Assembly (NCBI GenBank): GCA_965247645.1 | Contig: OZ252024.1 | Coordinates: 865,683 to 929,682, forward strand | DNA: 64,000 nucleotides | Direction of reading: 5' to 3' | Origin: Dehalococcoidia bacterium | GTDB taxonomy: Bacteria > Chloroflexota > Dehalococcoidia > Lucifugimonadales > UBA2985 | Shown: positions 1-64,000 of the stretch, one piece after another | Layout of the letters: each line of letters starts with the position of its first letter | How positions within the stretch are numbered: the first letter of the stretch is position 1 | Position numbers and translations under genes: made by a program | Notes under the pieces: model-generated | Databases searched by the model: none | Seen by the model: only the letters and a program-made list of their open reading frames with translations | What the model was told of the DNA's origin: nothing

Positions 1-418
1 GATTGTTGCTGAGGTATAGCCTTCGCACGTTGGACAGGCCGCCCAGCTCCGGCGGTATCTCCCCGCTCAACTGGTTTTTGCCGAGATCCAGCTCTTTCAG
101 ACTGGACAGGCCGGCCAACTCCGGCGGTATCTCCCCCCTCAACCGATTGTTGCCGAGGTTCAACTCTATCACCCGCCCGCTGCCGTCAGTGGTTACGCCG
201 TGCCATTCCCCAAGGGGAGCATCGCTCAGCCAGTTGCCGTTCTCACTCCAGATCACTCCCCCTGCAGTTTCGTAGAGCGCCTCTAGCACAGCCCGTTCTG
301 CGTCCAGCACAAACGCGGGCGCAGGGTCTTCGGAGCAGGAAGCCGCCAGCAATCCTGTCATGGCAGCCAATGCGGTCAGGGCTGTGAAGCGGGGTATCCT
401 GGACATCGTCTCTTTCAT
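1..418 (-). CDS. Leucine-rich-repeat lipoprotein, N-terminal part (gene runs off the left edge)
   Basis: Reverse-strand translation from ATG 418 (in-frame ATG also at 406) gives [32 protein letters not shown], a signal peptide plus Cys. It is followed by 24-residue repeats such as [46 protein letters not shown]. Absent from the ORF track because there is no stop in the window. Confidence 0.7.
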
Positions 419-452
419 CTAGCGTCCTCTGCCGCCGACTGCTTGCAGGCTA

Positions 453-914
453 CTACCCGCGGCGAGGCCTGTGCCTGTCTGCGCTGTCCACCATCAAGGT
501 AACCGGGCCGTCGTTCTGAATGTCCACCACCATACGCTGCTGGAAGCGTCCCGTTTCCACCCGCAGTCCCGTCTCCCTGAACAAGCCAACCGTCCTATCA
601 AAGAGGGCTTGCGCCTTTTCGGGAGGGGCGGCATCGGTAAAGGAGGGCCGACGCCCCTTGCGAACGTCGGCGTAGAGTGTGAACTGGCTGACTACCAGGA
701 GTTGCGCCGCTGCATCCAGAGCGGAGACGTCGAAGCGACCGTCCTCATCGTCGAATATCCGCAGGTTGACGACCTTCTCAACCACGTAGCGGGCATCCTC
801 GTCCTCGTCGTCCTGCCCAATGCCAACGAAGACCACCAGTCCCTTCTCGATCCGCCCCACAACCTGCTCCACCGCCACCGATGCTCTGGTCACTCGTTGG
901 ACAAGGGCGCGCAT
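453..914 (-). CDS. dtd: D-aminoacyl-tRNA deacylase
   Basis: Internal Met of ORF 453..1130 gives MRALVQRVTRASV...VVSQFTLYADVRKGRRPSF...NDGPVTLMVD, a typical Dtd of about 153 aa. ATG confirmed at 912-914 on the reverse strand. Confidence 0.9.
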   Translation of the reverse strand: MRALVQRVTRASVAVEQVVGRIEKGLVVFVGIGQDDEDEDARYVVEKVVNLRIFDDEDGRFDVSALDAAAQLLVVSQFTLYADVRKGRRPSFTDAAPPEKAQALFDRTVGLFRETGLRVETGRFQQRMVVDIQNDGPVTLMVDSADRHRPRRG

Positions 915-931
915 CCCCGGCCCCCTTCCGT

Positions 932-1222
932 TCAGTCCTCCTTGGACGAGGTCTCTTTGGAGGAGGTCTCCTTCTCCGGGGAAGACGCGGCCCCGTCGCC
1001 ATTGCCGCTGCCTCCTCCATCGTAGCTGGGGCTGGGTTGGTCTCTTCGGGCATAGTCGGTCGTATAGAAGCCGGAGCCTTTGTAGATCACCGTTGGAGAG
1101 TGGAACCTCCGGCGGGATGACGACTGACAAACGGGGCAGGTCTCCGTTGGGTCGGCGTCAAAGCCCTGCTTCAGCTCGAACCGGTGTTTGCAGCTTACAC
1201 ACTCGTACTCATATATAGGCAC
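932..1222 (-). CDS. FmdB-family zinc-ribbon protein
   Basis: MPIYEYECVSCKHRFE...CPVC has the characteristic N-terminus and two CxxC pairs. The tail is low-complexity Gly/Ser/Lys. Confidence 0.8.
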   Translation of the reverse strand: MPIYEYECVSCKHRFELKQGFDADPTETCPVCQSSSRRRFHSPTVIYKGSGFYTTDYARRDQPSPSYDGGGSGNGDGAASSPEKETSSKETSSKED

Positions 1223-1360
1223 ATATCCTCCGCGCGTGGTTGCAATGCAGGTCTTCCTCTGCCAACACGCCCCTGTAATTTAAGGGCTTGCGGGCCTGCA
1301 TGTCAACACGCCGTGCAAGAACCCAGGGTTTTTCCCCCTGCTTCCGGGACTCCCCTGGTG

Positions 1361-1366
1361 TATAAT
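1361..1366 (+). promoter_or_regulatory. Candidate -10 box (TATAAT) 11 nt upstream of the pcrA ATG; would give a near-leaderless mRNA
   Basis: The sequence is ggtgTATAATccacctgagctATGATG. No convincing -35 box or Shine-Dalgarno was seen. Confidence 0.25.
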
Positions 1367-1377
1367 CCACCTGAGCT

Positions 1378-3588
1378 ATGATGAACGTATTAGCAGGACT
1401 CAATGAGCCGCAGAGGGAAGCTGTGGAGGCGGTCGATGGGCCGCTCCTCATCCTGGCCGGCCCCGGCAGCGGGAAGACCAGGGTTATCACCCATCGCATA
1501 GCCTACCTGGTCAGGGAGCGCAGCGTCAGCCCACACAGCATAGCCGCCGTCACCTTCACCAACAAGGCTGCGAGAGAGATGCGGGAGAGGCTGTTCGGCA
1601 AGAGCCAGGGCGATCCCACAGCCCCCCTTCTGGGAGGCTTGTGGAATATGCGGCACGACTTCACAGTCGCCACCTTCCACGCCCTCTGCGCCCGGATACT
1701 GCGCATAGACGGCGAGCACATCGGCCTCGACCGGGACTTTGTCATCTACGACCAGGAGGACCAGCTTGAGCTGATCAAGCAGGCGATGGAGAGCCAGGAG
1801 ATAGACCACAAACGCTTCCCCCCAAGGCCGATACTCTCCGCCATCTCCGCCGCCAAGAGCGGGCTGATAGAGGCGGATGACTACACACCTGGCCGCCACG
1901 CTCCTATTGAGGAGATCATACGCATGGTGTACCGGCGTTACCAAGAGCTGCTCCATCGCAATAACGCCGTGGACTTCGACGACCTGCTGCTCAAGACATA
2001 CGTCCTCTTGAGGGACAACCCATCCGTGGTTGAGAGATACCGCTCCCGGTACGAGTACCTCCTCATAGACGAGTTCCAGGACACGAACGTGGCCCAGTAC
2101 GCCATTGCCCGGCGGCTGACGGGGAAGCATCGCAACATCTGTGTGGTGGGTGACCCAGACCAGGCCATATACTCGTGGCGCAACGCCGACATTCGCAACA
2201 TACTCTCCTTCCAGCGAGACTACCCTGAGGCAAAGGTGGTGACCCTGGAGGAGAACTACCGCTCCACCGGGGCCATTCTGGAGGCGGCCACCGGAGTGAT
2301 CTCCGCCAACAGCCGCAGGATGGACAAACCCCTGACCACCCAGAACGCCCGGGGCAGCCCCCTGTACGTCGGCGAGGCCTACACCCCGGAGGAGGAGGCA
2401 CAGCAGACGCTCCGGGAGGTGGAGCGTCTGACGCGGAACGAAGGCTACCGCCTGGCCGACTGCGCCATTATGTATCGCGTAAACGCCCAGTCCCGCGCCA
2501 TTGAGGACGGATGCCTGCGTTACGGCATCCCCTACAAGCTCATCGGCGGGCTGCGCTTCTACCAGCGCAGGGAGATCAAGGACGTAATTGCCTATCTGCG
2601 GGTCATCCACAACCCATACGACCAGGTGAGCCTCCTGCGTGTCATCAACGTCCCGCCCAGGGGCATTGGGCAACGCACCGTGGACCAGTTGATCCATACC
2701 GCGCGTGTGCAGAACATACCCGTGTATACCGCCGCGCAGCTTATGGCCGAGTCCGGCGATGCGAGAACGGGGCGAGCGGTGGCCCGGTTCCTCTACGTAG
2801 TCAACTCGCTCATGGAGTACGGCAACCGCATTCCACCCGCCGAGCTGATAGACGCCGTTCTGGAGCGCGCCGGATACAGGAACTTCCTGCTTGAGGAGGG
2901 TGAACAGGGACTGGAGAGGCTGGAGAACATCCAGGAGCTGAGAACCACGGCGCAGGAGTTCCAGCCGATGGAGCCGGAGGAGAGGCTTTCCGCCTTTCTC
3001 CAGGGAGCGGCCCTGGTCTCCGACGTGGACACCCTGGAGGAGGGGACGGACGCCATCACCCTCATCACGCTGCATCAGGCCAAGGGGCTTGAGTTCTCGG
3101 TGGTGTTCATAGTCGGGCTGGAGGAAGGGCTACTGCCACACAGCCGCTCCATTGACGACCCCGACCAAATGGAGGAGGAGCGGCGCCTGTTCTACGTGGG
3201 CATGACGCGGGCCAAGGAGAGGCTGTACCTGACCAGGGTATTTCGGCGGGTCGTCTGGGGCAACGCGTCCCCGGCCAGGCCGTCCCGGTTCCTTACGGAC
3301 ATTCCCCAAAACCTCGTCTCACCCCTTGCGATGGCGGGCAGGCAGGGAGTTGCCGCGGCCCCGGGGGGGGGGATTGGCGCGCAGGGAGAGAGTGGAGGCA
3401 AGGCCACATCGGAGCCTCTGAAGGCGGGCGAGAAGGTCAGGCACTCCAAGTTTGGCGAGGGGATAGTGGTCACCTGCGTTCCGTCCGGCCAGGACCACGA
3501 GGTGACCGTGGCATTCAAGGGAGAGTCCGGGATAAAGAAGCTGCTGCTCAGCTTTGCCCCGCTGGAGAAGATGGAAATGGCGGAGTAG
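1378..3588 (+). CDS. pcrA: ATP-dependent DNA helicase, UvrD/PcrA family
   Basis: 736 aa with Walker A AGPGSGKTRVITHRIAYL, DEFQDTN, VGDPDQAIYSWRNA, TLHQAKGLEFSVVF and YVGMTRAKERL motifs. Confidence 0.9.
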   Translation: MMNVLAGLNEPQREAVEAVDGPLLILAGPGSGKTRVITHRIAYLVRERSVSPHSIAAVTFTNKAAREMRERLFGKSQGDPTAPLLGGLWNMRHDFTVATFHALCARILRIDGEHIGLDRDFVIYDQEDQLELIKQAMESQEIDHKRFPPRPILSAISAAKSGLIEADDYTPGRHAPIEEIIRMVYRRYQELLHRNNAVDFDDLLLKTYVLLRDNPSVVERYRSRYEYLLIDEFQDTNVAQYAIARRLTGKHRNICVVGDPDQAIYSWRNADIRNILSFQRDYPEAKVVTLEENYRSTGAILEAATGVISANSRRMDKPLTTQNARGSPLYVGEAYTPEEEAQQTLREVERLTRNEGYRLADCAIMYRVNAQSRAIEDGCLRYGIPYKLIGGLRFYQRREIKDVIAYLRVIHNPYDQVSLLRVINVPPRGIGQRTVDQLIHTARVQNIPVYTAAQLMAESGDARTGRAVARFLYVVNSLMEYGNRIPPAELIDAVLERAGYRNFLLEEGEQGLERLENIQELRTTAQEFQPMEPEERLSAFLQGAALVSDVDTLEEGTDAITLITLHQAKGLEFSVVFIVGLEEGLLPHSRSIDDPDQMEEERRLFYVGMTRAKERLYLTRVFRRVVWGNASPARPSRFLTDIPQNLVSPLAMAGRQGVAAAPGGGIGAQGESGGKATSEPLKAGEKVRHSKFGEGIVVTCVPSGQDHEVTVAFKGESGIKKLLLSFAPLEKMEMAE

Positions 3589-3610
3589 CGCCGTACCACG
3601 CCCCACGCCC

Positions 3611-3634
3611 CGCGCCCCACGTTCCGCTCACGCC
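3611..3634. repeat. 24-nt motif CGCGCCCCACGTTCCGCTCACGCC, direct copy of 4406-4429
   Basis: 23/24 identity with 4406-4429 in the same orientation. The two copies bracket the lipoprotein gene 3722..4249. It is followed by an imperfect hairpin (ccctcga...tcgaggg). Confidence 0.6.
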
Positions 3635-3721
3635 TGCTCCACGCTGAACGCTCCCTCGAAGACGGACGTTGTAGGGGGCTTCGGTTTCTGGCTCGAGGGT
3701 GTTCTTGTAGGCCCGGAGACA

Positions 3722-4249
3722 CTACCGCTGCTGACCGAGACTGCGGATGCTCCTGAAGATGGACAAAGCCACCTGCTGCTGCGCTGGTGTCAGGTCTTTC
3801 CCGACAAGGTTGAGGCTAGCGCTATCTAACTTGGCGAAGTATACGCCGGTATAGCCGCCGGAGTTGCCCGTGGGTACAATCAGCTTAGCCTCAACGCCAC
3901 CGATGGTCTCGTAGGTCACAGTATGGAGATGCGCCATATCTTCACGTTGTTTCAGAGTCCACGAGTACATGCCATAGTCAAATGTAAACCTTACTCCATC
4001 TCCTACTACTTCGCCTACATAAGAGTCGATGCCTTGAAGTTCGTATAGCTCCCAACCTGGGGGTAGATGTAGCGAGAAGCCGGGATAGCGTGCCCCCCAG
4101 CCCGGCGCTTCCACCAAGGTCCAAGCCTGGGGAGTCTGGGTGCTGGAAATCCTTGGCCTAACTGTTGGGAATGCGGTGCAAGCTGCCAGCGCAAGCACTA
4201 CCATTGCTAGGGCCATGAGCTTTATTGGTGAAATCTTATTACCTTCCAT
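3722..4249 (-). CDS. Hypothetical lipoprotein
   Basis: Internal Met of ORF 3722..4531 gives MEGNKISPIKLMALAMVVLALAACTAF, a signal peptide with lipobox. The upstream part of the track ORF is REP-like repeat sequence, not coding. Confidence 0.6.
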   Translation of the reverse strand: MEGNKISPIKLMALAMVVLALAACTAFPTVRPRISSTQTPQAWTLVEAPGWGARYPGFSLHLPPGWELYELQGIDSYVGEVVGDGVRFTFDYGMYSWTLKQREDMAHLHTVTYETIGGVEAKLIVPTGNSGGYTGVYFAKLDSASLNLVGKDLTPAQQQVALSIFRSIRSLGQQR

Positions 4250-4405
4250 CGTTAGGCCTTGATGGCGTTCACATTGTACAGGGCGTTGTTGCCTAAGGAA
4301 AGTACCCAGTGCCTTCGGCGCTCCTTCCTCATCACGCCAACCCTTCGCATCCCCGATTTTGAAGGCCAGGGTCAAATTCGGATGGGCGTCGCTGGTCTTG
4401 TCCCC

Positions 4406-4488
4406 CGCGCCCCACGTTCCACTCACGCCCTTCGACAGGCTCTGGGCGAGCGGAAGATTTCCACGCCGCTCGTGGTGAGCCTGTCGAA
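4406..4488. repeat. REP-like element: 24-nt motif plus nested long hairpin
   Basis: TTCGACAGGCTC (4431-4442) pairs with GAGCCTGTCGAA (4477-4488). The inner stem is CGAGCGG (4447-4453) with CCGCTCG (4466-4472). A half-copy, gagcctgtcgaa, recurs near 7430. Confidence 0.65.
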
Positions 4489-4578
4489 CCATATGAGCGG
4501 TGGGCACTCCACCCGACGTCGGCATTACCAACGCCTGTAGAGAATGCCCGCTTTCCGCTCCGGGCGCGCCCGTTGTAA

Positions 4579-5238
4579 ATGTACGATACTATGGGTATCA
4601 TGCGCATAGACAGCCGTCTCAGGAGGTTGGGGTTGATAGACCTTTCCCAGTATCAGGAGCTTATCTTCCGCCAGAGCAAGGAAATGCTCGAGGTATTCAC
4701 AGACTTTGAAACGGCCAACCGGTACAGAATTCTGACACCCGCCGGTGAAGAGATCATGTACGCCTACGAGGAGTCCGGCATGATAAGCCGGCAGTTCATG
4801 GGAAGTCATCGCCCCCTCAACCTCCACGTAGTCGATACCGAGAACCGGCCGGTCCTGAACGCCAATAGAAAGTTCTTTTGGTACTTCTCACACCTGAATG
4901 TAGCAGACGGCGAAGGGAACCCCATAGGGGTGCTGAGCAAGCTATTTGCGATGTTGAAGCGCAAGTTCTCCGTGCTGGACGCCAACGGCCAGCAGATTGC
5001 CGGCATCAACGGCAGCATCCTCCACAGATACACTTTCACCGTAAACGATCATCACGGAGAAGAGGTGGGGCGCATCACCAAAGAGTGGAGCGGCGTTATG
5101 CGAGAGGCCTTCACGGACGCCGATACCTTCAGCATCAAGTTCAGCGACAATGAGCGGAGCCAGGAGTTTCGACTCATGCTCATTGCAGCCGCTTTCGCCA
5201 TTGACATGGACTTCTTTGAGAGAAGCGGCAGCCGCTAA
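4579..5238 (+). CDS. Phospholipid scramblase-family protein
   Basis: FETANRYRILTPAGEEIMYAYEES...RPLNLHVVD...FSIKFSD...LMLIAAAFAIDMDFFE matches the scramblase (PF03803-like) layout by eye. The exact start is uncertain. Confidence 0.7.
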   Translation: MYDTMGIMRIDSRLRRLGLIDLSQYQELIFRQSKEMLEVFTDFETANRYRILTPAGEEIMYAYEESGMISRQFMGSHRPLNLHVVDTENRPVLNANRKFFWYFSHLNVADGEGNPIGVLSKLFAMLKRKFSVLDANGQQIAGINGSILHRYTFTVNDHHGEEVGRITKEWSGVMREAFTDADTFSIKFSDNERSQEFRLMLIAAAFAIDMDFFERSGSR

Positions 5239-5303
5239 GCTGAACGGCGCGAGTTGAAGCTCACCCCGCCATAGTTCCACAAATGCCGCTTGCCCCTGCC
5301 GCG

Positions 5304-6740
5304 CTAGGCGCTTGGGTCCATCACACGCCCCACGAACAGGATTGCGCCCGTCTCCATGTCCCGTATCAGGAAGATGAAGGGACGGTCTATCACAACCTGC
5401 TTAGGCATGGACTCAATGCCAAGCATCACGCCGGTTGCAGCCCCCGCCTCCGTCCCCGCCTCGTCCACCGCCACAAACGCCTTGTGCACTACGTCCGTAA
5501 TCCGCAGGCACATGGGGTTGTCCATGCAGGAGACGCCGTTCATGCCTGAGAAGTCCGCTGAGCTGCGATCGAAAGCGTTGGGCATACCCATCGCTTTCAG
5601 GGTCTCGTTCAGACTAAGCTGCGACTCAAACTTGAACAACGGCATGGTCAGCTGCACATGCCCGGCGCTCATTCCCGCCAGGGCTCGGCTCACAAGGTCG
5701 GCGTCCAGGGAGGCTGCGAAGTTGCTGAACTCCCCCGCGTCCGGGACCAGGATAGCCATAGACATCTCGTTGCCCTTGTACGGCAGGTCGATTGCCAGGT
5801 AGCCGTCTCCACCGGCATAGCCAAACCTCGCAGTCTGGGTCATCATCGGGGTCTGTACGACGCCTCCATCGAGCAGGTTGAAGGCGCGCTCCACGGTGGA
5901 ACCCTCCTCAAACTGGCTCTCCCACACCGCCTTGAAGTAGATTGCGTTTGTGAGGACAAGCCGGGTGTCCACGTCTATGGCCCCGTCAGGGATGAGGTCC
6001 TTGATCCTGTCCTCCGTCCGGTCGGCAACCCAATCGTTGATGGTGACCCTGGACCTCTCCGGGGTCTCCACGAAGTTAACCGGCCTCAGCCCCGCGCCGT
6101 AGCTCAGGGCCAGGACGTCCAGGAATCCGGGCAGGAATCTGTACCCCTGCTGCCCCCAAATGGCGTTGGCTATGCTCAGGCGGAAGCCGTCCCCGCCCTT
6201 GCCGCGAGAGGCCAGCTTGAGGTCCAGGCTGTTCAACGAGGAATGCAGCCTGTCCTGCGAGAGGCGAAAGCGCAGGGCGTCCGCCATCTGCCTCTCTGTT
6301 TCGCCCCTGGCGCCGGCGTAGGTCATGGCAAGGGCAACTGAGATGCTATAGGGAGAGTAGAACAAGTTCTTCTCCTTCTCGCCCAGGGCGTGGTACAGGT
6401 CGAAGGCGAAGGCGCTGTTCCCCCCAACCAGCGCAGCCAGGTCGGAATCGGTTGCCACAGGCGTGGTCACGCGCGCCAAGTCCGAGCGCAGTTCGTCCGG
6501 CGCCGAGGTTGGCGACGGCGAAGACGTAGGCGTAAGGATGGCGGTAGACGTGGCGGGCGGCGGCGTGGACGTAGGCGCGGGCCGCGTCGGGGTCACCGTG
6601 TCCAGGGCGGCTTCCCCGTCGCATCCGAACAGCGCAATGAGGAGCGCAACGGCAAGGGCCAGGGGAAGCGCCCTCCGGGTCTTGCTGAGCCATCTCGTGT
6701 GGTTATGCTTGCCGGTCATGTCCAACCTCCCTCTCGGCAA
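5304..6740 (-). CDS. Serpin-family protease inhibitor, lipoprotein
   Basis: NLFYSPYSISVALAMTYAGARGETERQM and the hinge/RCL VDEAGTEAGAATGVMLGIESMP...DRPFIFLIRD are present. N-terminal signal with LIALFGC lipobox and a Pro/Thr/Ser linker. Confidence 0.9.
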   Translation of the reverse strand: MPRGRLDMTGKHNHTRWLSKTRRALPLALAVALLIALFGCDGEAALDTVTPTRPAPTSTPPPATSTAILTPTSSPSPTSAPDELRSDLARVTTPVATDSDLAALVGGNSAFAFDLYHALGEKEKNLFYSPYSISVALAMTYAGARGETERQMADALRFRLSQDRLHSSLNSLDLKLASRGKGGDGFRLSIANAIWGQQGYRFLPGFLDVLALSYGAGLRPVNFVETPERSRVTINDWVADRTEDRIKDLIPDGAIDVDTRLVLTNAIYFKAVWESQFEEGSTVERAFNLLDGGVVQTPMMTQTARFGYAGGDGYLAIDLPYKGNEMSMAILVPDAGEFSNFAASLDADLVSRALAGMSAGHVQLTMPLFKFESQLSLNETLKAMGMPNAFDRSSADFSGMNGVSCMDNPMCLRITDVVHKAFVAVDEAGTEAGAATGVMLGIESMPKQVVIDRPFIFLIRDMETGAILFVGRVMDPSA

Positions 6741-6847
6741 CCGCCTGGTAGACTACCTAAGACGAAGACCATGCGAGAAAGGTTCCCGGCAGTGAGACAA
6801 CCCGGACCGGAGCCGCGCGCAGTGGTCGTTCCTGCACCCCCACCCTT

Positions 6848-6890
6848 CCCCCATGGGCGCCCGCTTTCGCGGGCATGACGACGGTGGGGG
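6848..6890. repeat. Dispersed copy of the CGCGGGCATGACGACG hairpin repeat family
   Basis: ccccatgggcgCCCGCtttcGCGGGcatgacgacggtgggggg resembles the units at 36901-37235. Confidence 0.55.
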
Positions 6891-6895
6891 GTATC

Positions 6896-7318
6896 CTAGC
6901 CCTGAGGCATCTCGTAATTGAACTGCCAGTTGATGCCGAACTTGTCCGTGAAGGCGCCGAAGTAGGAGCCCCAGAACATGTCCTGGAGGGGCATCGTCAC
7001 CGCGCCTCCCTCGGAAAGCCTGGCAAACAGGGAGTCAGTCTCCTCTCGGCTCTGGGTTGAGTAGCTGATAGAGAAGTTGTTGCCCACAACAGGCGGCCCT
7101 CCGAACCCGGAGGGCATGTCGCTGCCCATGAGCACACTATCGCCGACCGGAAGCGACATGTGCATGATAAGGTCCTTGTCCGCCTCCGAGACGCCCATGT
7201 CAGGCGGGCCGTTGCCGAAGGTCTCCACAACAGAGAACTCCCCACCAAAGACAGAGCGGTAGAACTCAAATGCCTCCCGGCAGTTGCCGTTGAAAGTCAG
7301 ATACGTGTTAAGGGTCAT
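6896..7318 (-). CDS. VOC/PhnB-like (glyoxalase-fold) protein
   Basis: MTLNTYLTFNGNCREAFEFYRSVFGG...MHMSLPVGDSVLMGSD...MFWGSYFGAFTDKFGINWQF. Start placed at internal Met (ATG 7316-7318). Confidence 0.8.
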   Translation of the reverse strand: MTLNTYLTFNGNCREAFEFYRSVFGGEFSVVETFGNGPPDMGVSEADKDLIMHMSLPVGDSVLMGSDMPSGFGGPPVVGNNFSISYSTQSREETDSLFARLSEGGAVTMPLQDMFWGSYFGAFTDKFGINWQFNYEMPQG

Positions 7319-7403
7319 GCGCGCCTCCCCGTCGTCAAGTGTTGTAGCAGAATACGAAGTTGGCAACGGAGAGTCAAGTCACTGCCCGCTTCCCTCCGCC
7401 CAC

Positions 7404-7450
7404 CCCCGTATCAAGCACGGGGCAGGCCATGAGCCTGTCGAAGGGCGTGG
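7404..7450. repeat. Composite REP-like copy (CCCCGTA..ACGGGGCAGG hairpin plus gagcctgtcgaa half-site)
   Basis: ccccgtatcaagcacggggcagg resembles 37141-37165. gagcctgtcgaa is identical to 4477-4488. Confidence 0.5.
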
Positions 7451-7634
7451 GCGGGCATCCGGCAAGTCGGCGGCACAGTGTGTTGACATATTCAGCCGTG
7501 AGCGTAAACCTGGTATTGGCCTCTGTCCGCTTGCGCGGCGATTGCATAGCCTTTGGGAAGCAATTCGGTTTATGTTGAAGAAAGCGCTGGCGGTGATACT
7601 CTGGATATCCTCCCTATCGGTGGGCTTCCACTAA

Positions 7635-7991
7635 GTGTTCTCCAGCTTTTACCCGGAAGGGATAGACACCGGCCTAATCTGGGAATACCTGAACTGGCTG
7701 ATGGCGATTTCGGTGTCGATAGCCCTGGTCGCACACTACCTTCGCAAACTTGAGCTGGACCGGGAGGGCTTTGACAACTCCATTACACGGGAGCGCCTGG
7801 AGATAAACCTGGCGTTGTACGCCTCTCTCCTTCTGGCTCTCCTATTCTTCTGGAACTGGGCTGATGATCTAGCCTCCGGCAGCGATCTCCAGGGGGACAA
7901 CCGCCTGTTCATCTGGTCGGTTTTGAACCCGGTGTTTGTGATGATCTCCGGCTTCACCGGCGCTCATCTATGGCGGGCCGCTTCGCGCTAA
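7635..7991 (+). CDS. Hypothetical small membrane protein
   Basis: 118-aa ORF with GTG start and three hydrophobic segments (LMAISVSIALVAHY, LALYASLLLALLFFW, VLNPVFVMISGF). No recognisable family. Confidence 0.4.
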   Translation: MFSSFYPEGIDTGLIWEYLNWLMAISVSIALVAHYLRKLELDREGFDNSITRERLEINLALYASLLLALLFFWNWADDLASGSDLQGDNRLFIWSVLNPVFVMISGFTGAHLWRAASR

Positions 7992-8011
7992 TGGAGTATG
8001 GCTTGCCATAG

Positions 8012-8040
8012 TTGTCAACCCAGGGTGGTTGGGTTATGAT
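8012..8040 (+). promoter_or_regulatory. Sigma-70-like promoter candidate for the 8123 gene
   Basis: TTGTCA (8012-8017), 17-nt spacer, TATGAT (8035-8040). The RBS gaggaggg lies about 12 nt upstream of ATG 8123. Confidence 0.35.
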
Positions 8041-8122
8041 TCACAAACGTGTGTAGCTGCGTTTCTGAGAAATTTACTCAGTCTCGCCTTACCGATGACA
8101 CCTTGAGGAGGGCGCTGTTTCA

Positions 8123-11100
8123 ATGATAGGACGTCGGAGTCTCATGCCTTTTGCGCTTATTCTGATACTTATTCTTGTGGCCTGCGAGTCCGACGCTACG
8201 TCAACGCCCACCCCTACGGAGGCTCCCACTCCCACTGCGATGCCTGCGACCACTGCTACGGCGTCACCCACACCCACACCCACTCCTGCTCCCACCGCAT
8301 CGCCAACGCTTGCGCCCACTCCAACCTCCACGCCTGCCCCTACAGAGGCCTCCACGACTGCGCCCACGTTGCCCCCCACCCCTGGTGTCCACTTTCCAGC
8401 GGACACCATATTCGCCTTGAGGGAGGCCGTGGTCAGGGTAATCGGCGCCAGGGCCGTAGGCTCCGGGGCCATTGTGGATGACCAGGGCCTGGTGGTTGCC
8501 AGTCTCAGTGCAGTAGGAGACGACCCTACGGTCCTGGTGGAGATGGTGGATGGCAGCAAGAAGACAGGGATTGTCCTGGGCACAGACAGCATAGCCGGCC
8601 TGGCCCTGCTGAGGATTTCCGGCGACGGCTACACCAGCCTGCCGTTGGGAGACGTTTCCTCCCTGGAGGCCGGCGACGCGCTGCTTACACTGGGCTTCCC
8701 GGAGCAGGGGGCCGTCGGCGAAACGGAGTGGGAGCTTGAGGCCCTGCCGTCCATGGTGTCCGCTGCGGGACCGGCAGAGGGGATCTCCTACGTCAATGCA
8801 GCCCAGTCCCTGCCGCCAGGCTACGCCGGGGGCCCCACTGTGGACGATCAAGGCCGCCTTGTAGGACTGACCGCCTCTCCGGGACTTATTATCATGGTGG
8901 ACCGCTTGAAGGAGGTTATGCCTTCTCTGAGGGATGGCGTGGATATATCCGTCCCAGCAAAGGAGGACATAGTCTACTACAGATGGGAAACCGCCTTATC
9001 GGAGACATTCCTCTTTACCACCGATGAAGAAGGTAACAGCGAAAGGTTGATCCCCGGACAGAAAACGTCCAACCGGTTCGTGGAGCGGTCCCCCGATGGC
9101 TCCAAGCTGGTTTACGCCTCCCCCAGGGGACTGGGTTCCAACTGGGACATCTACATGGCTAACGCGGACGGCTCCAATGAAACTCGTCTTACTTACGATG
9201 TCGGCGCAGACTGGCAGGCATCCTGGGGCCCTGCGGGAGAGAAGCTGGTCTTCACCAGCGGCATGGATGGCAACTTTGAGATTTACATGATGAACGCCGA
9301 CGGCTCTGAAAAGGTCCGGCTGACTGAGAATGACGCCGCCGACCTAGCCCCTCACATCTCCCCCGATGGCCGCAAAATCGTCTTCGTCTCTGATCGAGAC
9401 GGTAATGAAGAGATCTACTCTATGGATATCGATGGGAACAACCTGCGCCGCTTGACGAGCAACGACGCCCTGGATGGAGACCCGCGTTGGTCTCCTGACT
9501 CGCGTCGAATACTGTTCGAATCCGATAGGTCGGGCAACCTGGATATCTTTGTGATGGACGCGAGCGGCCGCAACGTGACGTCCCTTACCGATGCCGAGGG
9601 AATCGACCTCACGCCGGACTGGTCTCCGGACGGCTCCAAGATAGTGTATGTTGGAGAGTTGGTATCAGGAGACCTGGAGATCTTCGTCATGAACGCGGAC
9701 GGGAGCGAAAACCGCCGGGTAACTGTGAGTGGAGGACTGAAATCGCATCCCCGCTGGGGAGCGCCCCCTCAGGGTATGCCCTACGTGCCCTCCAACACCT
9801 CCATTGCCTTTGCGTCCAACAGGCAGGGCGAGACGGACATCTACCGCATGGAGCCGTCCGGGAACCACGCCTTTAGACTGACGGACAGCCCGGCGCGGGA
9901 CGAGTCCCCGGCCTGGTCTCCCAACGGCAGCCTCATCGCCTTCCAGTCCTTCAGGGACGGCAATGGCGAGGTCTACATAATGGATGCCGGCGGGGCAGGA
10001 CAGAGGAATCTCACAGCCAACTCCGCCCTTGACAGATATCCGGCATGGTCTCCCAATGGCGCGCGCATAGCCTTTGAAACGGACCGGGACGGCAATGGCG
10101 AGGTCTACGTAATGAATTCGGACGGGACCCAGCCCGTGAACCTGACTGGCAGTCCCGGAAATGACTCCCATCCCGCATGGTCTCCTGACGGCCAATCCAT
10201 AGCCTTCGACACCGGACGCTACGGAAAGCTGGAAGTGGCCGTGATGGACGCCGACGGCTCAAACGTGAGGCGGCTCACCAACATTGGCGCTCTCAGCGTT
10301 CGGCCAAGCTGGTCGCCAGACGGCAAAACCCTGGCCTTTGAGTCCAACGGCGGCAGCGATTTCGACCTGTACCTCATCGGCGCGGACGGCTCCGGCCAGG
10401 TCAAGCTGCTGGCCCTGCCGGGAAACCAGCGCTCCCCGATCTGGTCCACCAACGGAGACGCCATACTGTTCCGCTCCGACCACGACAGCAGCGACGGCAG
10501 CTACGAGGTCTACATGGCTGAGCCGGACGGCTCCAACCTCTTCCGCGTAACACGCAACCCGGCGAATGACACCGGCGCCGCCTGGTCGCCCCTGCTTCCC
10601 TCACGCCTGGGCGTGGTCAGCAACGGGGCAGTGGCTTTCTCTTCGAACTATGGCGGCACCCAGGACATATACCTGATGAACGCCGATGGCAGCGTTCAGG
10701 CCCAACTGACGGACCACCTGGCGTCCGACAGGGAGCCCAGCTGGTCTCCGGACGGGACCAGGTTGGCCTTCACCTCCAATCGGGATGGTGGATGGGAGCT
10801 GTACACCATCGGATCCGACGGCGTCGACCTGACGCGCCTTACCAGCAACAACGTCCTGGAGGGGACGCCGCGATGGTCTCCCGATGGCCGGAGGATCGCC
10901 TTTTGGACCTTCAAGAGCGGGGACGCCGCCATCTGCATAATGAATGCCGACGGCTCCAACGTAGTGAACCTGACCGGCTTCTCAGGCTGGAACTTCAGCC
11001 CCTCCTGGTCTCCTGACAGCCGCAGGTTGCTCTTCCAGTCGGAGAGAGACGGCAACAGCGAGATCTACGTGCTGGACGTGGGGACGGGTGAGCAGACGCG

Positions 11101-12280
11101 CCTTACCGACAACGACTTCTTTGACGGTTCGCCCGCCTGGTCTCCAGATGGACAGAAAGTCCTGTTCCACTCGGACAGGCACGAGAGCGGCAGAGACGGC
11201 AACTTTGAGATATACGCCATGAACGCCAACGGCTCAGAGGTAGAGAGGTTGACCAGGGAGAACGCCAGAGACATGGACCCCGCGTGGTCCGGCGACGGCA
11301 GCAGGGTCTACTACGTGTCCTGGAGCGACGAGGGTCCGGACGTAGTCTATATGAATCCGGATGGCAGCGGCCGCACTCCTCTGGCGCGGGGGGTGGGGTT
11401 GGACCTGTCGCCCCAGGCCTCTCTTGCCTACACGGCCCTGGATGGACAGCCCATTGCCTACCACAGCATGGCGCCCAATCAACCCAACATCGTGCAGGTC
11501 TGGCGCATGAACGCCGACGGCACAGACGCCATTCAGCTTACCGACCTGGCCGAGGATAGCGCTTCGCCCCAGTGGTCCCCAGACGGCTCCAGCATAGCCT
11601 TCGATACCCTCCGGGACACCGACCTTAAGGTCTACTTGATGGACCCCGATGGCGAAAACCAGCGCCACCTGTCCCGCCGCCCGGACGTCGGCGACTCGTT
11701 CCCCTCCTGGTCCCATGACGGCGCCAGGATAGTGTTCACTTCCGGCGGGGATGGCGTTGATGATGAAATATTCATCGTCAACGCGGACGGCTCGTCCCCC
11801 GTTCAGCTAACGGACAATGACGCAGACGACTCAATACCCCGCGTCTCTCCCGATGGAGCCAAAATTCTCTTCATCTCGGACCGGGACGGCAACGCGGAAA
11901 TATACGTCATGGACGTGGACGGCTCAAACCAGGTGAACCTGAGCAACACCCCCGAGGACGAGGTGTCCGCAAACTGGTCACCCGACGGCCTGAAGATAGC
12001 GTTCTCATCGGAGCGGGACGGCAACGGCCAGATATACGAGATGGACGCCGACGGCTCCAACGTGCGCCGGCTGACGTTCAACTCGGCGCAGGAGTGGTAC
12101 CCCGCATACTCCGCAGACGCCACGCTGATAGTGTTCATGTCGGACAGGGAAGACACCTTCCAGATCTACGCCATGAACGCCGACGGCACAGGGCAGGTGA
12201 GGCTGACGGAGGGCAACCTCCACGAAGGCCAGCCGGCATGGCGCCCGGATACGCCGGTGGAGAGCGCCGCTACAGCCTGA
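8123..12280 (+). CDS. Lipoprotein: degenerate trypsin-like (S1C-like) domain fused to about 24 TolB/PD40 beta-propeller repeats
   Basis: Signal with LVAC lipobox and a PT-rich linker. The HtrA-like core GSGAIVDDQGLVVASLSAV...DSIAGLALLRI...PPGYAGGPTVDDQGRLVGL has all three catalytic positions substituted. The motif WSPDGxxIxFxSDRDGNxEIYxMNADGSNxxxLT then recurs about every 44 aa to the C-terminus. Confidence 0.85.
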   Translation: MIGRRSLMPFALILILILVACESDATSTPTPTEAPTPTAMPATTATASPTPTPTPAPTASPTLAPTPTSTPAPTEASTTAPTLPPTPGVHFPADTIFALREAVVRVIGARAVGSGAIVDDQGLVVASLSAVGDDPTVLVEMVDGSKKTGIVLGTDSIAGLALLRISGDGYTSLPLGDVSSLEAGDALLTLGFPEQGAVGETEWELEALPSMVSAAGPAEGISYVNAAQSLPPGYAGGPTVDDQGRLVGLTASPGLIIMVDRLKEVMPSLRDGVDISVPAKEDIVYYRWETALSETFLFTTDEEGNSERLIPGQKTSNRFVERSPDGSKLVYASPRGLGSNWDIYMANADGSNETRLTYDVGADWQASWGPAGEKLVFTSGMDGNFEIYMMNADGSEKVRLTENDAADLAPHISPDGRKIVFVSDRDGNEEIYSMDIDGNNLRRLTSNDALDGDPRWSPDSRRILFESDRSGNLDIFVMDASGRNVTSLTDAEGIDLTPDWSPDGSKIVYVGELVSGDLEIFVMNADGSENRRVTVSGGLKSHPRWGAPPQGMPYVPSNTSIAFASNRQGETDIYRMEPSGNHAFRLTDSPARDESPAWSPNGSLIAFQSFRDGNGEVYIMDAGGAGQRNLTANSALDRYPAWSPNGARIAFETDRDGNGEVYVMNSDGTQPVNLTGSPGNDSHPAWSPDGQSIAFDTGRYGKLEVAVMDADGSNVRRLTNIGALSVRPSWSPDGKTLAFESNGGSDFDLYLIGADGSGQVKLLALPGNQRSPIWSTNGDAILFRSDHDSSDGSYEVYMAEPDGSNLFRVTRNPANDTGAAWSPLLPSRLGVVSNGAVAFSSNYGGTQDIYLMNADGSVQAQLTDHLASDREPSWSPDGTRLAFTSNRDGGWELYTIGSDGVDLTRLTSNNVLEGTPRWSPDGRRIAFWTFKSGDAAICIMNADGSNVVNLTGFSGWNFSPSWSPDSRRLLFQSERDGNSEIYVLDVGTGEQTRLTDNDFFDGSPAWSPDGQKVLFHSDRHESGRDGNFEIYAMNANGSEVERLTRENARDMDPAWSGDGSRVYYVSWSDEGPDVVYMNPDGSGRTPLARGVGLDLSPQASLAYTALDGQPIAYHSMAPNQPNIVQVWRMNADGTDAIQLTDLAEDSASPQWSPDGSSIAFDTLRDTDLKVYLMDPDGENQRHLSRRPDVGDSFPSWSHDGARIVFTSGGDGVDDEIFIVNADGSSPVQLTDNDADDSIPRVSPDGAKILFISDRDGNAEIYVMDVDGSNQVNLSNTPEDEVSANWSPDGLKIAFSSERDGNGQIYEMDADGSNVRRLTFNSAQEWYPAYSADATLIVFMSDREDTFQIYAMNADGTGQVRLTEGNLHEGQPAWRPDTPVESAATA

Positions 12281-12538
12281 GAAGGCCAACGGGGCAAGAC
12301 AGCCACGGACGCCGCCCGCGTGACTTAGGGCGCGGGCTCAGCAGTGAGGGATGGGCAAAGACTAGCTTGGGGTCAAAAACGGATGAAGCCACATGAGCCC
12401 CCGCTTCCTGGCTGATCATGAATTCATCCAGTGGAAGAAACGTTAGCTCGCTGTCGAACTCAGCAATCATTTGCCGTAGTGCCAAATCAGTTCTTTGGCA
12501 TTGTACTATCCCGGGAGAATTTCTGGGAGAGAGTGCCA

Positions 12539-13066
12539 CTACCTAGCAAATTGGAATACAGTAATAACCGCAGCTACTACAGAGAGAGCTTGGAAAGCCA
12601 AAGTAATTACCTTTCCCCATGTTTCGTATTGCCACTGATCCGTCTGGAAACCAACCGCTCTAAACACAAAAAAGGGGGAAAGACCTAGCCAATGCAAAGG
12701 ATTAAATGTCCTTAACCATGAGGCCGAATAATCTTCCTCATAAACTCCAATAGCTCTCTCTACCATATCGATTACTTCCTGTTCGGTTATGCGGAACTGA
12801 TCCAAGTTCCACACACTACCTAGCAAGTCGATAGCAACACTGCTAGTCGTTCTTGGATTATATGAATGCACAGTTGTGGGAATACCCGCAGCCCTAATCA
12901 TCCTTTCACTGGATACAATCATTAAATTGATTGTGGTACGAAGAGCCAGATTATTTAGTGTACTTGATTCATTCTCAAAATATCTGACGATGGCATTGCG
13001 CAACTCCTTTAATCGCCTGACCCTTCGCCTATTTTCCCAACAGGATATTTGATTGTACAGTTGCAT
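12539..13066 (-). CDS. Orphan hypothetical protein with a C-terminal hydrophobic helix, in a low-GC patch
   Basis: 175-aa ORF. Local GC is clearly lower than flanking DNA (about 42% by eye). The C-terminus GKVITLAFQALSVVAAVITVFQF is TM-like. No family recognised. Confidence 0.5.
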   Translation of the reverse strand: MQLYNQISCWENRRRVRRLKELRNAIVRYFENESSTLNNLALRTTINLMIVSSERMIRAAGIPTTVHSYNPRTTSSVAIDLLGSVWNLDQFRITEQEVIDMVERAIGVYEEDYSASWLRTFNPLHWLGLSPFFVFRAVGFQTDQWQYETWGKVITLAFQALSVVAAVITVFQFAR

Positions 13067-13068
13067 AT

Positions 13069-13251
13069 CTACCTCATCATACCAGAGCGCATTACAGAGG
13101 TAGCATTGAGACTCAAATTCCTCAGGTCCCCCACCCTTATCAGTAAGGTATCAGTAAGGCCCCAAGTCATACAGTGGGGGAAATCCAGCCTGCCAAGGCC
13201 ATGATCGACCGCAGCGTTTATGGCAGAGTGAAAATCACGGGGAGCAATCAC
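13069..13251 (-). CDS. Possible small ORF tightly coupled to 12539..13066
   Basis: Its TAG stop (13069-13071) lies 2 nt from the ATG (13066) of the downstream gene. There is no homology signal, so it could be spurious. Confidence 0.2.
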   Translation of the reverse strand: MIAPRDFHSAINAAVDHGLGRLDFPHCMTWGLTDTLLIRVGDLRNLSLNATSVMRSGMMR

Positions 13252-13309
13252 CCTACCTCATGGTGGGCGCTCCAAGCGTCGAAGGGTTGGGACGACTGCC
13301 GGCTGCGGG

Positions 13310-13975
13310 TCAGTACATTACGTGCGCCTGCACCGATACGGCCACCGACATCTCAATGTCCTGGATGGCCCGAGACATGGCTTGGCCGATGAGGTCCAGC
13401 TTGCGCACCTGCTCGATACGAGCAGCCACCGTGGCCAGCTCTTGCCGGGTCAGCAGCTCCTTGAAGATGTCGCAGGCGTCGGCCAAGCAGATGATCACCA
13501 CGTCGCGCGGGCTGGGGATGCCATCGCTGAACAGCACGTCCATAATGCGTAGCTTCACCTCGCGCTCCGCATTGCCATCTACGGACGGGTAACGCCTGGA
13601 GCGGAACACCCAGAGAAAGCGGTCGTCCTGGCGCTCCAGAATGCCCTCCTCCACCAGCCGGGAAAGCGCCTCCTCGCGGATGGCTGGGCCGCTCCTTGCC
13701 GTGCTTGTAACCCAGAAACGGGCGTCGTGCTTCTCCCCCATCTCGGCCTGGGCTGCAATCTCGGCCAGCGTGGGGTCAAGCAGGCTGTCGCCGATGGGCG
13801 TGGCATCGATGAGAAACAGGCTGTCCAGGTCTGTGTCGATGCGGTTCTCCATCGCCAGGTCCATCAGCACAGCACCGGCGGTGGCGTAGTCCAGCGACCA
13901 GTTGGACACGGTTACGAACCTCCCGTCATCGTCGCGAAGCAGAAGCAGGACTATTTCCTCGACAAATCTCAACAT
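13310..13975 (-). CDS. GOLPH3/GPP34-family protein
   Basis: MLRFVEEIVLLLLRDDDGRF...LDYATAGAVLMDLAMENRI is the typical GPP34 N-terminus, and the length (221 aa) fits. Confidence 0.75.
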   Translation of the reverse strand: MLRFVEEIVLLLLRDDDGRFVTVSNWSLDYATAGAVLMDLAMENRIDTDLDSLFLIDATPIGDSLLDPTLAEIAAQAEMGEKHDARFWVTSTARSGPAIREEALSRLVEEGILERQDDRFLWVFRSRRYPSVDGNAEREVKLRIMDVLFSDGIPSPRDVVIICLADACDIFKELLTRQELATVAARIEQVRKLDLIGQAMSRAIQDIEMSVAVSVQAHVMY

Positions 13976-14236
13976 GATGCTCGCCCTTTCCAGGTAAAGC
14001 CCCTATTTTAGCGCCGATGTAGGGCCAACGCCCGCCACCAATGCGCCGATGTCATGCAACCATAATAATATATCCAGCCAACTCCCCGCAAGCGGAACGC
14101 GTACGCAGAAAGCGGAGATTATGGGAGCGGCAGAGTGTCCTCAGCCAGACGCGGAATGACATTGCAACAAGCGAGCGCTCAGGGGCTAAGCTCCGGTTGT
14201 GCGGACACAAGGCTTTCTGGTATATTGAGTCTCCGT

Positions 14237-14312
14237 GGGGCTGTGGCTCAGTTGGGAGAGCGCCTCAATGGCATTGAGGAGGTCGGGGGTTCGACTCCCC
14301 CCAGCTCCACCA
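14237..14312 (+). tRNA. tRNA-Ala (anticodon GGC), CCA encoded
   Basis: Cloverleaf folded by hand. Acceptor ggggctg/cagctcc has the G3:U70 Ala identity pair. D arm is gctc-agttggga-gagc. Anticodon arm is cctca-atGGCat-tgagg. T arm is ggggg-ttcgact-ccccc, ending in ACCA. Confidence 0.9.
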
Positions 14313-14418
14313 CAAATATGTATTGGACACCGGGGTCGCGCTACTAGGGCTGTAAGACCGGTATAGTTGCGAAAAGTACCGGACTTCTCCCTCAAGAACT
14401 TACCATCGGGAGGAAGCA

Positions 14419-15444
14419 ATGCCTTATTTCATGTACGTTGCACTGCAAGAGGACGACCAGATTTCGGTTCTTGAAATCGACCCGCGAACTGGAAAGCTAA
14501 CTCATCAGGTTGAGGTATCCGTACCAGGCGGGCCGTCCACCCTGGTAATCAGCCCGGACCGGAAGTTTCTTTACGCCGGCTGCCGCGACACTCCTCAGAT
14601 AGCCAGCTTTGAGATTGACCAGGCCAACGGGGGACTCACCTGGACCGGGAATGTGCCGCTGGAAGCTAATCCCACATTCATTTCCACCGATCGCAGGGGG
14701 AGGTTCATGCTGTCGGCCTATTACCAGGGCGCCCATGTGGGAGTGCATCCGATTGGTGATGATGGCTCGGTGGGGGGCCCACCTATCGAATGGCTGGAAA
14801 CGGCCACCGGCGCCCACGCAATGCAGACCGACCCGACCAATACCTACGCTTTTGTGCCACACATCGCTGGCAATGGACCCAACGCTATCTTTCAGTTCAA
14901 GTTCGATCAAGACACCGGCCATATTAGCCCGAATTCGCCGGCCCGGGTGGATCTGGAAGAGATTCTAGGTCCCCGCCACTTTTGTTTTCACCCGTCCTTG
15001 GACATCCTCTATTTTTCCAACGAGCAGGGTTGCAGCGTGAGTGGCTATCGACTGGACACCGGATCAGGAACGCTGTCGCTGTTTCAAACTATAACCACCT
15101 TGCCTGAGGATGGTTTCGAGGAAAGGAATACCTGCTCCCAGATTCAGGTCTCCGCGTCGGGGAGATTCCTTTACGCTCACAACCGGGGACATAACAGCAT
15201 CGCTTGCTTTTCAGTAGATACGGCGACGGGAGAATTGACCGCCAACGGTATCGTTCCCTCAGAGCCGATACCTAACGCCTTGTGCCTGGACCCTCAAGAG
15301 AAGTTTCTCTTCTCCGCCGGGCAGGAATCGGGCCGCATGGCCTCCTTCAGCATCAACCCGGACACCGGGAAACTGACGCCGATGGAGACTTACCCGTTGG
15401 GCAACCGGCCGACTTGGGTGTCGATTGTAGAATTACCCGGATAA
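14419..15444 (+). CDS. Lactonase, 7-bladed beta-propeller family (6-phosphogluconolactonase-like)
   Basis: YVALQEDDQISVLEIDPRTGKLT..., repeated GxxPRHFxFHPSxxxLY-type blades, 341 aa. RBS gggagg is upstream. Confidence 0.75.
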   Translation: MPYFMYVALQEDDQISVLEIDPRTGKLTHQVEVSVPGGPSTLVISPDRKFLYAGCRDTPQIASFEIDQANGGLTWTGNVPLEANPTFISTDRRGRFMLSAYYQGAHVGVHPIGDDGSVGGPPIEWLETATGAHAMQTDPTNTYAFVPHIAGNGPNAIFQFKFDQDTGHISPNSPARVDLEEILGPRHFCFHPSLDILYFSNEQGCSVSGYRLDTGSGTLSLFQTITTLPEDGFEERNTCSQIQVSASGRFLYAHNRGHNSIACFSVDTATGELTANGIVPSEPIPNALCLDPQEKFLFSAGQESGRMASFSINPDTGKLTPMETYPLGNRPTWVSIVELPG

Positions 15445-15499
15445 ACGGTACGGCGGACATGATGAATCACCTACCCGGAAGTTTGTAATACGGCATTGC

Positions 15500-15860
15500 T
15501 TGCCCTTATCCAGACAACAGGTTAGGGAACCAAATCGGGGAAGCAATTCTGGCAACTACGGCAGCTTCTTGAAGTATTGGCTACGAGGCGCACGAGAGTC
15601 CGCCTCTGCTGGCCTAACTGGATACAGCTTGCAGGTCAAGTACATCACGCCACCTGTGCGCCACAACCGCACCACAAAGATGTTGTCGACTTACCGCCTC
15701 TTACCATCCATGCTGATCTTCACCCCTCGATTCTGAAGGACCTGGGTGAACTTCCGGCTGGTGAACTGGCTCCCTTGGGGCGGTTTTGAACACCTCAGGC
15801 CTTACCCTCTCCAGCGCCTCAGCCAATGTTTCGGCGCAAAGGCAGACGTCGAGTGTGTTG
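15500..15860 (-). pseudogene. IS3-family transposase OrfB remnant (in-frame stop, truncated)
   Basis: Reverse translation gives GSQFTSRKFTQVLQNRGVKISMDGKRR*VDNIFVVRLWRTGGVMYL...YFKKLP. This matches the IS3 DDE core (TDQGSQFTS...SMDGKGR..DNIFIERLWR) with an internal TAA. Confidence 0.6.
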
Positions 15861-15862
15861 GA

Positions 15863-16160
15863 CTATCCCCAAGCTACCACGTATCGACGTTGGTCCTCAC
15901 CCCGGAAACTGGACCAGTCGAAATGCGAGTCTTGTGGGGATGTGTTCTTGGGTGCAAGTGGACGGTATCCCAGGGCACGATGAGGCTTCTCCTGGTTGTA
16001 CTCTCTCCTCCACCACTCCATGAGTATCTGGGCTTCGGCAAGGGTGCTGAACACTTCACCGCTTAAGAACTCGTCCCTCAGTTTCCCGTTGACTGACTCT
16101 ACGTAACCGTTTTCCCAAGGACATCCAGGCCCTATGAACAGAGCCTTCACCCGTCCCATT
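15863..16160 (-). pseudogene. Second IS3-type (rve) transposase C-terminal fragment
   Basis: GPGCPWENGYVESVNGKLRDEFLSGEVFSTLAEAQILMEWWRREYNQEKPHRALGYRPLAP. There is no N-terminal catalytic part. Confidence 0.7.
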
Positions 16161-16242
16161 GTTGCTGACAATCTACACAGGCGTAGAATGTGATAGAATT
16201 TTCTGGAAGTGTCCAGCTGACTCGACAGCTTAAGGGGCATGA

Positions 16243-17559
16243 ATGTTACATTCAAACCAGGTTGCGATTGAGCAGATAGGCCATGAATTAGAGGCTTCTG
16301 TCTTAGTACCCGGATCCAAGAGTATCTCAAACCGCGTGCTGTTGCTCGGAGCCTTAGCGGAGGGCACATCCAAATTCTCAAACATTCAGACTAGTGATGA
16401 CTCCTGGGTATTCGTCCAAGCGCTCAGGGAGTTGGGCTTCTCCATACAGCAACCGGACACAACCGTCTGCGTCATTAATGGGTCTGGTGGACATATTCCT
16501 GCCAGGGCTGCGTCTGTGTGGTGCGGCAGCGCCGGAACCGCCGCTCGTTTCCTGCTGGCTGCCGCCGGAGCTGGCTCTGGCACATATCGATTTGACGCCA
16601 CAGAGCAAATGAAGCGCAGGCCCATGACCTCCCTTATCCATGCACTTGAGTCTCGAGGTGTCCACATCGATTCTGAAACTGGAACGTTCCCCTTGGAATT
16701 GATCACGGAGGGAATGGCAGGTGGTCATATTCAGATAGATGCTAGCGAGAGTAGTCAGTTTGTCTCGGCGATGTTGATGGCAGCCCCTCTTTGCAAGTCT
16801 TCTCTAAAGATCCATGCCGATGTCCAAGTTAGTAAACCCTATGTTGAGATGACCACGGCATTGATGGAGCGTTTTGGTGTAACCGTCAACCAGCTGGCCG
16901 TCGACATCTTCGAGGTTCCAAATCTATACTCCTACAAGGCCCTAGAATACACTGTTGAGCCTGACGCTTCCACTGCCTCCTATTTCGCGGCCGCAGCAGC
17001 AATAGTAGGTGGGCGTGTCACGCTAGAGCACCTACCTCTCGCGGGTTCACTCCAGGGGGACATCGAGTTCTTGCGGCTGCTGGAGATAATGGGCTGCAGG
17101 CTAGCTCAACATGGGTCAAGCACAATCGTGGAAGGGCCAGGCGCGGGAGGGCTCAGGGGAATAGAGGTAGACATTGGAGATATTTCTGACATGATGATGA
17201 CCCTGGCGTGCGTGGCGCCTTATGCGAATACGCCCACTACGATAACGAACATTGCTCATGTACGCGGCAAGGAGTCGGATCGTGTGAATAGCGTGGCCGT
17301 GGGGTTGGGTCGGATGGGGATCAGGGTTGAGGAGACCGAGGACACTATTTCCGTATACCCCGGGACACCGGCGGGAACGACGATAGACTCTTTTGGTGAC
17401 CACAGAATTGCCATGGCGTTTTCAATAATGGGGCTGAAAACACCGGGCGTTGTAATAGAAGATTTCCATTGTGTCTCGAAGACATGTCCAACATTTTTCG
17501 ACATGCTCCGTGGCATGGGGAGTGATAGAGGTCAGTTCGCTAGTGGGATGGTAACATGA
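16243..17559 (+). CDS. aroA: 3-phosphoshikimate 1-carboxyvinyltransferase (EPSP synthase)
   Basis: LVPGSKSISNRVLLLGALAEG, GSAGTAARFL, ESDRV and DHRIAMAF motifs; 438 aa. Confidence 0.9.
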   Translation: MLHSNQVAIEQIGHELEASVLVPGSKSISNRVLLLGALAEGTSKFSNIQTSDDSWVFVQALRELGFSIQQPDTTVCVINGSGGHIPARAASVWCGSAGTAARFLLAAAGAGSGTYRFDATEQMKRRPMTSLIHALESRGVHIDSETGTFPLELITEGMAGGHIQIDASESSQFVSAMLMAAPLCKSSLKIHADVQVSKPYVEMTTALMERFGVTVNQLAVDIFEVPNLYSYKALEYTVEPDASTASYFAAAAAIVGGRVTLEHLPLAGSLQGDIEFLRLLEIMGCRLAQHGSSTIVEGPGAGGLRGIEVDIGDISDMMMTLACVAPYANTPTTITNIAHVRGKESDRVNSVAVGLGRMGIRVEETEDTISVYPGTPAGTTIDSFGDHRIAMAFSIMGLKTPGVVIEDFHCVSKTCPTFFDMLRGMGSDRGQFASGMVT

Positions 17560-17739
17560 ACACCACCACCAGGGCTGCTGTTATCGGTCTAGGCTAGGTA
17601 TTCGACCTACCCCGAGGCGCTGGCCCGGCAAGGCTGAGGGCCTATTGAAAACCACCTCATGGTTCCGTCAGCCTCAGAATTCACGTGTCCCTTTTTCGCT
17701 GACGGCCTACAGACCACTGACCACGTAGAGAGGGTATCT

Positions 17740-18291
17740 TCATGTCGGCAGAAGGGGCGCTACTCCATCTTCAAGACCTATCTCCAATGCGTTAATCGCC
17801 AAGCAGAGCATTGAGTAGTAACCAATCGTCACAATCAGTTCGACAGCTCCCTGCTGCCCCAACAGGTGTTCGATTGCGCTGTAAGTCGCATCCCTGACTC
17901 GCTTGTCTTCCAGGAGCTCCTGTGTAAACTGGACGAACACCCCTTCCTTCGGCAGCAGACGCCGGGGCGGGCCGCCTTCCCTGATCGCTTCAACTACCTC
18001 CTCCCTAACACCGGCCTGTCTAGCCGAGTCGCAATGATGCGTCCATACATACTGACACTTGAGTGTTCTCGCGGTAGTCAAGGTGACAATCTCTCTGGCA
18101 TCGGGGGATAGGGTAGCCGAAACATAGCGGAGCTGTTCCCCGATCAGTGCTACTCTGGACGCCACGTCAGGGCTGTTGAGAAGGGCCGCGAAAGGTCTGG
18201 CCACATGTCCTCGATGGGCCGCTACCTGGTCATACAGAACTCTTTTGTCCGAGGGCAGGTCATCTCGGGTCAGATAAGGGACTCTGGTCAT
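17740..18291 (-). CDS. Carboxymuconolactone decarboxylase (AhpD-like) family protein
   Basis: FAALLNSPDVASRV...REIVTLTTARTLKCQYVWTHH; 183 aa. Confidence 0.8.
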   Translation of the reverse strand: MTRVPYLTRDDLPSDKRVLYDQVAAHRGHVARPFAALLNSPDVASRVALIGEQLRYVSATLSPDAREIVTLTTARTLKCQYVWTHHCDSARQAGVREEVVEAIREGGPPRRLLPKEGVFVQFTQELLEDKRVRDATYSAIEHLLGQQGAVELIVTIGYYSMLCLAINALEIGLEDGVAPLLPT

Positions 18292-18794
18292 AGCTGTTCT
18301 CCTCTATTGTCGATACTACTTGATTTGTGAGCCGCAAAACCGGATACACCACAAAGACCGGATTGAGCGCGCACGCCCGCATTACACGGGTTAACGGACG
18401 GCCACCTCAATATGAATCTTGAATACAGCATTGCACGGAAGGCCATATCGAACATCGCACAGCGCATCTTGGCACAGTCTTTGTAACACACGTTAAGATA
18501 GTGCTGCAAGGGCGGGTATTTGTACAATGAGTTGGGCAGGCCAACACTCATAGCCATAACCGCCCATCAAAGGCTAAGGCAAGGCTGTTGGCAACCACCA
18601 AGAGTGGGACGGCGACAAACTCATATGGGCCTCCTCGGCTAGGGCATGAACCGTGATGGGACTGGCGCAATGCCCTATGTGATCTATCGAACAGTTCTCT
18701 AGGCGACCCCCCAAGCCCACCTAACTGGACAAAATCAAGAACCTTCTCGCTCAGGTTCGAGTTGGCCATGTAATCGGTGTTTTACCTAGCTCGG

Positions 18795-19140
18795 TGAGGC
18801 GCAAGCCGGAGTTGTGATGAGCGGGAGCTGGGAGAGACGGCGACCAAGGCCCGCGCCGCTATCGTCAGCTCCATCACCTGCCTGGAGCGCTTCCGTCGCT
18901 CCACCGCGTCAGGCCCCCGCCGCTACCCTCTGGCAGACTACATCAAGAAGAGGATGCGGGACTTCTTCGACCTGCTGGTCGGCGATGAGGTCCACGAGTA
19001 CAGAGGTGTTCAACACCCTGCGGGGGGCGTTGTCGAAGGCGTTGACCAGCGGCTCCAAAAGACTTCTGATCACCTACCAGCAACCGCTGTTGGCCTCCCC
19101 CGACGGCTGTATTTGGGGCGAGACGGTGGTCGACCCCAGG
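18795..19140 (+). pseudogene. Fragment of a DEAH/SNF2-like helicase (motif II region), decayed
   Basis: The frame gives ...RYPLADYIKKRMRDFFDLLVGDEVHEYRG. Similarity then continues weakly in another frame (GSKRLLITYQQPLL). There is no start and no complete domain. Confidence 0.3.
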
Positions 19141-19397
19141 ACCGATTAGGTAATCGTCCAGGCGCCGCCCTTATCCGAGGAGACGCTCTTTACCAAAGAG
19201 AAAGGTGCGCCGCCTACCCCCTAAAACATCTCCCACTTGTTAGGTGGCAAATTTGGAAGTATCATAAACTGACTTTTCATAGAACTCAGTGTAGTAACCT
19301 CAGCAGATAGTTGTGTGCCTTAAGTTGTGTGGCACTAGTTTTCAAGCCAGCTTGGCGACGCATGCCTCGCACGAGACAGGTGTGAGGTACGTTTTCT

Positions 19398-22300
19398 ATG
19401 CGAACTAGATCCAGGTTCCGGGGATTGGCACTAGTGGCCGCGATGGCGCTTGTCATCTTGCTCTCCGGGTCCTCCGGCCCGTTGAACACGTTTGCGCAGG
19501 CACAACCCCCGGAACAGCCGTCCGGGCTGCAGGCCCTAACCGGCGACACCCAGGTAAAGTTGAGCTGGCATAACCCCGGCAATGCGTCGATTACCGGGTA
19601 CCAGTACCAGCAAAAGATTGGGGGCGTTTTCGGCAGTTGGGCCGACATCGCCGGTAGTAACGCGCTGACCACGTCCCACATCGTGACCGGCCTGACCAAC
19701 GGCACGTCCTACACATTCCATGTCCGCGCCGTGAACGCGGCCGGGGAGAGCGCTCCGACCGGCGAGCAGTCCGCGACTCCGGCGGCGGCATCTTACGCTC
19801 CGGCCAGACCGCGAAACTTTTCCGCCACGCAGACTGGTGTCAGCCAGGTTGAGTTGACGTGGGACGCGCACCGTTACCCGCTGACCGTCACCGGTTATGA
19901 GTACATCGCCGCCGACGGCAGCGGCACCGTATGGAAAACCATCCCAGGCAGCGATTCCAGCACCGTCTCCCACACCGTCACCGGCCTGAGCGCCGTTCCC
20001 ACATACACCTTCGCTGTCCGCGCCGTCAACAGCGCCGGTTCAACTGAGTCCGACTCCCGGTCCGTGACTATCGTCGCCAAACCGGCGGCGCCCGACTCAT
20101 TCTCTGCCGTCGCGGGCGACGGACAGGTGTGGCTTCGCTGGAGAAGCCCCGCCGATTTCACCATATCCGCGTATGAGTACCGGCAGAAGGAGGGCGCCGA
20201 CGCCTTAGGCGATTGGCAGGCAATCCCCGGGAGCAGGTCCGGGACCACCTTCCACATCGTGACCGGCCTGACCAACGGCGCGTCCTACACCTTCCAGCTC
20301 CGCGCCGTGAATGCCGCGGGAGAAAGCGATGCGTCCGGCGAGCAGTCCGCGACTCCGGCGACGGCGTCTTCGGCCCCGGTCAAACCCGAAGGCTTTTCCG
20401 CCGCGCAGACCGGCATCGGCCAAGTGGAGTTGACGTGGGAGGCGAGTTCCAACCCGTTGAACGTCACCGGTTACCAGTTCAAGCAGAACAGCGGCTCTTG
20501 GACCACGATCTCGGAGAGCGATCACAGCGCCGTCTCCCACATCATCACTGGCCTGACCCAGGGCGTCGTGTACACCTTCGCCGTCCGCGCCGCCAACAGC
20601 TTCGACGAAAGCGCCTCCTCCGGGGCCCAGCCCGTGACTGTCGTCGCCAAATCGGCGGCGCCCGACCCATTCGCCGCCGAGGCCGGCGACACCCAGGTGC
20701 GGCTGACCTGGGATGACCCCGTCAATGCGTCCATAACCAAGTACCAGGTGTTTCAGTTTCCTGAGAGCATCAAGCTGATCTCTGACGACCGTGCGGACGA
20801 CGACGAGCTAGGGTGGTCAGTCGCCGTGGACGGCGACACCCTGGTGATTGGGGCACTTGGGGACGACCCCAACAATACCGGCGCGGCCTACGTCTTCACT
20901 AGGGACGCACGGGGCTGGTACCAGGTGGGCAAGCTCACCGCTTTAGTTCGCAGGGGTGATGCCGGCTTCGGGCATTCCGTCGCTGTGCACGGCGACACCA
21001 TCGTCGTTGGCGCGTACGAGGAGGACCACCCCGACCCCCCCAACGTCGATATGGGCGATGTTGGCGCTGCATACGTCTTCACCAGGCCCGCCACCGGCTG
21101 GGCCGACATGACTCAGACGGCCAGGCTCACCGCCTCCGACGCTGTGGCGAACGACGAGTTCGGAACTTCGGTGGCTGTGCACGGCGACACGATCGTGGTC
21201 GGGGCGCCCGAGGAAGACACCGGAGCGAGGGGCTCGGCCTACATCTTTACCAGGCCCGCAAACGGCTGGGCCGACATGACTGAGACGGCCACGCTGATAG
21301 GCCAGTCGGACGGCGACCGGTTCGGTCGCTCCGTAGCGGTGCATGGTGACACGGTCGTCGTGGGAGCGCACGAAGTGGGCGACAACTACCGAGGAGAGGC
21401 TTATGTATTCACCAAGTCCGCCGCCACCGGCGTCTGGCACGACTGGGATAAAAAGAAAGCAAACGTCGCAACTGGCAGGCTGACCGCCTCCGACCGCGCC
21501 ACCAACGACAAGTTCGGCTATTCCGTAGCCATGGACGGAGACACCATCGTGGTTGGCGCGCTCTACAACGACTACGACGACACCGACGGCGACACCGATG
21601 ACGATGAGGGTGCGGCCTACGTCTTCACCAAGCCCGCCGCCGGGTGGGCCACTGGAAATGAGACGGCCAAGCTTACCGCCTCCGACGGAGCCGAGAACGA
21701 CCAGTTTGGAATCTCCGTCGCGGTGGACGGCAACACCGTCATGGTTGGAGCGGACCAAGACGACAGCAAGCGCGGTACAGTGTACGTGTTCACCAAGCCA
21801 GACGGCGGCTGGGCCAACGATACAGATTCAGACGATGATGGTGAATTCGACCACACCACTGAGACGACCACGCTCACGGCCTACGATCGCAGTCAGAATG
21901 ACCGGTTCGGCAACTCCGTGGCGGTCGACGGCGACACCGTGTTGGTCGGGGCGGCCGGGGACGATAGCGCTAAGGGTTCGGCCTACGTGTTCGGCACCGA
22001 AGCGGAGTGGGCCGACATCCCCGGCAGCGGAGCGGGGACTACGTCTCACATCGCGACTCGTCTGCCCAACGGGGCCGAGCACACCTTCCGTGTCCACGCG
22101 GTGAATGCGGCCGGAGAGGGCGGTGCGTCCGAAGTGGACGAGACGCCGGTGGCGGCGACGTTCGGCCCCTCCAGACCCGGAGACTTCACCACCAATCAGA
22201 CCGGCATCGGCGAGGTGCGCTTGGCGTGGACCGCGAGCGCTAAACCTTTGACCGTCAGGCATTATACGTTCAAACAGGGCAGTCAAAATTGGGCCAAGAT

Positions 22301-25300
22301 CGACGAAAGCGATTCGAGCACCGCCTCCCACACGGTCACCGGCCTGACTGCGGGGACCAAATACACTTTCGCCGTCCGCGCCGTCAACGGTGGCGGTCAA
22401 AACTCATCTCCCAGCAAGGAAGTAACTATAGAAGCCCGGGCCGCGGCGCCCACCGGGTTCACCGCAGACGCGGGCGACGAGCAGGTGAAGCTGAGTTGGG
22501 ACAATCCCGTCGCCGACTCGCCGCCCATAGACAAGTACCAGCACTTGCAGATAGACCAGAGCAAGCTGACCGCCGCCGACGGCCTCCTGGGCGACCTGTT
22601 CGGATATTCGGTGGCGGTGGACGGCAACACCGCCGTGATCGGGGCGTACCAAAACGATCCTGGCGAAAGCGGCAACACCACCTCCAACGCCGGTGCGGCC
22701 TACGTCTTTACCAGGAGCTCGCCCACCGATCCGTGGAGCCAGGTAGCTAAACTCACCGCTTCCGACGGCGCGGAGAACGACGAGTTCGGAATTTCCGTCG
22801 CGGTGGACGGCAACACCGCCGTGATCGGGGCGCACCAAAACGATCCTGGCGAAAGCGGCAACACCATCTCCAATGCTGGCGCGGCCTACGTCTTCACCAA
22901 GCCCACCGACGGCTGGGATAGCGACGATGACGACATCATTAACGAGACCGCCAAGCTCACCGCCTTCGGCGCTGCAGCGGATGACGAGTTCGGAATCTCC
23001 GTCTCCGTCGCCGGCGACACCATCCTCGTGGGGGCGCACCAAAACGACCAAAGTGCCACTGTGACCAATTCCGGCGCGGCCTACGTCTTCACCAAGTTCG
23101 GCGGCCTCTGGGGCAACGCTCCGGTCTCAGGAGACCACAGAGTAGAGACCGCCAAGCTCATCGCCTCGGACGGCGCGGCAAACGACGAGTTCGGAATCTC
23201 CGTCGCGTTGGACGGCGACACCGCCGTGATCGGGGCGCGTCAGGACGACACCAGGAACGGTTCGGCCTACGTGTTCACGAAGGTCTCCGGCGTGTGGAGC
23301 CAGGAGGCGAAGCTGATAGCCTCGGACGGCGCGGCGGACGACGAGTTCGGAATCTCCGTCGCGGTGGACGGCGAGACCACCGTGATCGGGGCGCGTCAGG
23401 TCGACGCCAAGAACGGTGCGGCTTACGTATTCATCAAGGTCTCAGGCGTGTGGAGCCAGAAGGCGAAGCTCATCGCCGCGGACGGCGCGGCGGACGACGA
23501 GTTCGGAATCTCCGTGGCCGTGGAGGGCGACACCATCGTGGTGGGGGCGCACCAGGACGACGACAACGGCGATCTATCTGGCTCGGCCTACGTCTTCACC
23601 CGGGACTCCGCCGGTGGATGGGGCCAGAAAGCCAAGCTCACTGCCTCCGACGCCGCAGAGGGGGACCGCTATGGGTATTCCGTCGCTATCAGCGGCGACA
23701 CCGTCCTGGTTGGCGCCCCCTACAACGACTACGACGACACCGACAGCGACACCAATGACGATGAGGGTGCGGCGTATTTCTTGAGCGTTTTGGAGTGGGT
23801 CGACATAGTAGACACCCTGGATAGCGACGCTGGGACCAGATCTCACATCGTCGCCGGCCTGACGAACGACGAGGAACACACCTTCCAGGTGCGGGGCGTG
23901 AACGCCGCAGGCGCGGGTTTGGCCTCGGCCCGCGCCGGTAGTACGCCCATGTTTGCGATACCGGACCCGCCGGACGGGCTGACCGCGGACGCGGGCGATG
24001 CCGTGGTGGCCCTGACCTGGGACGACCCCGAAGATTCGACAATAGGGAAGTACCAACTGCTCCAGATTACTCAGGGCCGCATGCTGACCGCCTCCTCCAC
24101 CGACGACCCGGTGGCGCGGGGCGACGGGTTCGGAATCTCCGTGGCGTTGGACGGCAATACCGCGGTGATCGGGGTGTATCAAGACGACCACACCGACGAC
24201 GGCAACACCATCGGCAATGCCGGTTCGGCCTACGTCTTTACCAGGAGCTCGTCTACCGATCCGTGGAGCTGGGCGGCCAAGCTCACCGCCGATGACGGCG
24301 CGGCGAACGACGAGTTCGGAATCTCCGTGGCGGTCGACGGCGACACCATCGTGGTGGGAGCGCACCAAAACGACAGCAGCAAAGGCGCCGCCTACGTCTT
24401 CACCTGGAATTCGAGTAACAGTAAATGGGAACAGAAGGCCAAGCTCACCGCTTCCGACGCCGCAGCGAACGACGAGTTCGGAATCTCCGTGGCTGTGCAC
24501 GGCAACACCATCGTAGTGGGAGCACACCAAGATGACGACGCCACCAACGGCGACAATTCCGGTTCGGCCTACGTCTTCACTAAGCCCGCGGCCGGCTGGG
24601 CCACCGGCGCCGAGACCGCCAAGCTCACCGCCGATGACGCCGCGGCGGACGACGAGTTCGGAATCTCCGTGGCCGTGCACGGCGACACCGTCGTAGTGGG
24701 AGCGCACGGAAACCAAAACACGGTTGACGGCACCGATGTGAGCACCGGCGCGGCCTACGTCTTCACCAAGCCCGAGAGCGGCGGCTGGGCCACCGCCACC
24801 GAGACCGCCAAGCTCACCGCCGATGACGCCGCGGCGGACGACGAGTTCGGAATCTCCGTGGCCGTGCACGGTGACACCGTCGTGGTCGGGGCGCACAAGT
24901 ACGATGTCGGCGTCGGCACCGAGAAGGCTAACGCCGGTGCGGCCTACGTCTTCACCAAGCCCGAAACCGACGCCAACGGCGACAGCTCGATAGACTGGAA
25001 AGACTGGGGCTCCCTGGATGACGACGGCAAGGCCAAATTGACTGCGAAGCTCATCGCCTCCGACGCTGCGAGAGGAGACGCGTTCGGGATTTCCGTGGCG
25101 GTGGACGATAACGAGGACACCATCGTGGTCGGGGCCTACCTGGACGACGACAATGGCGACAATTCCGGCTCGGCTTACGCCTTCACACGGGATTCTAACT
25201 CCGGCAAGTGGAGCCATACGGCCAAGCTCACCGGCCCCTCCCGTGGCAAGGACGACTGGTTGGGGCATTCCGTTGCGGTGGTGGGCAATACCGTCATCGC

Positions 25301-28300
25301 CGGAGCGGGAAAGTCCAACATCAGCGGCCCAGATTCAGGCGCCGTCTACCTGTGGGTAGTCCCCGGTTGGGCCGACATCGCCGATAGCCGCGCGACGACC
25401 ACGTCCCACACCGTCACCGGTCTGACCAACCGGGTCGAGTACAGCCTTCAGGTCCGCGCGGTGGACAAAGTGGAAGGCACCGGCCCTCCCTCGGACGTCA
25501 GGGCCACACCGTTAAAGCCGAGGCCAGCGAAGCCGACTGAGCTTTCCGCTGCGCCCGGCGATACGCGGGTGAGGCTGAGCTGGGAACTCCCAGGCGAGAG
25601 CTCGCCGCCAATCACCAGCTACCAGCTATGGCAGCATGCCGAGAATGCCGTGCTGACCGCCGATACCCGGGAGGCGAACGACGAGTTCGGGTATGCCGTA
25701 GCGATAGACGGCGACACCGCCGTGGTCGGAATGCCCGGGGAGGACAACCCCGATAATTCCGGCGCCGCATTCGTATACACCAGGGACCCATTGGGCACGT
25801 GGAGCCAGGTGGCCAGGCTCAGACCCAGGGATCCGGGTACTAACTATAGATTCGGACTATCTGTGGCGGTACATGAAGACACTTCGAATGGCGACACGAT
25901 AGTCGTTGGCGTTCCCGACCACACGAACAAGACAGGGGCAGTATACGTATTCGGTGAGCCCGCCACCGGCTGGGCCAACGATGAAGATGGAGATGGAGAT
26001 GGAAACGTCGACCACACCACGGAAACGGCAAAGTTCCTAGCCTCCGACGGCGCGGAGGACGACGAGTTCGGGATTTCCGTAGCGGTGGACGGCGACACCG
26101 TCGTGGTTGGGGCACACCTGGACGACGACAATGGCACCAGCTCCGGCTCGGCATACGTCTTCACCAAGTCACCCGACGTCGCCTGGGCCGACGCCACCGA
26201 GACCGCCAAACTCACCGCTTCCGATGGCGCGGCGGACGACGAGTTCGGAATCTCGGTGACGATCGACGGTGACACCATCGTGGTTGGGGCCAGCGGAGAC
26301 GATAGTAGTACGGGTTCGGCCTACGTCTTCACCAAGCCCGCCACCGGCTGGGCCAACAGCGCAGGTGACCAGGTAGCCAAGCTAACCGCCTACTTCCGAG
26401 TCGATGGCGACGGTTTCGGGCGTTCAGTAGCAATCGACGGTGACACCATCGTGGTTGGAGCGCCCTACAACGACTACGACGACGACGACAACGATACCAA
26501 TGACGATGAGGGCGCGGCCTACGTGTTCACCAAGCCCGATACCGGCTGGGCCTACAGCCCAGGCACCGAGACGGCCATGCTCACCGCCTCCGACGGCAGC
26601 GGCGACGACCAGTTCGGGAGTTCGGTAGCGGTGGACGGTGACACCGTCATTATCGGGGCGGACGCCCTGAACTCCACCAGGTCAGGATCGGCTTACGTCT
26701 TCGCCAAGCCCGAGAGCGGCGGCTGGGTCGATAGTACCGAGGCGGCCAAACTCACCGGATCTGGAACCGCTGGTGGCGACAGGTATGGACTTTCCGTGGC
26801 AGTCTCCGGCGTCACCGTCATGGTCGGGGCAAACGGGCAAGGCGACAACGATCAGGGCGCCGCCTACATATATGGCATCCAGGACTGGAACCCCATTGAC
26901 GGGAGCACGGGAGAGACCACATCCCACTTTGCGACTGGCCTGACCAACGGTGTGGAGCACACCTTCGCCGTCCGCGCGGTGAACGACGGCGACGCTGGCC
27001 TCCCTGCCCAGAAATCCGCGGATACGGCGACGCCGGGATCGCCCCCCCTGAAGCCCAGGAACTTCTCCGCTGTGCAGACCGGCGCAAAAGAGGTGCGTTT
27101 GGAGTGGGGACAGACTGCCGATCCCCTGAACGTCACCGAGTATGAGTACATCCAGGACGACATTTCTAATGACGTAGACACTCCCGCTTGGGCTACCATT
27201 TCAGATAGCGATTTCGCCACCGTCTCCTACACCGTCTCCGACTCCAACCTGAGCGCGGGCTCCACTTACACCTTCGCCGTCCGCGCCGTCAACAGCGCCG
27301 GCGAGGGCGTCCCCTCCATCTCCCTGTTAGTTACAATCGTGACCGCCCCCGCGGCGCCCACCAGGCTCCGAGCCGAGCCGGGCGACGAGCAGGTAATTCT
27401 GAGTTGGGACCTCCCCGCCGAGGGCTCGCCGCCGGTCACAAGCTACAAGTACCAGCAAGGGGCGAACGGCGCTTGGAGCGACATAACGGAAAGCGGGGCT
27501 TCGACCACCTCCCACGTGGTTTCAGACCTGACCAACAACCAACGGTACACCTTCCGGGTCCGCGCCGTGAACGCGGCCGGAGAAGGCGCTCCGTCCGAAG
27601 TGGCTGCGACCCCGAGACGGGCCGGCTCGCGTCCCGCGGCCCCCGACGACTTCCTAGCCGTGCAGACCGGAGTCGGCCAGGTGAAGCTGAGTTGGGGTAC
27701 TCCCCAAGACCAGGACCCGCCAGTCACCAGGTATGCGTACCGTCAGGACGACAGTTGGACCACTATCCAGGGAAGCAACTCCAGCGCTACCTCCCACACC
27801 GTACGCGGTCTGAGCGAGGAAACCACATACATCTTTGCCGTCCGCGCCATCAATAGCCGCGGTGAACAGGACTCGGAATCCATTCCCGTGACAATAGAAG
27901 CCAAGCCCAAGCGGCCCACCGGGTTCAGCGCTACCGCCGGCGACACCCAGGCAACGGTCGAATGGCGTGTGCCAGATGACGAGGAAGATCCGCCAATTGA
28001 CAAGTACCAGCTTTTGCAGGTCCCCCAGAGCACGCTGACCGCCGAAGACCGCGCGGCCAACGACGAGTTCGGGTATTCGGTAGCGATAGGTGGCAACACC
28101 GCCGTGGTTGGGGCACACCAGGACGACGACGATGGTGATAGCTCCGGCGCCGCCTACGTATTTACCAAGGACCTCACCGGTAAGTGGACGCAGGTAGCCA
28201 AGCTCACCGCCTCCGACGGCGCAGCGAACGACGAGTTCGGAATCTCCGTCGCTATCGACGGAGACACCATCGTGGTTGGGGCGCACAAGGCCGACTACAT

Positions 28301-31300
28301 CGATCTCAACGACATTGACAACAATTTGACTGATTCCGGCGCGGTCTACGTATTCACCAAGTCACCCGACGTCGCCTGGGCCGACGCCACTGAGACCGCC
28401 AAGCTCACTGCCTCCGACGGCGCGGCGAAGGACGAATTCGGGATCTCCGTCGCCATCGACGTTGATACCGTCGTGGTCGGAGCGCACCAGCCCAGCTATC
28501 AAGACGAAAACGATGTGACCGTCGATGTGGGGCCCGGCGCGGCCTACGTCTTCACCAAATCCGGCAACGTCTGGGCCACCGCCACCGAGACTGCCAAGCT
28601 CATCGCTTCCGACGGCGCGGCGAACGACGAGCTTGGAATCTCCGTGGCCATCGACGGTGACACCGTCGTGGTTGGGGCGCGCCTGGACGACGACAATGGC
28701 GACAGTTCCGGCGCGGTCTACGTATTCACCAAGTCACCCGACGTCGCCTGGGCCGACGCCACTGAGACCGCCAAGCTCACTGCCTCCGACGGCGCGGCGA
28801 AGGACGAATTCGGGATCTCGGTGGCCATCGACGTTGATACCGTCGTCGTCGGAGCGCACCTGGAAAACGCCAATGATGACGACGTAGACACCACTGACGA
28901 CGTCGCTGACTCCGGCGCCGCCTACGTCTTCACCAGGAATGCCGGTGTGTGGGACAATGGGGTAAAGCTCACCGCTTCCAACGGCGACATGGGCGATGGG
29001 TTCGGCAAATCAGTTGCAGTGAACGGCAATACCGTCGTCGTCGGGGCGTATCTGTTCGACCGCGACGACCGCGTTGTTCCTGGCTCCGGTTCGGCCTACG
29101 TGTTTGCCAGGGATCCGAACTCCGGCAAGTGGAGCCAGACGCTCAATCTCGCCGGCCCCGACCCCGACCAGAACGACTGGTTCGGACACTCCGTTGCGAT
29201 AGGAGATGACGGTACTCTCCTGGCAGGCGTGCCCCAGGACGACGGTAGTCGCGGTTCGGCATACGCGATCAACATATCAAATGCGAAGTGGGTGGACTTC
29301 GTCTCAACAGAATTGACCATGTCCGATGACCGGTACTACGTCTACCGGGCGCTCCATCTGACCAACGACCAAGAGTACGGCTTTCGGGTGCGTGCCGTGA
29401 ACGCCGCAGGCAATACTCGTTCTGCGGAAACCGACGCGGCCACGCCCAAGCTTGCGAAGCCGGGCAAACCCGAAGATCTGGCCGCGAAGGCAAGAGACCG
29501 TGCCGTGGAGTTGAGTTGGAAACTCTCGGACGATTCCACCCTAGATCACTACGATGTACTGCAGCCTCCCGAGCAGACCAAGCTCACCGCCGGGTCCGAC
29601 AGCGAGGCGGACGGAAAGTTCGGGGAATCGGTAGCGGTGGATAGTGACACCCTCGTGGTCGGGGCGTATCAGCACGACGTAGACGGCAAATCCAACGCCG
29701 GCGCCGCCTACGTCTTCACCAGAAACCCGATCTCCGGTGAGTGGAGCGAGGTGGCCAATCTCACCGCTTCAGATCCGGCGGTAAACGACGAGTTCGGGTA
29801 TTCCGTGGCTGTGGACGGTGACACCATCGTGGTTGGAGCGCGCCAGGACGTCACTCGCAACGGCGCCGCCTACGTCTTCACCAAGGTCTCAGGCGTGTGG
29901 AGCCAGAAGGCGAAGCTCATAGCCTCGGACGGCGCGGCCAACGACGAGTTCGGATTCTCCGTGGCTGTGCACGGCGACACTATCGTGGTTGGGGCGCACC
30001 AGGACGACGACAATGGCGATATATCTGGCTCGGCCTACGTCTTCACCAAATCCGGCAACGTCTGGGCCACCGCCACCGAGACCGCCAAGCTCATCGCCTC
30101 TGACGGCGAGGAGGGCGATCGCCTTGGACGTTCCGTTGCGGCGCATGGAACCACCGTTGTGGTAGGAGCGAACCTGCACGACATCGGTACCAACGATAAT
30201 GCCGGCGCGGCCTACGTCTTTACCGAGCCAGCCAACGGGTGGGCCAACATAGATAATACTACTGCGGCCAAACTCACCGCCGACGGTGGCGAGCAATTCG
30301 GGTCTTCCATAGCGGTGGACGGTAACACTGTCGTGGTCGGGGCCCGCAAGAATAACGCTGCTTACGTATTCATTCTGGGCTCTGGTATGTGGTCCCAAGC
30401 GGCAAGGCTCGAGGCTTCTGACAGCGACGGGTCCGAAGAATTCGGGTCCTCCGTCGCGGTACGGGGTAGCACCATCGTGGTCGGGGCGGACTCCACCGAT
30501 ATCGACCCTTTCGATAGTGATGACGCTCGCTCAGGCGCGGCTTACCTCTTCACCAAGACGGACGGGGCCGTCTGGACCAACGATCCGAACAAAGACCACA
30601 GAACGGAGTCAGGCAGGCTCACTTTACCCATCGAAGAAGGGGCCGTAGAGAAGTCCGACGAGTTCGGAAACTCCGTCGCCCTGGACGGCCAGAGCATCGT
30701 GGTCGGGGCGCCCGAGGGCAGCGATGGCTTCGGTTCGGTCTACGTGTCGGGTATCCCGCAGTGGTCCCCTATTTCCGGCAGCAATGCTACCACCACCTTC
30801 CACACAGTCAGAGGCCTGACCAACGGCATGGAGTACACCTTCCAGGTCCGCACGGTGGACAAGTTGGACGATGTTGGCGCCGGCCCGCCCTCGGACATCG
30901 TTCGGGCCACGCCTGAGCGTAACAAAATCCCTGAAGCCATACCCGATGCCTTTACCATCAAAGAAGACACCGCGGAATTCTTCAACGTCATCGCCAACGA
31001 CACGGACATGGATGAGGACACCCTCAGCGTAACCGCGGTGAGCGAGCCCAGCAACGGCACAGCGGAGATCGTGGAAGGCTCGATGACGGAGGTCACCTAT
31101 ACGCCGGATGCCGACTTCCACGGTTCCGACTCGTTCACCTACGAGGTGAGCGACGGATACGGAGGTACGGATACGGGTAGGGTCGACGTAACCGTCACAC
31201 CGGTGAACGATGCTCCTGATGCCTCCAATGATATCTTCACTGTTTTGGAGAACGCATCGGCCACATCCCTTAACGTAATCGCCAACGACATAGACGTGGA

Positions 31301-32363
31301 TGGGGACACCCTCTCCATCAGTGTGGTCAATGAGGTTGCGGTGATAAGCAGCCCATCAAACGGCGCTGCCGTCATCAAACCGGGTAGCACGACGGAGATC
31401 ATGTACACGCCCAAAGGCAACTTCCGCGGTTCCGACTCCTTCACCTACGAGGTGAGCGATGGAAACGGAGGCACGGACACCGGTACGGTCACTGTCACAA
31501 TTACACAGGCGAACTACATGCCAGGATTCGTCGAGGGCCCTAGCGCCACCCGCACTGTTCCTGAGAATGCGGACGTAGGGACAGCAGTGGGTGGTCCGGT
31601 GACAGCCAGGGACGGGGACAATGACCGTCTGGAATACTGGTTGTCAGGAACAGAAGTGTCAACTTTCGAAGTGGACCGTTGGACGGGGCAACTCACCACA
31701 AGGACCTTGTTGGATTACGAGGTCCAGAGCGAGTACTTGCTGCAGATGAGGGTGCGGGACGGCCGAGATGGCGTCAATGGCATCAACGTGACGATAACCG
31801 TAGTGGACATGGATGAGCCGCCCTCACAGCCAGGAGCCCCTGAAGTAAGCAGCGCCGGCCCGACCGGCCTAGCGGTTAGCTGGACGGCGCCCGATACCCA
31901 GGGGGCGGAGATAACTGACTACGACGTACAGTACCGGGAAGCCGGTGGAGAGTTTCGAGACGCAGGCTACGATGGCGTCGGCCTATCCACGACCCTGGAA
32001 GACCTGAGGCCGGGGACCGGTTACGAGGCGCAGGTGCGGGCCATCAACGCTGATGGGGCCGGCGCTTGGTCGGAATCGGGTCTAGGCGAAACTGAAGAGG
32101 AGCCTCCTACACCGACGCCGGAACCTACGCCTACACCAACGCCGACGCCGGAACCTACGCCTACCCCGAAGCCCACGCTGGAACCTACAGCTACTGTGCC
32201 TCCAGTGTCAACGCCCACACCCACGCCCACGGCGGAGCCATTGCCGCCCGAGGATGGGGACGATGGAGACGGGGGGTTCCCTTGGTGGGCTATCATTGTG
32301 GTAGTGATTGGGATAGTTGCTGGAGTCGTTCTCATCGTTGTGGCGCTACGTAGCCGGAGATAG
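19398..32363 (+). CDS. Giant (4321 aa) secreted surface protein: FN3 modules, six 7-bladed FG-GAP-like propeller blocks, cadherin-like domains, PT linker, C-terminal TM anchor
   Basis: Signal peptide MRTRSRFRGLALVAAMALVILL...TFAQA. FN3 signatures (LTNGxxYTFxVRAVNAAGES). 42 units of D(E)FGxSVAxxGDTxVVGA...GAAYVFT arranged as 6 blocks of 7. Two VNDAP-type cadherin-like domains (FTYEVSDGxGGTDTG) and one cadherin repeat (VPENADVGT...LDYE...VVDMDEPP). Tail is TPEPTPTPTP linker, then GGFPWWAIIVVVIGIVAGVVLIVVALRSRR. Confidence 0.9.
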   Translation: MRTRSRFRGLALVAAMALVILLSGSSGPLNTFAQAQPPEQPSGLQALTGDTQVKLSWHNPGNASITGYQYQQKIGGVFGSWADIAGSNALTTSHIVTGLTNGTSYTFHVRAVNAAGESAPTGEQSATPAAASYAPARPRNFSATQTGVSQVELTWDAHRYPLTVTGYEYIAADGSGTVWKTIPGSDSSTVSHTVTGLSAVPTYTFAVRAVNSAGSTESDSRSVTIVAKPAAPDSFSAVAGDGQVWLRWRSPADFTISAYEYRQKEGADALGDWQAIPGSRSGTTFHIVTGLTNGASYTFQLRAVNAAGESDASGEQSATPATASSAPVKPEGFSAAQTGIGQVELTWEASSNPLNVTGYQFKQNSGSWTTISESDHSAVSHIITGLTQGVVYTFAVRAANSFDESASSGAQPVTVVAKSAAPDPFAAEAGDTQVRLTWDDPVNASITKYQVFQFPESIKLISDDRADDDELGWSVAVDGDTLVIGALGDDPNNTGAAYVFTRDARGWYQVGKLTALVRRGDAGFGHSVAVHGDTIVVGAYEEDHPDPPNVDMGDVGAAYVFTRPATGWADMTQTARLTASDAVANDEFGTSVAVHGDTIVVGAPEEDTGARGSAYIFTRPANGWADMTETATLIGQSDGDRFGRSVAVHGDTVVVGAHEVGDNYRGEAYVFTKSAATGVWHDWDKKKANVATGRLTASDRATNDKFGYSVAMDGDTIVVGALYNDYDDTDGDTDDDEGAAYVFTKPAAGWATGNETAKLTASDGAENDQFGISVAVDGNTVMVGADQDDSKRGTVYVFTKPDGGWANDTDSDDDGEFDHTTETTTLTAYDRSQNDRFGNSVAVDGDTVLVGAAGDDSAKGSAYVFGTEAEWADIPGSGAGTTSHIATRLPNGAEHTFRVHAVNAAGEGGASEVDETPVAATFGPSRPGDFTTNQTGIGEVRLAWTASAKPLTVRHYTFKQGSQNWAKIDESDSSTASHTVTGLTAGTKYTFAVRAVNGGGQNSSPSKEVTIEARAAAPTGFTADAGDEQVKLSWDNPVADSPPIDKYQHLQIDQSKLTAADGLLGDLFGYSVAVDGNTAVIGAYQNDPGESGNTTSNAGAAYVFTRSSPTDPWSQVAKLTASDGAENDEFGISVAVDGNTAVIGAHQNDPGESGNTISNAGAAYVFTKPTDGWDSDDDDIINETAKLTAFGAAADDEFGISVSVAGDTILVGAHQNDQSATVTNSGAAYVFTKFGGLWGNAPVSGDHRVETAKLIASDGAANDEFGISVALDGDTAVIGARQDDTRNGSAYVFTKVSGVWSQEAKLIASDGAADDEFGISVAVDGETTVIGARQVDAKNGAAYVFIKVSGVWSQKAKLIAADGAADDEFGISVAVEGDTIVVGAHQDDDNGDLSGSAYVFTRDSAGGWGQKAKLTASDAAEGDRYGYSVAISGDTVLVGAPYNDYDDTDSDTNDDEGAAYFLSVLEWVDIVDTLDSDAGTRSHIVAGLTNDEEHTFQVRGVNAAGAGLASARAGSTPMFAIPDPPDGLTADAGDAVVALTWDDPEDSTIGKYQLLQITQGRMLTASSTDDPVARGDGFGISVALDGNTAVIGVYQDDHTDDGNTIGNAGSAYVFTRSSSTDPWSWAAKLTADDGAANDEFGISVAVDGDTIVVGAHQNDSSKGAAYVFTWNSSNSKWEQKAKLTASDAAANDEFGISVAVHGNTIVVGAHQDDDATNGDNSGSAYVFTKPAAGWATGAETAKLTADDAAADDEFGISVAVHGDTVVVGAHGNQNTVDGTDVSTGAAYVFTKPESGGWATATETAKLTADDAAADDEFGISVAVHGDTVVVGAHKYDVGVGTEKANAGAAYVFTKPETDANGDSSIDWKDWGSLDDDGKAKLTAKLIASDAARGDAFGISVAVDDNEDTIVVGAYLDDDNGDNSGSAYAFTRDSNSGKWSHTAKLTGPSRGKDDWLGHSVAVVGNTVIAGAGKSNISGPDSGAVYLWVVPGWADIADSRATTTSHTVTGLTNRVEYSLQVRAVDKVEGTGPPSDVRATPLKPRPAKPTELSAAPGDTRVRLSWELPGESSPPITSYQLWQHAENAVLTADTREANDEFGYAVAIDGDTAVVGMPGEDNPDNSGAAFVYTRDPLGTWSQVARLRPRDPGTNYRFGLSVAVHEDTSNGDTIVVGVPDHTNKTGAVYVFGEPATGWANDEDGDGDGNVDHTTETAKFLASDGAEDDEFGISVAVDGDTVVVGAHLDDDNGTSSGSAYVFTKSPDVAWADATETAKLTASDGAADDEFGISVTIDGDTIVVGASGDDSSTGSAYVFTKPATGWANSAGDQVAKLTAYFRVDGDGFGRSVAIDGDTIVVGAPYNDYDDDDNDTNDDEGAAYVFTKPDTGWAYSPGTETAMLTASDGSGDDQFGSSVAVDGDTVIIGADALNSTRSGSAYVFAKPESGGWVDSTEAAKLTGSGTAGGDRYGLSVAVSGVTVMVGANGQGDNDQGAAYIYGIQDWNPIDGSTGETTSHFATGLTNGVEHTFAVRAVNDGDAGLPAQKSADTATPGSPPLKPRNFSAVQTGAKEVRLEWGQTADPLNVTEYEYIQDDISNDVDTPAWATISDSDFATVSYTVSDSNLSAGSTYTFAVRAVNSAGEGVPSISLLVTIVTAPAAPTRLRAEPGDEQVILSWDLPAEGSPPVTSYKYQQGANGAWSDITESGASTTSHVVSDLTNNQRYTFRVRAVNAAGEGAPSEVAATPRRAGSRPAAPDDFLAVQTGVGQVKLSWGTPQDQDPPVTRYAYRQDDSWTTIQGSNSSATSHTVRGLSEETTYIFAVRAINSRGEQDSESIPVTIEAKPKRPTGFSATAGDTQATVEWRVPDDEEDPPIDKYQLLQVPQSTLTAEDRAANDEFGYSVAIGGNTAVVGAHQDDDDGDSSGAAYVFTKDLTGKWTQVAKLTASDGAANDEFGISVAIDGDTIVVGAHKADYIDLNDIDNNLTDSGAVYVFTKSPDVAWADATETAKLTASDGAAKDEFGISVAIDVDTVVVGAHQPSYQDENDVTVDVGPGAAYVFTKSGNVWATATETAKLIASDGAANDELGISVAIDGDTVVVGARLDDDNGDSSGAVYVFTKSPDVAWADATETAKLTASDGAAKDEFGISVAIDVDTVVVGAHLENANDDDVDTTDDVADSGAAYVFTRNAGVWDNGVKLTASNGDMGDGFGKSVAVNGNTVVVGAYLFDRDDRVVPGSGSAYVFARDPNSGKWSQTLNLAGPDPDQNDWFGHSVAIGDDGTLLAGVPQDDGSRGSAYAINISNAKWVDFVSTELTMSDDRYYVYRALHLTNDQEYGFRVRAVNAAGNTRSAETDAATPKLAKPGKPEDLAAKARDRAVELSWKLSDDSTLDHYDVLQPPEQTKLTAGSDSEADGKFGESVAVDSDTLVVGAYQHDVDGKSNAGAAYVFTRNPISGEWSEVANLTASDPAVNDEFGYSVAVDGDTIVVGARQDVTRNGAAYVFTKVSGVWSQKAKLIASDGAANDEFGFSVAVHGDTIVVGAHQDDDNGDISGSAYVFTKSGNVWATATETAKLIASDGEEGDRLGRSVAAHGTTVVVGANLHDIGTNDNAGAAYVFTEPANGWANIDNTTAAKLTADGGEQFGSSIAVDGNTVVVGARKNNAAYVFILGSGMWSQAARLEASDSDGSEEFGSSVAVRGSTIVVGADSTDIDPFDSDDARSGAAYLFTKTDGAVWTNDPNKDHRTESGRLTLPIEEGAVEKSDEFGNSVALDGQSIVVGAPEGSDGFGSVYVSGIPQWSPISGSNATTTFHTVRGLTNGMEYTFQVRTVDKLDDVGAGPPSDIVRATPERNKIPEAIPDAFTIKEDTAEFFNVIANDTDMDEDTLSVTAVSEPSNGTAEIVEGSMTEVTYTPDADFHGSDSFTYEVSDGYGGTDTGRVDVTVTPVNDAPDASNDIFTVLENASATSLNVIANDIDVDGDTLSISVVNEVAVISSPSNGAAVIKPGSTTEIMYTPKGNFRGSDSFTYEVSDGNGGTDTGTVTVTITQANYMPGFVEGPSATRTVPENADVGTAVGGPVTARDGDNDRLEYWLSGTEVSTFEVDRWTGQLTTRTLLDYEVQSEYLLQMRVRDGRDGVNGINVTITVVDMDEPPSQPGAPEVSSAGPTGLAVSWTAPDTQGAEITDYDVQYREAGGEFRDAGYDGVGLSTTLEDLRPGTGYEAQVRAINADGAGAWSESGLGETEEEPPTPTPEPTPTPTPTPEPTPTPKPTLEPTATVPPVSTPTPTPTAEPLPPEDGDDGDGGFPWWAIIVVVIGIVAGVVLIVVALRSRR
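28334..28488 (+). repeat. 155-bp intragenic direct repeat, copy 1
   Basis: 152/155 identity with 28706-28860, offset 372 bp (124 codons, two blades). Encodes SGAVYVFTKSPDVAWADATETAKLTASDGAAKDEFGISVAIDVDTVVVGAH. Confidence 0.85.
28706..28860 (+). repeat. 155-bp intragenic direct repeat, copy 2
   Basis: Only three mismatches to copy 1 (two C>G, one G>C). Confidence 0.85.
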
Positions 32364-32559
32364 GAGAGGAAAAAGCCTCAGGAGCCACCCGGTCAAAACG
32401 TACACCTGGGGAACATCCCGCGGCCGAGGCTCATAGCGCCACGACCAGCTCGAAGGTCGCAGTACGGTACCGCCAGGCCCACCACTTATCATTCGGTCTT
32501 TGTCCTATTTTGTCCCAGGTTGCCCATGACGCATATCTGAGTCGCATCGCCTGACCACC

Positions 32560-32676
32560 GCATACGTGCCCCAGGTGGCCATGTACGTCGCAGGAATTGG
32601 CATCCTGGCCTTGGGCATCTTCCCCGGGCCACTGATCGACTTTGCGGAAGCGGCTGCCGCGGTCCTTTTCCTGTAA
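32560..32676 (+). pseudogene. Isolated C-terminal fragment resembling NuoN/antiporter-type membrane subunit
   Basis: AYVPQVAMYVAGIGILALGIFPGPLIDFAEAAAAVLFL* follows an in-frame TGA and has no upstream gene body. Confidence 0.3.
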
Positions 32677-32831
32677 GATAAGACGCGAATCGACCAGTCG
32701 AAGCTTCGTCAGCCTCCCTCCAATGTCGTACCCCCTCATTCCGGCGCATCCCGCTTGACGCTCTTGGCGTCATGATATAATGCCCGCCTAATCGAGATAG
32801 GGGAGGGGAATCAGTCTCCCATACTGGTAAC

Positions 32832-33515
32832 ATGTCATTGTTGTTTCTCCCAAGTCGTGGGGTGGTCAATGGACTGTTGTTGTGTGCGGTGGCAGCGCTC
32901 CTTTTCACAGCGTGTATTTTCAGGACTCCCGAGGACGAATCCTCCGTATCAGTTCTGCAACGCGTGCCGGACTCCCAGGTGTGTCACACATTTTTCGTTC
33001 CTGACGAACACCGCAGCTTCACGCTCGATATGTTGGAACTCGTTGACCTGATGGACAGCGGCTTGGAGGGCAGGACGCGCATCATAAGCATCCACGAGGC
33101 TCGCAACAAGTTTCCTTCGCTGAAGGAACCGCCCCGGCTTCCAGAGGGGTTTGGGCTGTCCAGCGTGATAATCGATGAGAAACGCAGGGAGAACGACCGG
33201 CGCGCGCCTTACCTCCCGTGCAGTGTCACACTAAAATACACGTCCGCGGACTCTCCACGCCAGTGGATTGAGATTGGGCATCCCCAGTGCTCCCCCGAAG
33301 GCGAGCAAAGCCCCACCGCGGACGCATCGGATTGGAAAGGAATCACAGTAAGCGGGAAGCCGGCAACCATACTGGACGTGGAGGGTAGAGACTCCCTTTC
33401 CTTGCACATCTTCGATTCTTACACATGCCTGAAAGTGTCTAGGGACTCCATGTTCAGCGATTCGGAGATGATTGCCATTGCGGAGTCGCTGGAGAGGGTG
33501 AACGAGGCGTCTTAG
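32832..33515 (+). CDS. Hypothetical lipoprotein
   Basis: The signal GLLLCAVAALLFTAC has a lipobox. 227 aa, no confident family. The C-terminal ...SEMIAIAESLERV resembles the style of DUF4367-like lipoproteins (weak). Confidence 0.5.
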   Translation: MSLLFLPSRGVVNGLLLCAVAALLFTACIFRTPEDESSVSVLQRVPDSQVCHTFFVPDEHRSFTLDMLELVDLMDSGLEGRTRIISIHEARNKFPSLKEPPRLPEGFGLSSVIIDEKRRENDRRAPYLPCSVTLKYTSADSPRQWIEIGHPQCSPEGEQSPTADASDWKGITVSGKPATILDVEGRDSLSLHIFDSYTCLKVSRDSMFSDSEMIAIAESLERVNEAS

Positions 33516-33655
33516 CCGGTCTCCGTACCAGGGACTAGCGCGAAATCAGTCGCCTCGGCTACGCCGATACAGCGACCTTCGCCATTAGCTCATCGTGGGG
33601 TACGAGCGTTGCCCCGAAGACTTGGGCAAACCTGGCGGCAGCCTGCACATCGTCG

Positions 33656-33855
33656 TCAGCCAACCTCGCTCCTCGCTACCGGCCGCGACTCCAACCAGCT
33701 CGTCATGTCGCTTGCCCTCCACCTGACGGAGTGGGCCCGACCCTGACGGGCCATGGGAACTCTCCGACCTGCATGAGCCGGTAAATCGACGAGCGGCTCA
33801 TACCCGTGATTTCCTCAACCTGTCGACGCCTCAGCAGTCTGTAATCCATTTTCAT
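33656..33855 (-). pseudogene. AlpA-family excisionase/HTH regulator with a frameshift
   Basis: MKMDYRLLRRRQVEEITGMSRSSIYRLMQVGEFPWPVRVGP runs in one frame. The conserved tail VRWRASDMTSWLESRPVA continues in another frame from about 33722. Confidence 0.6.
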
Positions 33856-33879
33856 CACATCCTTATGCTCTTCCGTTCG

Positions 33880-34300
33880 TACCAATTAGGTATCCGGCGC
33901 TCCAGCAAGCCGTTGGGCCGCCGGCCTCCTGCACAGGTCTGTGGGAGCGCCTCTCCTGCGCCGTCAGAGGTTCGAGACTAGCGCTCCTCCGCGAAGAGGG
34001 TTGACTTGGAACCCCTCGCCCCCCTCCCCCGCAACGGCTCGTATCCCGCCGCAAACTCGTTAGTTCTCTGAGGGCTCATGGGACCGCGGCTCTGCAGAAG
34101 AGTGGGAACGATTCGTAGGACGTGCATCACCTCCATGTACGTCTTGGAACGCCACAACGTCCCAGCAAGGAAAATGTAGGCCGGCGCGGCGCCCAAAAGT
34201 AGGTCAATAACTCAAAGCTGAGTCGCGCCTTTTCAGAGTTGCCCGTGCACGAGGTGAACGTCCCAGCCAGTGGTCCTGTTGTCTCCGACAGCACACCCCA
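33880..34300 (-). pseudogene. Heavily decayed tyrosine-recombinase (integrase) remnant
   Basis: Reverse frames give ARLSFELLTY / LGAAPAYIFLAGTLWRSKTYMEVMHVLRIV (compare TGxRxxELLxLxWxDVDxxxxxLxI). A 1-nt-shifted HDLCRRPAAQRLAGAP compares with HDLRHTxAxxLxxAG. Multiple frameshifts and stops. Confidence 0.3.
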
Positions 34301-34648
34301 TGGGGAGGGATGTTGGCGACCGGGAAGGGTTGGTAGCGCCTCTACGCGAGAGATGGCGGGATGCGCCGTGCCCCGATGGAGTCTCAGCGCTCTGCGGTAT
34401 GGAATGGCCCGTGGCGCTTGGCCATGGCCTCCGAGTACTTCGCCATGACGGCCTCAACAGTCTACACCCTAACATCAACCCGACTTCTGAGACAGGCTCA
34501 GCAATAAGGGTACAGCGGTGTACCCCGGGTCCGCATTGGGGCACCCCGTTTTAGATTGTGCCAAAAGTCGGGTATCTCGAACGTCGCCTTGGATGCTCGC
34601 TGACAGTGCTATACTAGCCACCCGCTGGAAATAGAAGGGAGAAATACG

Positions 34649-34849
34649 GTGAATGAGTACATGGTATGGCTGGAGGACGGACGCACGGTGATTGTACGAG
34701 CAAACGCTGTTGTAGTTAGGTCCACTCAGGCGCTCTTCATGGATGCAACCCGCAATCCTGTTGCGGGCTTTCCGGATCCTGCGGGATGGGCTAAGCGGGA
34801 CAATGTAAGCGAGTCTACAGACGCTGGAGAAGGCGCCGACTCTACATAA
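34649..34849 (+). CDS. Hypothetical small protein
   Basis: 66-aa ORF with GTG start and RBS gaagggag 9-16 nt upstream. No family recognised. Confidence 0.3.
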   Translation: MNEYMVWLEDGRTVIVRANAVVVRSTQALFMDATRNPVAGFPDPAGWAKRDNVSESTDAGEGADST

Positions 34850-35145
34850 GGGTGCAAAGGGCGAAGGGTCGCTAGGCGTGAAACGCCGTCCAGGACGGCA
34901 TCGAGGGCCAGGATTCCGAGATTCGCCGGACTCTCAGAAACGGACAAGGACGATTCCCGTCCACGCGGGACCGGCCCAGGGAAAACCAGGGCGGGGTCGC
35001 TGAGCCACACCTATTAAGACTCGCTGGGGAGCGGGATCGTTGTCCACCCATCTTGGTTCAAGGTCTTCAATATAGCCGCTGTGTACGCTGGATTGGGAGT
35101 TTTCTGCACGACCGCGAATAGTTCTTTACCGGCTGGAGTGAACAA

Positions 35146-35608
35146 TGAGGTGGACCCAGAGAGTTGGACAGGTAGCTAAGATCGTTAACTGCTCCTAGAA
35201 TAACAGGGGAAAGGAAGGAGCAGACAATGAGAGAGAGTCGCAGGAAGCATAGTCCGGCGTTCAAAGCAAAGGTGGCCCTGGAGGCGTTGAAAGAAGAGGA
35301 GAGTACGGCAGAGATAGCCAGTAAATTTGAAGCGCTTCCGGCACAAGTGAGGACATGGAGGTGTATCTGAAGGCATACGCAGACGGCGGGGATGCCAGGG
35401 CCGGAATAGCCGAGTATCTCAGTTTCTACAACGCCCAGAGACCTCACCAGGCCTTGGGCTATCGAATCCCGGGGGAGGTATTCATCTCTGGAAGTGGAGG
35501 AAATGTGGTAGCATCACCGATGACATCAACATCAACACTGGGGTCTATAAGGGCAGTCCACGATCTTAATCTGGCCTCTAACCTGTCCAGCTAATGGGGT
35601 CCACCTCA
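35146..35608 (+). mobile_element. Internally deleted IS3-family element (463 bp) retaining both terminal inverted repeats
   Basis: IRL is TGAGGTGGACCCagagagtTGGACAGGT (from 35146). The reverse complement of the right end is TGAGGTGGACCCcattagcTGGACAGGT (ends 35608). Inside, the OrfA N-terminus MRESRRKHSPAFKAKVALEALKEEESTAEIASKF (ATG 35227) abuts the OrfB C-terminus EVYLKAYADGGDARAGIAEYLSFYNAQRPHQALGYRIPGEVF. Confidence 0.75.
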
Positions 35609-36018
35609 CCTATTGGCTACCGCAGTTGAATCCGACTCGACACGCGGAAAAATAGAGCCTACAACGAGCATACCGAATTCTAGTCGGCCAGAAGCCTGAT
35701 GTGGTAACATAAGGTAGGCGTGGTACAGGGCAGGGGGATACAATAGCCGCATGGGTATGGACCTGAGATTCTCGCTGGGTCAAGGTGTGGGAAGGCTTGA
35801 CAAGGCACCCCTACTTCAAAGCTAAAGACGACTCCCCCCTCCACCAACCCCGCAAATTCGAGAACCTTCGCCTTGAAGCCCGTTTTCAACCTGCGATATT
35901 GTCCTATCGGAATGAGTGGCTCAAGTGACCCGGCTCGACTTGCAAGTCGGGTGAGACCCCCCAACACACTTCATCAGGATGCGGATCTGTGCGAGACAGG
36001 AAGCTGGGATAGGGCTGC

Positions 36019-36825
36019 ATGGACTCACTAGCTGAGTGGCTATCGTCACCCAATGCCTCCGAGGTAGCCCTGACGTGGTGGAAAGCGGTTGTGCTCGTAG
36101 GGGCGGGAATCATGGGAGGTTTCATCAACACCTTGGCAGGCGGCGGATCGATGATTACAGTTCCGGCGCTTATGTTGCTGGGGATGCCTGCAGACCACGC
36201 AAACGCGACAAACAGAGTCGGTATCTTGCAACAGTCACTAACCGGAGTCAGAGGTTTCAACAAAGCAGGCAAGTTGGAAAAGGGCGCTATTTTGCCCATG
36301 CTGATCCCTACAGTGTCCGGCGCTGTTCTGGGCGCGTTGTCCTCCACATGGCTGCATCCCAATGTTCTCAAGCCGGTTCTGCTTGGCGCAATGATCACAA
36401 TTGCGCTTCTTATGTTGATTTTGCCGGACGTAGTTGCGCCTCCGGCAGGCGCGAAGACATACACCCTGCGAGAGCGCCCAACCGGGGTCCTTATGCTGTT
36501 CGGCGCGGGTGTTTACGGCGGGTTTGCGCAGGCCGGGGTTGGCTTCATCCTGATTGCCGCGCTGGCGGCGGGTCTCCGTTACGATCTAGTGCGAACGAAT
36601 GCCCTGAAGGCGGTGTGCACGGCGCTCTTCAGCATCGCTTCTTTGTCCATATTTATAGCTGCCGGTCAGGTTGAATGGGTTCCGGGCGTCATTCTTGCGG
36701 TTGGAATGACGGTTGGCTCGTACCTCGGCGTAAAATTTGCAATAAATGTTGATCAGAGGCTCATCAAATGGATGCTTTTCGCGATGATCTGCGTGGCTAG
36801 CGCTTCAGCGCTCTTGTTCAGTTGA
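36019..36825 (+). CDS. TauE/SafE-family (sulfite/anion exporter-like) membrane protein
   Basis: GGFINTLAGGGSMITVPALMLLGMPADHANATNRVGIL in the first half and an internal repeat with GGFAQAGVGFILIAAL; 268 aa, polytopic. Confidence 0.8.
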   Translation: MDSLAEWLSSPNASEVALTWWKAVVLVGAGIMGGFINTLAGGGSMITVPALMLLGMPADHANATNRVGILQQSLTGVRGFNKAGKLEKGAILPMLIPTVSGAVLGALSSTWLHPNVLKPVLLGAMITIALLMLILPDVVAPPAGAKTYTLRERPTGVLMLFGAGVYGGFAQAGVGFILIAALAAGLRYDLVRTNALKAVCTALFSIASLSIFIAAGQVEWVPGVILAVGMTVGSYLGVKFAINVDQRLIKWMLFAMICVASASALLFS

Positions 36826-36900
36826 TCTCCCACCACCCAATCAAACGGGGGTTCCGCTCATCCCCGTACCAAGCGCTGGGCAGGCCCTGAGCGGGAGCAA

Positions 36901-37235
36901 CCACCCATCGTCTTTTCTGCGTAGGCAGGAATTCAGAGCTGAGGCGCGGGGAGGAGACCCCGTCCCATCCCCCCTGGATGCCCGCGTTCGCGGGCATGAC
37001 GACGTTGCCCCCACCGTCTTTCCTGCGTAGGCAGGATTCAGGGCTGAGGCGCGGGGAGGAGGCCCAGTCCCATCCCCCCTGGATGCCCGCGTTCGCGGGC
37101 ATGACGACGCTGCTCCCACCGCCTTTCCTGCGTAGAGCCTGCCCCGTATCGTAGTACGGGGCAGGAATCCATACTTGGGCCGGGGCCACATCCCCCATCC
37201 CCTCTCTGGATGCCCGCGAACGCGGGCGTGGCGGC
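36901..37235. repeat. Three tandem units of about 105-120 bp from a hairpin-containing REP-like family
   Basis: Units start at 36901, 37011 and 37116 with CCACC(g/c)..TTTCCTGCGTAG. Units 1-2 each carry ATGCCCGCGTTCGCGGGCAT. Unit 3 carries CCTGCCCCGTAtcgtagTACGGGGCAGG and GATGCCCGCGAACGCGGGCG. The long ORFs across it are repeat artefacts. Confidence 0.8.
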
Positions 37236-37635
37236 CGGGCCGCCCGCGCAGGATGTTGCGCTCATTGTTCGGTTGAAGTAACATAGGCCAAAATGGCCGG
37301 TTAGCCGGAGGGATGTGGGTATTACCCACCGACTCTGGCAGATAACTGGCCGTAAACGTGAGTGTAGCTTGACCCACAAGCCGGGGGCGCCAGAGATAGC
37401 TCCCAGCCAACCGTCGTTGAAAACGGCGCTGGCTATCCGGTAAGGGTCCAGCGGATCGACTGAATGAGCGCCCATCGGGCGGACCGTGTTCCGGTCGGCG
37501 GGAAAAGCGCATCATCCTGCATACCGAGCTTGCTTGTTGCTCGACAACCTGCGCATTCTTGCGCTCGATGCAGGAATCTCACAAAGCCATGTCCCATCCA
37601 ATCGATGTTCATACGGATAGAGTTGAGGGTGAGCA

Positions 37636-40617
37636 ATGAATTCCGCAGAGAGTTGTTTGCATGACCTGTTCAGGGCGCAGGCGGCCAGAACCCCGGATAC
37701 CCCGGCCATAGTGTCCGGTTACGGACAGATATCCTACTTTCAACTGGACCAGGCAACGGACTCGCTGGGGGCCTATCTTCGATATCACGGCGCTTCACAG
37801 GATGAACCGGTGGGCATATTCATGGAGACCTGCTCGGAGTACATCGTTGCAAGCTTGGGAACCCTGAAGGCCGGAGCGGCGTTCATGCCAATGCCACTCG
37901 ACTCCCCCGAAAGTCTGCTGCGCGCCATATTGGCCGAATCGCAGCCCAGGGTGGTGGTCACCAAGGCGAAATACCTGTCCAGGCTAAGCCCGTTCACCGA
38001 TACCCACGTTTTTGCCATTGACGGCGATCAATCCTGGACTGAGTTCAACCCTGCAATCCCCGGCCCGTCCGTCACCGGCGACAATTTGGCGTTCCTCCCT
38101 TACACGTCCGGCACAACCGGGGCCCCAAAGGGGGTGATGCAGACCGGCGGCGCTATGGTTTCATCTTACTATGCCAGGTACAAGTTCAGCTCTTACGCCG
38201 TTGGAGACAGGGTTGCCTGCAACATTTTCTTCCCCTGGGAGTTTTTACGTCCACTGCTGAAGGGGGGCACGGTATACGTAATTCCCGATGACGTCATATT
38301 TCTGCCGCGGGCCCTTGCCTCGTTCATCGCGGAGCGCTCCATTTCTGAGATTCTGTTCACTCCCTCCCTGCTACAAGGGGTCTTGAACTCGGCGGACCAT
38401 GAGGTTCTGCGAACCCAGTTGGCGTCTTTGCGGGTGGTCTGGTTGAACGGAGAGGTGGCGCCAACCAGCCTGCTGGAGCAGGCGTTGGGCGTCTTCCCAA
38501 GCTCTACCCGCGTGTTCAATACGTACAGCATCAGCGAGACCCACGATGTTTGCACCATCGAATTGACGGGCTTGCGCCTGGACGGAATGGAGGTGTGCCC
38601 GGTGGGTCTGCCGATGGACGGAGTGGCGGTTCGAGTTCTCCCGGAGGGGGAGTCCGCTCTCGCCTCAACCGGAGCCGGTGAGTTGTTCATTGGCGGCCGC
38701 GGGCTTGCCAGGGGATACCTTGGGAGGCCGGACCTGGACACCGAATACTTCGTTTGGCGGGACGGAGAGAGATACTACGCAACGGGCGACCTGGCTGAGG
38801 TTGAAGCGCAGGGGATGACGTCAGTCATTGGCCGTGACGATTCAATGGTGAAGATCAGGGGATACAGCGTTTACATCGGCGCAATCGAGGAAATGCTGCG
38901 GAAGCGCTGCGCCGTGGCAGACGCCGTGGTGCTGGCTGAAACCGAGGACGAGGCCAACAAGAGGCTGGTGGCGTATGTTGTTCGGGAGCCGGGGGCAACG
39001 TGGCAGGTCGATGCCAGAAGCGGGACCAGCAGGGACCTTCGGAGCATACTGGAGCGGTATCTGCCGCACTACATGGTGCCCGGCAGGTTCCTGGAGATGG
39101 ATGCGCTTCCTATAAACCAACAGACTGGCAAGCTGGACCGCAAAGCCCTGCCCGCATTGCGCCAGGCCAGAACCACTGCTAGGGAGCGCGGGCAGCTCCC
39201 AGAGAATGCGACGGCGGCAGAACGCCGCTACGCCCTGCGTGAGCTGTGGGGCGAGGCGCTGGATATCGACAGCGATTCATTAGAAGACGATTGGAACTTC
39301 TTCGACCTTGGCGGCCATTCCCTGATCGGCCTGGGTCTCACCCTAGGCATTGAGCGGACGTTTGGGATTCAACTTCGCGGCACAGAGATTTACGAGCGCC
39401 CTACCATAAACGAGTTCGCCGCATACCTGGAAGGCGGCGTGGCAGACGCGGGGCCGAGGGCTTCTCTGGCCGACGACGCAAACCTGGACGCGGAGATTAT
39501 CCCCCAGGGCAAAATCGGCGCTACGCGTCTGAGCGAAGCATCTTCGGTCCTGGTCACGGGCGCAACCGGCTTTATCGGGGCCTTCTTGCTTGACGAACTG
39601 CTGCGCGCCACGAGCGACGATACCCGGTTCTATTGCCTGGTGAGGAACCGGGCTTCCGGACAAGGCCGAACGGCCAACCGTGTACTGGAGACGTTGAAGT
39701 TCTACGGACTGGCCGGCCAGTTCCTTGAAAATCGGATCGTTCCGGTTGTGGGAGACCTTACCCAGCCCCATCTGGGGTTGGAGGAGGACGAGTATCGGCA
39801 GCTTGCGGAGCAGACCGATATGATCTTTCACTGCGCGGCCGCCGTCAACTACGTGTACCCTTACGCGACGGTCAAGCCCCACACCGTTAATGGGACACTG
39901 GAGGTACTCAGGCTCGCTTGCAGCGCCAAGACAAAGCCGGTGCAGTACATTTCCTCCAACGGCATCTTCCCGGGAGGGGACGATGCCCCCTACCAGGAAG
40001 ACAACCTGATAGACGGCTTTGCCGACAGGTTGGAGGGGGGTTACAACCAGGCCAAATGGGTTGCGGAACGCCTGGTGTGGTCGGCCATACAGCGGGGGCT
40101 GCCAGTCTGCGTATTCAGGCCCGGCAACATAGGCCACCATAGCGGGACGGCCGTGGTGAACCCCAACGACTTCCAGTCGTCCATAATCAAAGCCTGCGCG
40201 CGGGCGGAGCTGGCTCCCCTGGCGCCGGACTGGCGGTTCGAAATGACCCCTGTCGACTTCCTGGCCAAGGCTATCACAAAGATCTCCGACGACCCGGAGC
40301 GCCTGGGCAAGGTCTACAACGTGATTCAGCAGAACCCTGTCCCAGCCGACCACGTTTTTACCTACATGGAGAGCAACGGCTACGTGGCGAATCGCGTTCC
40401 GTTGGGGGACTGGAGGTCCAGCCTGGAAGCAACGGCAGACCGCGAAGACGACATGGAGTTGAAGGTTCTGGTCCAGGCCCTCGACTCGGTTGAGCCGTAC
40501 CTGACCGACACCAGCCTCTACGACAACAGCCGGTTCAGCGAAGCCATCTCCCGGATTGGCTTGTCAGCGCCGACTGTGGACGTGGACTACGTGACCAAGT
40601 TTCTGCGTATACCCTAG
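37636..40617 (+). CDS. NRPS-like carboxylate reductase: adenylation, thiolation (PCP), thioester-reductase (A-T-R)
   Basis: A3 LPYTSGTTGAPKGV, A8-A10 GDLAE...GRDDSMVKIRGYSV...TGKLDRKAL, PCP FFDLGGHSLIGL, R domain VLVTGATGFIGAFLLDELL and YNQAKW (YxxxK); 993 aa. Confidence 0.9.
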   Translation: MNSAESCLHDLFRAQAARTPDTPAIVSGYGQISYFQLDQATDSLGAYLRYHGASQDEPVGIFMETCSEYIVASLGTLKAGAAFMPMPLDSPESLLRAILAESQPRVVVTKAKYLSRLSPFTDTHVFAIDGDQSWTEFNPAIPGPSVTGDNLAFLPYTSGTTGAPKGVMQTGGAMVSSYYARYKFSSYAVGDRVACNIFFPWEFLRPLLKGGTVYVIPDDVIFLPRALASFIAERSISEILFTPSLLQGVLNSADHEVLRTQLASLRVVWLNGEVAPTSLLEQALGVFPSSTRVFNTYSISETHDVCTIELTGLRLDGMEVCPVGLPMDGVAVRVLPEGESALASTGAGELFIGGRGLARGYLGRPDLDTEYFVWRDGERYYATGDLAEVEAQGMTSVIGRDDSMVKIRGYSVYIGAIEEMLRKRCAVADAVVLAETEDEANKRLVAYVVREPGATWQVDARSGTSRDLRSILERYLPHYMVPGRFLEMDALPINQQTGKLDRKALPALRQARTTARERGQLPENATAAERRYALRELWGEALDIDSDSLEDDWNFFDLGGHSLIGLGLTLGIERTFGIQLRGTEIYERPTINEFAAYLEGGVADAGPRASLADDANLDAEIIPQGKIGATRLSEASSVLVTGATGFIGAFLLDELLRATSDDTRFYCLVRNRASGQGRTANRVLETLKFYGLAGQFLENRIVPVVGDLTQPHLGLEEDEYRQLAEQTDMIFHCAAAVNYVYPYATVKPHTVNGTLEVLRLACSAKTKPVQYISSNGIFPGGDDAPYQEDNLIDGFADRLEGGYNQAKWVAERLVWSAIQRGLPVCVFRPGNIGHHSGTAVVNPNDFQSSIIKACARAELAPLAPDWRFEMTPVDFLAKAITKISDDPERLGKVYNVIQQNPVPADHVFTYMESNGYVANRVPLGDWRSSLEATADREDDMELKVLVQALDSVEPYLTDTSLYDNSRFSEAISRIGLSAPTVDVDYVTKFLRIP

Positions 40618-40644
40618 CAACGCGAAAAAGAGGGTAGGTTTCTC

Positions 40645-41217
40645 GTGTCGAATGGCGGTAGCCTCAGCCCCAGCGGCGGTGTCTCGGGTGGCAATGGCGG
40701 TTCTATAGTCTGGCTAGTCGGGATGGTCGTGGTCCTCATGCTCGCCGGGGGTCTTTACTTTGGCGGAGAGTTGCTGACCAATATCGCTGTCGGTGAGCTT
40801 GACCACAGGGCGATAGAGACGGCGGTGGTTCAGCTCACCAATGCTGAGAGAGCTAAGGCAGGTCTTGACCCTCTTCTACATAGCGAACGTGTGTCTGAGA
40901 TCGCCCGAACGCACAGTGAGGACATGGCTCTGACGGGCATCTACGCCCACAACATCAATGGGCAGGGTCCCTCCGACCGCGCGCGCATGGTGGGCTATCC
41001 CTGCGGCCTCGCAGAGAACATTCACAAGCGACCACGCTTGGGGTTTAGCGACGCGGAAGATATGGCGCAAAAGTCGGTAGAGGACTGGATGAATAGTCCG
41101 GGGCACAAGCAGAACATCCTCAGCTCCAACTACCAGCGCATCGGCGTTGGAGTGTTCGTCGATGAGGGGATGGCAGACGTATGGGTCTACCTCACGCAGA
41201 ACTTCTCACTGTGCTAA
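40645..41217 (+). CDS. CAP/SCP/PR-1-domain protein with N-terminal TM anchor
   Basis: LTNAERAKAGLDPLLHSERVSEIARTHSEDMA...ENI...WMNSPGHKQNILSSNYQRIGVGV. It starts 27 nt after the A-T-R gene. Confidence 0.8.
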   Translation: MSNGGSLSPSGGVSGGNGGSIVWLVGMVVVLMLAGGLYFGGELLTNIAVGELDHRAIETAVVQLTNAERAKAGLDPLLHSERVSEIARTHSEDMALTGIYAHNINGQGPSDRARMVGYPCGLAENIHKRPRLGFSDAEDMAQKSVEDWMNSPGHKQNILSSNYQRIGVGVFVDEGMADVWVYLTQNFSLC

Positions 41218-41426
41218 CACCCGCGTGCGCTTGACAAACCTCCGGCGTGCGCCGCAGCCACTCCGATGCGTACTCCCTCCCTCTTGCCGCAGGTCTCCCC
41301 AAACACGCCGTTCCAAGCTATACTTGCCTGCGTGGTGGGGCTGTAGCTTAGACGAGAGCCCGCCTTCGTAAGCTGAAACGGAGCCGGCCGCGCTATTTTT
41401 GACGGCGTAGAAGAAAGGACACTGAA

Positions 41427-42653
41427 ATGGAGCTAATCTTTGCGCTGATTGTTGGAGTCATCGTGGGAGGCTTGGCGTGCTGGTTGACGCAAGAGTTCCG
41501 CGCCAAGGCCCGCCTGGCCAGAATGGAATCGGACCACCGCGCGGAGGCCGCCGGCCTGCGGGGGCAGCTGGAGCAGATCGACAGCGCCAACAAAATCCTG
41601 GATGCCGCCAAGGAGCAGCTGAGGGAGGTGTTCCAGGCCACGGCCGGCCGCGCTTTGCGGAACAATAATGAGCTGTTTATGAATGTTGCCAGAGAGAACC
41701 TGGGCAAGACGCTGGAGTCGGCCAAGGGCGAGTTCAACCAGCGCCACGAGCAGTTTCAAGCCCTGGTCAAACCCCTGGCCCAGAACTACGAGAAGCTCAA
41801 CCCACAGATTGAGTCTCTCATTCTGCAGAGCCAGAGCTTGGCCGCCGAGACCGGCAAGCTGTCCAACGCCTTGACCAACAATCGGCAAATTGGAAGCTGG
41901 GGTGAGGTCCAGTTGCGCCGTGTGGTGGAGTTGGCGGGGATGACTGAGCACTGCGATTTTGTGGAGCAGACTACGGTTAACGGGTCCAACGACCGGCCGG
42001 ACTTGACGGTGAAGCTGCCGGAGAAGCGGACGGTGGTCGTGGACGCCAAGGCGTCGACGGCGGCGTACATGGAGGCGCAGCAGACGGAAGACGAGTCCGC
42101 GAGCGCCGAGGCCCTGAGGCGCCATGCCGGCGCGCTGCGGACGCAGGTGGATGACCTGGCCCGCAAGAACTACGGCGCGCACGTGGAAGGCTCCCTGGAC
42201 TTCGTGGTTATGTTTGTGCCTGGCGACCAGTTTCTGGCAGCAGCCTTGAACGCCAACCCCAGCCTGATTGAGTATGCCATGAGCAAGCGCGTAGCCATAG
42301 CCACGCCGGCGTCTTTGATCTCCCTCCTGTGGGCCGTGGCCAACGGCTGGCAGCGGTTCCGGATTGCGGAAAACGCGGAAACCATACGCCAAGCAGGTGA
42401 AGAGATGCACCAGAGGATGCAGGTCTTCATCGGCCACTACCAACGCGTCGGCAGGGAGCTGAGGTCGGCCGTCGACGCCTACAACAGCTCCGTCGGATCG
42501 TTTGACTCCCGCGTTGCGCCCCAGGGGCAAAGGTTCGCCCAGCTTGTCACCGACAAAGAGGACGACTTCCCTCAACCACAGGCCATTGAAAAGGTGGTAT
42601 CGACTTCCCGGTACGCAGACGGGTCTACGAACAGCCCACGTTCAGAAGACTGA
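41427..42653 (+). CDS. rmuC: DNA recombination protein RmuC
   Basis: N-terminal TM plus coiled coil, then GSWGEVQLRRVVELAGMTEHCDF...RPDLTVKLPEKRTVVVDAKAS...FVVMFVPGDQF. Confidence 0.9.
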   Translation: MELIFALIVGVIVGGLACWLTQEFRAKARLARMESDHRAEAAGLRGQLEQIDSANKILDAAKEQLREVFQATAGRALRNNNELFMNVARENLGKTLESAKGEFNQRHEQFQALVKPLAQNYEKLNPQIESLILQSQSLAAETGKLSNALTNNRQIGSWGEVQLRRVVELAGMTEHCDFVEQTTVNGSNDRPDLTVKLPEKRTVVVDAKASTAAYMEAQQTEDESASAEALRRHAGALRTQVDDLARKNYGAHVEGSLDFVVMFVPGDQFLAAALNANPSLIEYAMSKRVAIATPASLISLLWAVANGWQRFRIAENAETIRQAGEEMHQRMQVFIGHYQRVGRELRSAVDAYNSSVGSFDSRVAPQGQRFAQLVTDKEDDFPQPQAIEKVVSTSRYADGSTNSPRSED

Positions 42654-42903
42654 TATTAGCTTGCCAAGTCCCCGCCGCGCTTGGAACCTTGGCCCGCTAC
42701 CTACGGTAAAGGGAGCAGCCTGCTAAACAAGCCGCCGTGGACACGTAAGTATTGCCCCGAGCATTGTCATTCTCTATAGTGTGAGGGCAAGCGCCATGTA
42801 GCCAAACGGGCCGGAGCGAGACCGAGCGGGACCGCTCTACGCATTCGACCGCAATCCTGCGCGAGTGGATGGAGCGGCCTTGTTGGACTAGAAAGGGTTT
42901 GCC

Positions 42904-43305
42904 ATGGAACCGCGCATCAGCATTGTCACCCTGGGGGTTACCGACCTGCCCCGCTCGGTAAAGTTTTACCGGGACGGATTGGGGCTGCCTCTTTTTGACG
43001 AAAACACGGAATCCATTGCTTTCTTCCGGAACCAGGGCGCATGGTTGGCCCTGTACCCCCTGGAGTCCCTGGCCGCCGATGCCGGTATTGCCACGGAGGG
43101 CAGCGGCTTTTCCGGCGTCACCCTGGCTCACAACGTCCGCGCCCGGGATGAGGTGGCCGCCCTGCTGGACGTAGCCGTAGCCGCCGGCGCCACCCTGGTC
43201 AAGCCGGCCGAAGACACCTTCTGGGGCGGTTACTCCGGCTACTTTGCCGACCCGGAGGGCTACCTTTGGGAAATCGCTTGGAACCCACACTTTCCGATTG
43301 AGTGA
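42904..43305 (+). CDS. VOC (glyoxalase/bleomycin-resistance fold) family protein
   Basis: ISIVTLGVTDLPRSVKFYRDGLGL...FWGGYSGYFADPEGYLWEIAWNPHF. Confidence 0.85.
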   Translation: MEPRISIVTLGVTDLPRSVKFYRDGLGLPLFDENTESIAFFRNQGAWLALYPLESLAADAGIATEGSGFSGVTLAHNVRARDEVAALLDVAVAAGATLVKPAEDTFWGGYSGYFADPEGYLWEIAWNPHFPIE

Positions 43306-43432
43306 CCGACCTGTCTTGTAGCGAGACATCCCAGCTAAAAATTCGCGCTACATCGCCGATTGGCCCACCGTACAAGGAGAATGCCATGCCGATAGCGCTT
43401 CCATCTCGTCTCAGGCCGGCCCCCTCGGAGCC

Positions 43433-44581
43433 GTGAAGGTGGCCCCCGGCGAGGCAATCCAGATACGCTCAATGCAGGTTCTGACGGTGCTTGGCGACCT
43501 GGGCGCGCCGAGCCAGCGCGGCGTGGCTATGGTGCTGGCAGACTATGGCCCCATCATGGGACACGACGTCTTGATGGGCGCCGGCTTGGACTCCCTCTGC
43601 GCCGCGGAGGGCGGCCGCGCCGCCGAAACGGTGATCGGCCACCCAAGGGTAGTGGGAGTAATTGGCTCCTTCTGCTCCGTAGCCGCCGCTGCCGCCTCGC
43701 CGCTCCTCAGCCAGGCCGGCCTTGTGATGATCTCCCCATCCACCACGTCCCCATCGCCGACCTCAGATCTGCGCGGCAACGCCGGCTCCAACTACCACCC
43801 CGGCTACTACCGCACCGCCAGCAACGACCTGTACCAGGCGCGCGCCGTCGCCGAGTTCGCCTACAATGAGCTCGGACTGCGCAATATGGCCACCATAGAC
43901 GACGGCGAGCCGTACACAAGCGGCCTCACCGTCGCTTTCGCCACTGTCTTTCAGGAGCTTAGCGGCTCGGTCACGACCGCCGCCTCCGTCCGCAGGGGCG
44001 ATACGGACATGCTCCCCGTCCTCAGCCAAATTTCGGACGGCAGCCCGGACGGCCTGTTCTTCCCGCTCTTCACGGAAGAGGGAGCGGCCGTTGTCCGGCA
44101 GGTAGGCCGGACGACAAGGCTTGAGGATGTCACGCTCATCGGCGGCACAGCCCTGCTGGTCTCCGAGTTTCTCGCCATCCCCGAATCGGAAGGCATCTAT
44201 CTTCCCGGCCCGGACCTGGACTTCAGCGGCAACGTCAACGAAGAGACCGGCAGGAGTGGCGAAGACCTCGTCGCCGGATATCAAGAGCTTTACGGCGCGG
44301 CGCCCTCTTCCGCCTACCTGCCCCACGCCTACGACGCCACCACAATGCTCCTCCGGGCCATTGAGGATGTGGCGGTTAGCGACGGCGATACCCTGTACAT
44401 AGACAGGGCCGGGCTCCGGGAGGCGCTGACCGGCCTCACCGGGTTCATGGGCGTCATTGGCGTCATATCCTGCGATGAGTTCGGCGACTGCGGCGTAGGC
44501 CGCGTTCAGATAGCGCTACATGCCGATTCCAGCGTCACGGACATCGCAGGCCTGCCGGTAGTCTACCGCTTTGCTCCCTGA
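43433..44581 (+). CDS. LivK-type (branched-chain amino acid) ABC substrate-binding protein, apparently lacking a signal peptide
   Basis: VIGSFCSVAAAAASPLLSQAGLVMISPSTTSP...YYRTASNDLYQARAVAEFAY. GTG start. The upstream frame is closed by TGA overlapping the start, and no hydrophobic leader was found. Confidence 0.7.
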   Translation: MKVAPGEAIQIRSMQVLTVLGDLGAPSQRGVAMVLADYGPIMGHDVLMGAGLDSLCAAEGGRAAETVIGHPRVVGVIGSFCSVAAAAASPLLSQAGLVMISPSTTSPSPTSDLRGNAGSNYHPGYYRTASNDLYQARAVAEFAYNELGLRNMATIDDGEPYTSGLTVAFATVFQELSGSVTTAASVRRGDTDMLPVLSQISDGSPDGLFFPLFTEEGAAVVRQVGRTTRLEDVTLIGGTALLVSEFLAIPESEGIYLPGPDLDFSGNVNEETGRSGEDLVAGYQELYGAAPSSAYLPHAYDATTMLLRAIEDVAVSDGDTLYIDRAGLREALTGLTGFMGVIGVISCDEFGDCGVGRVQIALHADSSVTDIAGLPVVYRFAP

Positions 44582-44589
44582 CGCAGGCG

Positions 44590-45321
44590 TCACAGGGAAA
44601 GCGCCCGCCCTGCCTCCCGCAGACGCCTGCGTCTCTGATGCGCGTCCGGCATAGCTCCGGAAACCACGGCCCAGAAGTCCGGCGAGTGGTTTCTTACCGT
44701 GAGGTGGGCCAGCTCGTGGACTACAATGTACTCAATGAGCGCAGGCTCCAGCATCATGACGCGCCAGTTGAAGCGCAGCGTGCCGTCCGGGCCGCAGCTT
44801 CCCCAGCGACGGCGTTGGTCGCGGATGAGTATTCGCGGCTTCTCTCCCGGACCCAGCCGGGGCAGCCATCGGCCAACGCCGTCCGCTAGCCACTCGGCGG
44901 CGCGAGCGCGATACCAGGCGACAACCGTCCGCCGTACCTCCTCGGAGCGCTCGCCGTCCTCAAGGCCCTGCGGCGCGGCGACCCGGAAACGCCAGTGGTC
45001 GAAGCCGACCGTAGGCGAGGGCACATCGTCCGGCCCCACAATCATTGGGACATTACGGCCCAGGTACGGCAGCGTCTCGCCACTAACGAAGCGCTTTGGA
45101 GCGTCCTCCAGCGTGGCCCTGGACATGTGGCTGAGAATCCAGGACGCCCGCTTGCGAACGAGAGCCTGGAGATCGCGGACAGGTGTAGCAGAAGGCGCGG
45201 CAACCCGCACGCCGCCACCGGCCACGGTAATCTGTATCGTCTTCCTGCGCCGCTTGCTGCGACGCACCTCATACTCAATGGTCGCATCACCGATGCGGAC
45301 GCGGCCCCACTCCGTCACCAC
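44590..45321 (-). CDS. M48-family/DUF45 (YgjP-like) metal-dependent hydrolase
   Basis: IEYEVRRSKRRRKTIQITV..., RRRWGSC...LRFNWRVMMLEPALIEYIVVHELAHLTVRNHSPDFW. Confidence 0.85.
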   Translation of the reverse strand: MVTEWGRVRIGDATIEYEVRRSKRRRKTIQITVAGGGVRVAAPSATPVRDLQALVRKRASWILSHMSRATLEDAPKRFVSGETLPYLGRNVPMIVGPDDVPSPTVGFDHWRFRVAAPQGLEDGERSEEVRRTVVAWYRARAAEWLADGVGRWLPRLGPGEKPRILIRDQRRRWGSCGPDGTLRFNWRVMMLEPALIEYIVVHELAHLTVRNHSPDFWAVVSGAMPDAHQRRRRLREAGRALSL

Positions 45322-45725
45322 CCGCCGCCGTCCGCAGCCTCATCCATGAGATGAACGCGCTTGGCCTTGAGCTCGGAGGCATTGATAGTCCTTGGGCCGG
45401 TTGGTTTGTGGTCAGGCGATTCCATGCGCGGCTCCTGAGCCGGGAATATGCCTGCATTGTATCATGGTCACTACCATAGTCATATCGCATCTGTCCACTA
45501 ACGGCCGTGGCTCAACTCCGCAAGCCGCTCGTTAATTTCTCCCGCTGGAGCCGTGGCCGTCTGTGTCCATCCAACTAACCTTGCCAGATAACGCGAGCCA
45601 TGATATTGTAATAGCGCACAGGTCAACAACACCTGCCTATACCCATTGGTAACCGCCAGGGCCCACCTGACAAGGTATGCAATTATGGGTTGGCAGGCAT
45701 ACTTTATGGCGGTTAGGAATCCTGG

Positions 45726-46787
45726 ATGGCCCAAAGCGACAACGATAAATCAGGCTCCGGATCTTCATTGCAGCCCACCGGCTTTGGCGCCAAGCCGGTC
45801 CTATACCGCTTATCCCTTGGCGCGGCGGTTGTTCTTTTAGCGCTGGTAATAAGCCTTCTGATCTGGGGCGACAGTATGGAGTTCCCCACCACCGTAGCCC
45901 ATCAACCCTCCAGCGACGGCTCCATCATCTTTGAGAGGTCATTGCGAGACGTCACCGGCGGCGCAATAGACGACGCTGTGGACTGGGTGACCGTTGAGGG
46001 CGCATGGCTGTTCGACGGGTTGAGCAACGCGATTAACTACGCCCTTGGATACATTGAGGGGGTGTTGAAGTGGACGCCCTGGCCGGCTACAGTTGTCGTT
46101 CTTGCCCTGATATCTTTCAGGGTGGGGCGTTGGGGCCTCCTGGCCTTCGCATCCCTCGCGCTGCTTTACATGGGCTTTATGGACTTCTGGGAGAACACAA
46201 TGGACACCCTTGCGCTGATGGTGGTGGCGGTGATAGTTGCGATGTCAATCGGCCTTCCATTGGGCGTGCTGAGCGCACGCAACCAGCTTGCCAACAACAT
46301 TATGCGCCCCATTCTGGACGGCATGCAGACCATGCCCAGCTTTGTATACCTGCTCCCCGGCATTCTCTTCTTTGGCCTGGGAAAGCCGGCCGGCATCTTC
46401 GCCACCATCATCTACGCTGTCCCGCCGGTAATCCGGCTAACCAACCTGGGAATACGGCAGGTGTCCCCACAGATCATGGAGGCCGCTTCGTCTTTTGGAG
46501 CGTCGCCGAGGCAGATGCTTACCAAGGTCCAGATCCCGCTTGCCATGCCCACCATCATGGCCGGCATCAACCAGACCACGATGATGGCCCTTGCGATGGT
46601 AACCATCGCAAGCCTGGTGGCCGCCGGCGGCCTGGGCGACAACGTGAACAGGGCTCTCCAGAAGAACGAGCCGGGGAATGGCCTGCTCGCCGGGCTTGCC
46701 ATCGTATTCCTTGCCATCATAATAGACCGCCTCACCCAGGCCGTGGCCCGCAGCCAGCAGGAGACCCTGAGAAGAGCGGCTGGATAG
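45726..46787 (+). CDS. proW: Glycine betaine/proline ABC transporter permease (ProW/OpuAB-type)
   Basis: Polytopic, with the permease EAA-like region EAASSFGASPRQMLTKVQIPLAMPTIMAGINQT; 353 aa. Confidence 0.8.
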   Translation: MAQSDNDKSGSGSSLQPTGFGAKPVLYRLSLGAAVVLLALVISLLIWGDSMEFPTTVAHQPSSDGSIIFERSLRDVTGGAIDDAVDWVTVEGAWLFDGLSNAINYALGYIEGVLKWTPWPATVVVLALISFRVGRWGLLAFASLALLYMGFMDFWENTMDTLALMVVAVIVAMSIGLPLGVLSARNQLANNIMRPILDGMQTMPSFVYLLPGILFFGLGKPAGIFATIIYAVPPVIRLTNLGIRQVSPQIMEAASSFGASPRQMLTKVQIPLAMPTIMAGINQTTMMALAMVTIASLVAAGGLGDNVNRALQKNEPGNGLLAGLAIVFLAIIIDRLTQAVARSQQETLRRAAG

Positions 46788-46789
46788 AG

Positions 46790-47760
46790 GCCTTGTTCTC
46801 TCAGCACATATGGTACAGAGGCTCTAGAATGAGCCATGAGCAGATTAGCAGTACGGACCATCATCGAAACATGGAAGGTGTGCGATCAGAACGTCTCGGA
46901 AACGGCCCGGCGTTTGCACGTAGACCGCCGGACCGTCAAACGCTGGGTGGATCGAGGGCGGCAGCCCTGGGGTTACGTGCGCTGGCAGGGCGTGCGGCGC
47001 AAGTCTACTGCACCCAAACACCCCAAGCGTGCGCTGTGGGGGGAAGCTGCCGCCGAAGTGCGAAGGTGGAGGGAAGCGACTGGCTTCTGTCGGGAGAAGC
47101 TAGCGGTCTTGGCCCAGGCTCAAGGGCTGGAGGTCTCGGCATCGACCATTCATCGGTATTTGCAACGCGTGGGCTTGGTTCGCCCCAGTACGAAGCGACG
47201 GCGGCCTCGCTTTCAGAACGGCCAAGTCATGCGGCCTCGTAACTGCCCAGGCTTAGGCTACCTTCAGATGGACGTGAAGTACGTCACTCCTGAGTTGTCT
47301 GGGTTGCCGTACACTTGCTACCTGTACGCGGCGATGGACATCTCCTCTCGCTACAAGGTTGGGCTAATCCTCCCCAAGCTGGATGAGGGGGGAACACTCT
47401 TGTCCCTGTACTATGCCACACAGCAGTTCCCCTTCCCGTTGCACTACGTCCAGACGGACAATGGATTGGAGTTTCAGAGACGCTTTCACGCCAAGTGCGC
47501 CGAACTCGGCCTTGAACACTTCTACATCCACAAGAGTTCTCCCAATGAGAACGCTGTAATCGAGCGGAGTTTCCGCACGGACGAGGAGGAGTGCTTCTTC
47601 CGGTTAGAGGAAGCGCCCCAAGACCACCAGGAGCTGAACACTTGGTATCAGCGCTTCCTTGATGCCTACAACACTACCCGACCACACATGGGCATCAATA
47701 TGCTTACTCCAAAGGAGGCTATCGCCCTGTACCAAAAGTCCTGAGAGATTAAGAGAGGCT
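46790..47760 (+). mobile_element. IS481-like insertion sequence between the permease and binding-protein genes
   Basis: Contains an intact transposase ORF. Imperfect terminal IRs: left GGCCTtgttCTCTCAG, and right reverse complement GCCTctcttaatCTCTCAG. Boundaries are approximate. Confidence 0.6.
46836..47744 (+). CDS. IS481-family DDE transposase (HTH plus rve core)
   Basis: HTH VSETARRLHVDRRTVKRW. DDE triad context: LQMDVKYV, YVQTDNGLEF, PNENAVIERSFRT. C-terminus YNTTRPHMGINMLTP. Confidence 0.8.
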   Translation: MSRLAVRTIIETWKVCDQNVSETARRLHVDRRTVKRWVDRGRQPWGYVRWQGVRRKSTAPKHPKRALWGEAAAEVRRWREATGFCREKLAVLAQAQGLEVSASTIHRYLQRVGLVRPSTKRRRPRFQNGQVMRPRNCPGLGYLQMDVKYVTPELSGLPYTCYLYAAMDISSRYKVGLILPKLDEGGTLLSLYYATQQFPFPLHYVQTDNGLEFQRRFHAKCAELGLEHFYIHKSSPNENAVIERSFRTDEEECFFRLEEAPQDHQELNTWYQRFLDAYNTTRPHMGINMLTPKEAIALYQKS

Positions 47761-47869
47761 GGCGTTAGGCCGGCTTTTGTGGCATGATAAGGGTTGTCGC
47801 GTTTTTTACCGGAGACGTTTGATACGGTAATCCAAATACAGGGCATCCAAAATATAGAAGGAGAATCGA

Positions 47870-48962
47870 ATGAAATCCATGTACAAGCCCATCTTACTGA
47901 TATTGGCGATGGTGACCGTCATTGCTGCAATGGCCTGCAGCTCGGAAGACCCCACCGCTACGCCGACCACGGCGCCTACGCCGACCACGGCGCCTACGGC
48001 CACCGCCATGGTGATGCCGGAAGTCGAGAAAGAGGTCATTGTCTTCAGCGACCTTAACTGGACCAGCGCCCAGGTGCAGAACAGAATCGCCCAGTACATC
48101 GTGGAAGAGGGCTACGGCTATCCCACGGACGTCGTTTTCGGCGCCACACTACCCCTGCTCGCCGGTCTGCGAAAAGGCGACACCCAAGTAACTATGGAGA
48201 TATGGCTCCCCAACCAGCTTGAAGCTTGGACGGAGGCTGTCGACAACGGCGAGGTGGAAGCCTTAGGCGAGAGCCTGGGGAAGGACTGGCAATCGGCCTT
48301 TGTGATTCCGGCATACCTCCAGGAGCAATACCCGGAACTGGACAGCATTGAGGACCTCAAGGACGATCAGTTCAAAGAGCTGTTCGACGACCTCGGAGAC
48401 CGGGGGCAAGGCCCGCCTGGTGTCCTGCGTCATCGGCTGGGCCTGCGAGGAGGTCAATGCCGAGCAGATCGAATCGTACGGGCTGTCTGACCACGTCTAC
48501 GTAATCAACCCGGGGGACGGCGCAGCTGCCAATGCAGATCTGTACGGCGCCTATGAGAAGGAAGAACCCTGGCTTGGCTACCAGTGGGGCACCAACGACC
48601 CCGCTTTGCTACTGGATCTCGTCCGCCTCGAAGAGCCACTCTATAGCGACGAGTGCTGGGCTTCCGGCAAGGCCTGCGGGTACGAGGACGCCACGATTCT
48701 GATTGGCATAAATACCGAAATAAACGACAGGGCGCCCGATGTCGTTGACATGCTGAATGAGTGGGGCTTCAACATAAACCGCTTCAAGGAAGTTGCCGCT
48801 TGGCAGAATGACAACCCGGATGCCGACATCAATGACGCCGCTCTCTGGTGGATGAATGGCAATACAGACGTCTGGAGTGAGTGGGTTACGGACGAGGCCG
48901 AGGCCGCCATCATGGGAGCCCTCGCAGCTAACGAGACACCGGACGGCTGGCCGACAGGATAG
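47870..48962 (+). pseudogene. proX: Glycine betaine ABC substrate-binding lipoprotein (ProX/OpuAC-type), split by a frameshift
   Basis: ORF 47870..48490 carries the signal with AMAC lipobox, PT linker and N-terminal lobe. The family continues in ORF 48348..48962 (ETGGKARLVSCVIGWACEEVN...EPWLGYQWGTNDP). The frame switch maps to about 48380-48395. Confidence 0.75.
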
Positions 48963-49023
48963 CCCCGCCTGCAACGGGCAACATAACCAGTGAAAAGCAG
49001 CGCGGAGACCTGCGAGACCGGGC

Positions 49024-49458
49024 GTGCGGCCAAGAGTCGTTGCGCCCGGTCGGAGCAGGTATAGGCGCGTCTTGACCCTCCTGTTGGTTGGAGTCGGCGG
49101 CCTTCTTGGCGCGTCCATGCGCTACCTGGCGGCGGCCTGGGTGCAGAACGCGGTCGGCAGCGCCGGCTTCCCGTACGGGACACTGGCGGTGAACGCAGCG
49201 GGCTGCTTGCTGATTGGCTTGGTCGTCGGGTTCTTTGAGGCGCGGCAGCCGTTAAGCTCCGAGGCGCAGGCGTTCGTGATAGTCGGCGTTCTTGGGGGGT
49301 TCACCACCTTCTCGGCTTTCGGCATGGACACAATCAGGCTGCTCCGAGACGGCGCCTACCTTGCCGGCTCCGCCAACGTGGTTTTGCAGGTAGCCATTGG
49401 CCTGTCCGCGGTGGCGGTCGGCCTCCGGCTGGGGCAGTGGATCCAGGCGAGGGTATAG
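49024..49458 (+). CDS. crcB: Fluoride ion channel CrcB/FluC
   Basis: GVGGLLGASMRYL..., GTLAVNAAGCLLIG, VGVLGGFTTFSAF. The true start may be the in-frame TTG at 49072. Confidence 0.85.
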   Translation: MRPRVVAPGRSRYRRVLTLLLVGVGGLLGASMRYLAAAWVQNAVGSAGFPYGTLAVNAAGCLLIGLVVGFFEARQPLSSEAQAFVIVGVLGGFTTFSAFGMDTIRLLRDGAYLAGSANVVLQVAIGLSAVAVGLRLGQWIQARV

Positions 49459-49519
49459 CCGCGCGACGCCGGGCGGTGCGGCCCCGCTCGGAGGCGGGAA
49501 TGACGGTGAAGGCCCCCCC

Positions 49520-50107
49520 TCACACCACCAGCGCCGAGCCCCGCGGACGCGCTTTGCCGCCATGCACCGATGGCTCGGCGCACCACTTGGCGGACAGCCG
49601 TCGCACCGCCTCGTAAGTGGCGTGGTCGAAGCCGAGGAGGTCGCAGACGGCGCGCTGTGGGACGGACACCAGGCGCGCCATGTCCGCCAGGTCCTCAAGG
49701 TCGCTGTCCAGCCAGCCGGACTCCGGAAAGCGGCGCACGTCCTGGGCCTCCTCGGTGAAGACGCAGTAGGAGATGCGGGCCGACGACAGCGCGGCACGGA
49801 GGTCGTCGGCATTGGCGACCTCCTCCGGGTAGCGCAGGGCTATCACTGCTTCGATGACGCGGCCGTTGGATGCCACCTCCAGCCCAAGACGTTCCTTCGC
49901 CTCCATTTCGACTGTGTGAGCAGGCATATACTCCGCCTCGACGACGACAGGCGCGCGGCCTGGCGCGGTGATCAGGATATCGGGGCGCAGCCCGGGATGG
50001 CCGGAGATGGCCTGGGTGTTCTCGGAGCGGACGCTGCTACGGGGCAGCATGGCCTGGAGCAGGCTGCCCGTTGCGTTGTTGGCGCTTGGCTCAGTCTGAT
50101 GGGGCAT
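49520..50107 (-). CDS. Hypothetical protein, possible PD-(D/E)xK-like nuclease fold
   Basis: GLRPDILITAPGRAPVVVEAEYMPA resembles a D...ExE/K nuclease core (no Lys). 195 aa. The C-terminal 40 aa look compositionally odd, so the gene may be truncated or disrupted. Confidence 0.4.
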   Translation of the reverse strand: MPHQTEPSANNATGSLLQAMLPRSSVRSENTQAISGHPGLRPDILITAPGRAPVVVEAEYMPAHTVEMEAKERLGLEVASNGRVIEAVIALRYPEEVANADDLRAALSSARISYCVFTEEAQDVRRFPESGWLDSDLEDLADMARLVSVPQRAVCDLLGFDHATYEAVRRLSAKWCAEPSVHGGKARPRGSALVV

Positions 50108-50171
50108 TGACAGATATTAGCATATCCGCTAAGTTGACGTTACCACCCCAGCGATTGCATCGCTGGCCTGA

Positions 50172-50200
50172 CGCCTCCCTTGTGGAGGCGTTTATTATTG
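50172..50200 (+). terminator. Stem-loop followed by a T-rich tract (intrinsic-terminator-like on + strand)
   Basis: ACGCCTCC-cttgt-GGAGGCGT then ttattatt. A second hairpin, CCAGCGAT-tgc-ATCGCTGG, lies just upstream. No obvious + strand gene ends here. Confidence 0.3.
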
Positions 50201-50473
50201 CTATTCAACGCTCCCCTCGCGGCTCAACCCAGGGCGCTGCTGCCCTGCCTCGATCTCGCCGAGCATGGTCTCTATATCGGCCGTGGGGAAGCTGTGCCGT
50301 GACGGATCGGCAATGGCGCGCAGCTTGGCCTCGGCACTCCCTTCCTCGTAGCTCCCTTGCCACGCGCAGCGCCTGGCGGACCCATTCCGCTACGGTTAGA
50401 CGCTGTCTGCGGGCGGCTTAAGGATTTCCAGGAACTCATCTACATCGATCAGGACCTGAAGGCGTTTGGGCAT
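50195..50473 (-). pseudogene. Ribbon-helix-helix (VapB-like) antitoxin with two frameshifts; no cognate toxin downstream
   Basis: Frame X gives MPKRLQVLIDVDEFLEILK. Frame Z gives AARRQRLTVAEWVRQALRVARE. Frame X resumes with GSAEAKLRAIADPSRHSFPTADIETMLGEIEAG. Together these reconstruct the common PIN-associated RHH antitoxin. Confidence 0.65.
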
Positions 50474-50530
50474 GGTTATAGTATAATTCACTCATGGCGA
50501 GTTAGTCGAGGAGCGGAAGCAGGTCGGGGC

Positions 50531-51205
50531 TCATGCTCCTGGATTTGAGTTCTCATTGGCAAGTTTCTCAATGCAGTCCCAACTCAGCGCGTTCCTTTTC
50601 TCAAGCCAGCCTTGAGCGACCATGAATTTGGCCTGTAGGGTGTTCCTCAGGTTCTCTATCGACCTATTTGCGAGGCGAACCGGAGTTTTGCACTTCTCAT
50701 CTCTGTGCAATATCCTCATTCGGTTCTGTTGCACATTTTGCAGGAGTAGCCTCTGAGTTGACCTGCTCACGGAGTTCCGCCAACGTAAGATTCGCCCCTT
50801 TACGGCTGTTGCATCGTTCACACAGTAAGGTGTAGTTCGAAGCGTCGCTCCGTCCACCCTTTGCGCGAGGAACGATATGGTCCACCTGTATCTCTTTGAA
50901 CCGGCATCGCTTACCCATCCCCTGCATTCCGGTGATTCCCTGAACAGTGCCCGTTTAGGGTCAGCGTTCACGCGGTTCACCCTCCTCAGATGGGCTCTGA
51001 GGGCACGGGTTATGTCTTGCCACTGGCAACTGGAGCTGAAGCATGTGGCGCGTATGCCATTCGGCGTGTCAAAGACTGCACAGTTCCCGGGGGAGCGGTC
51101 CATGCCCGAATGCGTCGGCGCAGGGCATGGAATGCGCCAGAACTTCCCGCCGGTGGTCCAAGCTGTAGGGAAATAGGCTAGTGCTAAATCTCTTGCGGTC
51201 GGCAT
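50531..51205 (-). pseudogene. Zinc-finger (primase CHC2-like) plus HNH endonuclease gene, split over two reading frames
   Basis: The long frame gives WRIPCPAPTHSGMDRSPGNCAVFDTPNGIRATCFSSSCQWQDI. The HNH core KRCRFKEIQVDHIVPRAKGGRSDASNYTLLCERCNSRKG lies in the overlapping frame 50697..50927. The switch is near 50930-50945. Confidence 0.6.
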
Positions 51206-51300
51206 AAGAACTTCCTGTTGTCCGCGCTATCCGTAGCAAGGGACCCTGGGAAATGCAACAGAACCCTCATTGCGTCTCCTTTCAGCTATTCAACTCTTGT

Positions 51301-52758
51301 TTACGGCCCACCGCCACCAGCCTCCGACAGCAGCTTGTTGTAGATGCGGACCATCGCCTCCGTGTCACGCTCGCAGTAGGCCAGCAGCGCTTGCCGGATC
51401 GACGCCTTCTCAGACGCAGGCGCGTCAGCGGCGGTCATGCGGGCGTAGGCCATCGACGCGGCCATGCCGTCCTGGACATCCAGGTCGGCGTAGTCCATGT
51501 CGGGGACAAGTGCCGGCAGCACGGACTTGAGGGAGTAGCTGCCGTTGAACCCAGGATGGTAGTAGCCGCCCCGGACCAGCTTCAGCAGATCGACCACCCG
51601 GTCGCACAGGGCAAGCAGGCCGTCCTTGTGATGCGGGAACCCCTCCGCCAGCTCCCGCATCATCGTCTTCTCGTACGGCGAGTAGGCGACGATTGAGCCC
51701 TCGATGGGGACCGCTTCCAGCAGGCCGGTTATGAAACGCTCCCTGGGATCCTCCGCATCGCCGTTCAAAAACGAAGCATGGCTCAGCCGCCTGCCAGCGT
51801 CCAGGACGTGCATCGACCACTGGAACGGGACTCTCTGGTACGGCCTTGTCACGACGTATACCGGAACGGCTGGACCGACGGTCTCGAAGTCCAGGAAGGC
51901 GGCAGGGAAGGCTATCTCCCCCAGGCGAGAGGCTCGGGCTGCAAGCCACGCTGTTTCTGCGGCTCCCGGGAAATCCGGCGGGATGCCTCCAATCTCCCGG
52001 ATTCCCGACGCCTTCAGGCGCTCGTAATCCCCACGCTTCAACCTGGGCAGGTCTGTGATTGGCTGCTCTGGCTCATCCTGGTGGCAGTGGCCGTAAAAGG
52101 AGCACCGGTGGGGGCTAGTGCAGTGAAGTCCGACCGCGATGTCCGGCGCGTGGTCAAGTTGCAGCGCCTCCCACATCCGGTCCAGGTCGTTGGGCACGCT
52201 CTCCGCCACAAACGCCCTGGCGCGGTCGGAGACGTCCTCCAGGGTGAACAGTTGCTCCAGGTCGTGGTCGCCGCCCTGGTACACATAAGCCTTGTTGATG
52301 TACATCAGGTACGCCCTGTCGATGCGAACGCCGCAGCCCTCCGCGGCGTACACCTGTATAGCCACGTCCGTGACGTGCTCCGGCTTGACCGACGTGGTGG
52401 ATTTGGCCTCCACAAGATCGAACCCCTGCCAGCCGTTCCGCCTGAGCACGTCGATTCGCGTCCTGATGCCCTGGAAGGTGAATGCGGCCTCGTACAGGGC
52501 CGGGATGCCGTCGTCGGCCAGAAGGGCCTTGGTCGTCTCGACCGCCTGCGCGTGCTCCAGGTACGTCTCCTGGACGAGCCTGCCGTTGGGGAACCGACGC
52601 CGCGCCAACTCGCCGACGGCTGTGCCGGAGTCGAATATCGCCTGCAGTCCCGCGCCAACCGGGTCGGCAAGCTCCCGGTGGTAGGCTTCCAGGTAAAGCC
52701 GTTTCAGGCACTGGCGGCCGTATTGGAACCTGGACTTGGATAGAAGCGCTGTGGCCAT
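51301..52758 (-). CDS. DUF2779-family protein (Cas4-like PD-(D/E)xK nuclease N-domain plus RNase-H-like C-domain)
   Basis: LSKSRFQYGRQCLKRLYLE..., IDVL...FDLVEAKS, four Cys (C17 and CTSPHRCSFYGHC), FLDFET...PFQWSMH...YCERDTEAMV; 485 aa, intact. Confidence 0.8.
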   Translation of the reverse strand: MATALLSKSRFQYGRQCLKRLYLEAYHRELADPVGAGLQAIFDSGTAVGELARRRFPNGRLVQETYLEHAQAVETTKALLADDGIPALYEAAFTFQGIRTRIDVLRRNGWQGFDLVEAKSTTSVKPEHVTDVAIQVYAAEGCGVRIDRAYLMYINKAYVYQGGDHDLEQLFTLEDVSDRARAFVAESVPNDLDRMWEALQLDHAPDIAVGLHCTSPHRCSFYGHCHQDEPEQPITDLPRLKRGDYERLKASGIREIGGIPPDFPGAAETAWLAARASRLGEIAFPAAFLDFETVGPAVPVYVVTRPYQRVPFQWSMHVLDAGRRLSHASFLNGDAEDPRERFITGLLEAVPIEGSIVAYSPYEKTMMRELAEGFPHHKDGLLALCDRVVDLLKLVRGGYYHPGFNGSYSLKSVLPALVPDMDYADLDVQDGMAASMAYARMTAADAPASEKASIRQALLAYCERDTEAMVRIYNKLLSEAGGGGP

Positions 52759-52947
52759 TCGTACACCCCCACTCGATTGTCTCTACGCGCTTCCAATTGT
52801 ATACGAACTGGGGAAGCGTTGGCAGCCGGCGAAGGCGGGCCTGGGGCCGGGCATTCTCAACATGTGTTGGTAATGGCGCACGACACCGCTCATACTGAGC
52901 TTGTCGAAGTAAGTGAGCGGTGGCAGCTACGCCCGCAGTCTACCCGC

Positions 52948-53304
52948 TCATATGGTTCGAGATTCCTCTTTCTCAATTGACACTAAATCTTCAGTCGGGA
53001 TACCCAGGATGATGCTGACGTTGTTGCCACGGTCGATTACGATTCGATCCACGATTAGCCGCAGGATGTCCCGGCGCTCCTCGGAGGATAAGTTGCCCAA
53101 CCCATTCCCAACTCTACCAGTCCACTCGATGATGTTCTCCATAAGAACGCTGTTCTTCGCTGCCAACGACGCTTGGGCGCGGTAGTCATCGAGCTTCACC
53201 CGCGCGGCTTCCAGACGTTCGAGTACGAGCTTGCGCTGATGGTCGAGCTGTCCCTCTGTGATCTTACCGGACACATACAGGCCAATTACCCTGTCGTCTT
53301 CCAA
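52948..53304 (-). pseudogene. C-terminal fragment of a large serine recombinase
   Basis: Coiled-coil and tail region: GKITEGQLDHQRKLVLERLEAARVKLDDYR...LSSEERRDILRLIVDRIVIDRGNNVSIILGIP. No catalytic N-domain. Confidence 0.5.
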
Positions 53305-53600
53305 CTGGATTCCCCGGAGCTTACGCTCTGCGTTACGAGCGGTTCCGGTGGATGCCAGTCAGGCGGATCAACATTCCCAAGCCTAACGGCAATACCCGCC
53401 CCCTGGACATACCGGCGTGGACGGACAAGATGCCGCAAGAGGTCATCCGGATGATTCTGGAGACCTACTAGGAGCTGCAGTTCTCCGACAGTTCCCACGG
53501 CTTCCGGCCCCGCCAGAGGCGCCACACCGCCCTAAGCGATGTGACCAACACATCACCTTGGCGGCGCGCCGGGGCGGGCGCCACGGTGGACCGCGGTAGA
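53302..53600 (+). pseudogene. Group II intron reverse-transcriptase fragment (RT motifs 0-2 only, in-frame stop)
   Basis: YERFRWMPVRRINIPKPNGNTRPLDIPAWTDKMPQEVIRMILETY*ELQFSDSSHGFRPRQRRHTAL closely parallels LtrA-type RTs (PVRRMYIPK...RPLGIPTFTDKLIQEAVR..LE.IYEP.F...SHGFRP..SCHTAL). TAG at 53469-53471. Confidence 0.75.
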
Positions 53601-53670
53601 TGGACCCGCCCTGGACGGTGGTAGCATTTGACTGAGCAACCACTTATAACTTACGCTACTGACTACGTAG

Positions 53671-54807
53671 ATGAGCCAAATTGAGTTGGTAACTGGGGGG
53701 TCTCGCCTAGCCGAAGTCGTCGATCATATATCGAGGGCGCCGCGAGTAGCAGTCGACATCGAGTCGAACGGGTTCTTCAGGTATCACGAGCGCGTCTGCC
53801 TCGTGCAGCTCGCATCAGCCGAAACTGCCTTCGTCGTCGATCCGTTGGCAATAGACGATGTCCGACCGCTTGGTGATCTTCTCGGTGACCGATCGGTGGA
53901 AAAGGTATTCCATGCCGCCGACTACGACCTCCGTAGTCTCGACAGGGACTGGGGATTTCGGGTGAACAACTTGTTCGACACCGGTATTGCCGCCGCCTTC
54001 GTTGGCTCAGAGCAGCTGGGCTTGCAGGCCGTGGTGGAGGAGCACGCGGGGGTGGCATTGGTCAAGGACCGGAGACTCCAGAGGTCAGACTGGACGATGC
54101 GGCCCCTAAGCCCTGAAGCGCTGACGTACGCAGGAGACGACGTCCTGCACCTTTTGCAGGTCCGCGAATCACTTTCGGCGCGGCTAGAGACGCTATCGCG
54201 GCTCGCATGGGCGCAGGAGGAGTTCGCACGTCAGGAGAACATGAAGTATACTCCTCCCGAACGCGAGTTGGCCTTCCTTTCGATCAAGGGTAGCCGCGAT
54301 CTGGACGGGAGGGGTTTGGCTATTCTGCGCTCTCTGTACCAATTCCGCGAACAAGAGGCCAAGCGTCTCGACCGTCCGTTCTTCAAAGTGATACCGGATT
54401 CCGCGCTCGTCATGCTGTCGTCCGAGCCCGAGGCCGACCTCTCGGCCGTCAAAGGGCTGGGCCGGTTCGGTCATCCCCCTGCCAACAGAGACCTGAAAGC
54501 CGCCATACACGAAGGGCTCAGGTCCGGCCCAGTGACTCGGCCGAGGCGGACACAGAGTGAAGAGAAATTGAGCCCAGCAGAGCGAGAGAGGGTCAGGACT
54601 CGCTCCAAGAGTCTCAAGACGTGGCGCAGCCAGTTGGGAAAGGAACTATCTATGGACTCAGGCCTGCTGTGGCCAGCCGTGAGCCTGGAGCGCCTGGCTC
54701 GGCGCCCAAGTGGCTTGCGCTCCGAACTCGTTAGCCCTGAGGTCCGGAGTTGGCAGAAGCGCGAGTTCAGCTCGGCGCTGAGGAGAGTTCTCGCAACTTT
54801 GAGTTGA
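53671..54807 (+). CDS. rnd: Ribonuclease D
   Basis: DEDD exonuclease motifs VAVDIESNG, FHAADYDLRSL and YAGDDVLHLL, plus an HRDC-like region LRSLYQFREQEAKRLDRPFFKV. Confidence 0.85.
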   Translation: MSQIELVTGGSRLAEVVDHISRAPRVAVDIESNGFFRYHERVCLVQLASAETAFVVDPLAIDDVRPLGDLLGDRSVEKVFHAADYDLRSLDRDWGFRVNNLFDTGIAAAFVGSEQLGLQAVVEEHAGVALVKDRRLQRSDWTMRPLSPEALTYAGDDVLHLLQVRESLSARLETLSRLAWAQEEFARQENMKYTPPERELAFLSIKGSRDLDGRGLAILRSLYQFREQEAKRLDRPFFKVIPDSALVMLSSEPEADLSAVKGLGRFGHPPANRDLKAAIHEGLRSGPVTRPRRTQSEEKLSPAERERVRTRSKSLKTWRSQLGKELSMDSGLLWPAVSLERLARRPSGLRSELVSPEVRSWQKREFSSALRRVLATLS

Positions 54808-55014
54808 GCCACTTCGGGCAGCTACGGTACGGAGTTCACGGCCGAGGAGCCGGTGAAGCCGAAAAGCCGCAGACGGGAGCCGAAGCCCGCCGCCGTGACC
54901 CTTTTCGAGTGAGCTTTTGGACTGGAGCGGGAGGAGTGTCTGGTCGGCGCCGGAATCGTCCCCCGGTCTGGGAACCAGGTTCTGAGTGTTCACGGCAGAG
55001 CGCAAACGGATGGC

Positions 55015-56853
55015 TTAATCCCGGCTGCGGGCTCCGTCGCGGCGTTTACGCTTACGGTCCAAGGCAGAGAGTTCCGCCTTGCGAAGACGAAGATTCAAGG
55101 GTGTGACTTCCAGCAGTTCGTCGTCAGAAATGAACGACAGGGCCTCCTCCAGGCTCATCCTCACAGTGGCGTTGAGGCGTTTGGTCACTTCAGACGTTGA
55201 CGACCGCATATTGGTCAGCTTCTTTTCCTTGCAGACGTTGATCTCAATGTCGCCTTCGCGGCGGTGGGAGCCGACAATCATCCCTGCATAGACCATAATG
55301 CCGGGATCGATGAAGGTGTCGCCCCGACCTTGTGCGTTGAGCAAGCCGTAAGTGACAGCCACGCCGCCCTCGGACGCCACGAGTGAACCGTCGCGCTGGG
55401 ACCTGATTTCACCTTCCATAGGCTCGTAGGAGGTGAAGAAGCTGCTCTTCACTCCATCGCCCCGGGTGGTCCGAAGAAAGAAGGAGTTGAATCCTATCAG
55501 TCCCCGGGTAGGTATCTTGTACTCCATGTGGACGTAACCGTTCTCGTCGTACCGCATGTCCCGGAGCTGAGCCAAATGGGCGGAGAGGTACTCGGTCAGC
55601 ACACCCACATACTCTTCGTGAGCGCTGATATTCAGAATTTCGTAGGGCTCGTATACTTTGCCGTCGATCACCTTGGTGACGGGTGTGGGACGGGACACCT
55701 GAAACTCGAATTGTTCACGGCGCATTGTCTCGACCAGAATGGACAGGTGCAACTCACCCCGTCCTGCGACTACGAATACGTCCGCGCTGGGGGTGGCGTC
55801 CACTCGCAGGCTGACATTGGTCCGCAGTTCTCTAATCAGCCGTTCGTGAAGATTGCGGGAAGTGCAATGGTCACCATCCCGTCCCATGAATGGAGAATTG
55901 CTCACGCCGAAGGTCATGCGCACCGTGGGTTCGTTGATGTCGATAGTCGGCAGGGCCTTCGGGCATTCCGGCGAAGCAATGGTGTCGCCGATGGACACGT
56001 CTTCAGGGCCAGTCACAGCCACGATGTCCCCGGCGTGGGCTTCGGGTATTTCAACTCGCTCCATACCGCGAAACACGAAGATGCGCTCGAGGTTGTGGAT
56101 GGTTGCCTGGCCGTCGCGGCCCAGCAGAGCCACGGCATCCCGCAGCCGGAGCGTGCCATTGGAGATTCGGCCCACGGACACTTGACCCAGATAGTTGTCG
56201 TAGTCCAAGGCCGCCACCAGCATTTGCAGCGGTGCGCCGGGGTCGCCGGTGGGCGGCGGCACCGACTCCAATATCGCTTGGAAAAGAGGCTGCATATCCA
56301 CCCCTGGCGCGTTCGGGTCCGTGGTGGCGCAGCCCTGGCGGGCCGAAGTGTACAGCACCGGATAATCCAGTTGGTCATCCCTCGTAACCACGTTTAGGAA
56401 CAGGTCCTGGACCATCGCGACAACCTCCGTCACGCGGGCCTCAGGGCGGTCGATCTTGTTGATGACCACAATTGGTTTAACGTTCTGCTGGAGGGCTTGG
56501 CGCAACACATAGGTAGTCTGGGGCATGGGGCCGTCAACGGCGTCCACCAACAGCAGGCAGCCATCGGCCATATTCATGACGCGTTCCACCTCGCCGCTGA
56601 AATCGGCGTGGCCCGGCGTGTCGATAATGTTGATCCGGACGCCGCCGTAGGAGACCGAGGCGTTCTTGGCCAGGATCGTAATGCCGCGCTCTCGTTCCAG
56701 AGGGTTGGTGTCCATAATCAAAGCGCCCACCTGTTGGTGGTCCCGAAAGACTTGCCCTTGCTTCAACAAGGCGTCGACCAGAGTGGTCTTGCCGTGGTCG
56801 ACGTGGGCAATAATGGCCAGGTTGCGAATTGCGTTGTTTTGGCAGTCAGTCAA
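55015..56853 (-). CDS. typA: Translational GTPase TypA/BipA
   Basis: [41 protein letters not shown]; 612 aa. Confidence 0.95.
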
Positions 56854-56949
56854 ATCTATTCACCTCACATATTAAGACATACTATCATAACAGGAAGATG
56901 GACTAATTGCTGGGTTTTACACCCATTTTCAAAGCCCAATCCGAAACCG

Positions 56950-57102
56950 AACTTGAGATACCTGTCGGAGGCGACGCTTGGGCACGACGGCGCAGACCTG
57001 CTCATCGCCGCCACGGCGCTGGAACACGGCCTGACAGTCGTTACCCGCAATGTCCGCCACTTCGAGCCGACGGGAGTCCCTACACTGAATCCCTTCGAGT
57101 GA
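56950..57102 (+). pseudogene. C-terminal fragment of a PIN-domain (VapC-like) toxin
   Basis: RYLSEATLGHDGADLLIAATALEHGLTVVTRNVRHFEPTGVPTLNPFE*. Only the last 50 aa or so of the fold are present. Confidence 0.6.
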
Positions 57103-57166
57103 GCTAGTAATTGGTCGCGAGCTAGAAGTGGTGAGACGATTCACTGGCTCCTTTTTTCTCTACATT

Positions 57167-57240
57167 GGGCCAGTAGCTCAGGAGGTTAGAGCAACAGCCT
57201 TCTAAGCCGTGGGTTGCGGGTTCGAGTCCTGCCTGGGGCG
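57167..57240 (+). tRNA. tRNA-Arg(TCT)-like sequence with imperfect acceptor and anticodon stems
   Basis: The D arm gctc-aggaggtta-gagc and T arm gcggg-ttcgagt-cctgc are good, and the anticodon loop is ctTCTaa. However, acceptor gggccag/ctggggc has G2:G71 and G3:G70 mismatches, and the anticodon stem has one A:C. No CCA. Confidence 0.5.
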
Positions 57241-57739
57241 CTTTCCTTGTGTTGCGGCCTATGTCTCCAATTCCTCACCAAGCTTGCGTTTCTCGGCCCC
57301 GTCGCGCCATATTAGCCAAGCGGAGGGTTTCGATGGGCTCACAGGGCCCCATCCGCATCTCAAAGATGGTACTGACTACCGTCCACCCAGCCCCCCCAGT
57401 TTTGGCCTTCGTGTTCTGAATGTATAACTGGCCGCAACGGACACTGCTCTATTAGCCAAGAATCATGGCCGGCGAGTCGAAGGGCCGCCGCAACGAGTGC
57501 GACGGCCTCTTTTGCCACCTGACGTGTCCGATTTGCGCCTTCGCCCGGACCGTCTGGAGTTCTTGGTTCTTCGACAACGGAGAGTAGGACCTTCATAGTC
57601 CTGCGAGGTGTCCACTCGCTGCCTTGAGTCTGCGACTACGGCTTCGTGGGTTTCGAATTACGCAAGCTATGCACGAATGAATGCGTCTGGTTTCGCATAA
57701 TCTTAAGAGAAATGTAAGAAAAGGCTTGTCAATAATGAC

Positions 57740-57767
57740 TGGTCAACTCACATTTCTAGGATATAAT
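57740..57767 (+). promoter_or_regulatory. Candidate promoter for the vWA gene
   Basis: TGGTCA, 16 nt, TATAAT (57762-57767) in an AT-rich stretch about 110 nt upstream of ATG 57876. Confidence 0.3.
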
Positions 57768-57875
57768 GCGCGGACACTTCGCCCGCATATGGGGAGGTAA
57801 TGGATTGACGCTCTGTCCGAATCGTTGCGTCCCAGTCGATGGCCGGAGAGCCAAATACACTAGGGAGGAATTGCA

Positions 57876-59624
57876 ATGACGAGATTCCTGGCAATAACCT
57901 TGCTCACAATCATGGGGTTGCTCACATTTGCTGCGTGTGGTGGTGAGGAAGCGACACCAACCCCCCAAGGAGGAACAATCGCCGATGGCGTACAGGCGGC
58001 GCGGCCCACCGCTACAACCCCCGCCAGGATGGAGCCGACTGCCACTGCGTTCCGCGCGCGGCCGACCGCTACAGCTGTGCCTGCGGCTATGGTGGAGGCT
58101 ACGGCTGCGCCTGGGGAGCCTACGGCTACGGCGGTGAGGACTGCGAACGACATGAGGGAGCCTACGGCTACGGCGGTGTCACAGGGCGCTCCTCCTCCCG
58201 ACACGACTTTCGTGGACTACCTGCGGGAACGGTTCGTTTCCGCAGCTGAAGACAACGTTTCCACCTTCAGCTTGGATACAGACCGCACTTCCTACTACCT
58301 GGCCCTGAACACGGCTCGGGCCGGGTATGAAGTTGACCCCGACTCCGTAAGGGCTGAGGAGTGGATCAACGCCTTCAATTACAACTACAAGCGCCCTCTG
58401 CGCGACGACAGCTTCGCCATCTCCACTGACGTCTTCCGGCATCCCCTGGACGGACGTATGCACCTTGCCCGCATTGCGTTCCAGGCGCCTGAGATAGACT
58501 ATGACGCCACGCCGGTCAACGTCACCCTGGTGCTGGACGCGTCAGGCTCCATGGCCGATGGCGACCGCGTCTCAATCGCACGGGAAGCGGCGGACAGCAT
58601 CAGACGCAGCCTGCGCGACCGCGACCGCATCGCGGTAGTCCACTTCAGCACCGACGTACTCAGAGAGTTCACCGTCGAGCATTCACACCCCGACGACGCA
58701 GATGTGGCCAACTCCATCAGCCGTCTCTCCCCCAACAGCTCCACCAACGTACAAGCGGGGCTGGACCAGGGTGTGCGACTTGCCGACAGGGCGCGGCGCG
58801 ACAACCCGGACGCCTACAACTACATCATCCTGATGTCTGACGGCGTCGCTAACGTGGACGCCACCGATCCCTTCGCCATACTGGAGTCCGCCGGCGAGCG
58901 TGACAGCAGCAACCCCCTGCGTCTTATCACCATCGGCGTGGGCATTGAGAACTTCAACGACTATCTTCTGGAGCAGCTAGCCCAGCATGGCAACGGCTGG
59001 TACCGCTACCTGACGGACACCGGGCAGGCAAGGGCCACCTTCAGCCGCGAGAACTGGCTGGCCCTGTCCATTCCCTTCGCCGACCAGACCCGCGCCCAGG
59101 TGACTTGGGACCCCGATGTGGTGGACGCGTGGCGCATTGTGGGCTATGAGAATCGCGTCACCTCGGACGAGTCCTTCACGGAGGCGCGCCGCGAGTTTGC
59201 GGAGATACCCGCGGGCACGGCCACAACAGTCTTCTACGAGTTGGAGTTGAAGGACCCACAGTATGCCGGATCCCTGCACTTGGGAGAGGTGGAACTGCGA
59301 TGGGTGACGCCCTCCAGCGGGGAGTCCAACCGGCAGCACACCGGCATCACCGGTCAGAACAACATCGCATTCTACGCGGTCAACGACTCCATGCTACGGC
59401 TAGGGGCGCTGGTTGCCCTGTCGGCAGACCGTTATAGCAGCCTGCCCTTTGCCGACTCTGACAGTCCGTCAGTGCACCAGGACCTCCTTTACCTCATGGA
59501 CGAACTGCGGTCGCTGGACAGCAGCTTGGGGAGCTTGGGCGCTTATCAGGATGTGCTCTTCCTGCTGGACCATATAACGCGGTATTCACAGGATGCTGTG
59601 GAGCCTTCAGGTTATAGCCAGTAG
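57876..59624 (+). CDS. von Willebrand factor A domain lipoprotein (YfbK-like, vWA plus DUF3520-type C-terminus)
   Basis: LLTFAAC lipobox, NVSTFSLDTDRTSYYLA, EEWINAFNY, MIDAS context VTLVLDASGSMADGDR, and ...WRIVGYENR. Confidence 0.85.
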   Translation: MTRFLAITLLTIMGLLTFAACGGEEATPTPQGGTIADGVQAARPTATTPARMEPTATAFRARPTATAVPAAMVEATAAPGEPTATAVRTANDMREPTATAVSQGAPPPDTTFVDYLRERFVSAAEDNVSTFSLDTDRTSYYLALNTARAGYEVDPDSVRAEEWINAFNYNYKRPLRDDSFAISTDVFRHPLDGRMHLARIAFQAPEIDYDATPVNVTLVLDASGSMADGDRVSIAREAADSIRRSLRDRDRIAVVHFSTDVLREFTVEHSHPDDADVANSISRLSPNSSTNVQAGLDQGVRLADRARRDNPDAYNYIILMSDGVANVDATDPFAILESAGERDSSNPLRLITIGVGIENFNDYLLEQLAQHGNGWYRYLTDTGQARATFSRENWLALSIPFADQTRAQVTWDPDVVDAWRIVGYENRVTSDESFTEARREFAEIPAGTATTVFYELELKDPQYAGSLHLGEVELRWVTPSSGESNRQHTGITGQNNIAFYAVNDSMLRLGALVALSADRYSSLPFADSDSPSVHQDLLYLMDELRSLDSSLGSLGAYQDVLFLLDHITRYSQDAVEPSGYSQ

Positions 59625-59689
59625 CCCGTAATATGCGACGCGCCATGACGCTGGGTGGCGGCCACCCAGCGTCTGGCGTACTGGCGGGC

Positions 59690-59855
59690 AGGAATCCTTA
59701 CGCTAAAATCACCGCGGGCCGCGGAGCCGGGCAGCCTTCCCAACTTGAAGGTCCTGTATCTATTGGCCAACAGGTTGACCGGCTGCCTGCCGCGCGATCT
59801 GCTGAGCCAGTTGAACTTGCGCCTGTCAGACGTTGGCGATCTCCGTTTCTGCTGA
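59690..59855 (+). pseudogene. 3-prime remnant of an LRR protein gene (paralogue of the gene at 1..418)
   Basis: ...EPGSLPNLKVLYLLANRLTGCLPRDLLSQLNLRLSDVGDLRFC* begins directly after the vWA stop. The upstream repeats are degraded. Confidence 0.5.
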
Positions 59856-59867
59856 GGATTTGTAGCC

Positions 59868-60008
59868 TCAGCCGGAGGCTCTCAGCATCTCATCCAGGAT
59901 GTCTCGAAGCGCATCCTCCATCCGGACCGGGCCGGCAAACTTGCGGGCCACCCTGCCCTCCGGGTCGATGAAGAGCTTTACCGGGATGCCGTTTACGCCG
60001 TATTCCAC
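59868..60008 (-). pseudogene. C-terminal fragment of a TlpA/ResA-like thioredoxin-fold protein
   Basis: EYGVNGIPVKLFIDPEGRVARKFAGPVRMEDALRDILDEML. TAA lies two codons upstream, and there is no CxxC-bearing N-terminal part. Confidence 0.5.
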
Positions 60009-60245
60009 TTACTGGGATCCAAACCAGCTTCCCTGTCTTTTAATCGACAACAAAAGCTCCGCTATTTGGGGGTGGTCGATTTGGATGCATCTGGGGCCGA
60101 ACAGGCATGCAGTGTCAACCCTAAGGCTCGCGGGGTAGCCGGGTATGTGATTCCCTATTGATATGTTGTAGGATGACCCTTAGCAATATGGATTCAGAGG
60201 GAGCCGATAGAAGCTTATTGTGTCAAGCGCCAGTCCAAGAGGGAG

Positions 60246-60350
60246 ATGAGCAACCCTCAAGCCATTACGATGAAGAATGGCCGCCCGGCCACTCAGGGTG
60301 TATGCCCAGTGTGCTCCACAAAGACGTTTCGCATCGGCAAAAATGCATAG
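60246..60350 (+). CDS. Small DUF5679-like zinc-ribbon ORF (34 aa), possibly degenerate
   Basis: MSNPQAITMKNGRPATQGVCPVCSTKTFRIGKNA with RBS agaggGAG. The in-frame upstream codons read EAYCVKRQSKRE, so the ancestral first CxxC looks changed to CxxR and has no start codon. Below the ORF-track size cutoff. Confidence 0.4.
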   Translation: MSNPQAITMKNGRPATQGVCPVCSTKTFRIGKNA

Positions 60351-60423
60351 TCCGGATCTTCCGGAAGACCCCGGCCACAGCGGACGCCTATCTCAGATTT
60401 GGATTCAGGGCTAAGGAAATAAC

Positions 60424-61719
60424 TTGGCAAAGACCGCTTCCAAAACCGCCATCCCGCCGCAGATCAAGCGGAACACGGTGTATTTGGCCTCCTCCCAGGC
60501 CTTCAATGGCGCTGGCGCTCAGATGGTGCCAACGCTGGGACCAGTGCTGGTAACCCAAATGATCGGATCGGCTACTCTTGCCGGGATCGGTTCCAGTATC
60601 ACAGGGCTCAGCCGACTGATCATCGCCTATCCCATTGGCAGGTTCACCGACGCCTTCGGCAGAAAGGCAGGGGTCATCCTTGGGTTGCTTCTGGTAGGGT
60701 CCGGCGCTTCGATCACGGGCATCTCAGCCGTAATAGAGTCATTCCCCGTTTTCGTTCTGGGCATATTTGTCCTCGGTCTGGGCACAGGCGCGGTCCAGCA
60801 GCTGCGGGTAGCAGCAACAGACATGTACCCGCCCAATCGTCGAGCGGAGGGGTTGGGGTTGGTCCTTACCGGATCGCTGGTAGGCGCTCTTGCTAGCCCA
60901 ATCCTCATCAAGACCTCAGAAACAGTCGCAGGTGGTATCGGCCTAGAGCCAATCGCCCTTGCATGGTTCTTCATACCCATCCTCGTGATCGCCAGCATGC
61001 TTGTGGTCCTGCAAGTTCGACCGGACCCCAAGGAGATCGCCTCCAACCTTGCCGACTACTACCCCGACTACAGGCCGTCGGAAACGCCACAACGTGCCAC
61101 AGGCAAAGTCGGGCTTCTCTATTTCCTTAATCACTACCCAAAGCTAACCGCCTTTATGTCCATGTTCTCCGCACAGGGCAACATGAATATGATGATGGTC
61201 ATGACCGCTATCGCCCTGCGCCGCCACGACTACACCCTAACCGCGATTTCTATCTCCGTTGCTATTCATGTCATCGGGATGTTCGGGTTCTCCCTGCCGC
61301 TAGGGAAACTTACCGACAGGATAGGCCGAAAGAACGTGATGCTGTTAGGGCTGGGCCTAGCCTCGGCCGGGTCATGGCTTGTCGTGGCAACGTCCGCTTA
61401 CGTAGTTATAACCACGGGCACCTTCTTTGTAGGTCTAGGCTGGTCCTGCGTCAACATAGCCGCAACCGCCCTCTACGCAGACACTACCAGTCCCGCCGAA
61501 CGCGGTCGCGTCATAGGCGCCAACGATACATTTACCGCCGCAGCTGCTATCGCCATGCCCCTTGTGGGCGGCGTAGTGGTAGAATATCTGGGCTTACGCA
61601 TGCTGGGTTTCTTTGGCATGGGTTTGATGGCGCCTCCGCTATTCCTATTGCTTAGATTGCGTGAGTCCCATCCCGGCGTATACCAGGACCGAAGCAAGGC
61701 CGACGCCAAGCCAGCATAA
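60424..61719 (+). CDS. MFS transporter
   Basis: 431 aa with about 12 TM segments. The motif-A-like GRFTDAFGRK and its second-half counterpart GKLTDRIGRK are present. TTG start as given by the track. Confidence 0.85.
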   Translation: MAKTASKTAIPPQIKRNTVYLASSQAFNGAGAQMVPTLGPVLVTQMIGSATLAGIGSSITGLSRLIIAYPIGRFTDAFGRKAGVILGLLLVGSGASITGISAVIESFPVFVLGIFVLGLGTGAVQQLRVAATDMYPPNRRAEGLGLVLTGSLVGALASPILIKTSETVAGGIGLEPIALAWFFIPILVIASMLVVLQVRPDPKEIASNLADYYPDYRPSETPQRATGKVGLLYFLNHYPKLTAFMSMFSAQGNMNMMMVMTAIALRRHDYTLTAISISVAIHVIGMFGFSLPLGKLTDRIGRKNVMLLGLGLASAGSWLVVATSAYVVITTGTFFVGLGWSCVNIAATALYADTTSPAERGRVIGANDTFTAAAAIAMPLVGGVVVEYLGLRMLGFFGMGLMAPPLFLLLRLRESHPGVYQDRSKADAKPA

Positions 61720-61989
61720 GCCCGCTAAAGCTGTCGTCAGTAGTATACCTGGAGAGTACTGATTGTATTGATTCCACGATCTCGTTTGTATTGTCCTCTG
61801 AGCCTGAGGAGTCCTCTTACGGGAGATTCCGGTCAGCACGTCCTGAATCCCGGAAGCGGTACTCTTGGGCCGTAGATCGAGATACCCATAGCTAGAGTCT
61901 GGGTTGTAAGAGATCAGCCTGAGGCCCTCGGCTTCCAACTTGCAGGTCAAGTCCCCTAGAATGGGCCTAAGCAGACTGAATTGCGAACT

Positions 61990-62320
61990 TGACCTGACCC
62001 CCTAAAACTGAGCCAGTTATAAACTCGTAGACTGGAGTTGTTGAAATGGGCAACAGATGGCAAGGAAGGGGTATACACCGGAGCAGATAATAGGGAAGCT
62101 GCGCGAAGTGGAAACGCCGGCGCCCAAAGGGCGCGCCATACGAGGATCTGCAAGGAAGGTAGGTGTATCTGATCACGCCTACTATGTGTGGAGGAAGGCG
62201 AATGGCAGCATGGGTGTGGAGCAGGCCAGGAGGTTCAAGGATCCGGAGAAGGAGAACGTACGGCTTGAGAGGTTGGCGGCGGACCTGAGCTTGGACAAGG
62301 ACATGCTGATATAATGGTCA
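61990..62320 (+). mobile_element. Left end of an IS3-family element (IRL plus OrfA only), truncated
   Basis: IRL-like TGACCTGACCCCCTAAAACTGAGCCAG at 61990. OrfA 62057..62314 reads MARKGYTPEQIIGKLREVE...VGVSDHAYYVWRKANGSMGVEQARRFKDPEKENVRLERLAADLSLDKDML. No OrfB: the ABC-F gene starts at 62336. Confidence 0.65.
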
Positions 62321-62335
62321 CCCGGATGGGGAAAA

Positions 62336-64000
62336 ATGCTACTTGTATCCGACATCAGTAAAGCCTACTCAAACAAGACGCTGTTCAGTGGTCTCAACCT
62401 GGTTGTGGCCGCCGGAGACCGCATTGCGCTGATAGGCGCAAACGGCTCCGGGAAGACCACACTTATGGACATTCTGGTAGGCGATACCTCACCGGATTCA
62501 GGGAGTATATCCAAACGACGCAACGTCTCTATAGGCTATCTCAAGCAGGAGCCTGAATCGTTTACCGGCAAACCCCTCCTCCAGGAGGTGTTGGACGCTA
62601 GATCTGATGTGGTTGCTCTCACGGAAAGGGTTACTGTCACACGGGAGGCTCTCTCGTCGGAGCGTGATCCAGTTAGGCAAGCCGATCTAATGAAACGCCT
62701 CGGCCAGCTTGAAGTGGCGCTGGAAGCCACAGGTGGAGGCGACAGGGATCACGAGGCCAAGGCTATCCTCTCGGGACTTGGGTTTAAGCAAGGCGATTTT
62801 CTCCGGCCAATGGGCGAGTTCAGTGGCGGCTGGGTCATGCGGGCAGGCCTTGCCAGGCTGCTGTTCAAGAAGCCCGACCTTCTACTATTGGACGAGCCAA
62901 CCAATCACCTTGACCTTGATGCAAACTTGTGGTTTGAGAAATACTTGGCCTCTTTTCAAGGTGGCGTGATCGTCACATCTCACGACCGCGCTTTTCTGAA
63001 TCAGGTTGCAACCAAGGTTCTTGCCATTGAGGAGGACGAGGTGGTCCTCATGAAGGGTGACTATGACGAATACCTTATTGCGCGTGAGAGCTTCCTGAAG
63101 GTCAAGCAGGCGGCCGCGGCCAGGCAGGATCGCGAGATACAGAGGCAAATGCGATTTATCGACCGTTTCCGGTCCAAGGCACGGAAGGCCACTCAGGTGC
63201 AGAGTCGCTTGAAGCAGCTTGAGAAGGTGCAGAGGATTGAGCTGCCAAGGACGACCAGCAAAATCCGCTATTCCTTTCCGGAGCCACCCCGCAGCGGTTT
63301 AGAGGTCATATCGTTGACCAACGTCAGCAAATCCTACGGCGAAAACGCGGTTTACAGTGGGGTGAATCTGGCGCTTTCGCGCGGCGACCGCGTTGCCCTC
63401 GTCGGGCCAAACGGCGCCGGCAAGACCACTATGTTGAAGATGCTCGCAGGCGTCCTTTCACTTGATGAGGGAGAGAGAAGAACCGGCCACAATGTGGTGA
63501 CGGCCTACTACGCACAGCATGTACTTGAACTCCTCAATCCAATCAATACGATCATTGAGGAGCTGCAACATGCGGCGCCAAGGGAATCGGAACAGAACCT
63601 TCGCACCACGCTGGGCGGATTCATGTTCAGCGGAGACGACGTCCGTAAGCCAATTTCAGTGCTGTCAGGCGGAGAGAAGGCGCGCGTGGCCTTGGCCAAG
63701 CTGCTTCTCCAGCCCAGCAACCTGCTACTCATGGATGAGCCGACCAACCATCTTGACATCGCCTCCAGGGAGGTACTCGCGGACGCCCTCGAGGACTACC
63801 ACGGCACCATTTGTATAATAACCCATGACCGGACTCTCATACGGCATGTTGCGAACAAGATAATTGAGATTGACGCCGGACAGCCCACGGTCTACCCCGG
63901 CGACTACGACGCCTATTTGTACCGGAAGCAGACGGAGGCCGGTAACGGAAGCGCCAACTCAGCAGCCAACGGAGCGATTCGCGCAGCTTCAGAAAGTGTC
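62336..64000 (+). CDS. ABC-F family ATPase (tandem ABC domains), C-terminus beyond the window
   Basis: From ATG 62336: [63 protein letters not shown], a linker, then [14 protein letters not shown] and [32 protein letters not shown]. Open to position 64000 (555 codons). Confidence 0.9.

What the first reader, a model, noticed from the sequence alone, without database searches (positions are those of the whole stretch)
19398..32363. 4321-aa protein with six perfectly regular seven-blade FG-GAP-like propellers
Counting the FGxSVAxxGDT cores gives exactly 7+7+7+7+7+7 = 42 blades in six blocks. The blocks lie at about nt 20760-21990, 22560-23790, 24060-25360, 25650-26880, 28020-29280 and 29570-30760. 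Each block is separated by one to five FN3 modules. The C-terminal end carries two VNDAP-type cadherin-like domains, a classical cadherin repeat, an FN3, a PT linker and a TM anchor. The blades lack the integrin DxDxDG calcium loop. This beads-on-a-string series of propellers is a striking, probably adhesive or S-layer-like architecture taking about 20% of the window.
Basis: partly seen in the sequence, partly recalled or inferred. Interest (0 to 1): 0.55.

Follow-up and report, generated by a model that had tools for sequence, protein, structure and literature searches.

The report
Giant surface protein, propellers nested in FN3
A Dehalococcoidia bacterium encodes an intact 4321-residue, membrane-anchored surface protein. 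Its six integrin-like seven-blade propellers are each inserted inside a fibronectin-III domain, so they hang as side knobs on a long stalk; it is probably a multivalent adhesin with an unknown ligand.

Summary
ORF 19398-32363 (+) is uninterrupted and encodes 4321 aa. Pfam finds 42 FG-GAP_2 repeats, and they fall into six blocks of exactly seven at the coordinates given. The fn3, Big_9/Cadherin_5 (x2) and Cadherin domains, the PT linker and the C-terminal TM helix are all present.

The "beads on a string" reading is wrong in one respect. Each propeller is inserted inside an FN3 domain, between strands C and C'. There are 15 FN3 domains: 9 intact and 6 split at the same HMM position. Joining the two halves in silico restores a full-length FN3 hit, and AlphaFold gives the split halves the same confidence as the intact FN3s.

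The propellers resemble integrin alpha propellers (Foldseek E 1e-18) but lack the integrin calcium loop.

The nested module defines a family: 50 of the 254 retrieved proteins that carry blades have it, in 1-7 copies, always with seven blades. At least one other member appears to lie on a Dehalococcoidia MAG chromosome. An independently assembled ortholog (77-86% nt identity) has the same layout, so an assembly artefact is unlikely.

The best explanation is a Sec-exported, C-terminally anchored, very acidic multivalent binding fibre. The ligand is unknown. I rate it a new variant of a known kind, of moderate interest.

The parts
19398..32363 (+). Whole gene: 4321-aa protein (449 kDa, pI 4.17, no Cys)
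   Evidence: ORF list and translation; composition. The exact protein is not in the 15-billion-protein collection.
19398..19502 (+). N-terminal Sec-type signal peptide (aa 1-35: basic n-region RTRSRFR, hydrophobic core, ..TFAQ/AQ)
   Evidence: Read from the sequence. Family members keep a hydrophobic N-terminus ending ..TSAQ. Cleavage is inferred, not tested.
19503..20651 (+). Four intact FN3 domains (aa 36-418), alternating two subtypes
   Evidence: Own FN3 HMM gives full-length hits (HMM 2-96) of 118-131 bits; Pfam fn3.
20649..22151 (+). Nested module 1: FN3 N-half (aa 418-454), seven-blade propeller P1 (aa 469-867), FN3 C-half (aa 861-918)
   Evidence: Half-hits HMM 3-41 and 34-94. The spliced halves give one hit, HMM 5-94, 83 bits. 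AF2 model 2 gives the split halves pLDDT of about 78-84 and 73-90, like the intact FN3s, with strands A, B, C | C', E, F, G.
22161..22439 (+). Intact FN3 (aa 922-1014)
   Evidence: HMM 2-96, 123 bits.
22440..23948 (+). Nested module 2: FN3 N-half (aa 1015-1056), propeller P2 (aa 1066-1460), FN3 C-half (aa 1466-1517)
   Evidence: AF2 model 1 has pLDDT 86.8 and pTM 0.88. Foldseek top hits are integrin alpha propellers, E 8.5e-19.
23961..25511 (+). Nested module 3: FN3 N-half (aa 1522-1560), propeller P3 (aa 1576-1989), FN3 C-half (aa 1990-2038)
25521..27017 (+). Nested module 4: FN3 N-half (aa 2042-2083), propeller P4 (aa 2095-2495), FN3 C-half (aa 2490-2540)
27039..27905 (+). Three intact FN3 domains (aa 2548-2836)
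   Evidence: HMM full-length hits of 116-122 bits.
27900..29450 (+). Nested module 5: FN3 N-half (aa 2835-2878), propeller P5 (aa 2889-3293), FN3 C-half (aa 3309-3351)
   Evidence: It contains the longest exact internal DNA repeat, 114 nt at 28334 and 28706.
29454..30914 (+). Nested module 6: FN3 N-half (aa 3353-3392), propeller P6 (aa 3407-3787), FN3 C-half (aa 3788-3839)
30921..31499 (+). Two bacterial cadherin-like / Big_9 (tandem-95) domains (aa 3842-4034)
   Evidence: Pfam Big_9 1.4e-40 and Cadherin_5 1.4e-29, two stretches each. NCBIfam tand_rpt_95 scores 121.6 bits against a cutoff of 90.
31554..31790 (+). Classical cadherin repeat (aa 4053-4131) with PEN, DGDND, LDYE and DMDEPP motifs
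   Evidence: Pfam PF00028 scores 38.2 bits against a cutoff of 28.8. PDB sequence hits include CELSR1 and cadherin-23. The motifs were read.
31818..32078 (+). Membrane-proximal FN3 of a different subtype (aa 4141-4227)
   Evidence: Best Pfam fn3 stretch, aa 4143-4226; own HMM gives 20 bits.
32094..32249 (+). Pro/Thr-rich linker (aa 4233-4284)
   Evidence: Read from the sequence.
32250..32360 (+). Conserved C-terminal anchor: acidic EDGDDGDGGFPWW, 22-aa TM helix, RSRR
   Evidence: Sequence. The same D-G-G-F-P-W-W + TM + Arg-rich tail occurs in 11 family members. No known sorting-domain model reaches its cutoff.
18292..19397 (.). 1.1-kb upstream spacer with no convincing gene; weak promoter-like site at 19237-19265; GAGG-like RBS 8 nt before the ATG
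   Evidence: The promoter match is no better than chance (1 found, 0.5 expected).
33516..36018 (.). Gene-poor downstream stretch with mobile-element remnants (AlpA-like 33703-33885 on the - strand; rve_3 integrase C-terminal fragment 35355-35594 on the + strand)
   Evidence: This is context, not part of the protein.

Best explanation
The gene encodes a Sec-exported cell-surface fibre, anchored in the membrane by its C-terminus, from a Dehalococcoidia (Chloroflexota) bacterium.

A single C-terminal TM helix with an Arg-rich cytoplasmic stop holds it in the cytoplasmic membrane. A Pro/Thr-rich linker, one FN3, one classical cadherin repeat and two cadherin-like Big_9 domains lead outward into a rod of 14 further FN3 domains.

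Six of those FN3 domains carry a complete seven-blade, integrin-alpha-like FG-GAP_2 propeller in place of the short C-C' loop. Connectors of only 3-5 residues join each side. The propeller's first strand (KLTAxD) closes blade 7 ('velcro'), so the propeller's N- and C-termini are neighbours and fit onto the FN3 hairpin. The propellers therefore sit as six closely tethered lateral knobs on the rod, not as links in the chain.

Each knob shows a face made of very variable, Asp/Asn-rich 2-3 loops. Each propeller position is conserved as its own ortholog across relatives. The protein most likely acts as a multivalent adhesin or ligand-capture protein with several different binding specificities.

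Shown: the ORF, the domain content, the nesting, the fold, the family and the copy-number variation. Inferred: export, orientation, the close tethering of the knobs, and the binding function. The ligand is unknown.
For: Architecture:
- Pfam finds 42 FG-GAP_2 repeats plus fn3, Big_9/Cadherin_5 and Cadherin, and the blades fall 6x7.
- An HMM of the eight intact FN3s hits HMM 2-44 immediately before, and about 45-94 immediately after, each of the six propellers.
- Spliced halves give single full-length FN3 hits of 58-83 bits. Inter-propeller stretches hit only as permuted halves.
- AF2 of module 2 has pLDDT 86.8 and pTM 0.88.
- AF2 of FN3-4 + module 1 + FN3-6 has pLDDT 85.1. The split FN3 halves are as confident as the two intact FN3s and show all seven strands.

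Fold:
- Foldseek top 50 hits are all integrin alpha propellers, E down to 8.5e-19.
- The profile hits integrin alphaM/X/4/6/L sequences, E down to 9e-11.

Surface location: an N-terminal signal-like sequence and a C-terminal PT linker + TM + RSRR, with the tail conserved in 11 relatives. No catalytic domain was found.

Family: 50 of the 254 retrieved proteins that carry blades contain Fn-P7-Fc modules, in 1-7 copies, and complete propellers always have seven blades.

Positional orthology: each propeller is 58-74% identical to its counterpart in P0121/P0122, against 47-55% to its own paralogs.

Binding face: the 2-3 loops are 3-19 aa long and 26% Asp. The protein has pI 4.17.

Not an artefact: an independent contig, L011, is collinear over 9 kb at 77% and over 2 kb at 86% nt identity, and has the same module order.
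Against: - No ligand, expression or localisation data exist.
- I could not inspect model coordinates or PAE. Contact between the two FN3 halves is inferred from HMM logic, pLDDT and DSSP strands, not seen directly.
- No known sorting signal or secretion partner lies nearby.
- The closest genome representative (aroA 96% aa identity) does not carry the gene next to aroA, and relatives' copies are broken by IS elements. The protein is therefore dispensable in some lineages.
- 'Adhesin' rests on analogy with integrins, cadherins, FN3 rods and giant bacterial adhesins.
Confidence: 0.6

Rival explanations
1. It is a host-interaction factor ('eukaryote-like protein') of a sponge- or invertebrate-associated Dehalococcoidia. 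On this reading the integrin-like propellers, cadherin and FN3 domains bind host extracellular matrix or cell-surface molecules and help the bacterium persist in the host.
For: - A GPP34 gene lies 5 kb upstream. GPP34 is reported in 97% of sponge-symbiotic Dehalococcoidia genomes, and fn3 and cadherin domains are reported as enriched in sponge symbionts (PMC11706023).
- Relatives' loci are crowded with transposases, as in many symbionts.
- Mobile-element remnants flank the gene.
Against: - The habitat of the window and of samples ERZ25067187, ERZ25766727 and ERZ26167216 is unknown to me.
- More distant aroA relatives (about 70% identity) carry isolate names (CBN3, CB9) that, from memory, look like pelagic ocean stations. 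This was not checked with any tool.
- GPP34 is not exclusive to symbionts.
- No host ligand has been tested.
Confidence: 0.2
2. It is a structural envelope or S-layer component of a bacterium that lacks peptidoglycan. On this reading it forms or braces the protein surface layer rather than binding external ligands.
For: - The Thr/Pro-rich linker + C-terminal TM + basic tail is the anchoring style of haloarchaeal S-layer glycoproteins. There is a weak match to TIGR04216 halo_surf_glyco (E 0.005).
- From my own knowledge, not tested here, cultivated Dehalococcoidia have a proteinaceous envelope.
- The protein is very acidic.
Against: - The TIGR04216 match is 15 bits against a cutoff of 400 and lies on low-complexity sequence.
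- Module number varies from 1 to 7 among relatives. The gene is missing from the syntenic site in the closest genome and is IS-disrupted in others. This is unlike an essential lattice protein.
- A 449-kDa rod is atypical for S-layer protomers.
Confidence: 0.12
3. The propellers are catalytic or carbohydrate-processing, as in family 11 rhamnogalacturonan lyases, which are related to FG-GAP/VCBS propellers. On this reading the protein is a surface-tethered multi-enzyme.
For: RGL11 propellers are catalytic and cluster near FG-GAP/VCBS in propeller classification (PMC9218822). The acidic loops could bind Ca2+ as lyases do.
Against: No hit to any enzyme family in Pfam or NCBIfam. All the best structural and profile matches are integrin alpha propellers. 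No polysaccharide-utilisation genes are nearby.
Confidence: 0.05
4. The six-fold repeat is an assembly artefact, or the ORF is a non-functional relic.
For: The gene is highly repetitive and sits between gene-poor stretches with mobile-element remnants. Homologues elsewhere are fragmented.
Against: - The 12,966-nt frame has no stop codon.
- Internal DNA repeats are only 60-86% identical, and the longest exact repeat is 114 nt.
- Every FN3 N-half has its C-half.
- Independent contig L011 has the same module order, and 41 blades from its start within P1.
- Full-length relatives lie on 2-4 Mb contigs; the one examined, carrying P0122, is a 2.2-Mb contig whose name ends in '_c'.
Confidence: 0.03

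Closest known systems
Integrin alpha-subunit beta-propeller (FG-GAP repeats, PF01839)
   Same: Seven four-stranded blades with the FG...GAP consensus. The N-terminal strand is read as closing the last blade. Integrin alpha chains are the best structural matches (Foldseek E 8.5e-19; TM 0.66 on propeller-only chains) and the only PDB sequence-profile matches.
   Different: - No DxDxDGxxD calcium hairpins between strands 1 and 2.
- No thigh or calf legs and no beta-subunit partner.
- Six propellers per chain, each nested in an FN3.
- Bacterial, with sequence identity of only 14-18%.
Ordinary bacterial FG-GAP_2 (PF14312) proteins of about 800-950 aa, e.g. P0001-P0010 and 'FG-GAP repeat protein' of Acidobacteriota, Planctomycetota and Anaerolineales
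   Same: The same repeat family, 40-48% identical over a propeller. They are widespread: 87,666 representative clusters at E<=1e-3.
   Different: They have 14 consecutive blades (two tandem propellers) with no FN3 host, no cadherin domains and no GFPWW-TM tail.
Uncharacterised giant relatives P0121 (4941 aa, 7 propellers), P0122 (4033 aa, 5), P0123 (4744 aa, 6), P0127 (2947 aa, 4) and the L011 ortholog
   Same: - The same Fn-P7-Fc nested module and interspersed FN3s.
- The same PT linker and DGG-F-P-W-W + TM + RSRR tail in P0121-P0123; P0127 ends in a variant (..SNLWW + TM + ..SRRQI).
- P0122 has the same domain order minus one module. L011 has the same order.
   Different: At most about 70% aa identity in any region, and mosaic: the N-terminus is closest to P0122 (67%) and the C-terminus to P0124 (60%). 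None carries a name or a description in the sources.
Giant repeat adhesins of bacteria (RTX adhesins such as LapA/MpIBP, SiiE) and Vibrio cholerae Bap1/RbmC. From my own knowledge, not tested here.
   Same: A long rod of Ig-like, FN3 or cadherin-like domains that presents ligand-binding modules. Bap1/RbmC combine an FG-GAP/VCBS-type propeller with a nested domain.
   Different: - Here the anchor is a C-terminal TM helix, not a T1SS retention module or outer-membrane plug.
- There are no RTX repeats.
- The propeller is the insert and FN3 is the host, the reverse of Bap1, where a beta-prism is inserted in the propeller.
Haloarchaeal S-layer glycoprotein / PGF-CTERM-type anchoring
   Same: A Thr/Pro-rich stalk followed by a short motif, a TM helix and a basic tail at the extreme C-terminus.
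   Different: There is no PGF motif. No sorting-domain model reaches its cutoff (Loki-CTERM 12.5 bits against 19.9; halo_surf_glyco 15 against 400). No archaeosortase or exosortase gene was seen among the neighbours examined.

Membership tests
FG-GAP_2 repeat family (Pfam PF14312) | Repeats score above the Pfam gathering threshold | tested here: met
   1980.6 bits against a cutoff of 23, in 42 stretches.
FG-GAP_2 repeat family (Pfam PF14312) | Repeats close into a seven-blade beta-propeller | tested here: met
   Blocks of exactly seven. AF2 models have pLDDT 85-87 with 4 strands per blade. Foldseek hits seven-blade integrin propellers.
Integrin alpha subunit | DxDxDGxxD Ca2+-binding hairpins between strands 1 and 2 of blades 4-7 | tested here: not met
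   All 42 blades have a 4-residue D-G-D-T type hairpin. The motif occurs only at aa 810 and 2197, in a different loop.
Integrin alpha subunit | Thigh and calf-1/2 leg domains, a TM helix with a GFFKR cytoplasmic motif, and pairing with a beta subunit | tested here: not met
   No integrin leg families in the Pfam scan. The tail is ...ALRSRR. No beta-subunit-like gene among the neighbours.
Fibronectin type III (Pfam PF00041) | Domain scores above threshold with full-length coverage | tested here: met
   394.9 bits against a cutoff of 25. There are 9 full-length own-HMM hits, plus 6 that become full-length after in-silico removal of the propeller.
Cadherin (Pfam PF00028) | Domain above threshold and Ca2+-binding motifs (xEx, DxD, LDRE-like, DxNDxxP-like) | tested here: met
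   38.2 bits against 28.8 at aa 4053-4131. PEN, DGDND, LDYE and DMDEPP were read. Ca2+ binding itself was not tested.
Tandem-95 / Big_9 / Cadherin_5 bacterial cadherin-like repeat | Score above the NCBIfam and Pfam cutoffs | tested here: met
   NF012211 121.6 against 90. Big_9 138.5 against 23.6 and Cadherin_5 102.3 against 26.5, two stretches each.
Known C-terminal sorting domains (LPXTG, PEP-CTERM, PGF-CTERM, MYXO-CTERM, Loki-CTERM, T9SS) | Match to a curated sorting-domain model at its cutoff | tested here: not met
   NCBIfam scan of the last 177 aa at E<=10. The only sorting-domain model listed was Loki-CTERM, at 12.5 bits against a cutoff of 19.9. There is no LPXTG or PEP motif in the sequence.
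S-layer glycoprotein | Match to an S-layer family model; lattice formation; high abundance | tested here: not met
   TIGR04216 scores 15.1 bits against 400 and NF041431 scores 6.5 against 600. Lattice formation and abundance cannot be tested with these tools.
Nested Fn-P7-Fc giant protein family (defined here) | Seven-blade FG-GAP_2 propeller flanked directly by FN3 HMM positions of about 2-44 and 45-94 | tested here: met
   6 of 6 propellers in the window protein. 50 of the 254 retrieved blade-bearing proteins have at least one such module.

The most novel reading that the evidence does not exclude
The Fn-P7-Fc unit may be a previously undescribed composite receptor module: a propeller grafted onto the C-C' hairpin of an FN3. 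It appears to have been multiplied and then kept as position-specific orthologs in marine Dehalococcoidia.

Together with the conserved DGG-F-P-W-W + TM + RSRR tail, which could be a lineage-specific sorting signal, it might mark a new class of multi-specific surface receptors. These would mediate attachment of such bacteria to an animal host matrix or to particles.
Probability: 0.2. Interest if true: 0.7.

Novelty: new variant of a known kind. Interest (0 to 1): 0.45.

Why it matters
Dehalococcoidia are abundant in oceans, sediments and sponges, and their cell surfaces are almost unstudied. This gene takes 20% of the window.

If the propellers bind distinct ligands, as their position-specific conservation suggests, the family would be a candidate for how these bacteria attach to hosts, particles or minerals. 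It would also offer a natural scaffold for displaying propellers on a rod.

For annotation, it shows that the 'FN3' stretches between propellers are permuted halves. This explains why domain callers report weak or missing fn3 hits there.

Tried and rejected
1. A whole-protein search of the 5.8-billion-protein database timed out.
2. A 105-aa junction query (last blade + FN3 C-half of module 2) found nothing, because too few words were shared. That search was wasted.
3. Exact look-ups of the giant protein and of the neighbouring aroA product found nothing on record.
4. phmmer of one module against PDB sequences found nothing. Only the profile reached the integrins.
5. Synteny with the closest genome representative (L004, aroA 96% aa identity) covers only window 15863-17712, so it could not show whether that genome has an ortholog elsewhere.
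6. Known sorting signals and S-layer models are not met.
7. The promoter and terminator scans are no better than chance.
8. The GFPWW tail was not found on any other protein in the window or in the fetched loci, so its use as a general sorting tag is not supported by the data in hand.
9. Literature searches for FG-GAP_2/PF14312, FG-GAP with Dehalococcoidia/Chloroflexi/sponge, and propeller-in-FN3 nesting found no description of this architecture.
10. I considered an AF2 test with orphan FN3 halves but rejected it, because complementary orphan halves could pair artificially.
Full report
**1. The observation**

The window has one uninterrupted ORF from ATG 19398 to the stop at 32363 on the + strand. 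It encodes 4321 aa and covers 20.3% of the window.

Pfam assigns 42 FG-GAP_2 (PF14312) stretches, at 1980.6 bits against a gathering score of 23. It also assigns fn3 (394.9 bits), Big_9/Cadherin_5/Cadherin_4 (two stretches each) and one classical Cadherin domain (38.2 bits against 28.8). NCBIfam adds tandem-95 repeat (121.6 against 90).

A regex for the core FGxSVAxxGDTxVVGA, and an HMM built from the blades, both find 42 blades in six runs of exactly seven. The runs span aa 469-867, 1066-1460, 1576-1989, 2095-2495, 2889-3293 and 3407-3787.

**2. Not an artefact**

- Blades average 45% identity.
- DNA repeat families are 60-86% identical, and the longest exact internal repeat is 114 nt.
- An independently assembled contig from another metagenome (L011; ERZ26167216, ctg386227) is collinear with window 20967-29995 in one 9.4-kb alignment at 77% identity, and with 30400-32464 at 86%.
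- Translating L011 in three frames and scanning with the same HMMs gives 41 blades. The contig starts inside P1. The order matches the window...Fc F Fn-P7-Fc Fn-P7-Fc Fn-P7-Fc F F F P7-Fc Fn-P7-Fc ... F.

**3. The topology is nested, not beads on a string**

I built an HMM (96 positions) from the eight intact FN3 domains in the N-terminal 3840 residues and searched the whole protein with it.

- It gives nine full-length hits: the eight intact domains plus the membrane-proximal FN3.
- It gives twelve half-hits. Six cover HMM 2-44 and end 4-5 residues (read from the sequence) before the velcro strand that opens each propeller: aa 418-454, 1015-1056, 1522-1560, 2042-2083, 2835-2878 and 3353-3392.
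- The other six cover about HMM 45-94 and start right after each propeller: aa 861-918, 1466-1517, 1990-2038, 2490-2540, 3309-3351 and 3788-3839.

Every N-half therefore has exactly one C-half, with a propeller between them.

Removing the propeller in silico turns each pair into one full-length FN3 hit (HMM 3-94, 58-83 bits). The result aligns column for column with the intact FN3s, and the propeller replaces the 5-8-residue C-C' loop.

The full layout is: SP - F F F F - [P1] - F - [P2][P3][P4] - F F F - [P5][P6] - Big_9 x2 - Cadherin - F - PT linker - TM. Here [P] means an FN3 carrying a propeller.

**4. Structure prediction**

- Module 2 (aa 1014-1522): mean pLDDT 86.8, pTM 0.88.
- FN3-4 + module 1 + FN3-6 (aa 324-1014): pLDDT 85.1, pTM 0.72.

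In the second model the split FN3 halves score pLDDT of about 78-84 (N-half) and 73-90 (C-half). This is the same range as the two intact control FN3s (about 60-90).

DSSP shows the full strand set: A, B, C before the propeller and C', E, F, G after it. Each blade has four strands, which I assign as FGxSVAV, TxVVGA, GAAYVF and xAKLTA.

From the sequence together with the DSSP strands, the strand before the first FG (KLTAxD) supplies the fourth strand of blade 7. This is the velcro closure, and it puts the propeller's two ends side by side. That geometry is what is needed to sit on a beta-hairpin. In module 2 the FN3 C strand and this velcro strand are predicted as one continuous strand, residues 33-44.

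Connectors are 4-5 residues on the N side and 3-5 on the C side in all six modules (read).

I could not see coordinates or PAE, so direct contact between the halves remains an inference.

**5. Fold**

Foldseek against the PDB returns only integrin alpha headpieces in the top 50. E-values go down to 8.5e-19, and the TM-score is 0.64-0.66 on propeller-only chains.

A profile of the modules hits integrin alphaM, alphaX, alpha4, alpha6 and alphaL sequences at E 9e-11 to 3e-5. The single sequence hits nothing.

A 2021 modelling study listed FG-GAP_2 among families without a solved structure and modelled it on an integrin template (PMC8078820).

The integrin calcium hairpin is absent. The strand1-strand2 turn is D-G-D-T in nearly all blades, and DxDxDGxxD occurs only twice, in another loop.

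**6. Chemistry**

The protein is 449 kDa with pI 4.17. It has 643 acidic against 262 basic residues and no cysteine.

The loops between strands 2 and 3 lie on the ligand-binding face in integrins (my own knowledge). Here they vary from 3 to 19 residues and are 26% Asp and 11% Asn.

**7. Organism and context**

The neighbouring aroA product is 96% identical to that of a complete Dehalococcoidia MAG chromosome (OZ253466.1), and 65-71% identical to other Dehalococcoidia MAGs. Only window 15863-17712 is collinear with that closest genome, so the giant gene is not at the same site there.

The neighbours are housekeeping or unrelated genes: a trypsin-like/PD40 multi-propeller protein, GPP34, a lactonase, aroA, a CMD-family protein, TauE and a CAR-like reductase.

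The gene is flanked by gene-poor DNA. Downstream lie an AlpA-like gene and an integrase fragment.

**8. The family**

A full HMMER scan of 1.84 billion representatives with modules 2+3 gave 87,666 clusters at E<=1e-3, so FG-GAP_2 propellers are common.

I classified the 254 retrieved proteins that carry blades. These came from the hits and the top 150. Fifty carry at least one Fn-P7-Fc module, with 1 to 7 modules per protein. Complete propellers always have seven blades.

- P0122 (4033 aa) lies on a 2.2-Mb contig whose name ends in '_c'. It has the window's order minus one module.
- P0121 (4941 aa) has seven modules.
- P0127 lies on a contig whose length equals that of Dehalococcoidia MAG OZ252245.1.

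The more numerous proteins of about 900 aa have 14 uninterrupted blades and no FN3.

Each window propeller is 58-74% identical to its positional counterpart in P0121/P0122, but only 47-55% identical to its paralogs in the same chain. The six propellers are therefore old and individually maintained, not homogenised.

The protein is mosaic. Its N-terminus is closest to P0122 (67%), and its C-terminus is closest to P0124 (60%) and to the fragment P0277 (80%).

Eleven relatives share the tail DGG-F-P-W-W + TM + Arg-rich. No curated sorting-domain model reaches its cutoff. The motif is on no other protein in the DNA I hold.

In some relatives the homologue is cut up by transposases.

**9. Mechanism**

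Shown:
- an intact giant ORF;
- a signal-like N-terminus;
- a C-terminal PT linker, TM helix and basic stop;
- a rod of FN3 and cadherin-type domains;
- six nested integrin-like propellers;
- position-specific conservation;
- variable acidic face loops;
- no catalytic domain.

Inferred: Sec export and anchoring in the cytoplasmic membrane with the N-terminus distal. From typical domain sizes (my own estimate), the rod would be roughly 70-85 nm long. Each propeller would be a closely tethered lateral binding site. Together this makes a multivalent adhesin or ligand-capture fibre with probably several specificities.

Rivals:
- a host-matrix adhesin of a sponge symbiont. This is a special case of the best explanation. 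It is suggested by the nearby GPP34 gene and by PMC11706023, but the habitat is unknown;
- an S-layer component (weak support);
- a surface enzyme (no support);
- an artefact (contradicted).

**10. Comparison and novelty**

The domains are all known. Giant adhesins built from FN3/cadherin rods are known, and bacterial integrin-type propellers have been described, sometimes in tandem (PMC3192720).

What I did not find described is the FN3-hosted propeller module and the family built from it.

I rate it a new variant of a known kind and of moderate interest. It is a neat and well-supported architectural finding, but its function is unknown.

Noticed in passing
window 8123-12280 (+): A second large multi-propeller surface protein (1385 aa). 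It has a lipoprotein-like N-terminus, a long Pro/Thr/Ala-rich linker, a trypsin-like peptidase domain and 14 PD40 (TolB-type) repeats.
   Followed up: partly
window 13310-13975 (-): A GPP34 (Golgi phosphoprotein 3 family, PF05719) gene, E 1.5e-42. A 2025 paper reports GPP34 in 97% of sponge-symbiotic Dehalococcoidia genomes and proposes it as a symbiosis factor. This hints at a host-associated origin for the window.
   Followed up: partly
window 33516-36018: A gene-poor 2.5 kb stretch downstream of the giant gene. It holds an AlpA-type excisionase/regulator ORF (33703-33885, - strand, E 2.8e-13) and the C-terminal fragment of an rve_3 integrase/transposase (35355-35594, + strand), probably the decayed remains of a mobile element.
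   Followed up: partly
window 18292-19397: A 1.1-kb spacer upstream of the giant gene with only short overlapping ORFs and no Pfam hits. One ORF contains a ..LLVGDEVHEY.. stretch that resembles a DEAD/DEAH helicase motif II, possibly a gene remnant.
   Followed up: partly
window 15863-17712 vs L004 9623-11470: Only the aroA region is collinear (95.5% nt identity) with the closest complete Dehalococcoidia chromosome (OZ253466.1). Both flanks differ within 10 kb, which indicates strong local rearrangement between close relatives.
   Followed up: partly
L001 10001-16094, L002 and L003 8032-13007: In related long-read metagenome contigs, homologues of the giant gene are truncated or split and are interleaved with several transposase genes (DDE_Tnp_1, IS66, rve, Transposase_mut). 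This looks like IS-mediated decay of the family in IS-rich genomes.
   Followed up: partly
window 37636-40617 (+): A 993-aa carboxylic-acid-reductase-like enzyme (AMP-binding, PP-binding carrier, NAD_binding_4 terminal reductase).
   Followed up: no
window 32250-32360 and the C-termini of P0121-P0124, P0130, P0138, P0144, P0145, P0188, P0194 and P0195: A conserved extreme C-terminus: an acidic Gly/Asp run, F-P-W-W, a TM helix and an Arg-rich end. It has the tripartite look of a sorting signal but matches no curated model. I saw it only on this protein family.
   Followed up: partly
window 19503-30914 (FN3 domains): The FN3 domains come in two subtypes. One has ..AGDTQVxLSW..ITxYQ.. and ..VRAVNAAGEG. 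The other has ..QTGxGQVELTW..PLxVTGYEY.. and ..FAVRAVNSxG. All six propellers are inserted in the first subtype only.
   Followed up: partly

What the first reader, a model, noticed from the sequence alone, without database searches (positions are those of the whole stretch)
37636..41217. Stand-alone A-T-R reductase without the alpha-amino-binding Asp, followed closely by a CAP-domain protein
The 993-aa enzyme has complete A, PCP and R domains, so it should release an aldehyde or alcohol. I aligned the A4 region to the GrsA motif FDASVWE from memory. That places Ile where Asp235 normally binds the substrate amine (NIFFPWEF), in an aromatic-rich pocket segment. The substrate is therefore probably not a free alpha-amino acid. 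A carboxylic acid, keto acid or quaternary-ammonium acid is conceivable; fungal A-T-R-R enzymes reduce glycine betaine, and a betaine transporter locus lies 5 kb away, which is a weak link. A membrane-anchored CAP/PR-1 domain gene starts 27 nt downstream and a TauE exporter lies upstream. This three-gene arrangement is not a described pathway.
Basis: partly seen in the sequence, partly recalled or inferred. Interest (0 to 1): 0.55.

Follow-up and report, generated by a model that had tools for sequence, protein, structure and literature searches.

The report
Likely bacterial glycine-betaine reductase gene
This gene encodes a stand-alone "activate, carry, reduce" enzyme found in over 200 marine or sponge Dehalococcoidia species; its substrate pocket matches published residues of the fungal enzyme that reduces glycine betaine to choline, a reaction described so far only in eukaryotes, while the CAP gene next to it is a strain-specific passenger.

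Summary
Window 37636-40617 encodes a complete 993-aa A-T-R enzyme. A CAP/YkwD gene starts 27 nt downstream and a TauE gene lies 810 nt upstream.

Two formal alignments against a verified GrsA-PheA sequence show a 3-residue deletion exactly at Asp235-Ala236-Ser237. No acidic residue replaces them. The pocket code is --WLWNTDVK. In 865 ordinary A domains, 98.6% have Asp235 and none has this combination.

CAP follows the reductase in 0 of 80 related Dehalococcoidia genomes. It sits on a 618-bp indel that is missing even from relatives at 95-96% identity. TauE is kept only in those closest relatives.

The recurrent partners are different:
- an unnamed 230-aa SAM methyltransferase (46/80 loci);
- an EcKL/APH-type kinase in the same operon (9/80);
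- the glycine-betaine synthesis pair GSMT+SDMT (4/80, twice directly downstream).

The pocket residues N196-I-F198-F199-x-W201, W269 and D304 match, in identity and spacing, those published for the eukaryotic glycine betaine reductase ATRR (F201, F202, W204, W270, E304).

Best reading (about 0.5): a bacterial, single-R counterpart of ATRR. I obtained no ATRR sequence and ran no assay, so substrate and product are inferred.

The parts
37636..40617 (+). NRPS-like A-T-R reductase gene (993 aa). It is the conserved core of the finding.
   Evidence: ORF; Pfam domains; more than 120 clusters at 70% identity or more; 203 genomic relatives, the best 80 all Dehalococcoidia.
37669..39120 (+). Adenylation domain: core residues 12-362 plus C-terminal subdomain 417-495.
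   Evidence: PF00501 2.8e-61 and PF13193 5.4e-08. NCBIfam TIGR01733 'amino acid adenylation domain' scores 257.5 bits, below its 317.4 cut-off.
38221..38241 (+). A4 pocket segment N196-I-F-F-P-W-E202. It carries the 3-residue deletion where Asp235-Ala236-Ser237 of PheA would lie.
   Evidence: MAFFT and hmmalign. The pattern N-I-F-F-x-W-E is kept in 77 of 79 family members, with x variable.
38440..38448 (+). W269-L-N271, which align with PheA pocket positions 299 and 301.
   Evidence: V[VI]WLNGE is present in 77 of 79 members.
38521..38550 (+). Divergent A5 motif T296-Y-S-I-S-E-T-H-D304-V305, aligning with PheA positions 322, 330 and 331. It places an invariant Asp in the pocket at position 330.
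   Evidence: H-D is invariant in 78 of 79 members.
39235..39429 (+). Carrier (PCP) domain, with the phosphopantetheine-attachment Ser562 at 39319-39321.
   Evidence: PF00550 9.8e-15. S562 is invariant in alignment A1.
39547..40500 (+). Thioester reductase (R) domain, residues 638-955.
   Evidence: TIGR01746 274 bits against a 213 cut-off; PF07993 2.1e-59. The closest solved structure is the MxaA R domain, 4u7w, 8.6e-78.
40625..41242 (+). 618-bp strain-specific cassette carrying the CAP/YkwD gene (40645-41217) with its own GAGGG ribosome-binding site. It is an incidental neighbour, not part of the conserved system.
   Evidence: Absent at the same junction in L001 and L006. CAP is found downstream in 0 of 80 loci. 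One other contig, L081, carries it.
36019..36825 (+). TauE/SafE-family membrane protein, an incidental upstream neighbour.
   Evidence: PF01925 1.1e-42. It is next to the ATR only in L001, L006 and L081.
45726..48962 (+). OpuA-type betaine ABC transporter genes: permease 45726-46787, an IS (rve integrase) at 46836-47744, and the OpuAC binding protein split into two frames at 47870-48490 and 48348-48962. A functional link to the ATR is possible but unproven.
   Evidence: Pfam. In L081 and L006 the permease and OpuAC are adjacent with no IS. An OpuAB-like permease lies about 4.5 kb downstream of the ATR in L011 and L058.

Best explanation
The gene encodes a housekeeping-type NRPS-like carboxylic acid reductase of marine and sponge-associated Dehalococcoidia (SAR202-like lineages).

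**Proposed mechanism.**
1. The A domain adenylates a small carboxylic acid that carries a permanently or strongly cationic N-methylated head group. Glycine betaine is most likely; dimethylglycine or sarcosine are possible.
2. It holds that group in an aromatic cage (F198/F199, W201, W269) backed by Asp304, not by the usual Asp235 salt bridge.
3. The acyl group moves to Ser562 of the carrier domain.
4. The R domain releases it with NAD(P)H as the aldehyde (betaine aldehyde).
5. Further reduction to the alcohol (choline) would come from the same R domain or from a separate dehydrogenase. An EcKL-type kinase and a 230-aa methyltransferase would then act on the product, for example to make phosphocholine.

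**Shown.** Domain completeness, the pocket residues, conservation, the gene neighbourhoods, and the non-conservation of CAP and TauE.

**Inferred.** The substrate, the product, and the roles of the methyltransferase and kinase.
For: 1. **Pocket.** There is a deletion at Asp235, and the code is --WLWNTDVK (W201, L240, W269, N271, T296, D304, V305, K499) in two formal alignments. It is invariant across the family. None of 865 ordinary A domains has it.
2. **Match to published ATRR residues.**
   - Hai et al. (bioRxiv 10.1101/559534) name F201, W204 and W270 as the cation-pi cage and E304 as the anionic partner of A. nidulans ATRR. They note the loss of Asp235.
   - PMC13194791 adds that Phe202 stacks on Trp204 in AnATRR. 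It gives N212, F214, F215, W217, F285 and E319 for the diatom homologue.
   - The query has N196, F198, F199, W201, W269 and D304. The Trp-to-aromatic spacing is 68 residues, as in the diatom enzyme.
3. **Context in relatives**.
   - GSMT (PDB 5gwx 6e-70; NF051855 1e-78) and SDMT (NF041675 2e-54) lie directly downstream and co-directional in L054 and L056. They lie within about 4 kb in L010 and L012.
   - With one such locus per roughly 3.5-Mb genome, chance adjacency within 6 kb would give about 0.3 cases in 80 genomes (my estimate).
4. **Other partners.**
   - A 230-aa methyltransferase is adjacent in 46 of 80 loci.
   - An EcKL/APH kinase shares the operon in 9 of 80.
   - The window's close relative carries an SDR-methyltransferase-kinase operon elsewhere in its genome.
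5. **Transport.** An OpuA-type betaine uptake locus lies 5 kb downstream in the window.
6. **Not a secondary-metabolite gene.** It is 62-96% identical across more than 200 species, with no other NRPS or PKS genes nearby.
Against: - I obtained no ATRR sequence. Equivalence to ATRR rests on published residue numbers, not on a direct alignment or a tree.
- The architecture differs: one R domain and 993 aa, against A-T-R1-R2 and about 1,300 aa.
- The diatom ATRR homologue, with a similar NxFFxW...E scaffold, is reported to act on tryptophan or salicylates. The scaffold alone therefore does not fix the substrate.
- GSMT/SDMT adjacency occurs in only 4 of 80 loci.
- The commonest partner, the 230-aa methyltransferase, has no known function. 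Its best matches are generic.
- In 26 of 80 loci, and in the window itself, none of these partner genes lies within 6 kb.
- In this window the opu locus is interrupted by an IS and the OpuAC reading frame is split.
- Nothing shows what a bacterium would do with betaine aldehyde or choline.
Confidence: 0.5

Rival explanations
1. The enzyme has the same A-T-R chemistry but a different non-alpha-amino substrate. Candidates are another onium or cationic acid (DMSP or dimethylsulfonioacetate, beta-alanine betaine, gamma-butyrobetaine or carnitine, proline betaine, trigonelline or homarine), or an aromatic acid held by the Phe/Trp residues. The product would feed the methyltransferase/kinase module.
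For: - Asp235 is absent and the pocket is aromatic with one buried Asp.
- The diatom ATRR homologue, with a related pocket, was reported to use tryptophan and salicylates.
- ATRR itself accepts a sulfonium analogue at a lower rate.
- The most frequent partner, the 230-aa methyltransferase, is unassigned.
- Most loci lack GSMT and SDMT.
Against: - W269 matches the betaine-specific AnATRR (W270), not the diatom enzyme (F285).
- The only neighbours with a recognisable small-molecule pathway are the glycine-betaine synthesis genes and a betaine transporter.
Confidence: 0.3
2. One reading: ATR, the CAP-domain protein and TauE form a new three-gene pathway. An aldehyde or alcohol would be made by the ATR and then handled or exported by CAP and TauE.
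For: - The CAP gene starts 27 nt after the ATR stop on the same strand, with no predicted terminator between them.
- The same arrangement recurs on one other contig, L081.
Against: - CAP is downstream of the orthologue in 0 of 80 genomes.
- At the identical junction, relatives at 95-96% identity lack the 618-bp CAP cassette and carry other inserts instead: an IS in L001 and a 199-aa secreted protein in L006.
- TauE is adjacent only in those near-identical relatives, and it is separated from the ATR by 810 nt containing a repeat element.
Confidence: 0.03
3. The enzyme is a secondary-metabolite NRPS-like reductase that releases an amino aldehyde (pyrazine, imine or amino-alcohol natural products, as for PvfC, AusA or MxcG-type termini), or a member of the Lys2 or CAR families.
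For: - The best NCBIfam and PDB matches are NRPS modules and terminal reductases: MxcG 4.8e-147, LgrA 5e-117, MxaA R domain 8.6e-78.
- Weaker matches are to Lys2 and CAR.
Against: - Every named family scores far below its cut-off: MxcG 491 against 2300, Lys2 317 against 1030, CAR 186 against 1300.
- There is no Asp235.
- There are no condensation, PKS or tailoring genes nearby, and contexts are housekeeping.
- Conservation across more than 200 species is very high and apparently single-copy, which is atypical of natural-product clusters.
Confidence: 0.07

Closest known systems
Eukaryotic ATRR, the NRPS-like glycine betaine reductase (A. nidulans AN5318.2; Hai, Huang and Tang 2019)
   Same: - An A-T-R core with ATP- and NAD(P)H-dependent carboxylate reduction through a carrier-bound thioester.
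- Loss of Asp235.
- Pocket residues F-F-x-W, a Trp about 66-68 residues later, and an acidic residue about 35 residues after that: query F198, F199, W201, W269, D304 against published F201, F202, W204, W270, E304.
- High conservation within its clade and a variable gene context.
   Different: - One R domain instead of R1-R2, and about 300 residues shorter.
- Asp instead of Glu as the anionic residue.
- Bacterial; ATRR was described as exclusive to eukaryotes.
- It recurs next to a methyltransferase, a kinase and GSMT/SDMT, whereas fungal atrr has no conserved neighbours.
- Homology beyond the general A-domain level was not tested directly.
Bacterial and fungal carboxylic acid reductases (CAR; NF041592; PDB 5msc)
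   Same: The A-T-R architecture and the overall mechanism of reducing an acid to an aldehyde. Phosphopantetheinylation is required.
   Different: It scores 186 bits against a cut-off of 1300. CAR A domains are of the acyl/aryl-CoA-ligase type, about 1,170 aa in total, with hydrophobic pockets for aryl or fatty acids.
Lys2 alpha-aminoadipate reductase (TIGR03443)
   Same: A stand-alone A-T-R enzyme of primary metabolism that reduces a non-alpha carboxylate to an aldehyde.
   Different: It scores 317 bits against a cut-off of 1030, and the match is fragmented. Lys2 is about 1,390 aa with an N-terminal extension. Nothing in the context points to lysine biosynthesis.
Terminal reductase domains of NRPS/PKS lines (MxaA, MxcG, LgrD type)
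   Same: The R domain is closest in sequence to the MxaA R domain (4u7w, 8.6e-78) and to the MxcG terminus. By my knowledge, some of these perform a 4-electron reduction to the alcohol.
   Different: The enzyme stands alone with no condensation domain or assembly line. Whether this R domain stops at the aldehyde is unknown.
GSMT/SDMT glycine betaine synthesis (Methanohalophilus and Aphanothece type)
   Same: Full-length GSMT and SDMT homologues lie next to the ATR orthologue in L010, L012, L054 and L056.
   Different: In known systems betaine is the end product, an osmolyte. Here it would be an intermediate that is then reduced. These genes are not in the window itself.

Membership tests
Eukaryotic ATRR (glycine betaine reductase) | Domain order A-T-R1-R2, with a second SDR-type aldehyde reductase domain | tested here: not met
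   Pfam finds only AMP-binding, AMP-binding_C, PP-binding and one NAD_binding_4 domain in 993 aa. All 120 best homologues are about 992 aa.
Eukaryotic ATRR (glycine betaine reductase) | A domain without the Asp235 equivalent | tested here: met
   A 3-residue gap over positions 235-237 in MAFFT and hmmalign alignments to the verified PheA sequence.
Eukaryotic ATRR (glycine betaine reductase) | Aromatic cage plus an anionic residue at pocket positions (published as F201, W204, W270, E304) | tested here: met
   W201 at position 239, W269 at 299 and D304 at 330, with F198/F199 preceding. Identity and spacing agree with the published residue numbers. Equivalence is inferred from those numbers, not from an alignment with an ATRR sequence.
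Eukaryotic ATRR (glycine betaine reductase) | A domain groups phylogenetically with ATRR A domains | not testable with these tools
   I could retrieve no ATRR sequence. The representative search returned only multi-module NRPSs, and the papers and supplements hold no sequences.
Eukaryotic ATRR (glycine betaine reductase) | Glycine-betaine-dependent adenylation, thioesterification and NADPH-dependent reduction | not testable with these tools
   This needs a biochemical assay.
Thioester reductase domain proteins (TIGR01746) | Score above the curated cut-off, with the Rossmann GxxGxxG motif and Y-x3-K | tested here: met
   274 bits against 213.35. GATGFIG and Y803/K807 are read from the translation and are invariant in A1.
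Amino acid adenylation domain (TIGR01733) | Score above the curated cut-off | tested here: not met
   257.5 bits against 317.4. The A4 and A5 motifs diverge: IFF---PWE and NTYSISE in place of FDxS and NxYGPTE.
Carboxylic acid reductase (NF041592) | Equivalog score above the cut-off | tested here: not met
   186.2 bits against 1300.
Lys2 / L-aminoadipate-semialdehyde dehydrogenase (TIGR03443) | Equivalog score above the cut-off | tested here: not met
   316.7 bits against 1030.1, in three fragments.
   CAP in 0 of 80 loci and TauE in 2 of 80. The CAP gene lies on a 618-bp indel.
CAP / YkwD superfamily (neighbour gene) | PF00188 above the gathering score | tested here: met
   58.5 bits against 21.1. 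The TIGR02909 YkwD match is 80 bits, below its cut-off of 171.

The most novel reading that the evidence does not exclude
Abundant marine and sponge-associated Dehalococcoidia (SAR202-like) would have a complete reductive route to choline-type head groups that has not been described in bacteria. Glycine is methylated to glycine betaine by GSMT/SDMT or the unnamed 230-aa methyltransferase, or betaine is imported by OpuA. The single-R ATR then reduces it to betaine aldehyde or choline. An EcKL-type kinase phosphorylates the product. This would be a prokaryotic origin or counterpart of the eukaryotic ATRR pathway, with a new methyltransferase and a new small-molecule kinase.
Probability: 0.25. 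Interest if true: 0.8.

Novelty: new variant of a known kind. Interest (0 to 1): 0.6.

Why it matters
Glycine betaine and choline are major currencies of marine dissolved organic matter and of host-symbiont exchange. The only enzyme known to run the choline-to-betaine pathway backwards, ATRR, was reported as exclusive to eukaryotes.

If the reading is right, this enzyme does three things:
- It opens a new sink for betaine, and a new source of choline, in a very abundant deep-ocean and sponge lineage.
- It gives a compact 993-aa single-R scaffold for studying cation-pi substrate selection in A domains.
- It assigns a first functional context to two widespread unnamed protein families, the 230-aa methyltransferase and the bacterial EcKL-like kinase.

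The hypothesis can be tested directly with one recombinant protein. It also removes a false lead: the CAP and TauE neighbours are incidental.

Tried and rejected
1. **Representative search.** I searched the 1.84-billion-protein representative library with the A domain to find the nearest non-family relatives, hoping for A-T-R-R proteins. The 150 best hits were all multi-module NRPSs ranked by summed domain scores, so the search was uninformative.
2. **ATRR sequence or 10-residue code from the literature.** The PNAS version is not held. The bioRxiv supplement has only images. The nematode paper's supplement holds statistics only. The diatom paper has no supplements held. A full-text search for the peptide motifs found nothing relevant.
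3. **Prior reports.** Searches for a bacterial NRPS-like betaine reductase, or for SAR202 choline and betaine work, found no prior description.
4. **Possible A-T-R-R fusion.** A 1,251-codon ORF in L039 looked like one. It is read-through of upstream repeat elements, not a fusion.
5. **Second AMP-binding gene.** The one after the ATR in L004 and L005 is an ordinary acyl-CoA synthetase present in only two loci.
6. **Promoter and terminator scan.** Around ATR-CAP the counts were at chance level.
7. **PDB searches.** The EcKL kinase gave no hit. The 230-aa methyltransferase gave only generic class I matches.
8. **Structure prediction.** I did not run it, because the tool returns no coordinates and could not show pocket geometry.


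Full report
**1. What is in the window**

The + strand ORF 37636-40617 (ATG start, 993 aa) has four Pfam domains:

| Domain | Residues | E-value |
|---|---|---|
| AMP-binding | 12-362 | 2.8e-61 |
| AMP-binding_C | 417-495 | 5.4e-08 |
| PP-binding | 534-598 | 9.8e-15 |
| NAD_binding_4 | 640-880 | 2.1e-59 |

It passes the NCBIfam thioester-reductase model (274 bits against 213). Read directly from the translation, the catalytic motifs A3, A7, A8 and A10, the carrier Ser562, and the reductase GxxGxxG and Y803-x3-K807 are all present.

- A CAP/YkwD gene (40645-41217, GTG start, 190 aa, PF00188 1.5e-15) starts 27 nt after the stop.
- A TauE gene (36019-36825) lies 810 nt upstream.
- RmuC follows the CAP gene.

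The description in the finding is therefore correct.

**2. The Asp235 question**

I wrote out GrsA-PheA residues 184-526 and confirmed them as 100% identical to PDB 1amu_A. I then ran two formal alignments:
- MAFFT L-INS-i with 18 ordinary A domains;
- hmmalign to an HMM built from those domains.

Both align ISFDASVWE of PheA with IFF---PWE of the query, giving a 3-residue gap that removes Asp235, Ala236 and Ser237. The exact partner is ambiguous, but no alignment gives an acidic residue.

The remaining code positions are W201 (239), L240 (278), W269 (299), N271 (301), T296 (322), D304 (330), V305 (331) and K499 (517). The A5 motif is NTYSISETHD rather than NxYGPTE. By established knowledge of the PheA structure, this also changes Gly324, whose backbone helps hold the alpha-amino group.

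As a control I extracted 865 A domains from 150 large NRPSs. Of these, 853 (98.6%) have Asp at 235. None combines a non-acidic 235 with W239, W299 and an acidic 330. The signature is real and rare.

**3. A large, tightly conserved family**

The protein search returned more than 120 clusters at 70% identity or more, all about 992 aa with the same domains. A scan of one genome per species found 203 relatives. The best 80 (62-96% identity) are all Dehalococcoidia MAGs, several of them from sponges.

Homologues of the main neighbour gene include a 'SAR202 cluster bacterium' record and Tara Oceans sequences. One kinase homologue is filed under the sponge Geodia barretti.

Across 79 full-length members the pocket segments N-I-F-F-x-W-E, V-V-W-L-N-G-E and S-E-T/A-H-D are essentially invariant. 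Only the x between FF and W varies.

**4. CAP and TauE are not conserved partners**

tblastn of the window's neighbours against the 80 loci (6 kb each side) finds CAP in none. TauE and RmuC appear only in L001 and L006, the two relatives at 95-96% identity.

Nucleotide alignment shows that window 40625-41242, which holds the CAP gene and its ribosome-binding site, is an indel. In L001 and L006 the sequence runs from the ATR stop region straight into window 41243 onward. After that, L001 carries an IS and L006 a gene for a 199-aa secreted protein before RmuC.

One other metagenomic contig (L081) has the identical CAP protein in the same place. The CAP gene is thus a strain-level cassette in a variable spot.

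**5. What is conserved next to the reductase**

I clustered all ORFs of the 80 loci. The recurrent neighbours are:

| Neighbour | Loci (of 80) | Arrangement and identification |
|---|---|---|
| 230-aa class I SAM methyltransferase | 46 | Usually divergent and immediately upstream. A second subtype is co-directional with the ATR. |
| PfkB-family kinase | 33 | Lies beyond the methyltransferase. |
| 366-aa EcKL/APH-type kinase | 9 | PF02958 3e-13. Same operon as the methyltransferase and the ATR: methyltransferase-kinase-ATR in L019, ATR-methyltransferase-kinase in L010, L012, L013 and L050. |
| Sulfatase-superfamily protein | 6 | Not analysed further. |
| GSMT + SDMT pair | 4 | Details below. 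|

- The GSMT homologue matches PDB 5gwx at 6e-70 over its full length and NCBIfam NF051855 at 1e-78. The SDMT homologue matches NF041675 at 2e-54.
- In L054 and L056 the order is ATR, SDMT, GSMT, all on one strand with short gaps.
- In L010 the pair is separated from the ATR only by IS fragments.
- With one such locus per roughly 3.5-Mb genome, chance adjacency within 6 kb would give about 0.3 cases in 80 genomes (my estimate).
- The 230-aa methyltransferase has only generic matches and no informative name.
- In the genome of the window's close relative (the L006 chromosome), an SDR-methyltransferase-kinase operon lies elsewhere. The window's lineage therefore probably has the module too, but unlinked.
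- A 625-aa methyltransferase-kinase fusion exists on one contig. That contig has only 3x coverage, so the fusion may be an assembly error.
- Other orthologues sit among housekeeping genes.

**6. Comparison with the known betaine reductase**

- Hai, Huang and Tang (bioRxiv 10.1101/559534) showed that fungal ATRR (A-T-R1-R2) reduces glycine betaine to choline through betaine aldehyde.
- Its A domain lacks Asp235. Three aromatic residues (F201, W204, W270) and E304 were proposed to hold the trimethylammonium group by cation-pi and electrostatic contacts.
- A 2026 paper on a diatom homologue (PMC13194791) adds that AnATRR Phe202 stacks on Trp204. It lists N212, F214, F215, W217, F285 and E319 for the diatom enzyme.
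- The query has N196, F198, F199, W201, W269 and D304. The residues, their order and their spacing agree: W-to-aromatic is 68 in the query and the diatom enzyme and 66 in AnATRR, and aromatic-to-acid is 35, 34 and 34.
- At position 299 the query has Trp, like the betaine-specific fungal enzyme, rather than the Phe of the diatom enzyme.

I could not obtain any ATRR sequence, so this comparison rests on published residue numbers and not on an alignment or tree.

**7. Most likely mechanism**

- The A domain adenylates a small N-methylated cationic acid, most likely glycine betaine, in the F/F/W/W cage backed by Asp304.
- It loads the acyl group on Ser562, and the R domain releases the aldehyde with NAD(P)H.
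- There is no R2 domain. Reduction to choline would need either a second turnover by R or a separate dehydrogenase. The closest solved relative of R is the MxaA reductase.
- The SDR in the operon is a candidate for that dehydrogenase, but only a weak one. Its specific orthologue appears in one locus plus a remnant in L019.
- The EcKL kinase fits phosphorylation of an alcohol product.
- The 230-aa methyltransferase could act before the ATR (making the betaine) or after the kinase (on a phospho-base). The data do not decide between these.
- In the window, the nearest related genes are the OpuA-type permease and binding protein 5.1 kb downstream. Here an IS sits between them and the OpuAC frame is split. 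In L081 and L006 they are adjacent with no IS between them.

**8. Membership**

The protein fails the curated cut-offs:

| Family | Score (bits) | Cut-off (bits) |
|---|---|---|
| CAR | 186 | 1300 |
| Lys2 | 317 | 1030 |
| MxcG | 491 | 2300 |
| Generic amino-acid adenylation domain | 257.5 | 317.4 |

It also fails the A-T-R1-R2 architecture that defines ATRR. It should not be filed as an ATRR. The claim is that its A domain works like the ATRR A domain.

**9. Verdict**

The non-amino-acid and betaine ideas are strengthened. The CAP/TauE pathway is refuted.
- The best explanation is a bacterial single-R betaine-type carboxylate reductase, with confidence about 0.5.
- About 0.3 goes to a different cationic or aromatic acid, and small weights go to the other rivals.
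- I found no prior description of such a bacterial enzyme in the literature held here.
- I rate it a new variant of a known kind, interest 0.6.

Noticed in passing
window 36904-37135: A 105-nt tandem repeat (2.2 copies, 92% matches) lies in the TauE-ATR spacer. Each unit holds a GC-rich hairpin (ATGCCCGCG-TTC-GCGGGCAT), and a third, degenerate copy of the hairpin core follows at 37201-37244. The block is mostly missing from L001 and L006: window 36870/37001-37154 has no counterpart there. Similar repeat read-through precedes the ATR in L039. It looks like a REP/MITE-type element.
   Followed up: partly
window 46836-47744 and 47870-48962: An IS (rve integrase with an HTH) is inserted between the OpuA-type permease and the OpuAC binding-protein gene. 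OpuAC is split into two overlapping frames. Related contigs L081 and L006 have the two genes adjacent with no IS. No ABC ATPase gene was recognised nearby.
   Followed up: partly
window 40618-41426; L001 8990-10893; L006 8990-10097: The ATR-RmuC spacer is a variable hot spot. Three near-identical strains carry three different inserts: the CAP cassette (window), an IS transposase (L001), and a gene for a 199-aa secreted protein on the minus strand (L006).
   Followed up: yes
window 19398-32363: A giant 4,321-aa ORF with 41 FG-GAP repeats, 7 fibronectin-III domains, and cadherin-like and bacterial Ig domains. It is a probable surface adhesin.
   Followed up: no
window 5304-6740 (-), 13310-13975 (-), 8123-12280 (+): Several eukaryote-like or unusual proteins: a serpin (4e-110), a GPP34/Golgi phosphoprotein 3 homologue (1.5e-42), and a 1,385-aa trypsin-like peptidase with PD40 beta-propeller repeats. 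These would fit a host-associated (sponge) lifestyle.
   Followed up: no
window 33516-36018: About 2.5 kb with no ORF over 130 aa, no Pfam hit and no Rfam family. It contains a 28-nt inverted repeat at 35146-35173 / 35581-35608.
   Followed up: no
L087 6548-9098 (chromosome of the L006 genome): A tight SDR - 230-aa methyltransferase - EcKL kinase operon lies about 0.4 Mb from the ATR in the window's close relative. The SDR is a candidate trans-acting aldehyde reductase.
   Followed up: partly
L088 4354-6231: A 625-aa protein fuses the 230-aa methyltransferase to the EcKL kinase, and a sulfatase-family gene precedes it. The contig has only 3x coverage, so the fusion may be a frameshift artefact.
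   Followed up: partly
L004 9147-10874; L005 9155-10897: In two relatives an ordinary acyl-CoA synthetase (about 576 aa) directly follows the ATR on the same strand.
   Followed up: no

Follow-up and report, generated by a model that had tools for sequence, protein, structure and literature searches.

The block between crcB and rnd in the analysed stretch of Dehalococcoidia chromosome (64,000 nt; termed the window) is most probably explained as a decayed, imported restriction-modification (RM)-type cassette plus separate debris. Sequence comparison supports its assignment as a lineage-specific accessory region of the chromosome and, by its content, as a decaying accessory restriction-modification/defence island. 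The core, from ~49500 to 52893, would be the degraded copy of a transferable RM-type cassette, while the block as a whole would represent the debris of several independent events. The assigned features are as follows.

49024 to 49458, forward strand: crcB, left-flanking housekeeping gene (Pfam CRCB, E 5.6e-26; 99% identity to crcB of sister contig L002)
49520 to 50107, reverse strand: 195-aa chimeric remnant of a ~967-aa enzyme (parent aa 1-154 plus last 45 aa, in-frame fusion)
49646 to 49654, reverse strand: deletion junction with the 9-bp microhomology CGCGCCGTC (three-way alignment with L002; identical 9-mer at both end points)
50108 to 50194, reverse strand: spacer with three hairpins (MFE -36.2 kcal/mol, z -4.33)
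50195 to 50473, reverse strand: RHH-protein pseudogene (by comparison with the intact 90-aa L002 copy)
50531 to 50704, reverse strand: remaining 3' end, ~57 codons, of a 233-aa PD-(D/E)xK-like gene (phmmer, tblastn)
50697 to 51205, reverse strand: ZnF-HNH pseudogene, a strain-specific insertion/replacement (Pfam HNH, HNH_5)
51255 to 51270, reverse strand: preserved beginning of the 233-aa gene, comprising the start codon and initial codons (aligned to L099 and L002)
51301 to 52758, reverse strand: intact DUF2779 gene, 485 aa (Pfam PF11074, 125 bits, E 2.6e-36; PADLOC Cas4, E 2.4e-6, aa 70-226)
52796 to 52893, reverse strand: upstream edge of the transferable cassette (L106 homology starts at ~52892), with a promoter-like site at 52825-52796
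52948 to 53304, reverse strand: last 118 codons of a large serine recombinase gene (68-71% identity to C-termini in L003 and L006)
~53307 to 53560, forward strand: group II intron-type RT fragment with an in-frame stop (RVT_1 positions 1-58, E 7e-5, below the Pfam cutoff)
53671 to 54807, forward strand: rnd (RNase D), right flank (Pfam DNA_pol_A_exo1 and HRDC)

All elements that the initial annotation had listed for 49460-53670 were found where it had placed them. The inter-element gaps of 189, 95, 57, and 87 nt agree with the 57-190 nt given there, and the reported GC dip is seen as 0.49-0.56 across 50531-51205 versus 0.62-0.68 in the adjacent genes. It was also right that members are already broken: the methyltransferase, RHH, ZnF-HNH, and 233-aa genes all carry lesions, and only the DUF2779 gene is intact. 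The suspected island nature is borne out inasmuch as the block is not conserved core synteny; rnd is present in 50 related Dehalococcoidia species, in none of which crcB or an island gene adjoins it. An empty crcB|rnd junction was not found in these related species, since none of them has crcB in the vicinity of rnd. Homology to related species stops at ~53560-53600 (tblastx), ~70-110 nt upstream of rnd.

The cassette was reconstructed from the three sister contigs L002, L099, and L106 (91-99% DNA identity), from which the ancestral gene order would be DUF2779, 233-aa PD-(D/E)xK-like protein, RHH protein, and ~967-aa methyltransferase enzyme. Between L002 and the window, identity is 99.5% in the region of typA, rnd, the recombinase tail, and the DUF2779 5' half, and 98.6% in that of crcB and OpuAC. 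L002 contains an intact RHH gene and, at the position of the window's 195-aa ORF, ORFs of 720 and 247 aa and a 293-aa gene; its DUF2779 gene is split, its 233-aa gene truncated, and its methyltransferase gene interrupted by one frameshift. L099 and L106 both contain DUF2779, the full 233-aa gene at the corresponding position, RHH, and the methyltransferase N-terminus; their RHH gene is 5'-truncated and frameshifts occur, in contigs of only 5-6x coverage. The four-gene cassette was nowhere seen in fully intact form. In L106, the upstream genes differ from those of the window (iron ABC transporter, UvrA-like gene), and homology begins 134 nt upstream of the DUF2779 ATG, at ~52893; therefore, the recombinase tail and the RT fragment lie outside the cassette. 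The four-gene linkage is based on one close clade (at least 91% DNA identity) and one distant DUF2779/233-aa adjacency, found in L102, where an independent, divergent DUF2779 3' fragment is located directly upstream of a 233-aa family member. Methyltransferase-family remnants elsewhere are found without cassette partners.

The 195-aa ORF, which had been taken for a gene of its own, is a chimera of both ends of the ~967-aa methyltransferase-family gene. Its aa 1-154 are 92% identical to aa 1-154 of the 720-aa ORF of L002, its aa 151-195 correspond to the C-terminal 45 aa of the 247-aa ORF (tblastn), and ~3.5 kb are absent relative to L002 (~9780 to ~13270). A 3.5-kb deletion between the 9-bp repeats has removed the whole methyltransferase, leaving the in-frame 195-aa stub. 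The 720- and 247-aa ORFs together are colinear with plasmid-encoded proteins of 947 aa and 971 aa, each a single chain and termed "N-6 DNA methylase", with the 247-aa ORF aligning to residues ~716-942. The 720-aa ORF contains an Eco57I methylase domain (27.6 bits; cutoff 25.3) and also matches the PADLOC models MTase_II, mad2, and type IIG. The parent is, thus, reconstructed as a putative type IIG/IIL-like enzyme composed of a nuclease-like N-terminus, an Eco57I/gamma-type N6-adenine methyltransferase, and a C-terminal region, resembling at ~950-970 aa the domain architecture of MmeI and DrdV (PMC4833311, bioRxiv 10.1101/2021.01.06.425610). For the N-terminal domain, modelled as part of the 195-aa ORF by AF2 (pLDDT 84), the best Foldseek matches are the type IIL enzyme DrdV (probability 0.87-0.90) and other PD-(D/E)xK nucleases, all with E > 0.01; sequence similarity to the type IIG/IIL enzymes is limited to the methyltransferase motifs. 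While the plasmid homologues possess the canonical PD...E-G-K motif, the N-terminal domain of the Dehalococcoidia clade carries Glu in place of the catalytic Lys (E-A-E), a departure from type IIG/IIL enzymes which makes endonuclease activity doubtful. Unlike type IIG/IIL enzymes, the plasmid homologues bear no annotation beyond N-6 DNA methylase and are solitary, among anti-restriction and transfer genes, a context equally compatible with an orphan methyltransferase and a restriction enzyme. In its intact state, the large enzyme would have modified the host's own DNA by methylation and, given an active nuclease domain, cut unmodified incoming DNA. With only 154 + 45 residues left in the window, and no methyltransferase among them, modification or restriction activity cannot remain in this genome.

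Two indels plus a stop have inactivated the RHH gene of this genome; in order, the lesions are a -1 deletion, a TAA stop at codon 26, and a +1 insertion. A promoter-like site is located ahead of it at 50509-50480. The intact L002 copy yields weak RHH_1 and NikA-like matches (Pfam RHH_1 below threshold, E 0.011). The initial annotation had proposed an antitoxin; this reading fails, since a toxin partner was never seen, and the RHH gene always directly precedes the methyltransferase gene. Three hairpins, instead of the two noted earlier, are counted in 50108-50200 (z = -4.3 versus shuffles). The last one (GGATAT-GCTA-ATATC) lies immediately next to the start codon of the methyltransferase remnant, and the spacer sequence is near-invariant in L002 and L099. 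Via these inverted repeats, the RHH protein may have controlled transcription of the large enzyme. Being small, of DNA-binding type, and encoded directly upstream of a methyltransferase, with conserved inverted repeats in the spacer between both genes, it is comparable to RM controller (C) proteins and to RHH regulators of the CopG/VapB type. Classical C proteins are HTH, not RHH, proteins.

Of the ZnF-HNH gene, previously delimited as 51205-50531, zinc finger and HNH domain are present, but the gene proper ends at 50697, the rest being the 3' end of the 233-aa gene. The HNH domain (50697-50927; Pfam HNH, 3.8e-12) is encoded in a frame different from that of the zinc-finger ORF (50531-51205), with the switch between 50918 and 50897 corresponding to a single-base event. 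In addition, the first CxxC has Trp in place of its second Cys in comparison with five intact relatives (P0140, P0141, P0142, P0145, P0147). According to an exhaustive search these constitute a rare ~161-aa family, with about 5-7 relatives among 1.84 billion representatives; in L098 and L100, intact relatives stand alone in unrelated contexts. L002, L099, and L106 do not contain the ZnF-HNH gene and have the 233-aa gene or its remnant in the same slot. In the window, 50531-50704 is the remainder of the 224-aa ORF, unrelated to ZnF-HNH, and matches the C-termini of 220-245-aa proteins (P0143, P0146, P0150, P0151, P0153), and at 51255-51270 homology to L099 and L002 spans RBS and ATG and then ends. 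The ZnF-HNH gene has taken the place of some three quarters of the 233-aa gene, and is itself now frameshifted and without one zinc ligand. It is similar to free-standing HNH endonucleases of the phage/homing type in its small size and canonical HNH core (DH...N...CxxC), to selfish HNH genes in its presence/absence polymorphism inside another gene, and, at the profile level, to the HNH domains of PtuB-like proteins and IscB/Cas9. An N-terminal C-P-x3-H...C-x3-C zinc-finger module, however, sets the rare family apart from free-standing HNH genes, from which the window copy also differs in being broken. The 233-aa family comprises no fewer than 607 members, in which E123/D125 and E138/K140 are invariant, and its fold matches are PD-(D/E)xK nucleases, all of them weak (E > 0.01).

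For the DUF2779 gene, Pfam, PADLOC, and motif residues agree with the earlier description of an intact gene with Cas4-like D/ExK residues (D103, E117, K119) and four cysteines (Cys17/213/219/225). Including the exonuclease-like motif FLDFET, the product is predicted to be a Cas4-like Fe-S PD-(D/E)xK nuclease fused to a DEDD-type 3'-5' exonuclease-like domain. It matches the Pfam model in full, with triad and exonuclease motif, and differs from the family in heading an RM-type cassette and from the member MMSYN1_0389, which lacks the four Fe-S cysteines, in keeping all of them. The family, of which no member has a known function, has been described as a solo-Cas4 and exonuclease fusion (PMC13621843; PMC3985635). 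In the ancestral cassette, the two small nucleases, DUF2779 and the 233-aa protein, might have processed DNA ends; in this genome, DUF2779 alone is likely functional. Versus L002, dS rises from 0.013 (codons 1-216) to 0.137 (codons 265-485), and a recombination breakpoint is apparent inside the gene from this comparison.

Originally, the block had been regarded as a defence or mobile island in which DUF2779, ZnF-HNH, and the 195-aa PD-(D/E)xK-like protein would form an undescribed multi-nuclease defence system delivered by a serine recombinase. Its accessory, nuclease- and RM-type-rich, decaying character stands, and the genes are indeed co-directional, close together, all nuclease-related, and of a composition that no PADLOC system matches; such a system is, nevertheless, effectively refuted. 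ZnF-HNH is missing from three sister versions of the cassette and is solitary where intact, the 195-aa ORF is a deletion chimera, an HNH or 195-aa ORF relative was not found at other DUF2779 homologue loci, and only the DUF2779 nuclease gene is still intact, so that this is not a new three-nuclease system. Nor does the recombinase belong to the unit, as had been assumed, since the cassette recurs in L106 in another genomic context without recombinase tail or RT fragment. It is likewise improbable that the RT fragment, the 195-aa ORF, and everything between them make up what is left of one integrative element inserted between crcB and rnd by a large serine recombinase. The tail does correspond to the last 118 aa, in the coiled-coil end, of a 529-aa large serine recombinase of the kind found in integrative elements (68% identity to L006:18755-20344, where Resolvase, Recombinase, and Zn_ribbon_recom domains are all present); it is located at the rnd-side edge, synteny ends on its rnd side, and related genomes encode intact homologues, such as that in L006. 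The fragment is, however, devoid of catalytic and DNA-binding domains and separated from DUF2779 by the sharp L106-defined boundary at 52892; att-like direct repeats flanking the block were not found, an empty site is missing, and the dS jump within DUF2779 indicates allelic replacement by homologous recombination rather than site-specific insertion. The RT fragment abuts the tail as noted earlier, albeit on the forward instead of the reverse strand, and group II intron RNA was not found (Rfam). Recombinase tail and RT fragment beside rnd are separate wreckage. Leads are limited to two, the four-gene cassette as reconstructed and the 233-aa family, which is uncharacterised.

A more serious, if still doubtful, alternative is that DUF2779 is an autonomous repair or maintenance nuclease which came to lie beside RM debris by lineage accident, with the cassette being meaningless beyond the RHH and methyltransferase module. 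It is the sole intact gene, under purifying selection (dN/dS 0.23 versus L106) comparable to that on rnd (0.20-0.37); the neighbours at eleven other DUF2779 loci (34-56% identity) are unrelated, including RecQ in L027; and the family is widespread, with one member quasi-essential in JCVI-syn3.0 (PMC13621843; PMC3985635). On the other hand, DUF2779 has moved together with its 233-aa, RHH, and methyltransferase partners to a second chromosomal location in L106, the divergent DUF2779 3' end of L102 again adjoins a 233-aa family gene, and plasmid copies are often found in defence-like clusters. Among eight plasmids sampled, PLD or PD-(D/E)xK nucleases are encoded nearby, an ATP-binding protein adjoins DUF2779 in four, a WYL protein in four, and both in three. 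Decay itself would be illusory if the pseudogenes were long-read assembly errors and the genes functional in the organism, which is very unlikely. Compatible with such errors are the single-base nature of the HNH frameshift, the scattered frameshifts in the low-coverage metagenome sister contigs, and the many database homologues that are fragments of 130-340 aa. They would account neither for a 3.5-kb deletion whose junction is a clean microhomology nor for three separate lesions in the RHH gene, the Cys-to-Trp exchange at an invariant zinc ligand of the ZnF-HNH protein, and a 233-aa gene that is replaced rather than frameshifted.

The block between crcB and rnd is made up of the following features:

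49024-49458, forward strand: crcB, confirmed by Pfam; one flank of the block
49520-50107, reverse strand: 195-aa ORF, from the ORF listing
50195-50473, reverse strand: broken RHH reading frame, from the ORF listing and the comparison with sister contig L002
50531-51205, reverse strand: 224-aa zinc-finger ORF
50697-50927, reverse strand: 76-aa HNH ORF, in another frame than the 224-aa ORF (Pfam HNH, E 3.8e-12)
51301-52758, reverse strand: 485-aa ORF, DUF2779 (Pfam E 2.6e-36)
52948-53304, reverse strand: 118-aa ORF, recombinase tail
53671-54807, forward strand: rnd (RNase D), confirmed by Pfam; other flank

Save for the refinements described below, analyses of ORFs, Pfam and PADLOC matches, GC content and folding found the elements between the two flanks as listed in the initial annotation. 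The GC content is 0.49-0.56 across 50531-51205 versus 0.62-0.68 in the adjoining genes. RNase D was used to scan species-representative genomes, which yielded about 50 Dehalococcoidia MAGs (one labelled SAR202) in which rnd is 56-92% identical. In the 10 kb upstream of rnd, none of these carries crcB, DUF2779, an HNH gene, or a relative of the 195-aa ORF, and the homology of the window to related species ends about 70-110 nt upstream of rnd. The genes immediately upstream of rnd are AllG, amidase, and isochorismatase in three sibling species and JAB, decarboxylase, and holB in one other species. An empty crcB/rnd junction was not found in the 50 related species, because the two flanks are not neighbours there. 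The block is not a piece of conserved core synteny, crcB and the island genes being absent beside rnd in these MAGs; it is a real, lineage-specific, decaying accessory region.

A search with the 118-aa ORF led to the sister contig L001/L002 (ENA ERZ26167216, 124 kb), which is 99.5% identical to the window from typA via rnd and the recombinase tail to codon 216 of DUF2779 and 98.6% identical over crcB and OpuAC, with just 91-94% in the intervening part. The gene order in L002 is rnd, recombinase tail, DUF2779 split by a deletion of about 100 nt, a 45-aa ORF, an intact RHH gene of 90 aa, ORFs of 720, 247, and 293 aa, and crcB; the 293-aa ORF is clan-AA aspartic-protease-like. It is encoded by a low-GC segment of about 1 kb (L002 12049-13410, GC 0.50) flanked by a direct duplication of about 180 bp of the methyltransferase-gene 3′ end, of which the window has the crcB-proximal copy only. 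On two further contigs, L099 (3.9 kb) and L106 (20.9 kb), DUF2779, a 233-aa gene, RHH, and the N-terminus of a large ORF are found, in L106 in another chromosomal context, where an iron ABC transporter and a UvrA-like gene precede them. Judged from these comparisons, the core of the block is a dead copy of a cassette consisting, in this order, of DUF2779, a predicted nuclease-like 233-aa gene, RHH, and a type IIG-like methyltransferase-nuclease. The four near-identical loci represent four different states, and a fully intact four-gene cassette was seen in none of them; some of the frameshifts in the sister contigs, whose coverage is low in part, may stem from sequencing errors.

The 195-aa ORF is a deletion chimera. 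Over residues 1-154, it shares 92% identity with the same residues of the L002 720-aa ORF, while residues 151-195 match the final 45 residues of the 247-aa ORF. The junction coincides with the 9-bp repeat CGCGCCGTC (window 49646-49654), which is found at both L002 end points, and about 3.5 kb are absent from the window at this position relative to L002. The 720-aa ORF contains an Eco57I-type N6-adenine methyltransferase domain (PF07669, 27.6 bits versus a cutoff of 25.3) and matches the MTase_II, mad2, and type IIG models of PADLOC; a PDB sequence search with this protein found nothing. In the 195-aa ORF, the methyltransferase domain (Eco57I/N6_Mtase) is deleted, and neither Pfam nor PADLOC matches were obtained. 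The 247-aa protein, for which no family match was found, aligns with residues ~716-942 of plasmid proteins of 947 and 971 aa that are annotated as "N-6 DNA methylase" or hypothetical. Its frame stays open upstream of the 720-aa stop. This, together with the alignment to single plasmid proteins, shows that the parent was a single chain of about 967 aa. The reading of the 720- and 247-aa ORFs as a BcgI-like two-subunit type IIB system was rejected for the same two reasons. Membership in MADS or BREX was also rejected; the matches are limited to the methyltransferase core and lie far below the family cutoffs.

The PD-(D/E)xK-like core which had been attributed to the 195-aa protein is a reasonable assignment. 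The AlphaFold model of the 195-aa ORF (pLDDT 84) finds the type IIL enzyme DrdV as best match (probability 0.87-0.90, E ~0.03) and otherwise PD-(D/E)xK nucleases, all with E > 0.01; the fold matches are weak but consistent. From the matches of residues 1-154 and of the tail to the 720- and 247-aa ORFs, the core belongs to the stump of a type IIG/IIL-like enzyme from which the methyltransferase is gone, and not to a gene in its own right. D43 and E57 of the N-terminal domain are invariant. At the position of the catalytic lysine of the PD...ExK motif, the plasmid homologues have Lys (E-G-K), whereas the Dehalococcoidia clade uniformly has Glu (E59, E-A-E; codon at window 49931-49933), both E57 and E59 being invariant there. 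The family is abundant, with at least 858 N-terminal matches, and the longest among the best 119 of these is 341 aa. In several of these 119, the N-terminus is fused in frame to the same tail, independently and with a different junction each time. Such internal-deletion derivatives from other genomes (P0022, P0054, P0136, and P0139; e.g., L083 10001-10657) join the N-terminal domain to the same C-terminal tail of about 25-60 aa at junctions that are all different. Including the window, five derivatives keep the frame and one (P0076) does not, which may reflect selection or detection bias. In four assemblies (L084-L087, about 10001-13500), another truncated copy of the N-terminal domain (192 aa) has a GmrSD-like gene and an N6_N4 methyltransferase-HNH fusion as neighbours; the flanks are rearranged, and those of L084 include an ABC transporter operon duplicated in inverted orientation.

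The interval between DUF2779 and RHH varies among the four loci. When the 224-aa ORF was searched exhaustively with phmmer, the matches fell into two unrelated sets: residues 3-100 match a rare family of about 161 aa with the same zinc finger followed by HNH (P0140, P0141, P0142, P0145, and P0147), and residues ~150-224 match the C-termini of proteins of 220-245 aa. Once a single frameshift near 50900 is repaired (the frame shifts between 50918 and 50897), the ZnF-HNH of the window aligns end to end with the ~161-aa family, which was found by the exhaustive search only, since a word-index homologue search with the repaired protein returned only itself. The HNH domain (PF01844/PF14279) scores 46.6 bits versus a cutoff of 21.4. 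In the first CxxC pair, the second Cys, which is conserved in all five relatives, is replaced by Trp; owing to this and the frame switch, an intact HNH reading frame with both zinc-binding pairs is not present in the window. A tblastn search against phages produced generic HNH matches only, at 27-44% identity.

The second set of matches belongs to the 233-aa family, which comprises at least 607 members with E123, D125, E138, and K140 invariant. The family has no match in Pfam, NCBIfam, or PADLOC and none in the plasmids or phages searched; scans of viral contigs with the 720- and 233-aa proteins likewise found nothing. A model of the 233-aa protein (pLDDT 88) matches PD-(D/E)xK nucleases only, all weakly. 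The 233-aa gene is intact in L106, carries a frameshift in L099, and is reduced to its first 45 codons in L002. The window has retained the ribosome-binding site, the ATG, and a few codons (51255-51270) as well as the last ~57 codons (50531-50704), the rest being replaced by ZnF-HNH. Since the interval differs among the loci and the intact ZnF-HNH relatives are solitary, in unrelated contexts, the HNH gene is a later acquisition, specific to this strain, and does not form a pair with DUF2779. The combination of DUF2779, ZnF-HNH, and a PD-(D/E)xK protein that the initial annotation had proposed as a system consequently does not exist as such, the HNH gene having come later and the 195-aa ORF being a chimera.

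DUF2779 is the sole intact gene of the block (PF11074, 125.1 bits versus a cutoff of 23.3, profile positions 2-126 of 126). The Cas4-like features ascribed to it are present, namely D103/E117/K119 and Cys17/213/219/225, with one N-terminal and three C-terminal cysteines; residues 70-226 match the Cas4 model of PADLOC (E 2.4e-6). This Cas4-type constellation shows superfamily membership only, and CRISPR-cas genes are not found near the DUF2779 gene of the window. The protein also carries an exonuclease-like FLDFET motif, in agreement with published descriptions of the family as a solo-Cas4 and 3′-5′ exonuclease fusion whose role is not known (PMC13621843; PMC3985635). A PDB sequence search found nothing. 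Its dN/dS relative to L106 is 0.23, close to the 0.20-0.37 of rnd. Relative to L002, dS rises from 0.013 (codons 1-216) to 0.137 (codons 265-485) and is 0.23 for the methyltransferase stub; from the jump inside DUF2779 it follows that the inner part of the cassette was exchanged by homologous recombination.

At the rnd side, the homology between L106 and the window starts at 52892, 134 nt ahead of the first DUF2779 codon. The transferable unit therefore begins there, and the recombinase tail and the adjacent RT fragment are located outside it. The 118-aa ORF corresponds to the C-terminus of a large serine recombinase of 529 aa that is intact in contig L006; the fragment has no Pfam domain, the resolvase catalytic domain, recombinase domain, and zinc ribbon being absent. 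An RT-like fragment does abut it (forward strand, ~53307-53560, with an in-frame stop; about 80 residues, RVT_1 positions 1-58, E 7e-5, below cutoff). Its assignment to a group II intron is not borne out, as Rfam detected neither a group II intron nor any other RNA in the block and a full RT/maturase ORF is missing. The island edges are devoid of tRNA genes, the nearest being tRNA-Arg at 57167, and att-like direct or inverted repeats were not found around the block.

Compared with the intact gene of L002, the RHH gene of the window shows, in this order, a -1 deletion, a TAA stop (codon 26), and a +1 insertion. It had been taken for an antitoxin; a cognate toxin gene lies next to it in none of the window, L002, L099, and L106. 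Since it always precedes the methyltransferase gene in these loci and never a toxin gene, RHH is more plausibly a regulator of that gene than an antitoxin. The strong hairpins noticed beside it were recovered as three hairpins in the 93-nt spacer 50108-50200 (z -4.3). These conserved hairpins and a GGATAT-N4-ATATC repeat before the start codon are candidate operators; one sub-threshold Rfam sRNA match on the hairpins was dismissed.

Linkage in one clade and one distant adjacency suggest a functional coupling of the four cassette genes. The adjacency is on the unrelated contig L102, where a 69-aa ORF (531-755) corresponds to the C-terminal 70 residues of a DUF2779 protein (57% identity) and is located between the end of a PLP-enzyme gene and a 242-aa member of the 233-aa family; as only the 3′ end of DUF2779 is kept, the pair has decayed there, too. 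The neighbours at eleven more distant DUF2779 loci are unrelated (RecQ, WYL, TPR, HlyIII, and others). PADLOC-DB v2 contains no described defence system that matches the gene set; matches are generic and at domain level only (Cas4, PtuB/REase HNH, MTase_II, mad2), and the 195-, 233-, 247-, and 293-aa proteins have none. It is rather improbable that the reconstructed cassette constitutes a functional, undescribed defence module, in which the two small nucleases would cooperate with the modification enzyme, for instance in the breakdown of DNA that has been marked or nicked as foreign, and of which the window would hold a dead copy. In a weaker form of this reading, at which its frequent plasmid neighbours also hint, DUF2779 would generally belong to defence-type clusters. 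On plasmids of proteobacteria and cyanobacteria (L108, L109, L110, L113, and L114), it is repeatedly found in co-directional clusters, adjacent to an "ATP-binding protein" of 600-730 aa in four and to a WYL-domain regulator in four of the eight plasmids sampled, some having both. PLD or PD-(D/E)xK nucleases are encoded near plasmid DUF2779 genes, and a WYL gene adjoins DUF2779 in the metagenome locus L093.

For this genome, the apparently novel three-nuclease cassette represents ordinary decay in a variable region, by a microhomology deletion, the substitution of a free-standing HNH gene for another gene, and allelic recombination. With four states in four near-identical loci, restriction-modification-type cargo turns over fast in Dehalococcoidia. 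No long-standing question is opened by these results alone. They provide a dated and mechanistically clear case of the conversion of a ~967-aa restriction-modification-like gene into a small in-frame ORF annotated as hypothetical protein, a sizeable unannotated nuclease-like family, and context clues for DUF2779, which is associated with a restriction-modification-type cassette here and with the ATP-binding protein and WYL regulators on plasmids.

Several further differences from L002 were observed. An IS481-like transposase gene (rve/rve_3 and HTH, window 46836-47744) is an insertion relative to L002, window 46791/47754 corresponding to L002 15142/15147; identical copies of the protein are found on 6 contigs, and the 90% cluster to which it belongs comprises 27 members. 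The gene of an OpuAC glycine-betaine-type binding protein (window 47870-48962) has a frameshift that breaks it into two overlapping ORFs; in L002 it is intact (357 aa). Near typA (window 56970-57650), identity to L002 falls to 86-98%; the corresponding L002 segment (2379-3037) encodes a PhdYeFM antitoxin and PIN toxin pair, and tRNA-Arg (TCT) is located at window 57167-57241. Elsewhere in the window, a single ORF of 4321 aa (13 kb) occupies 19398-32363 on the forward strand.
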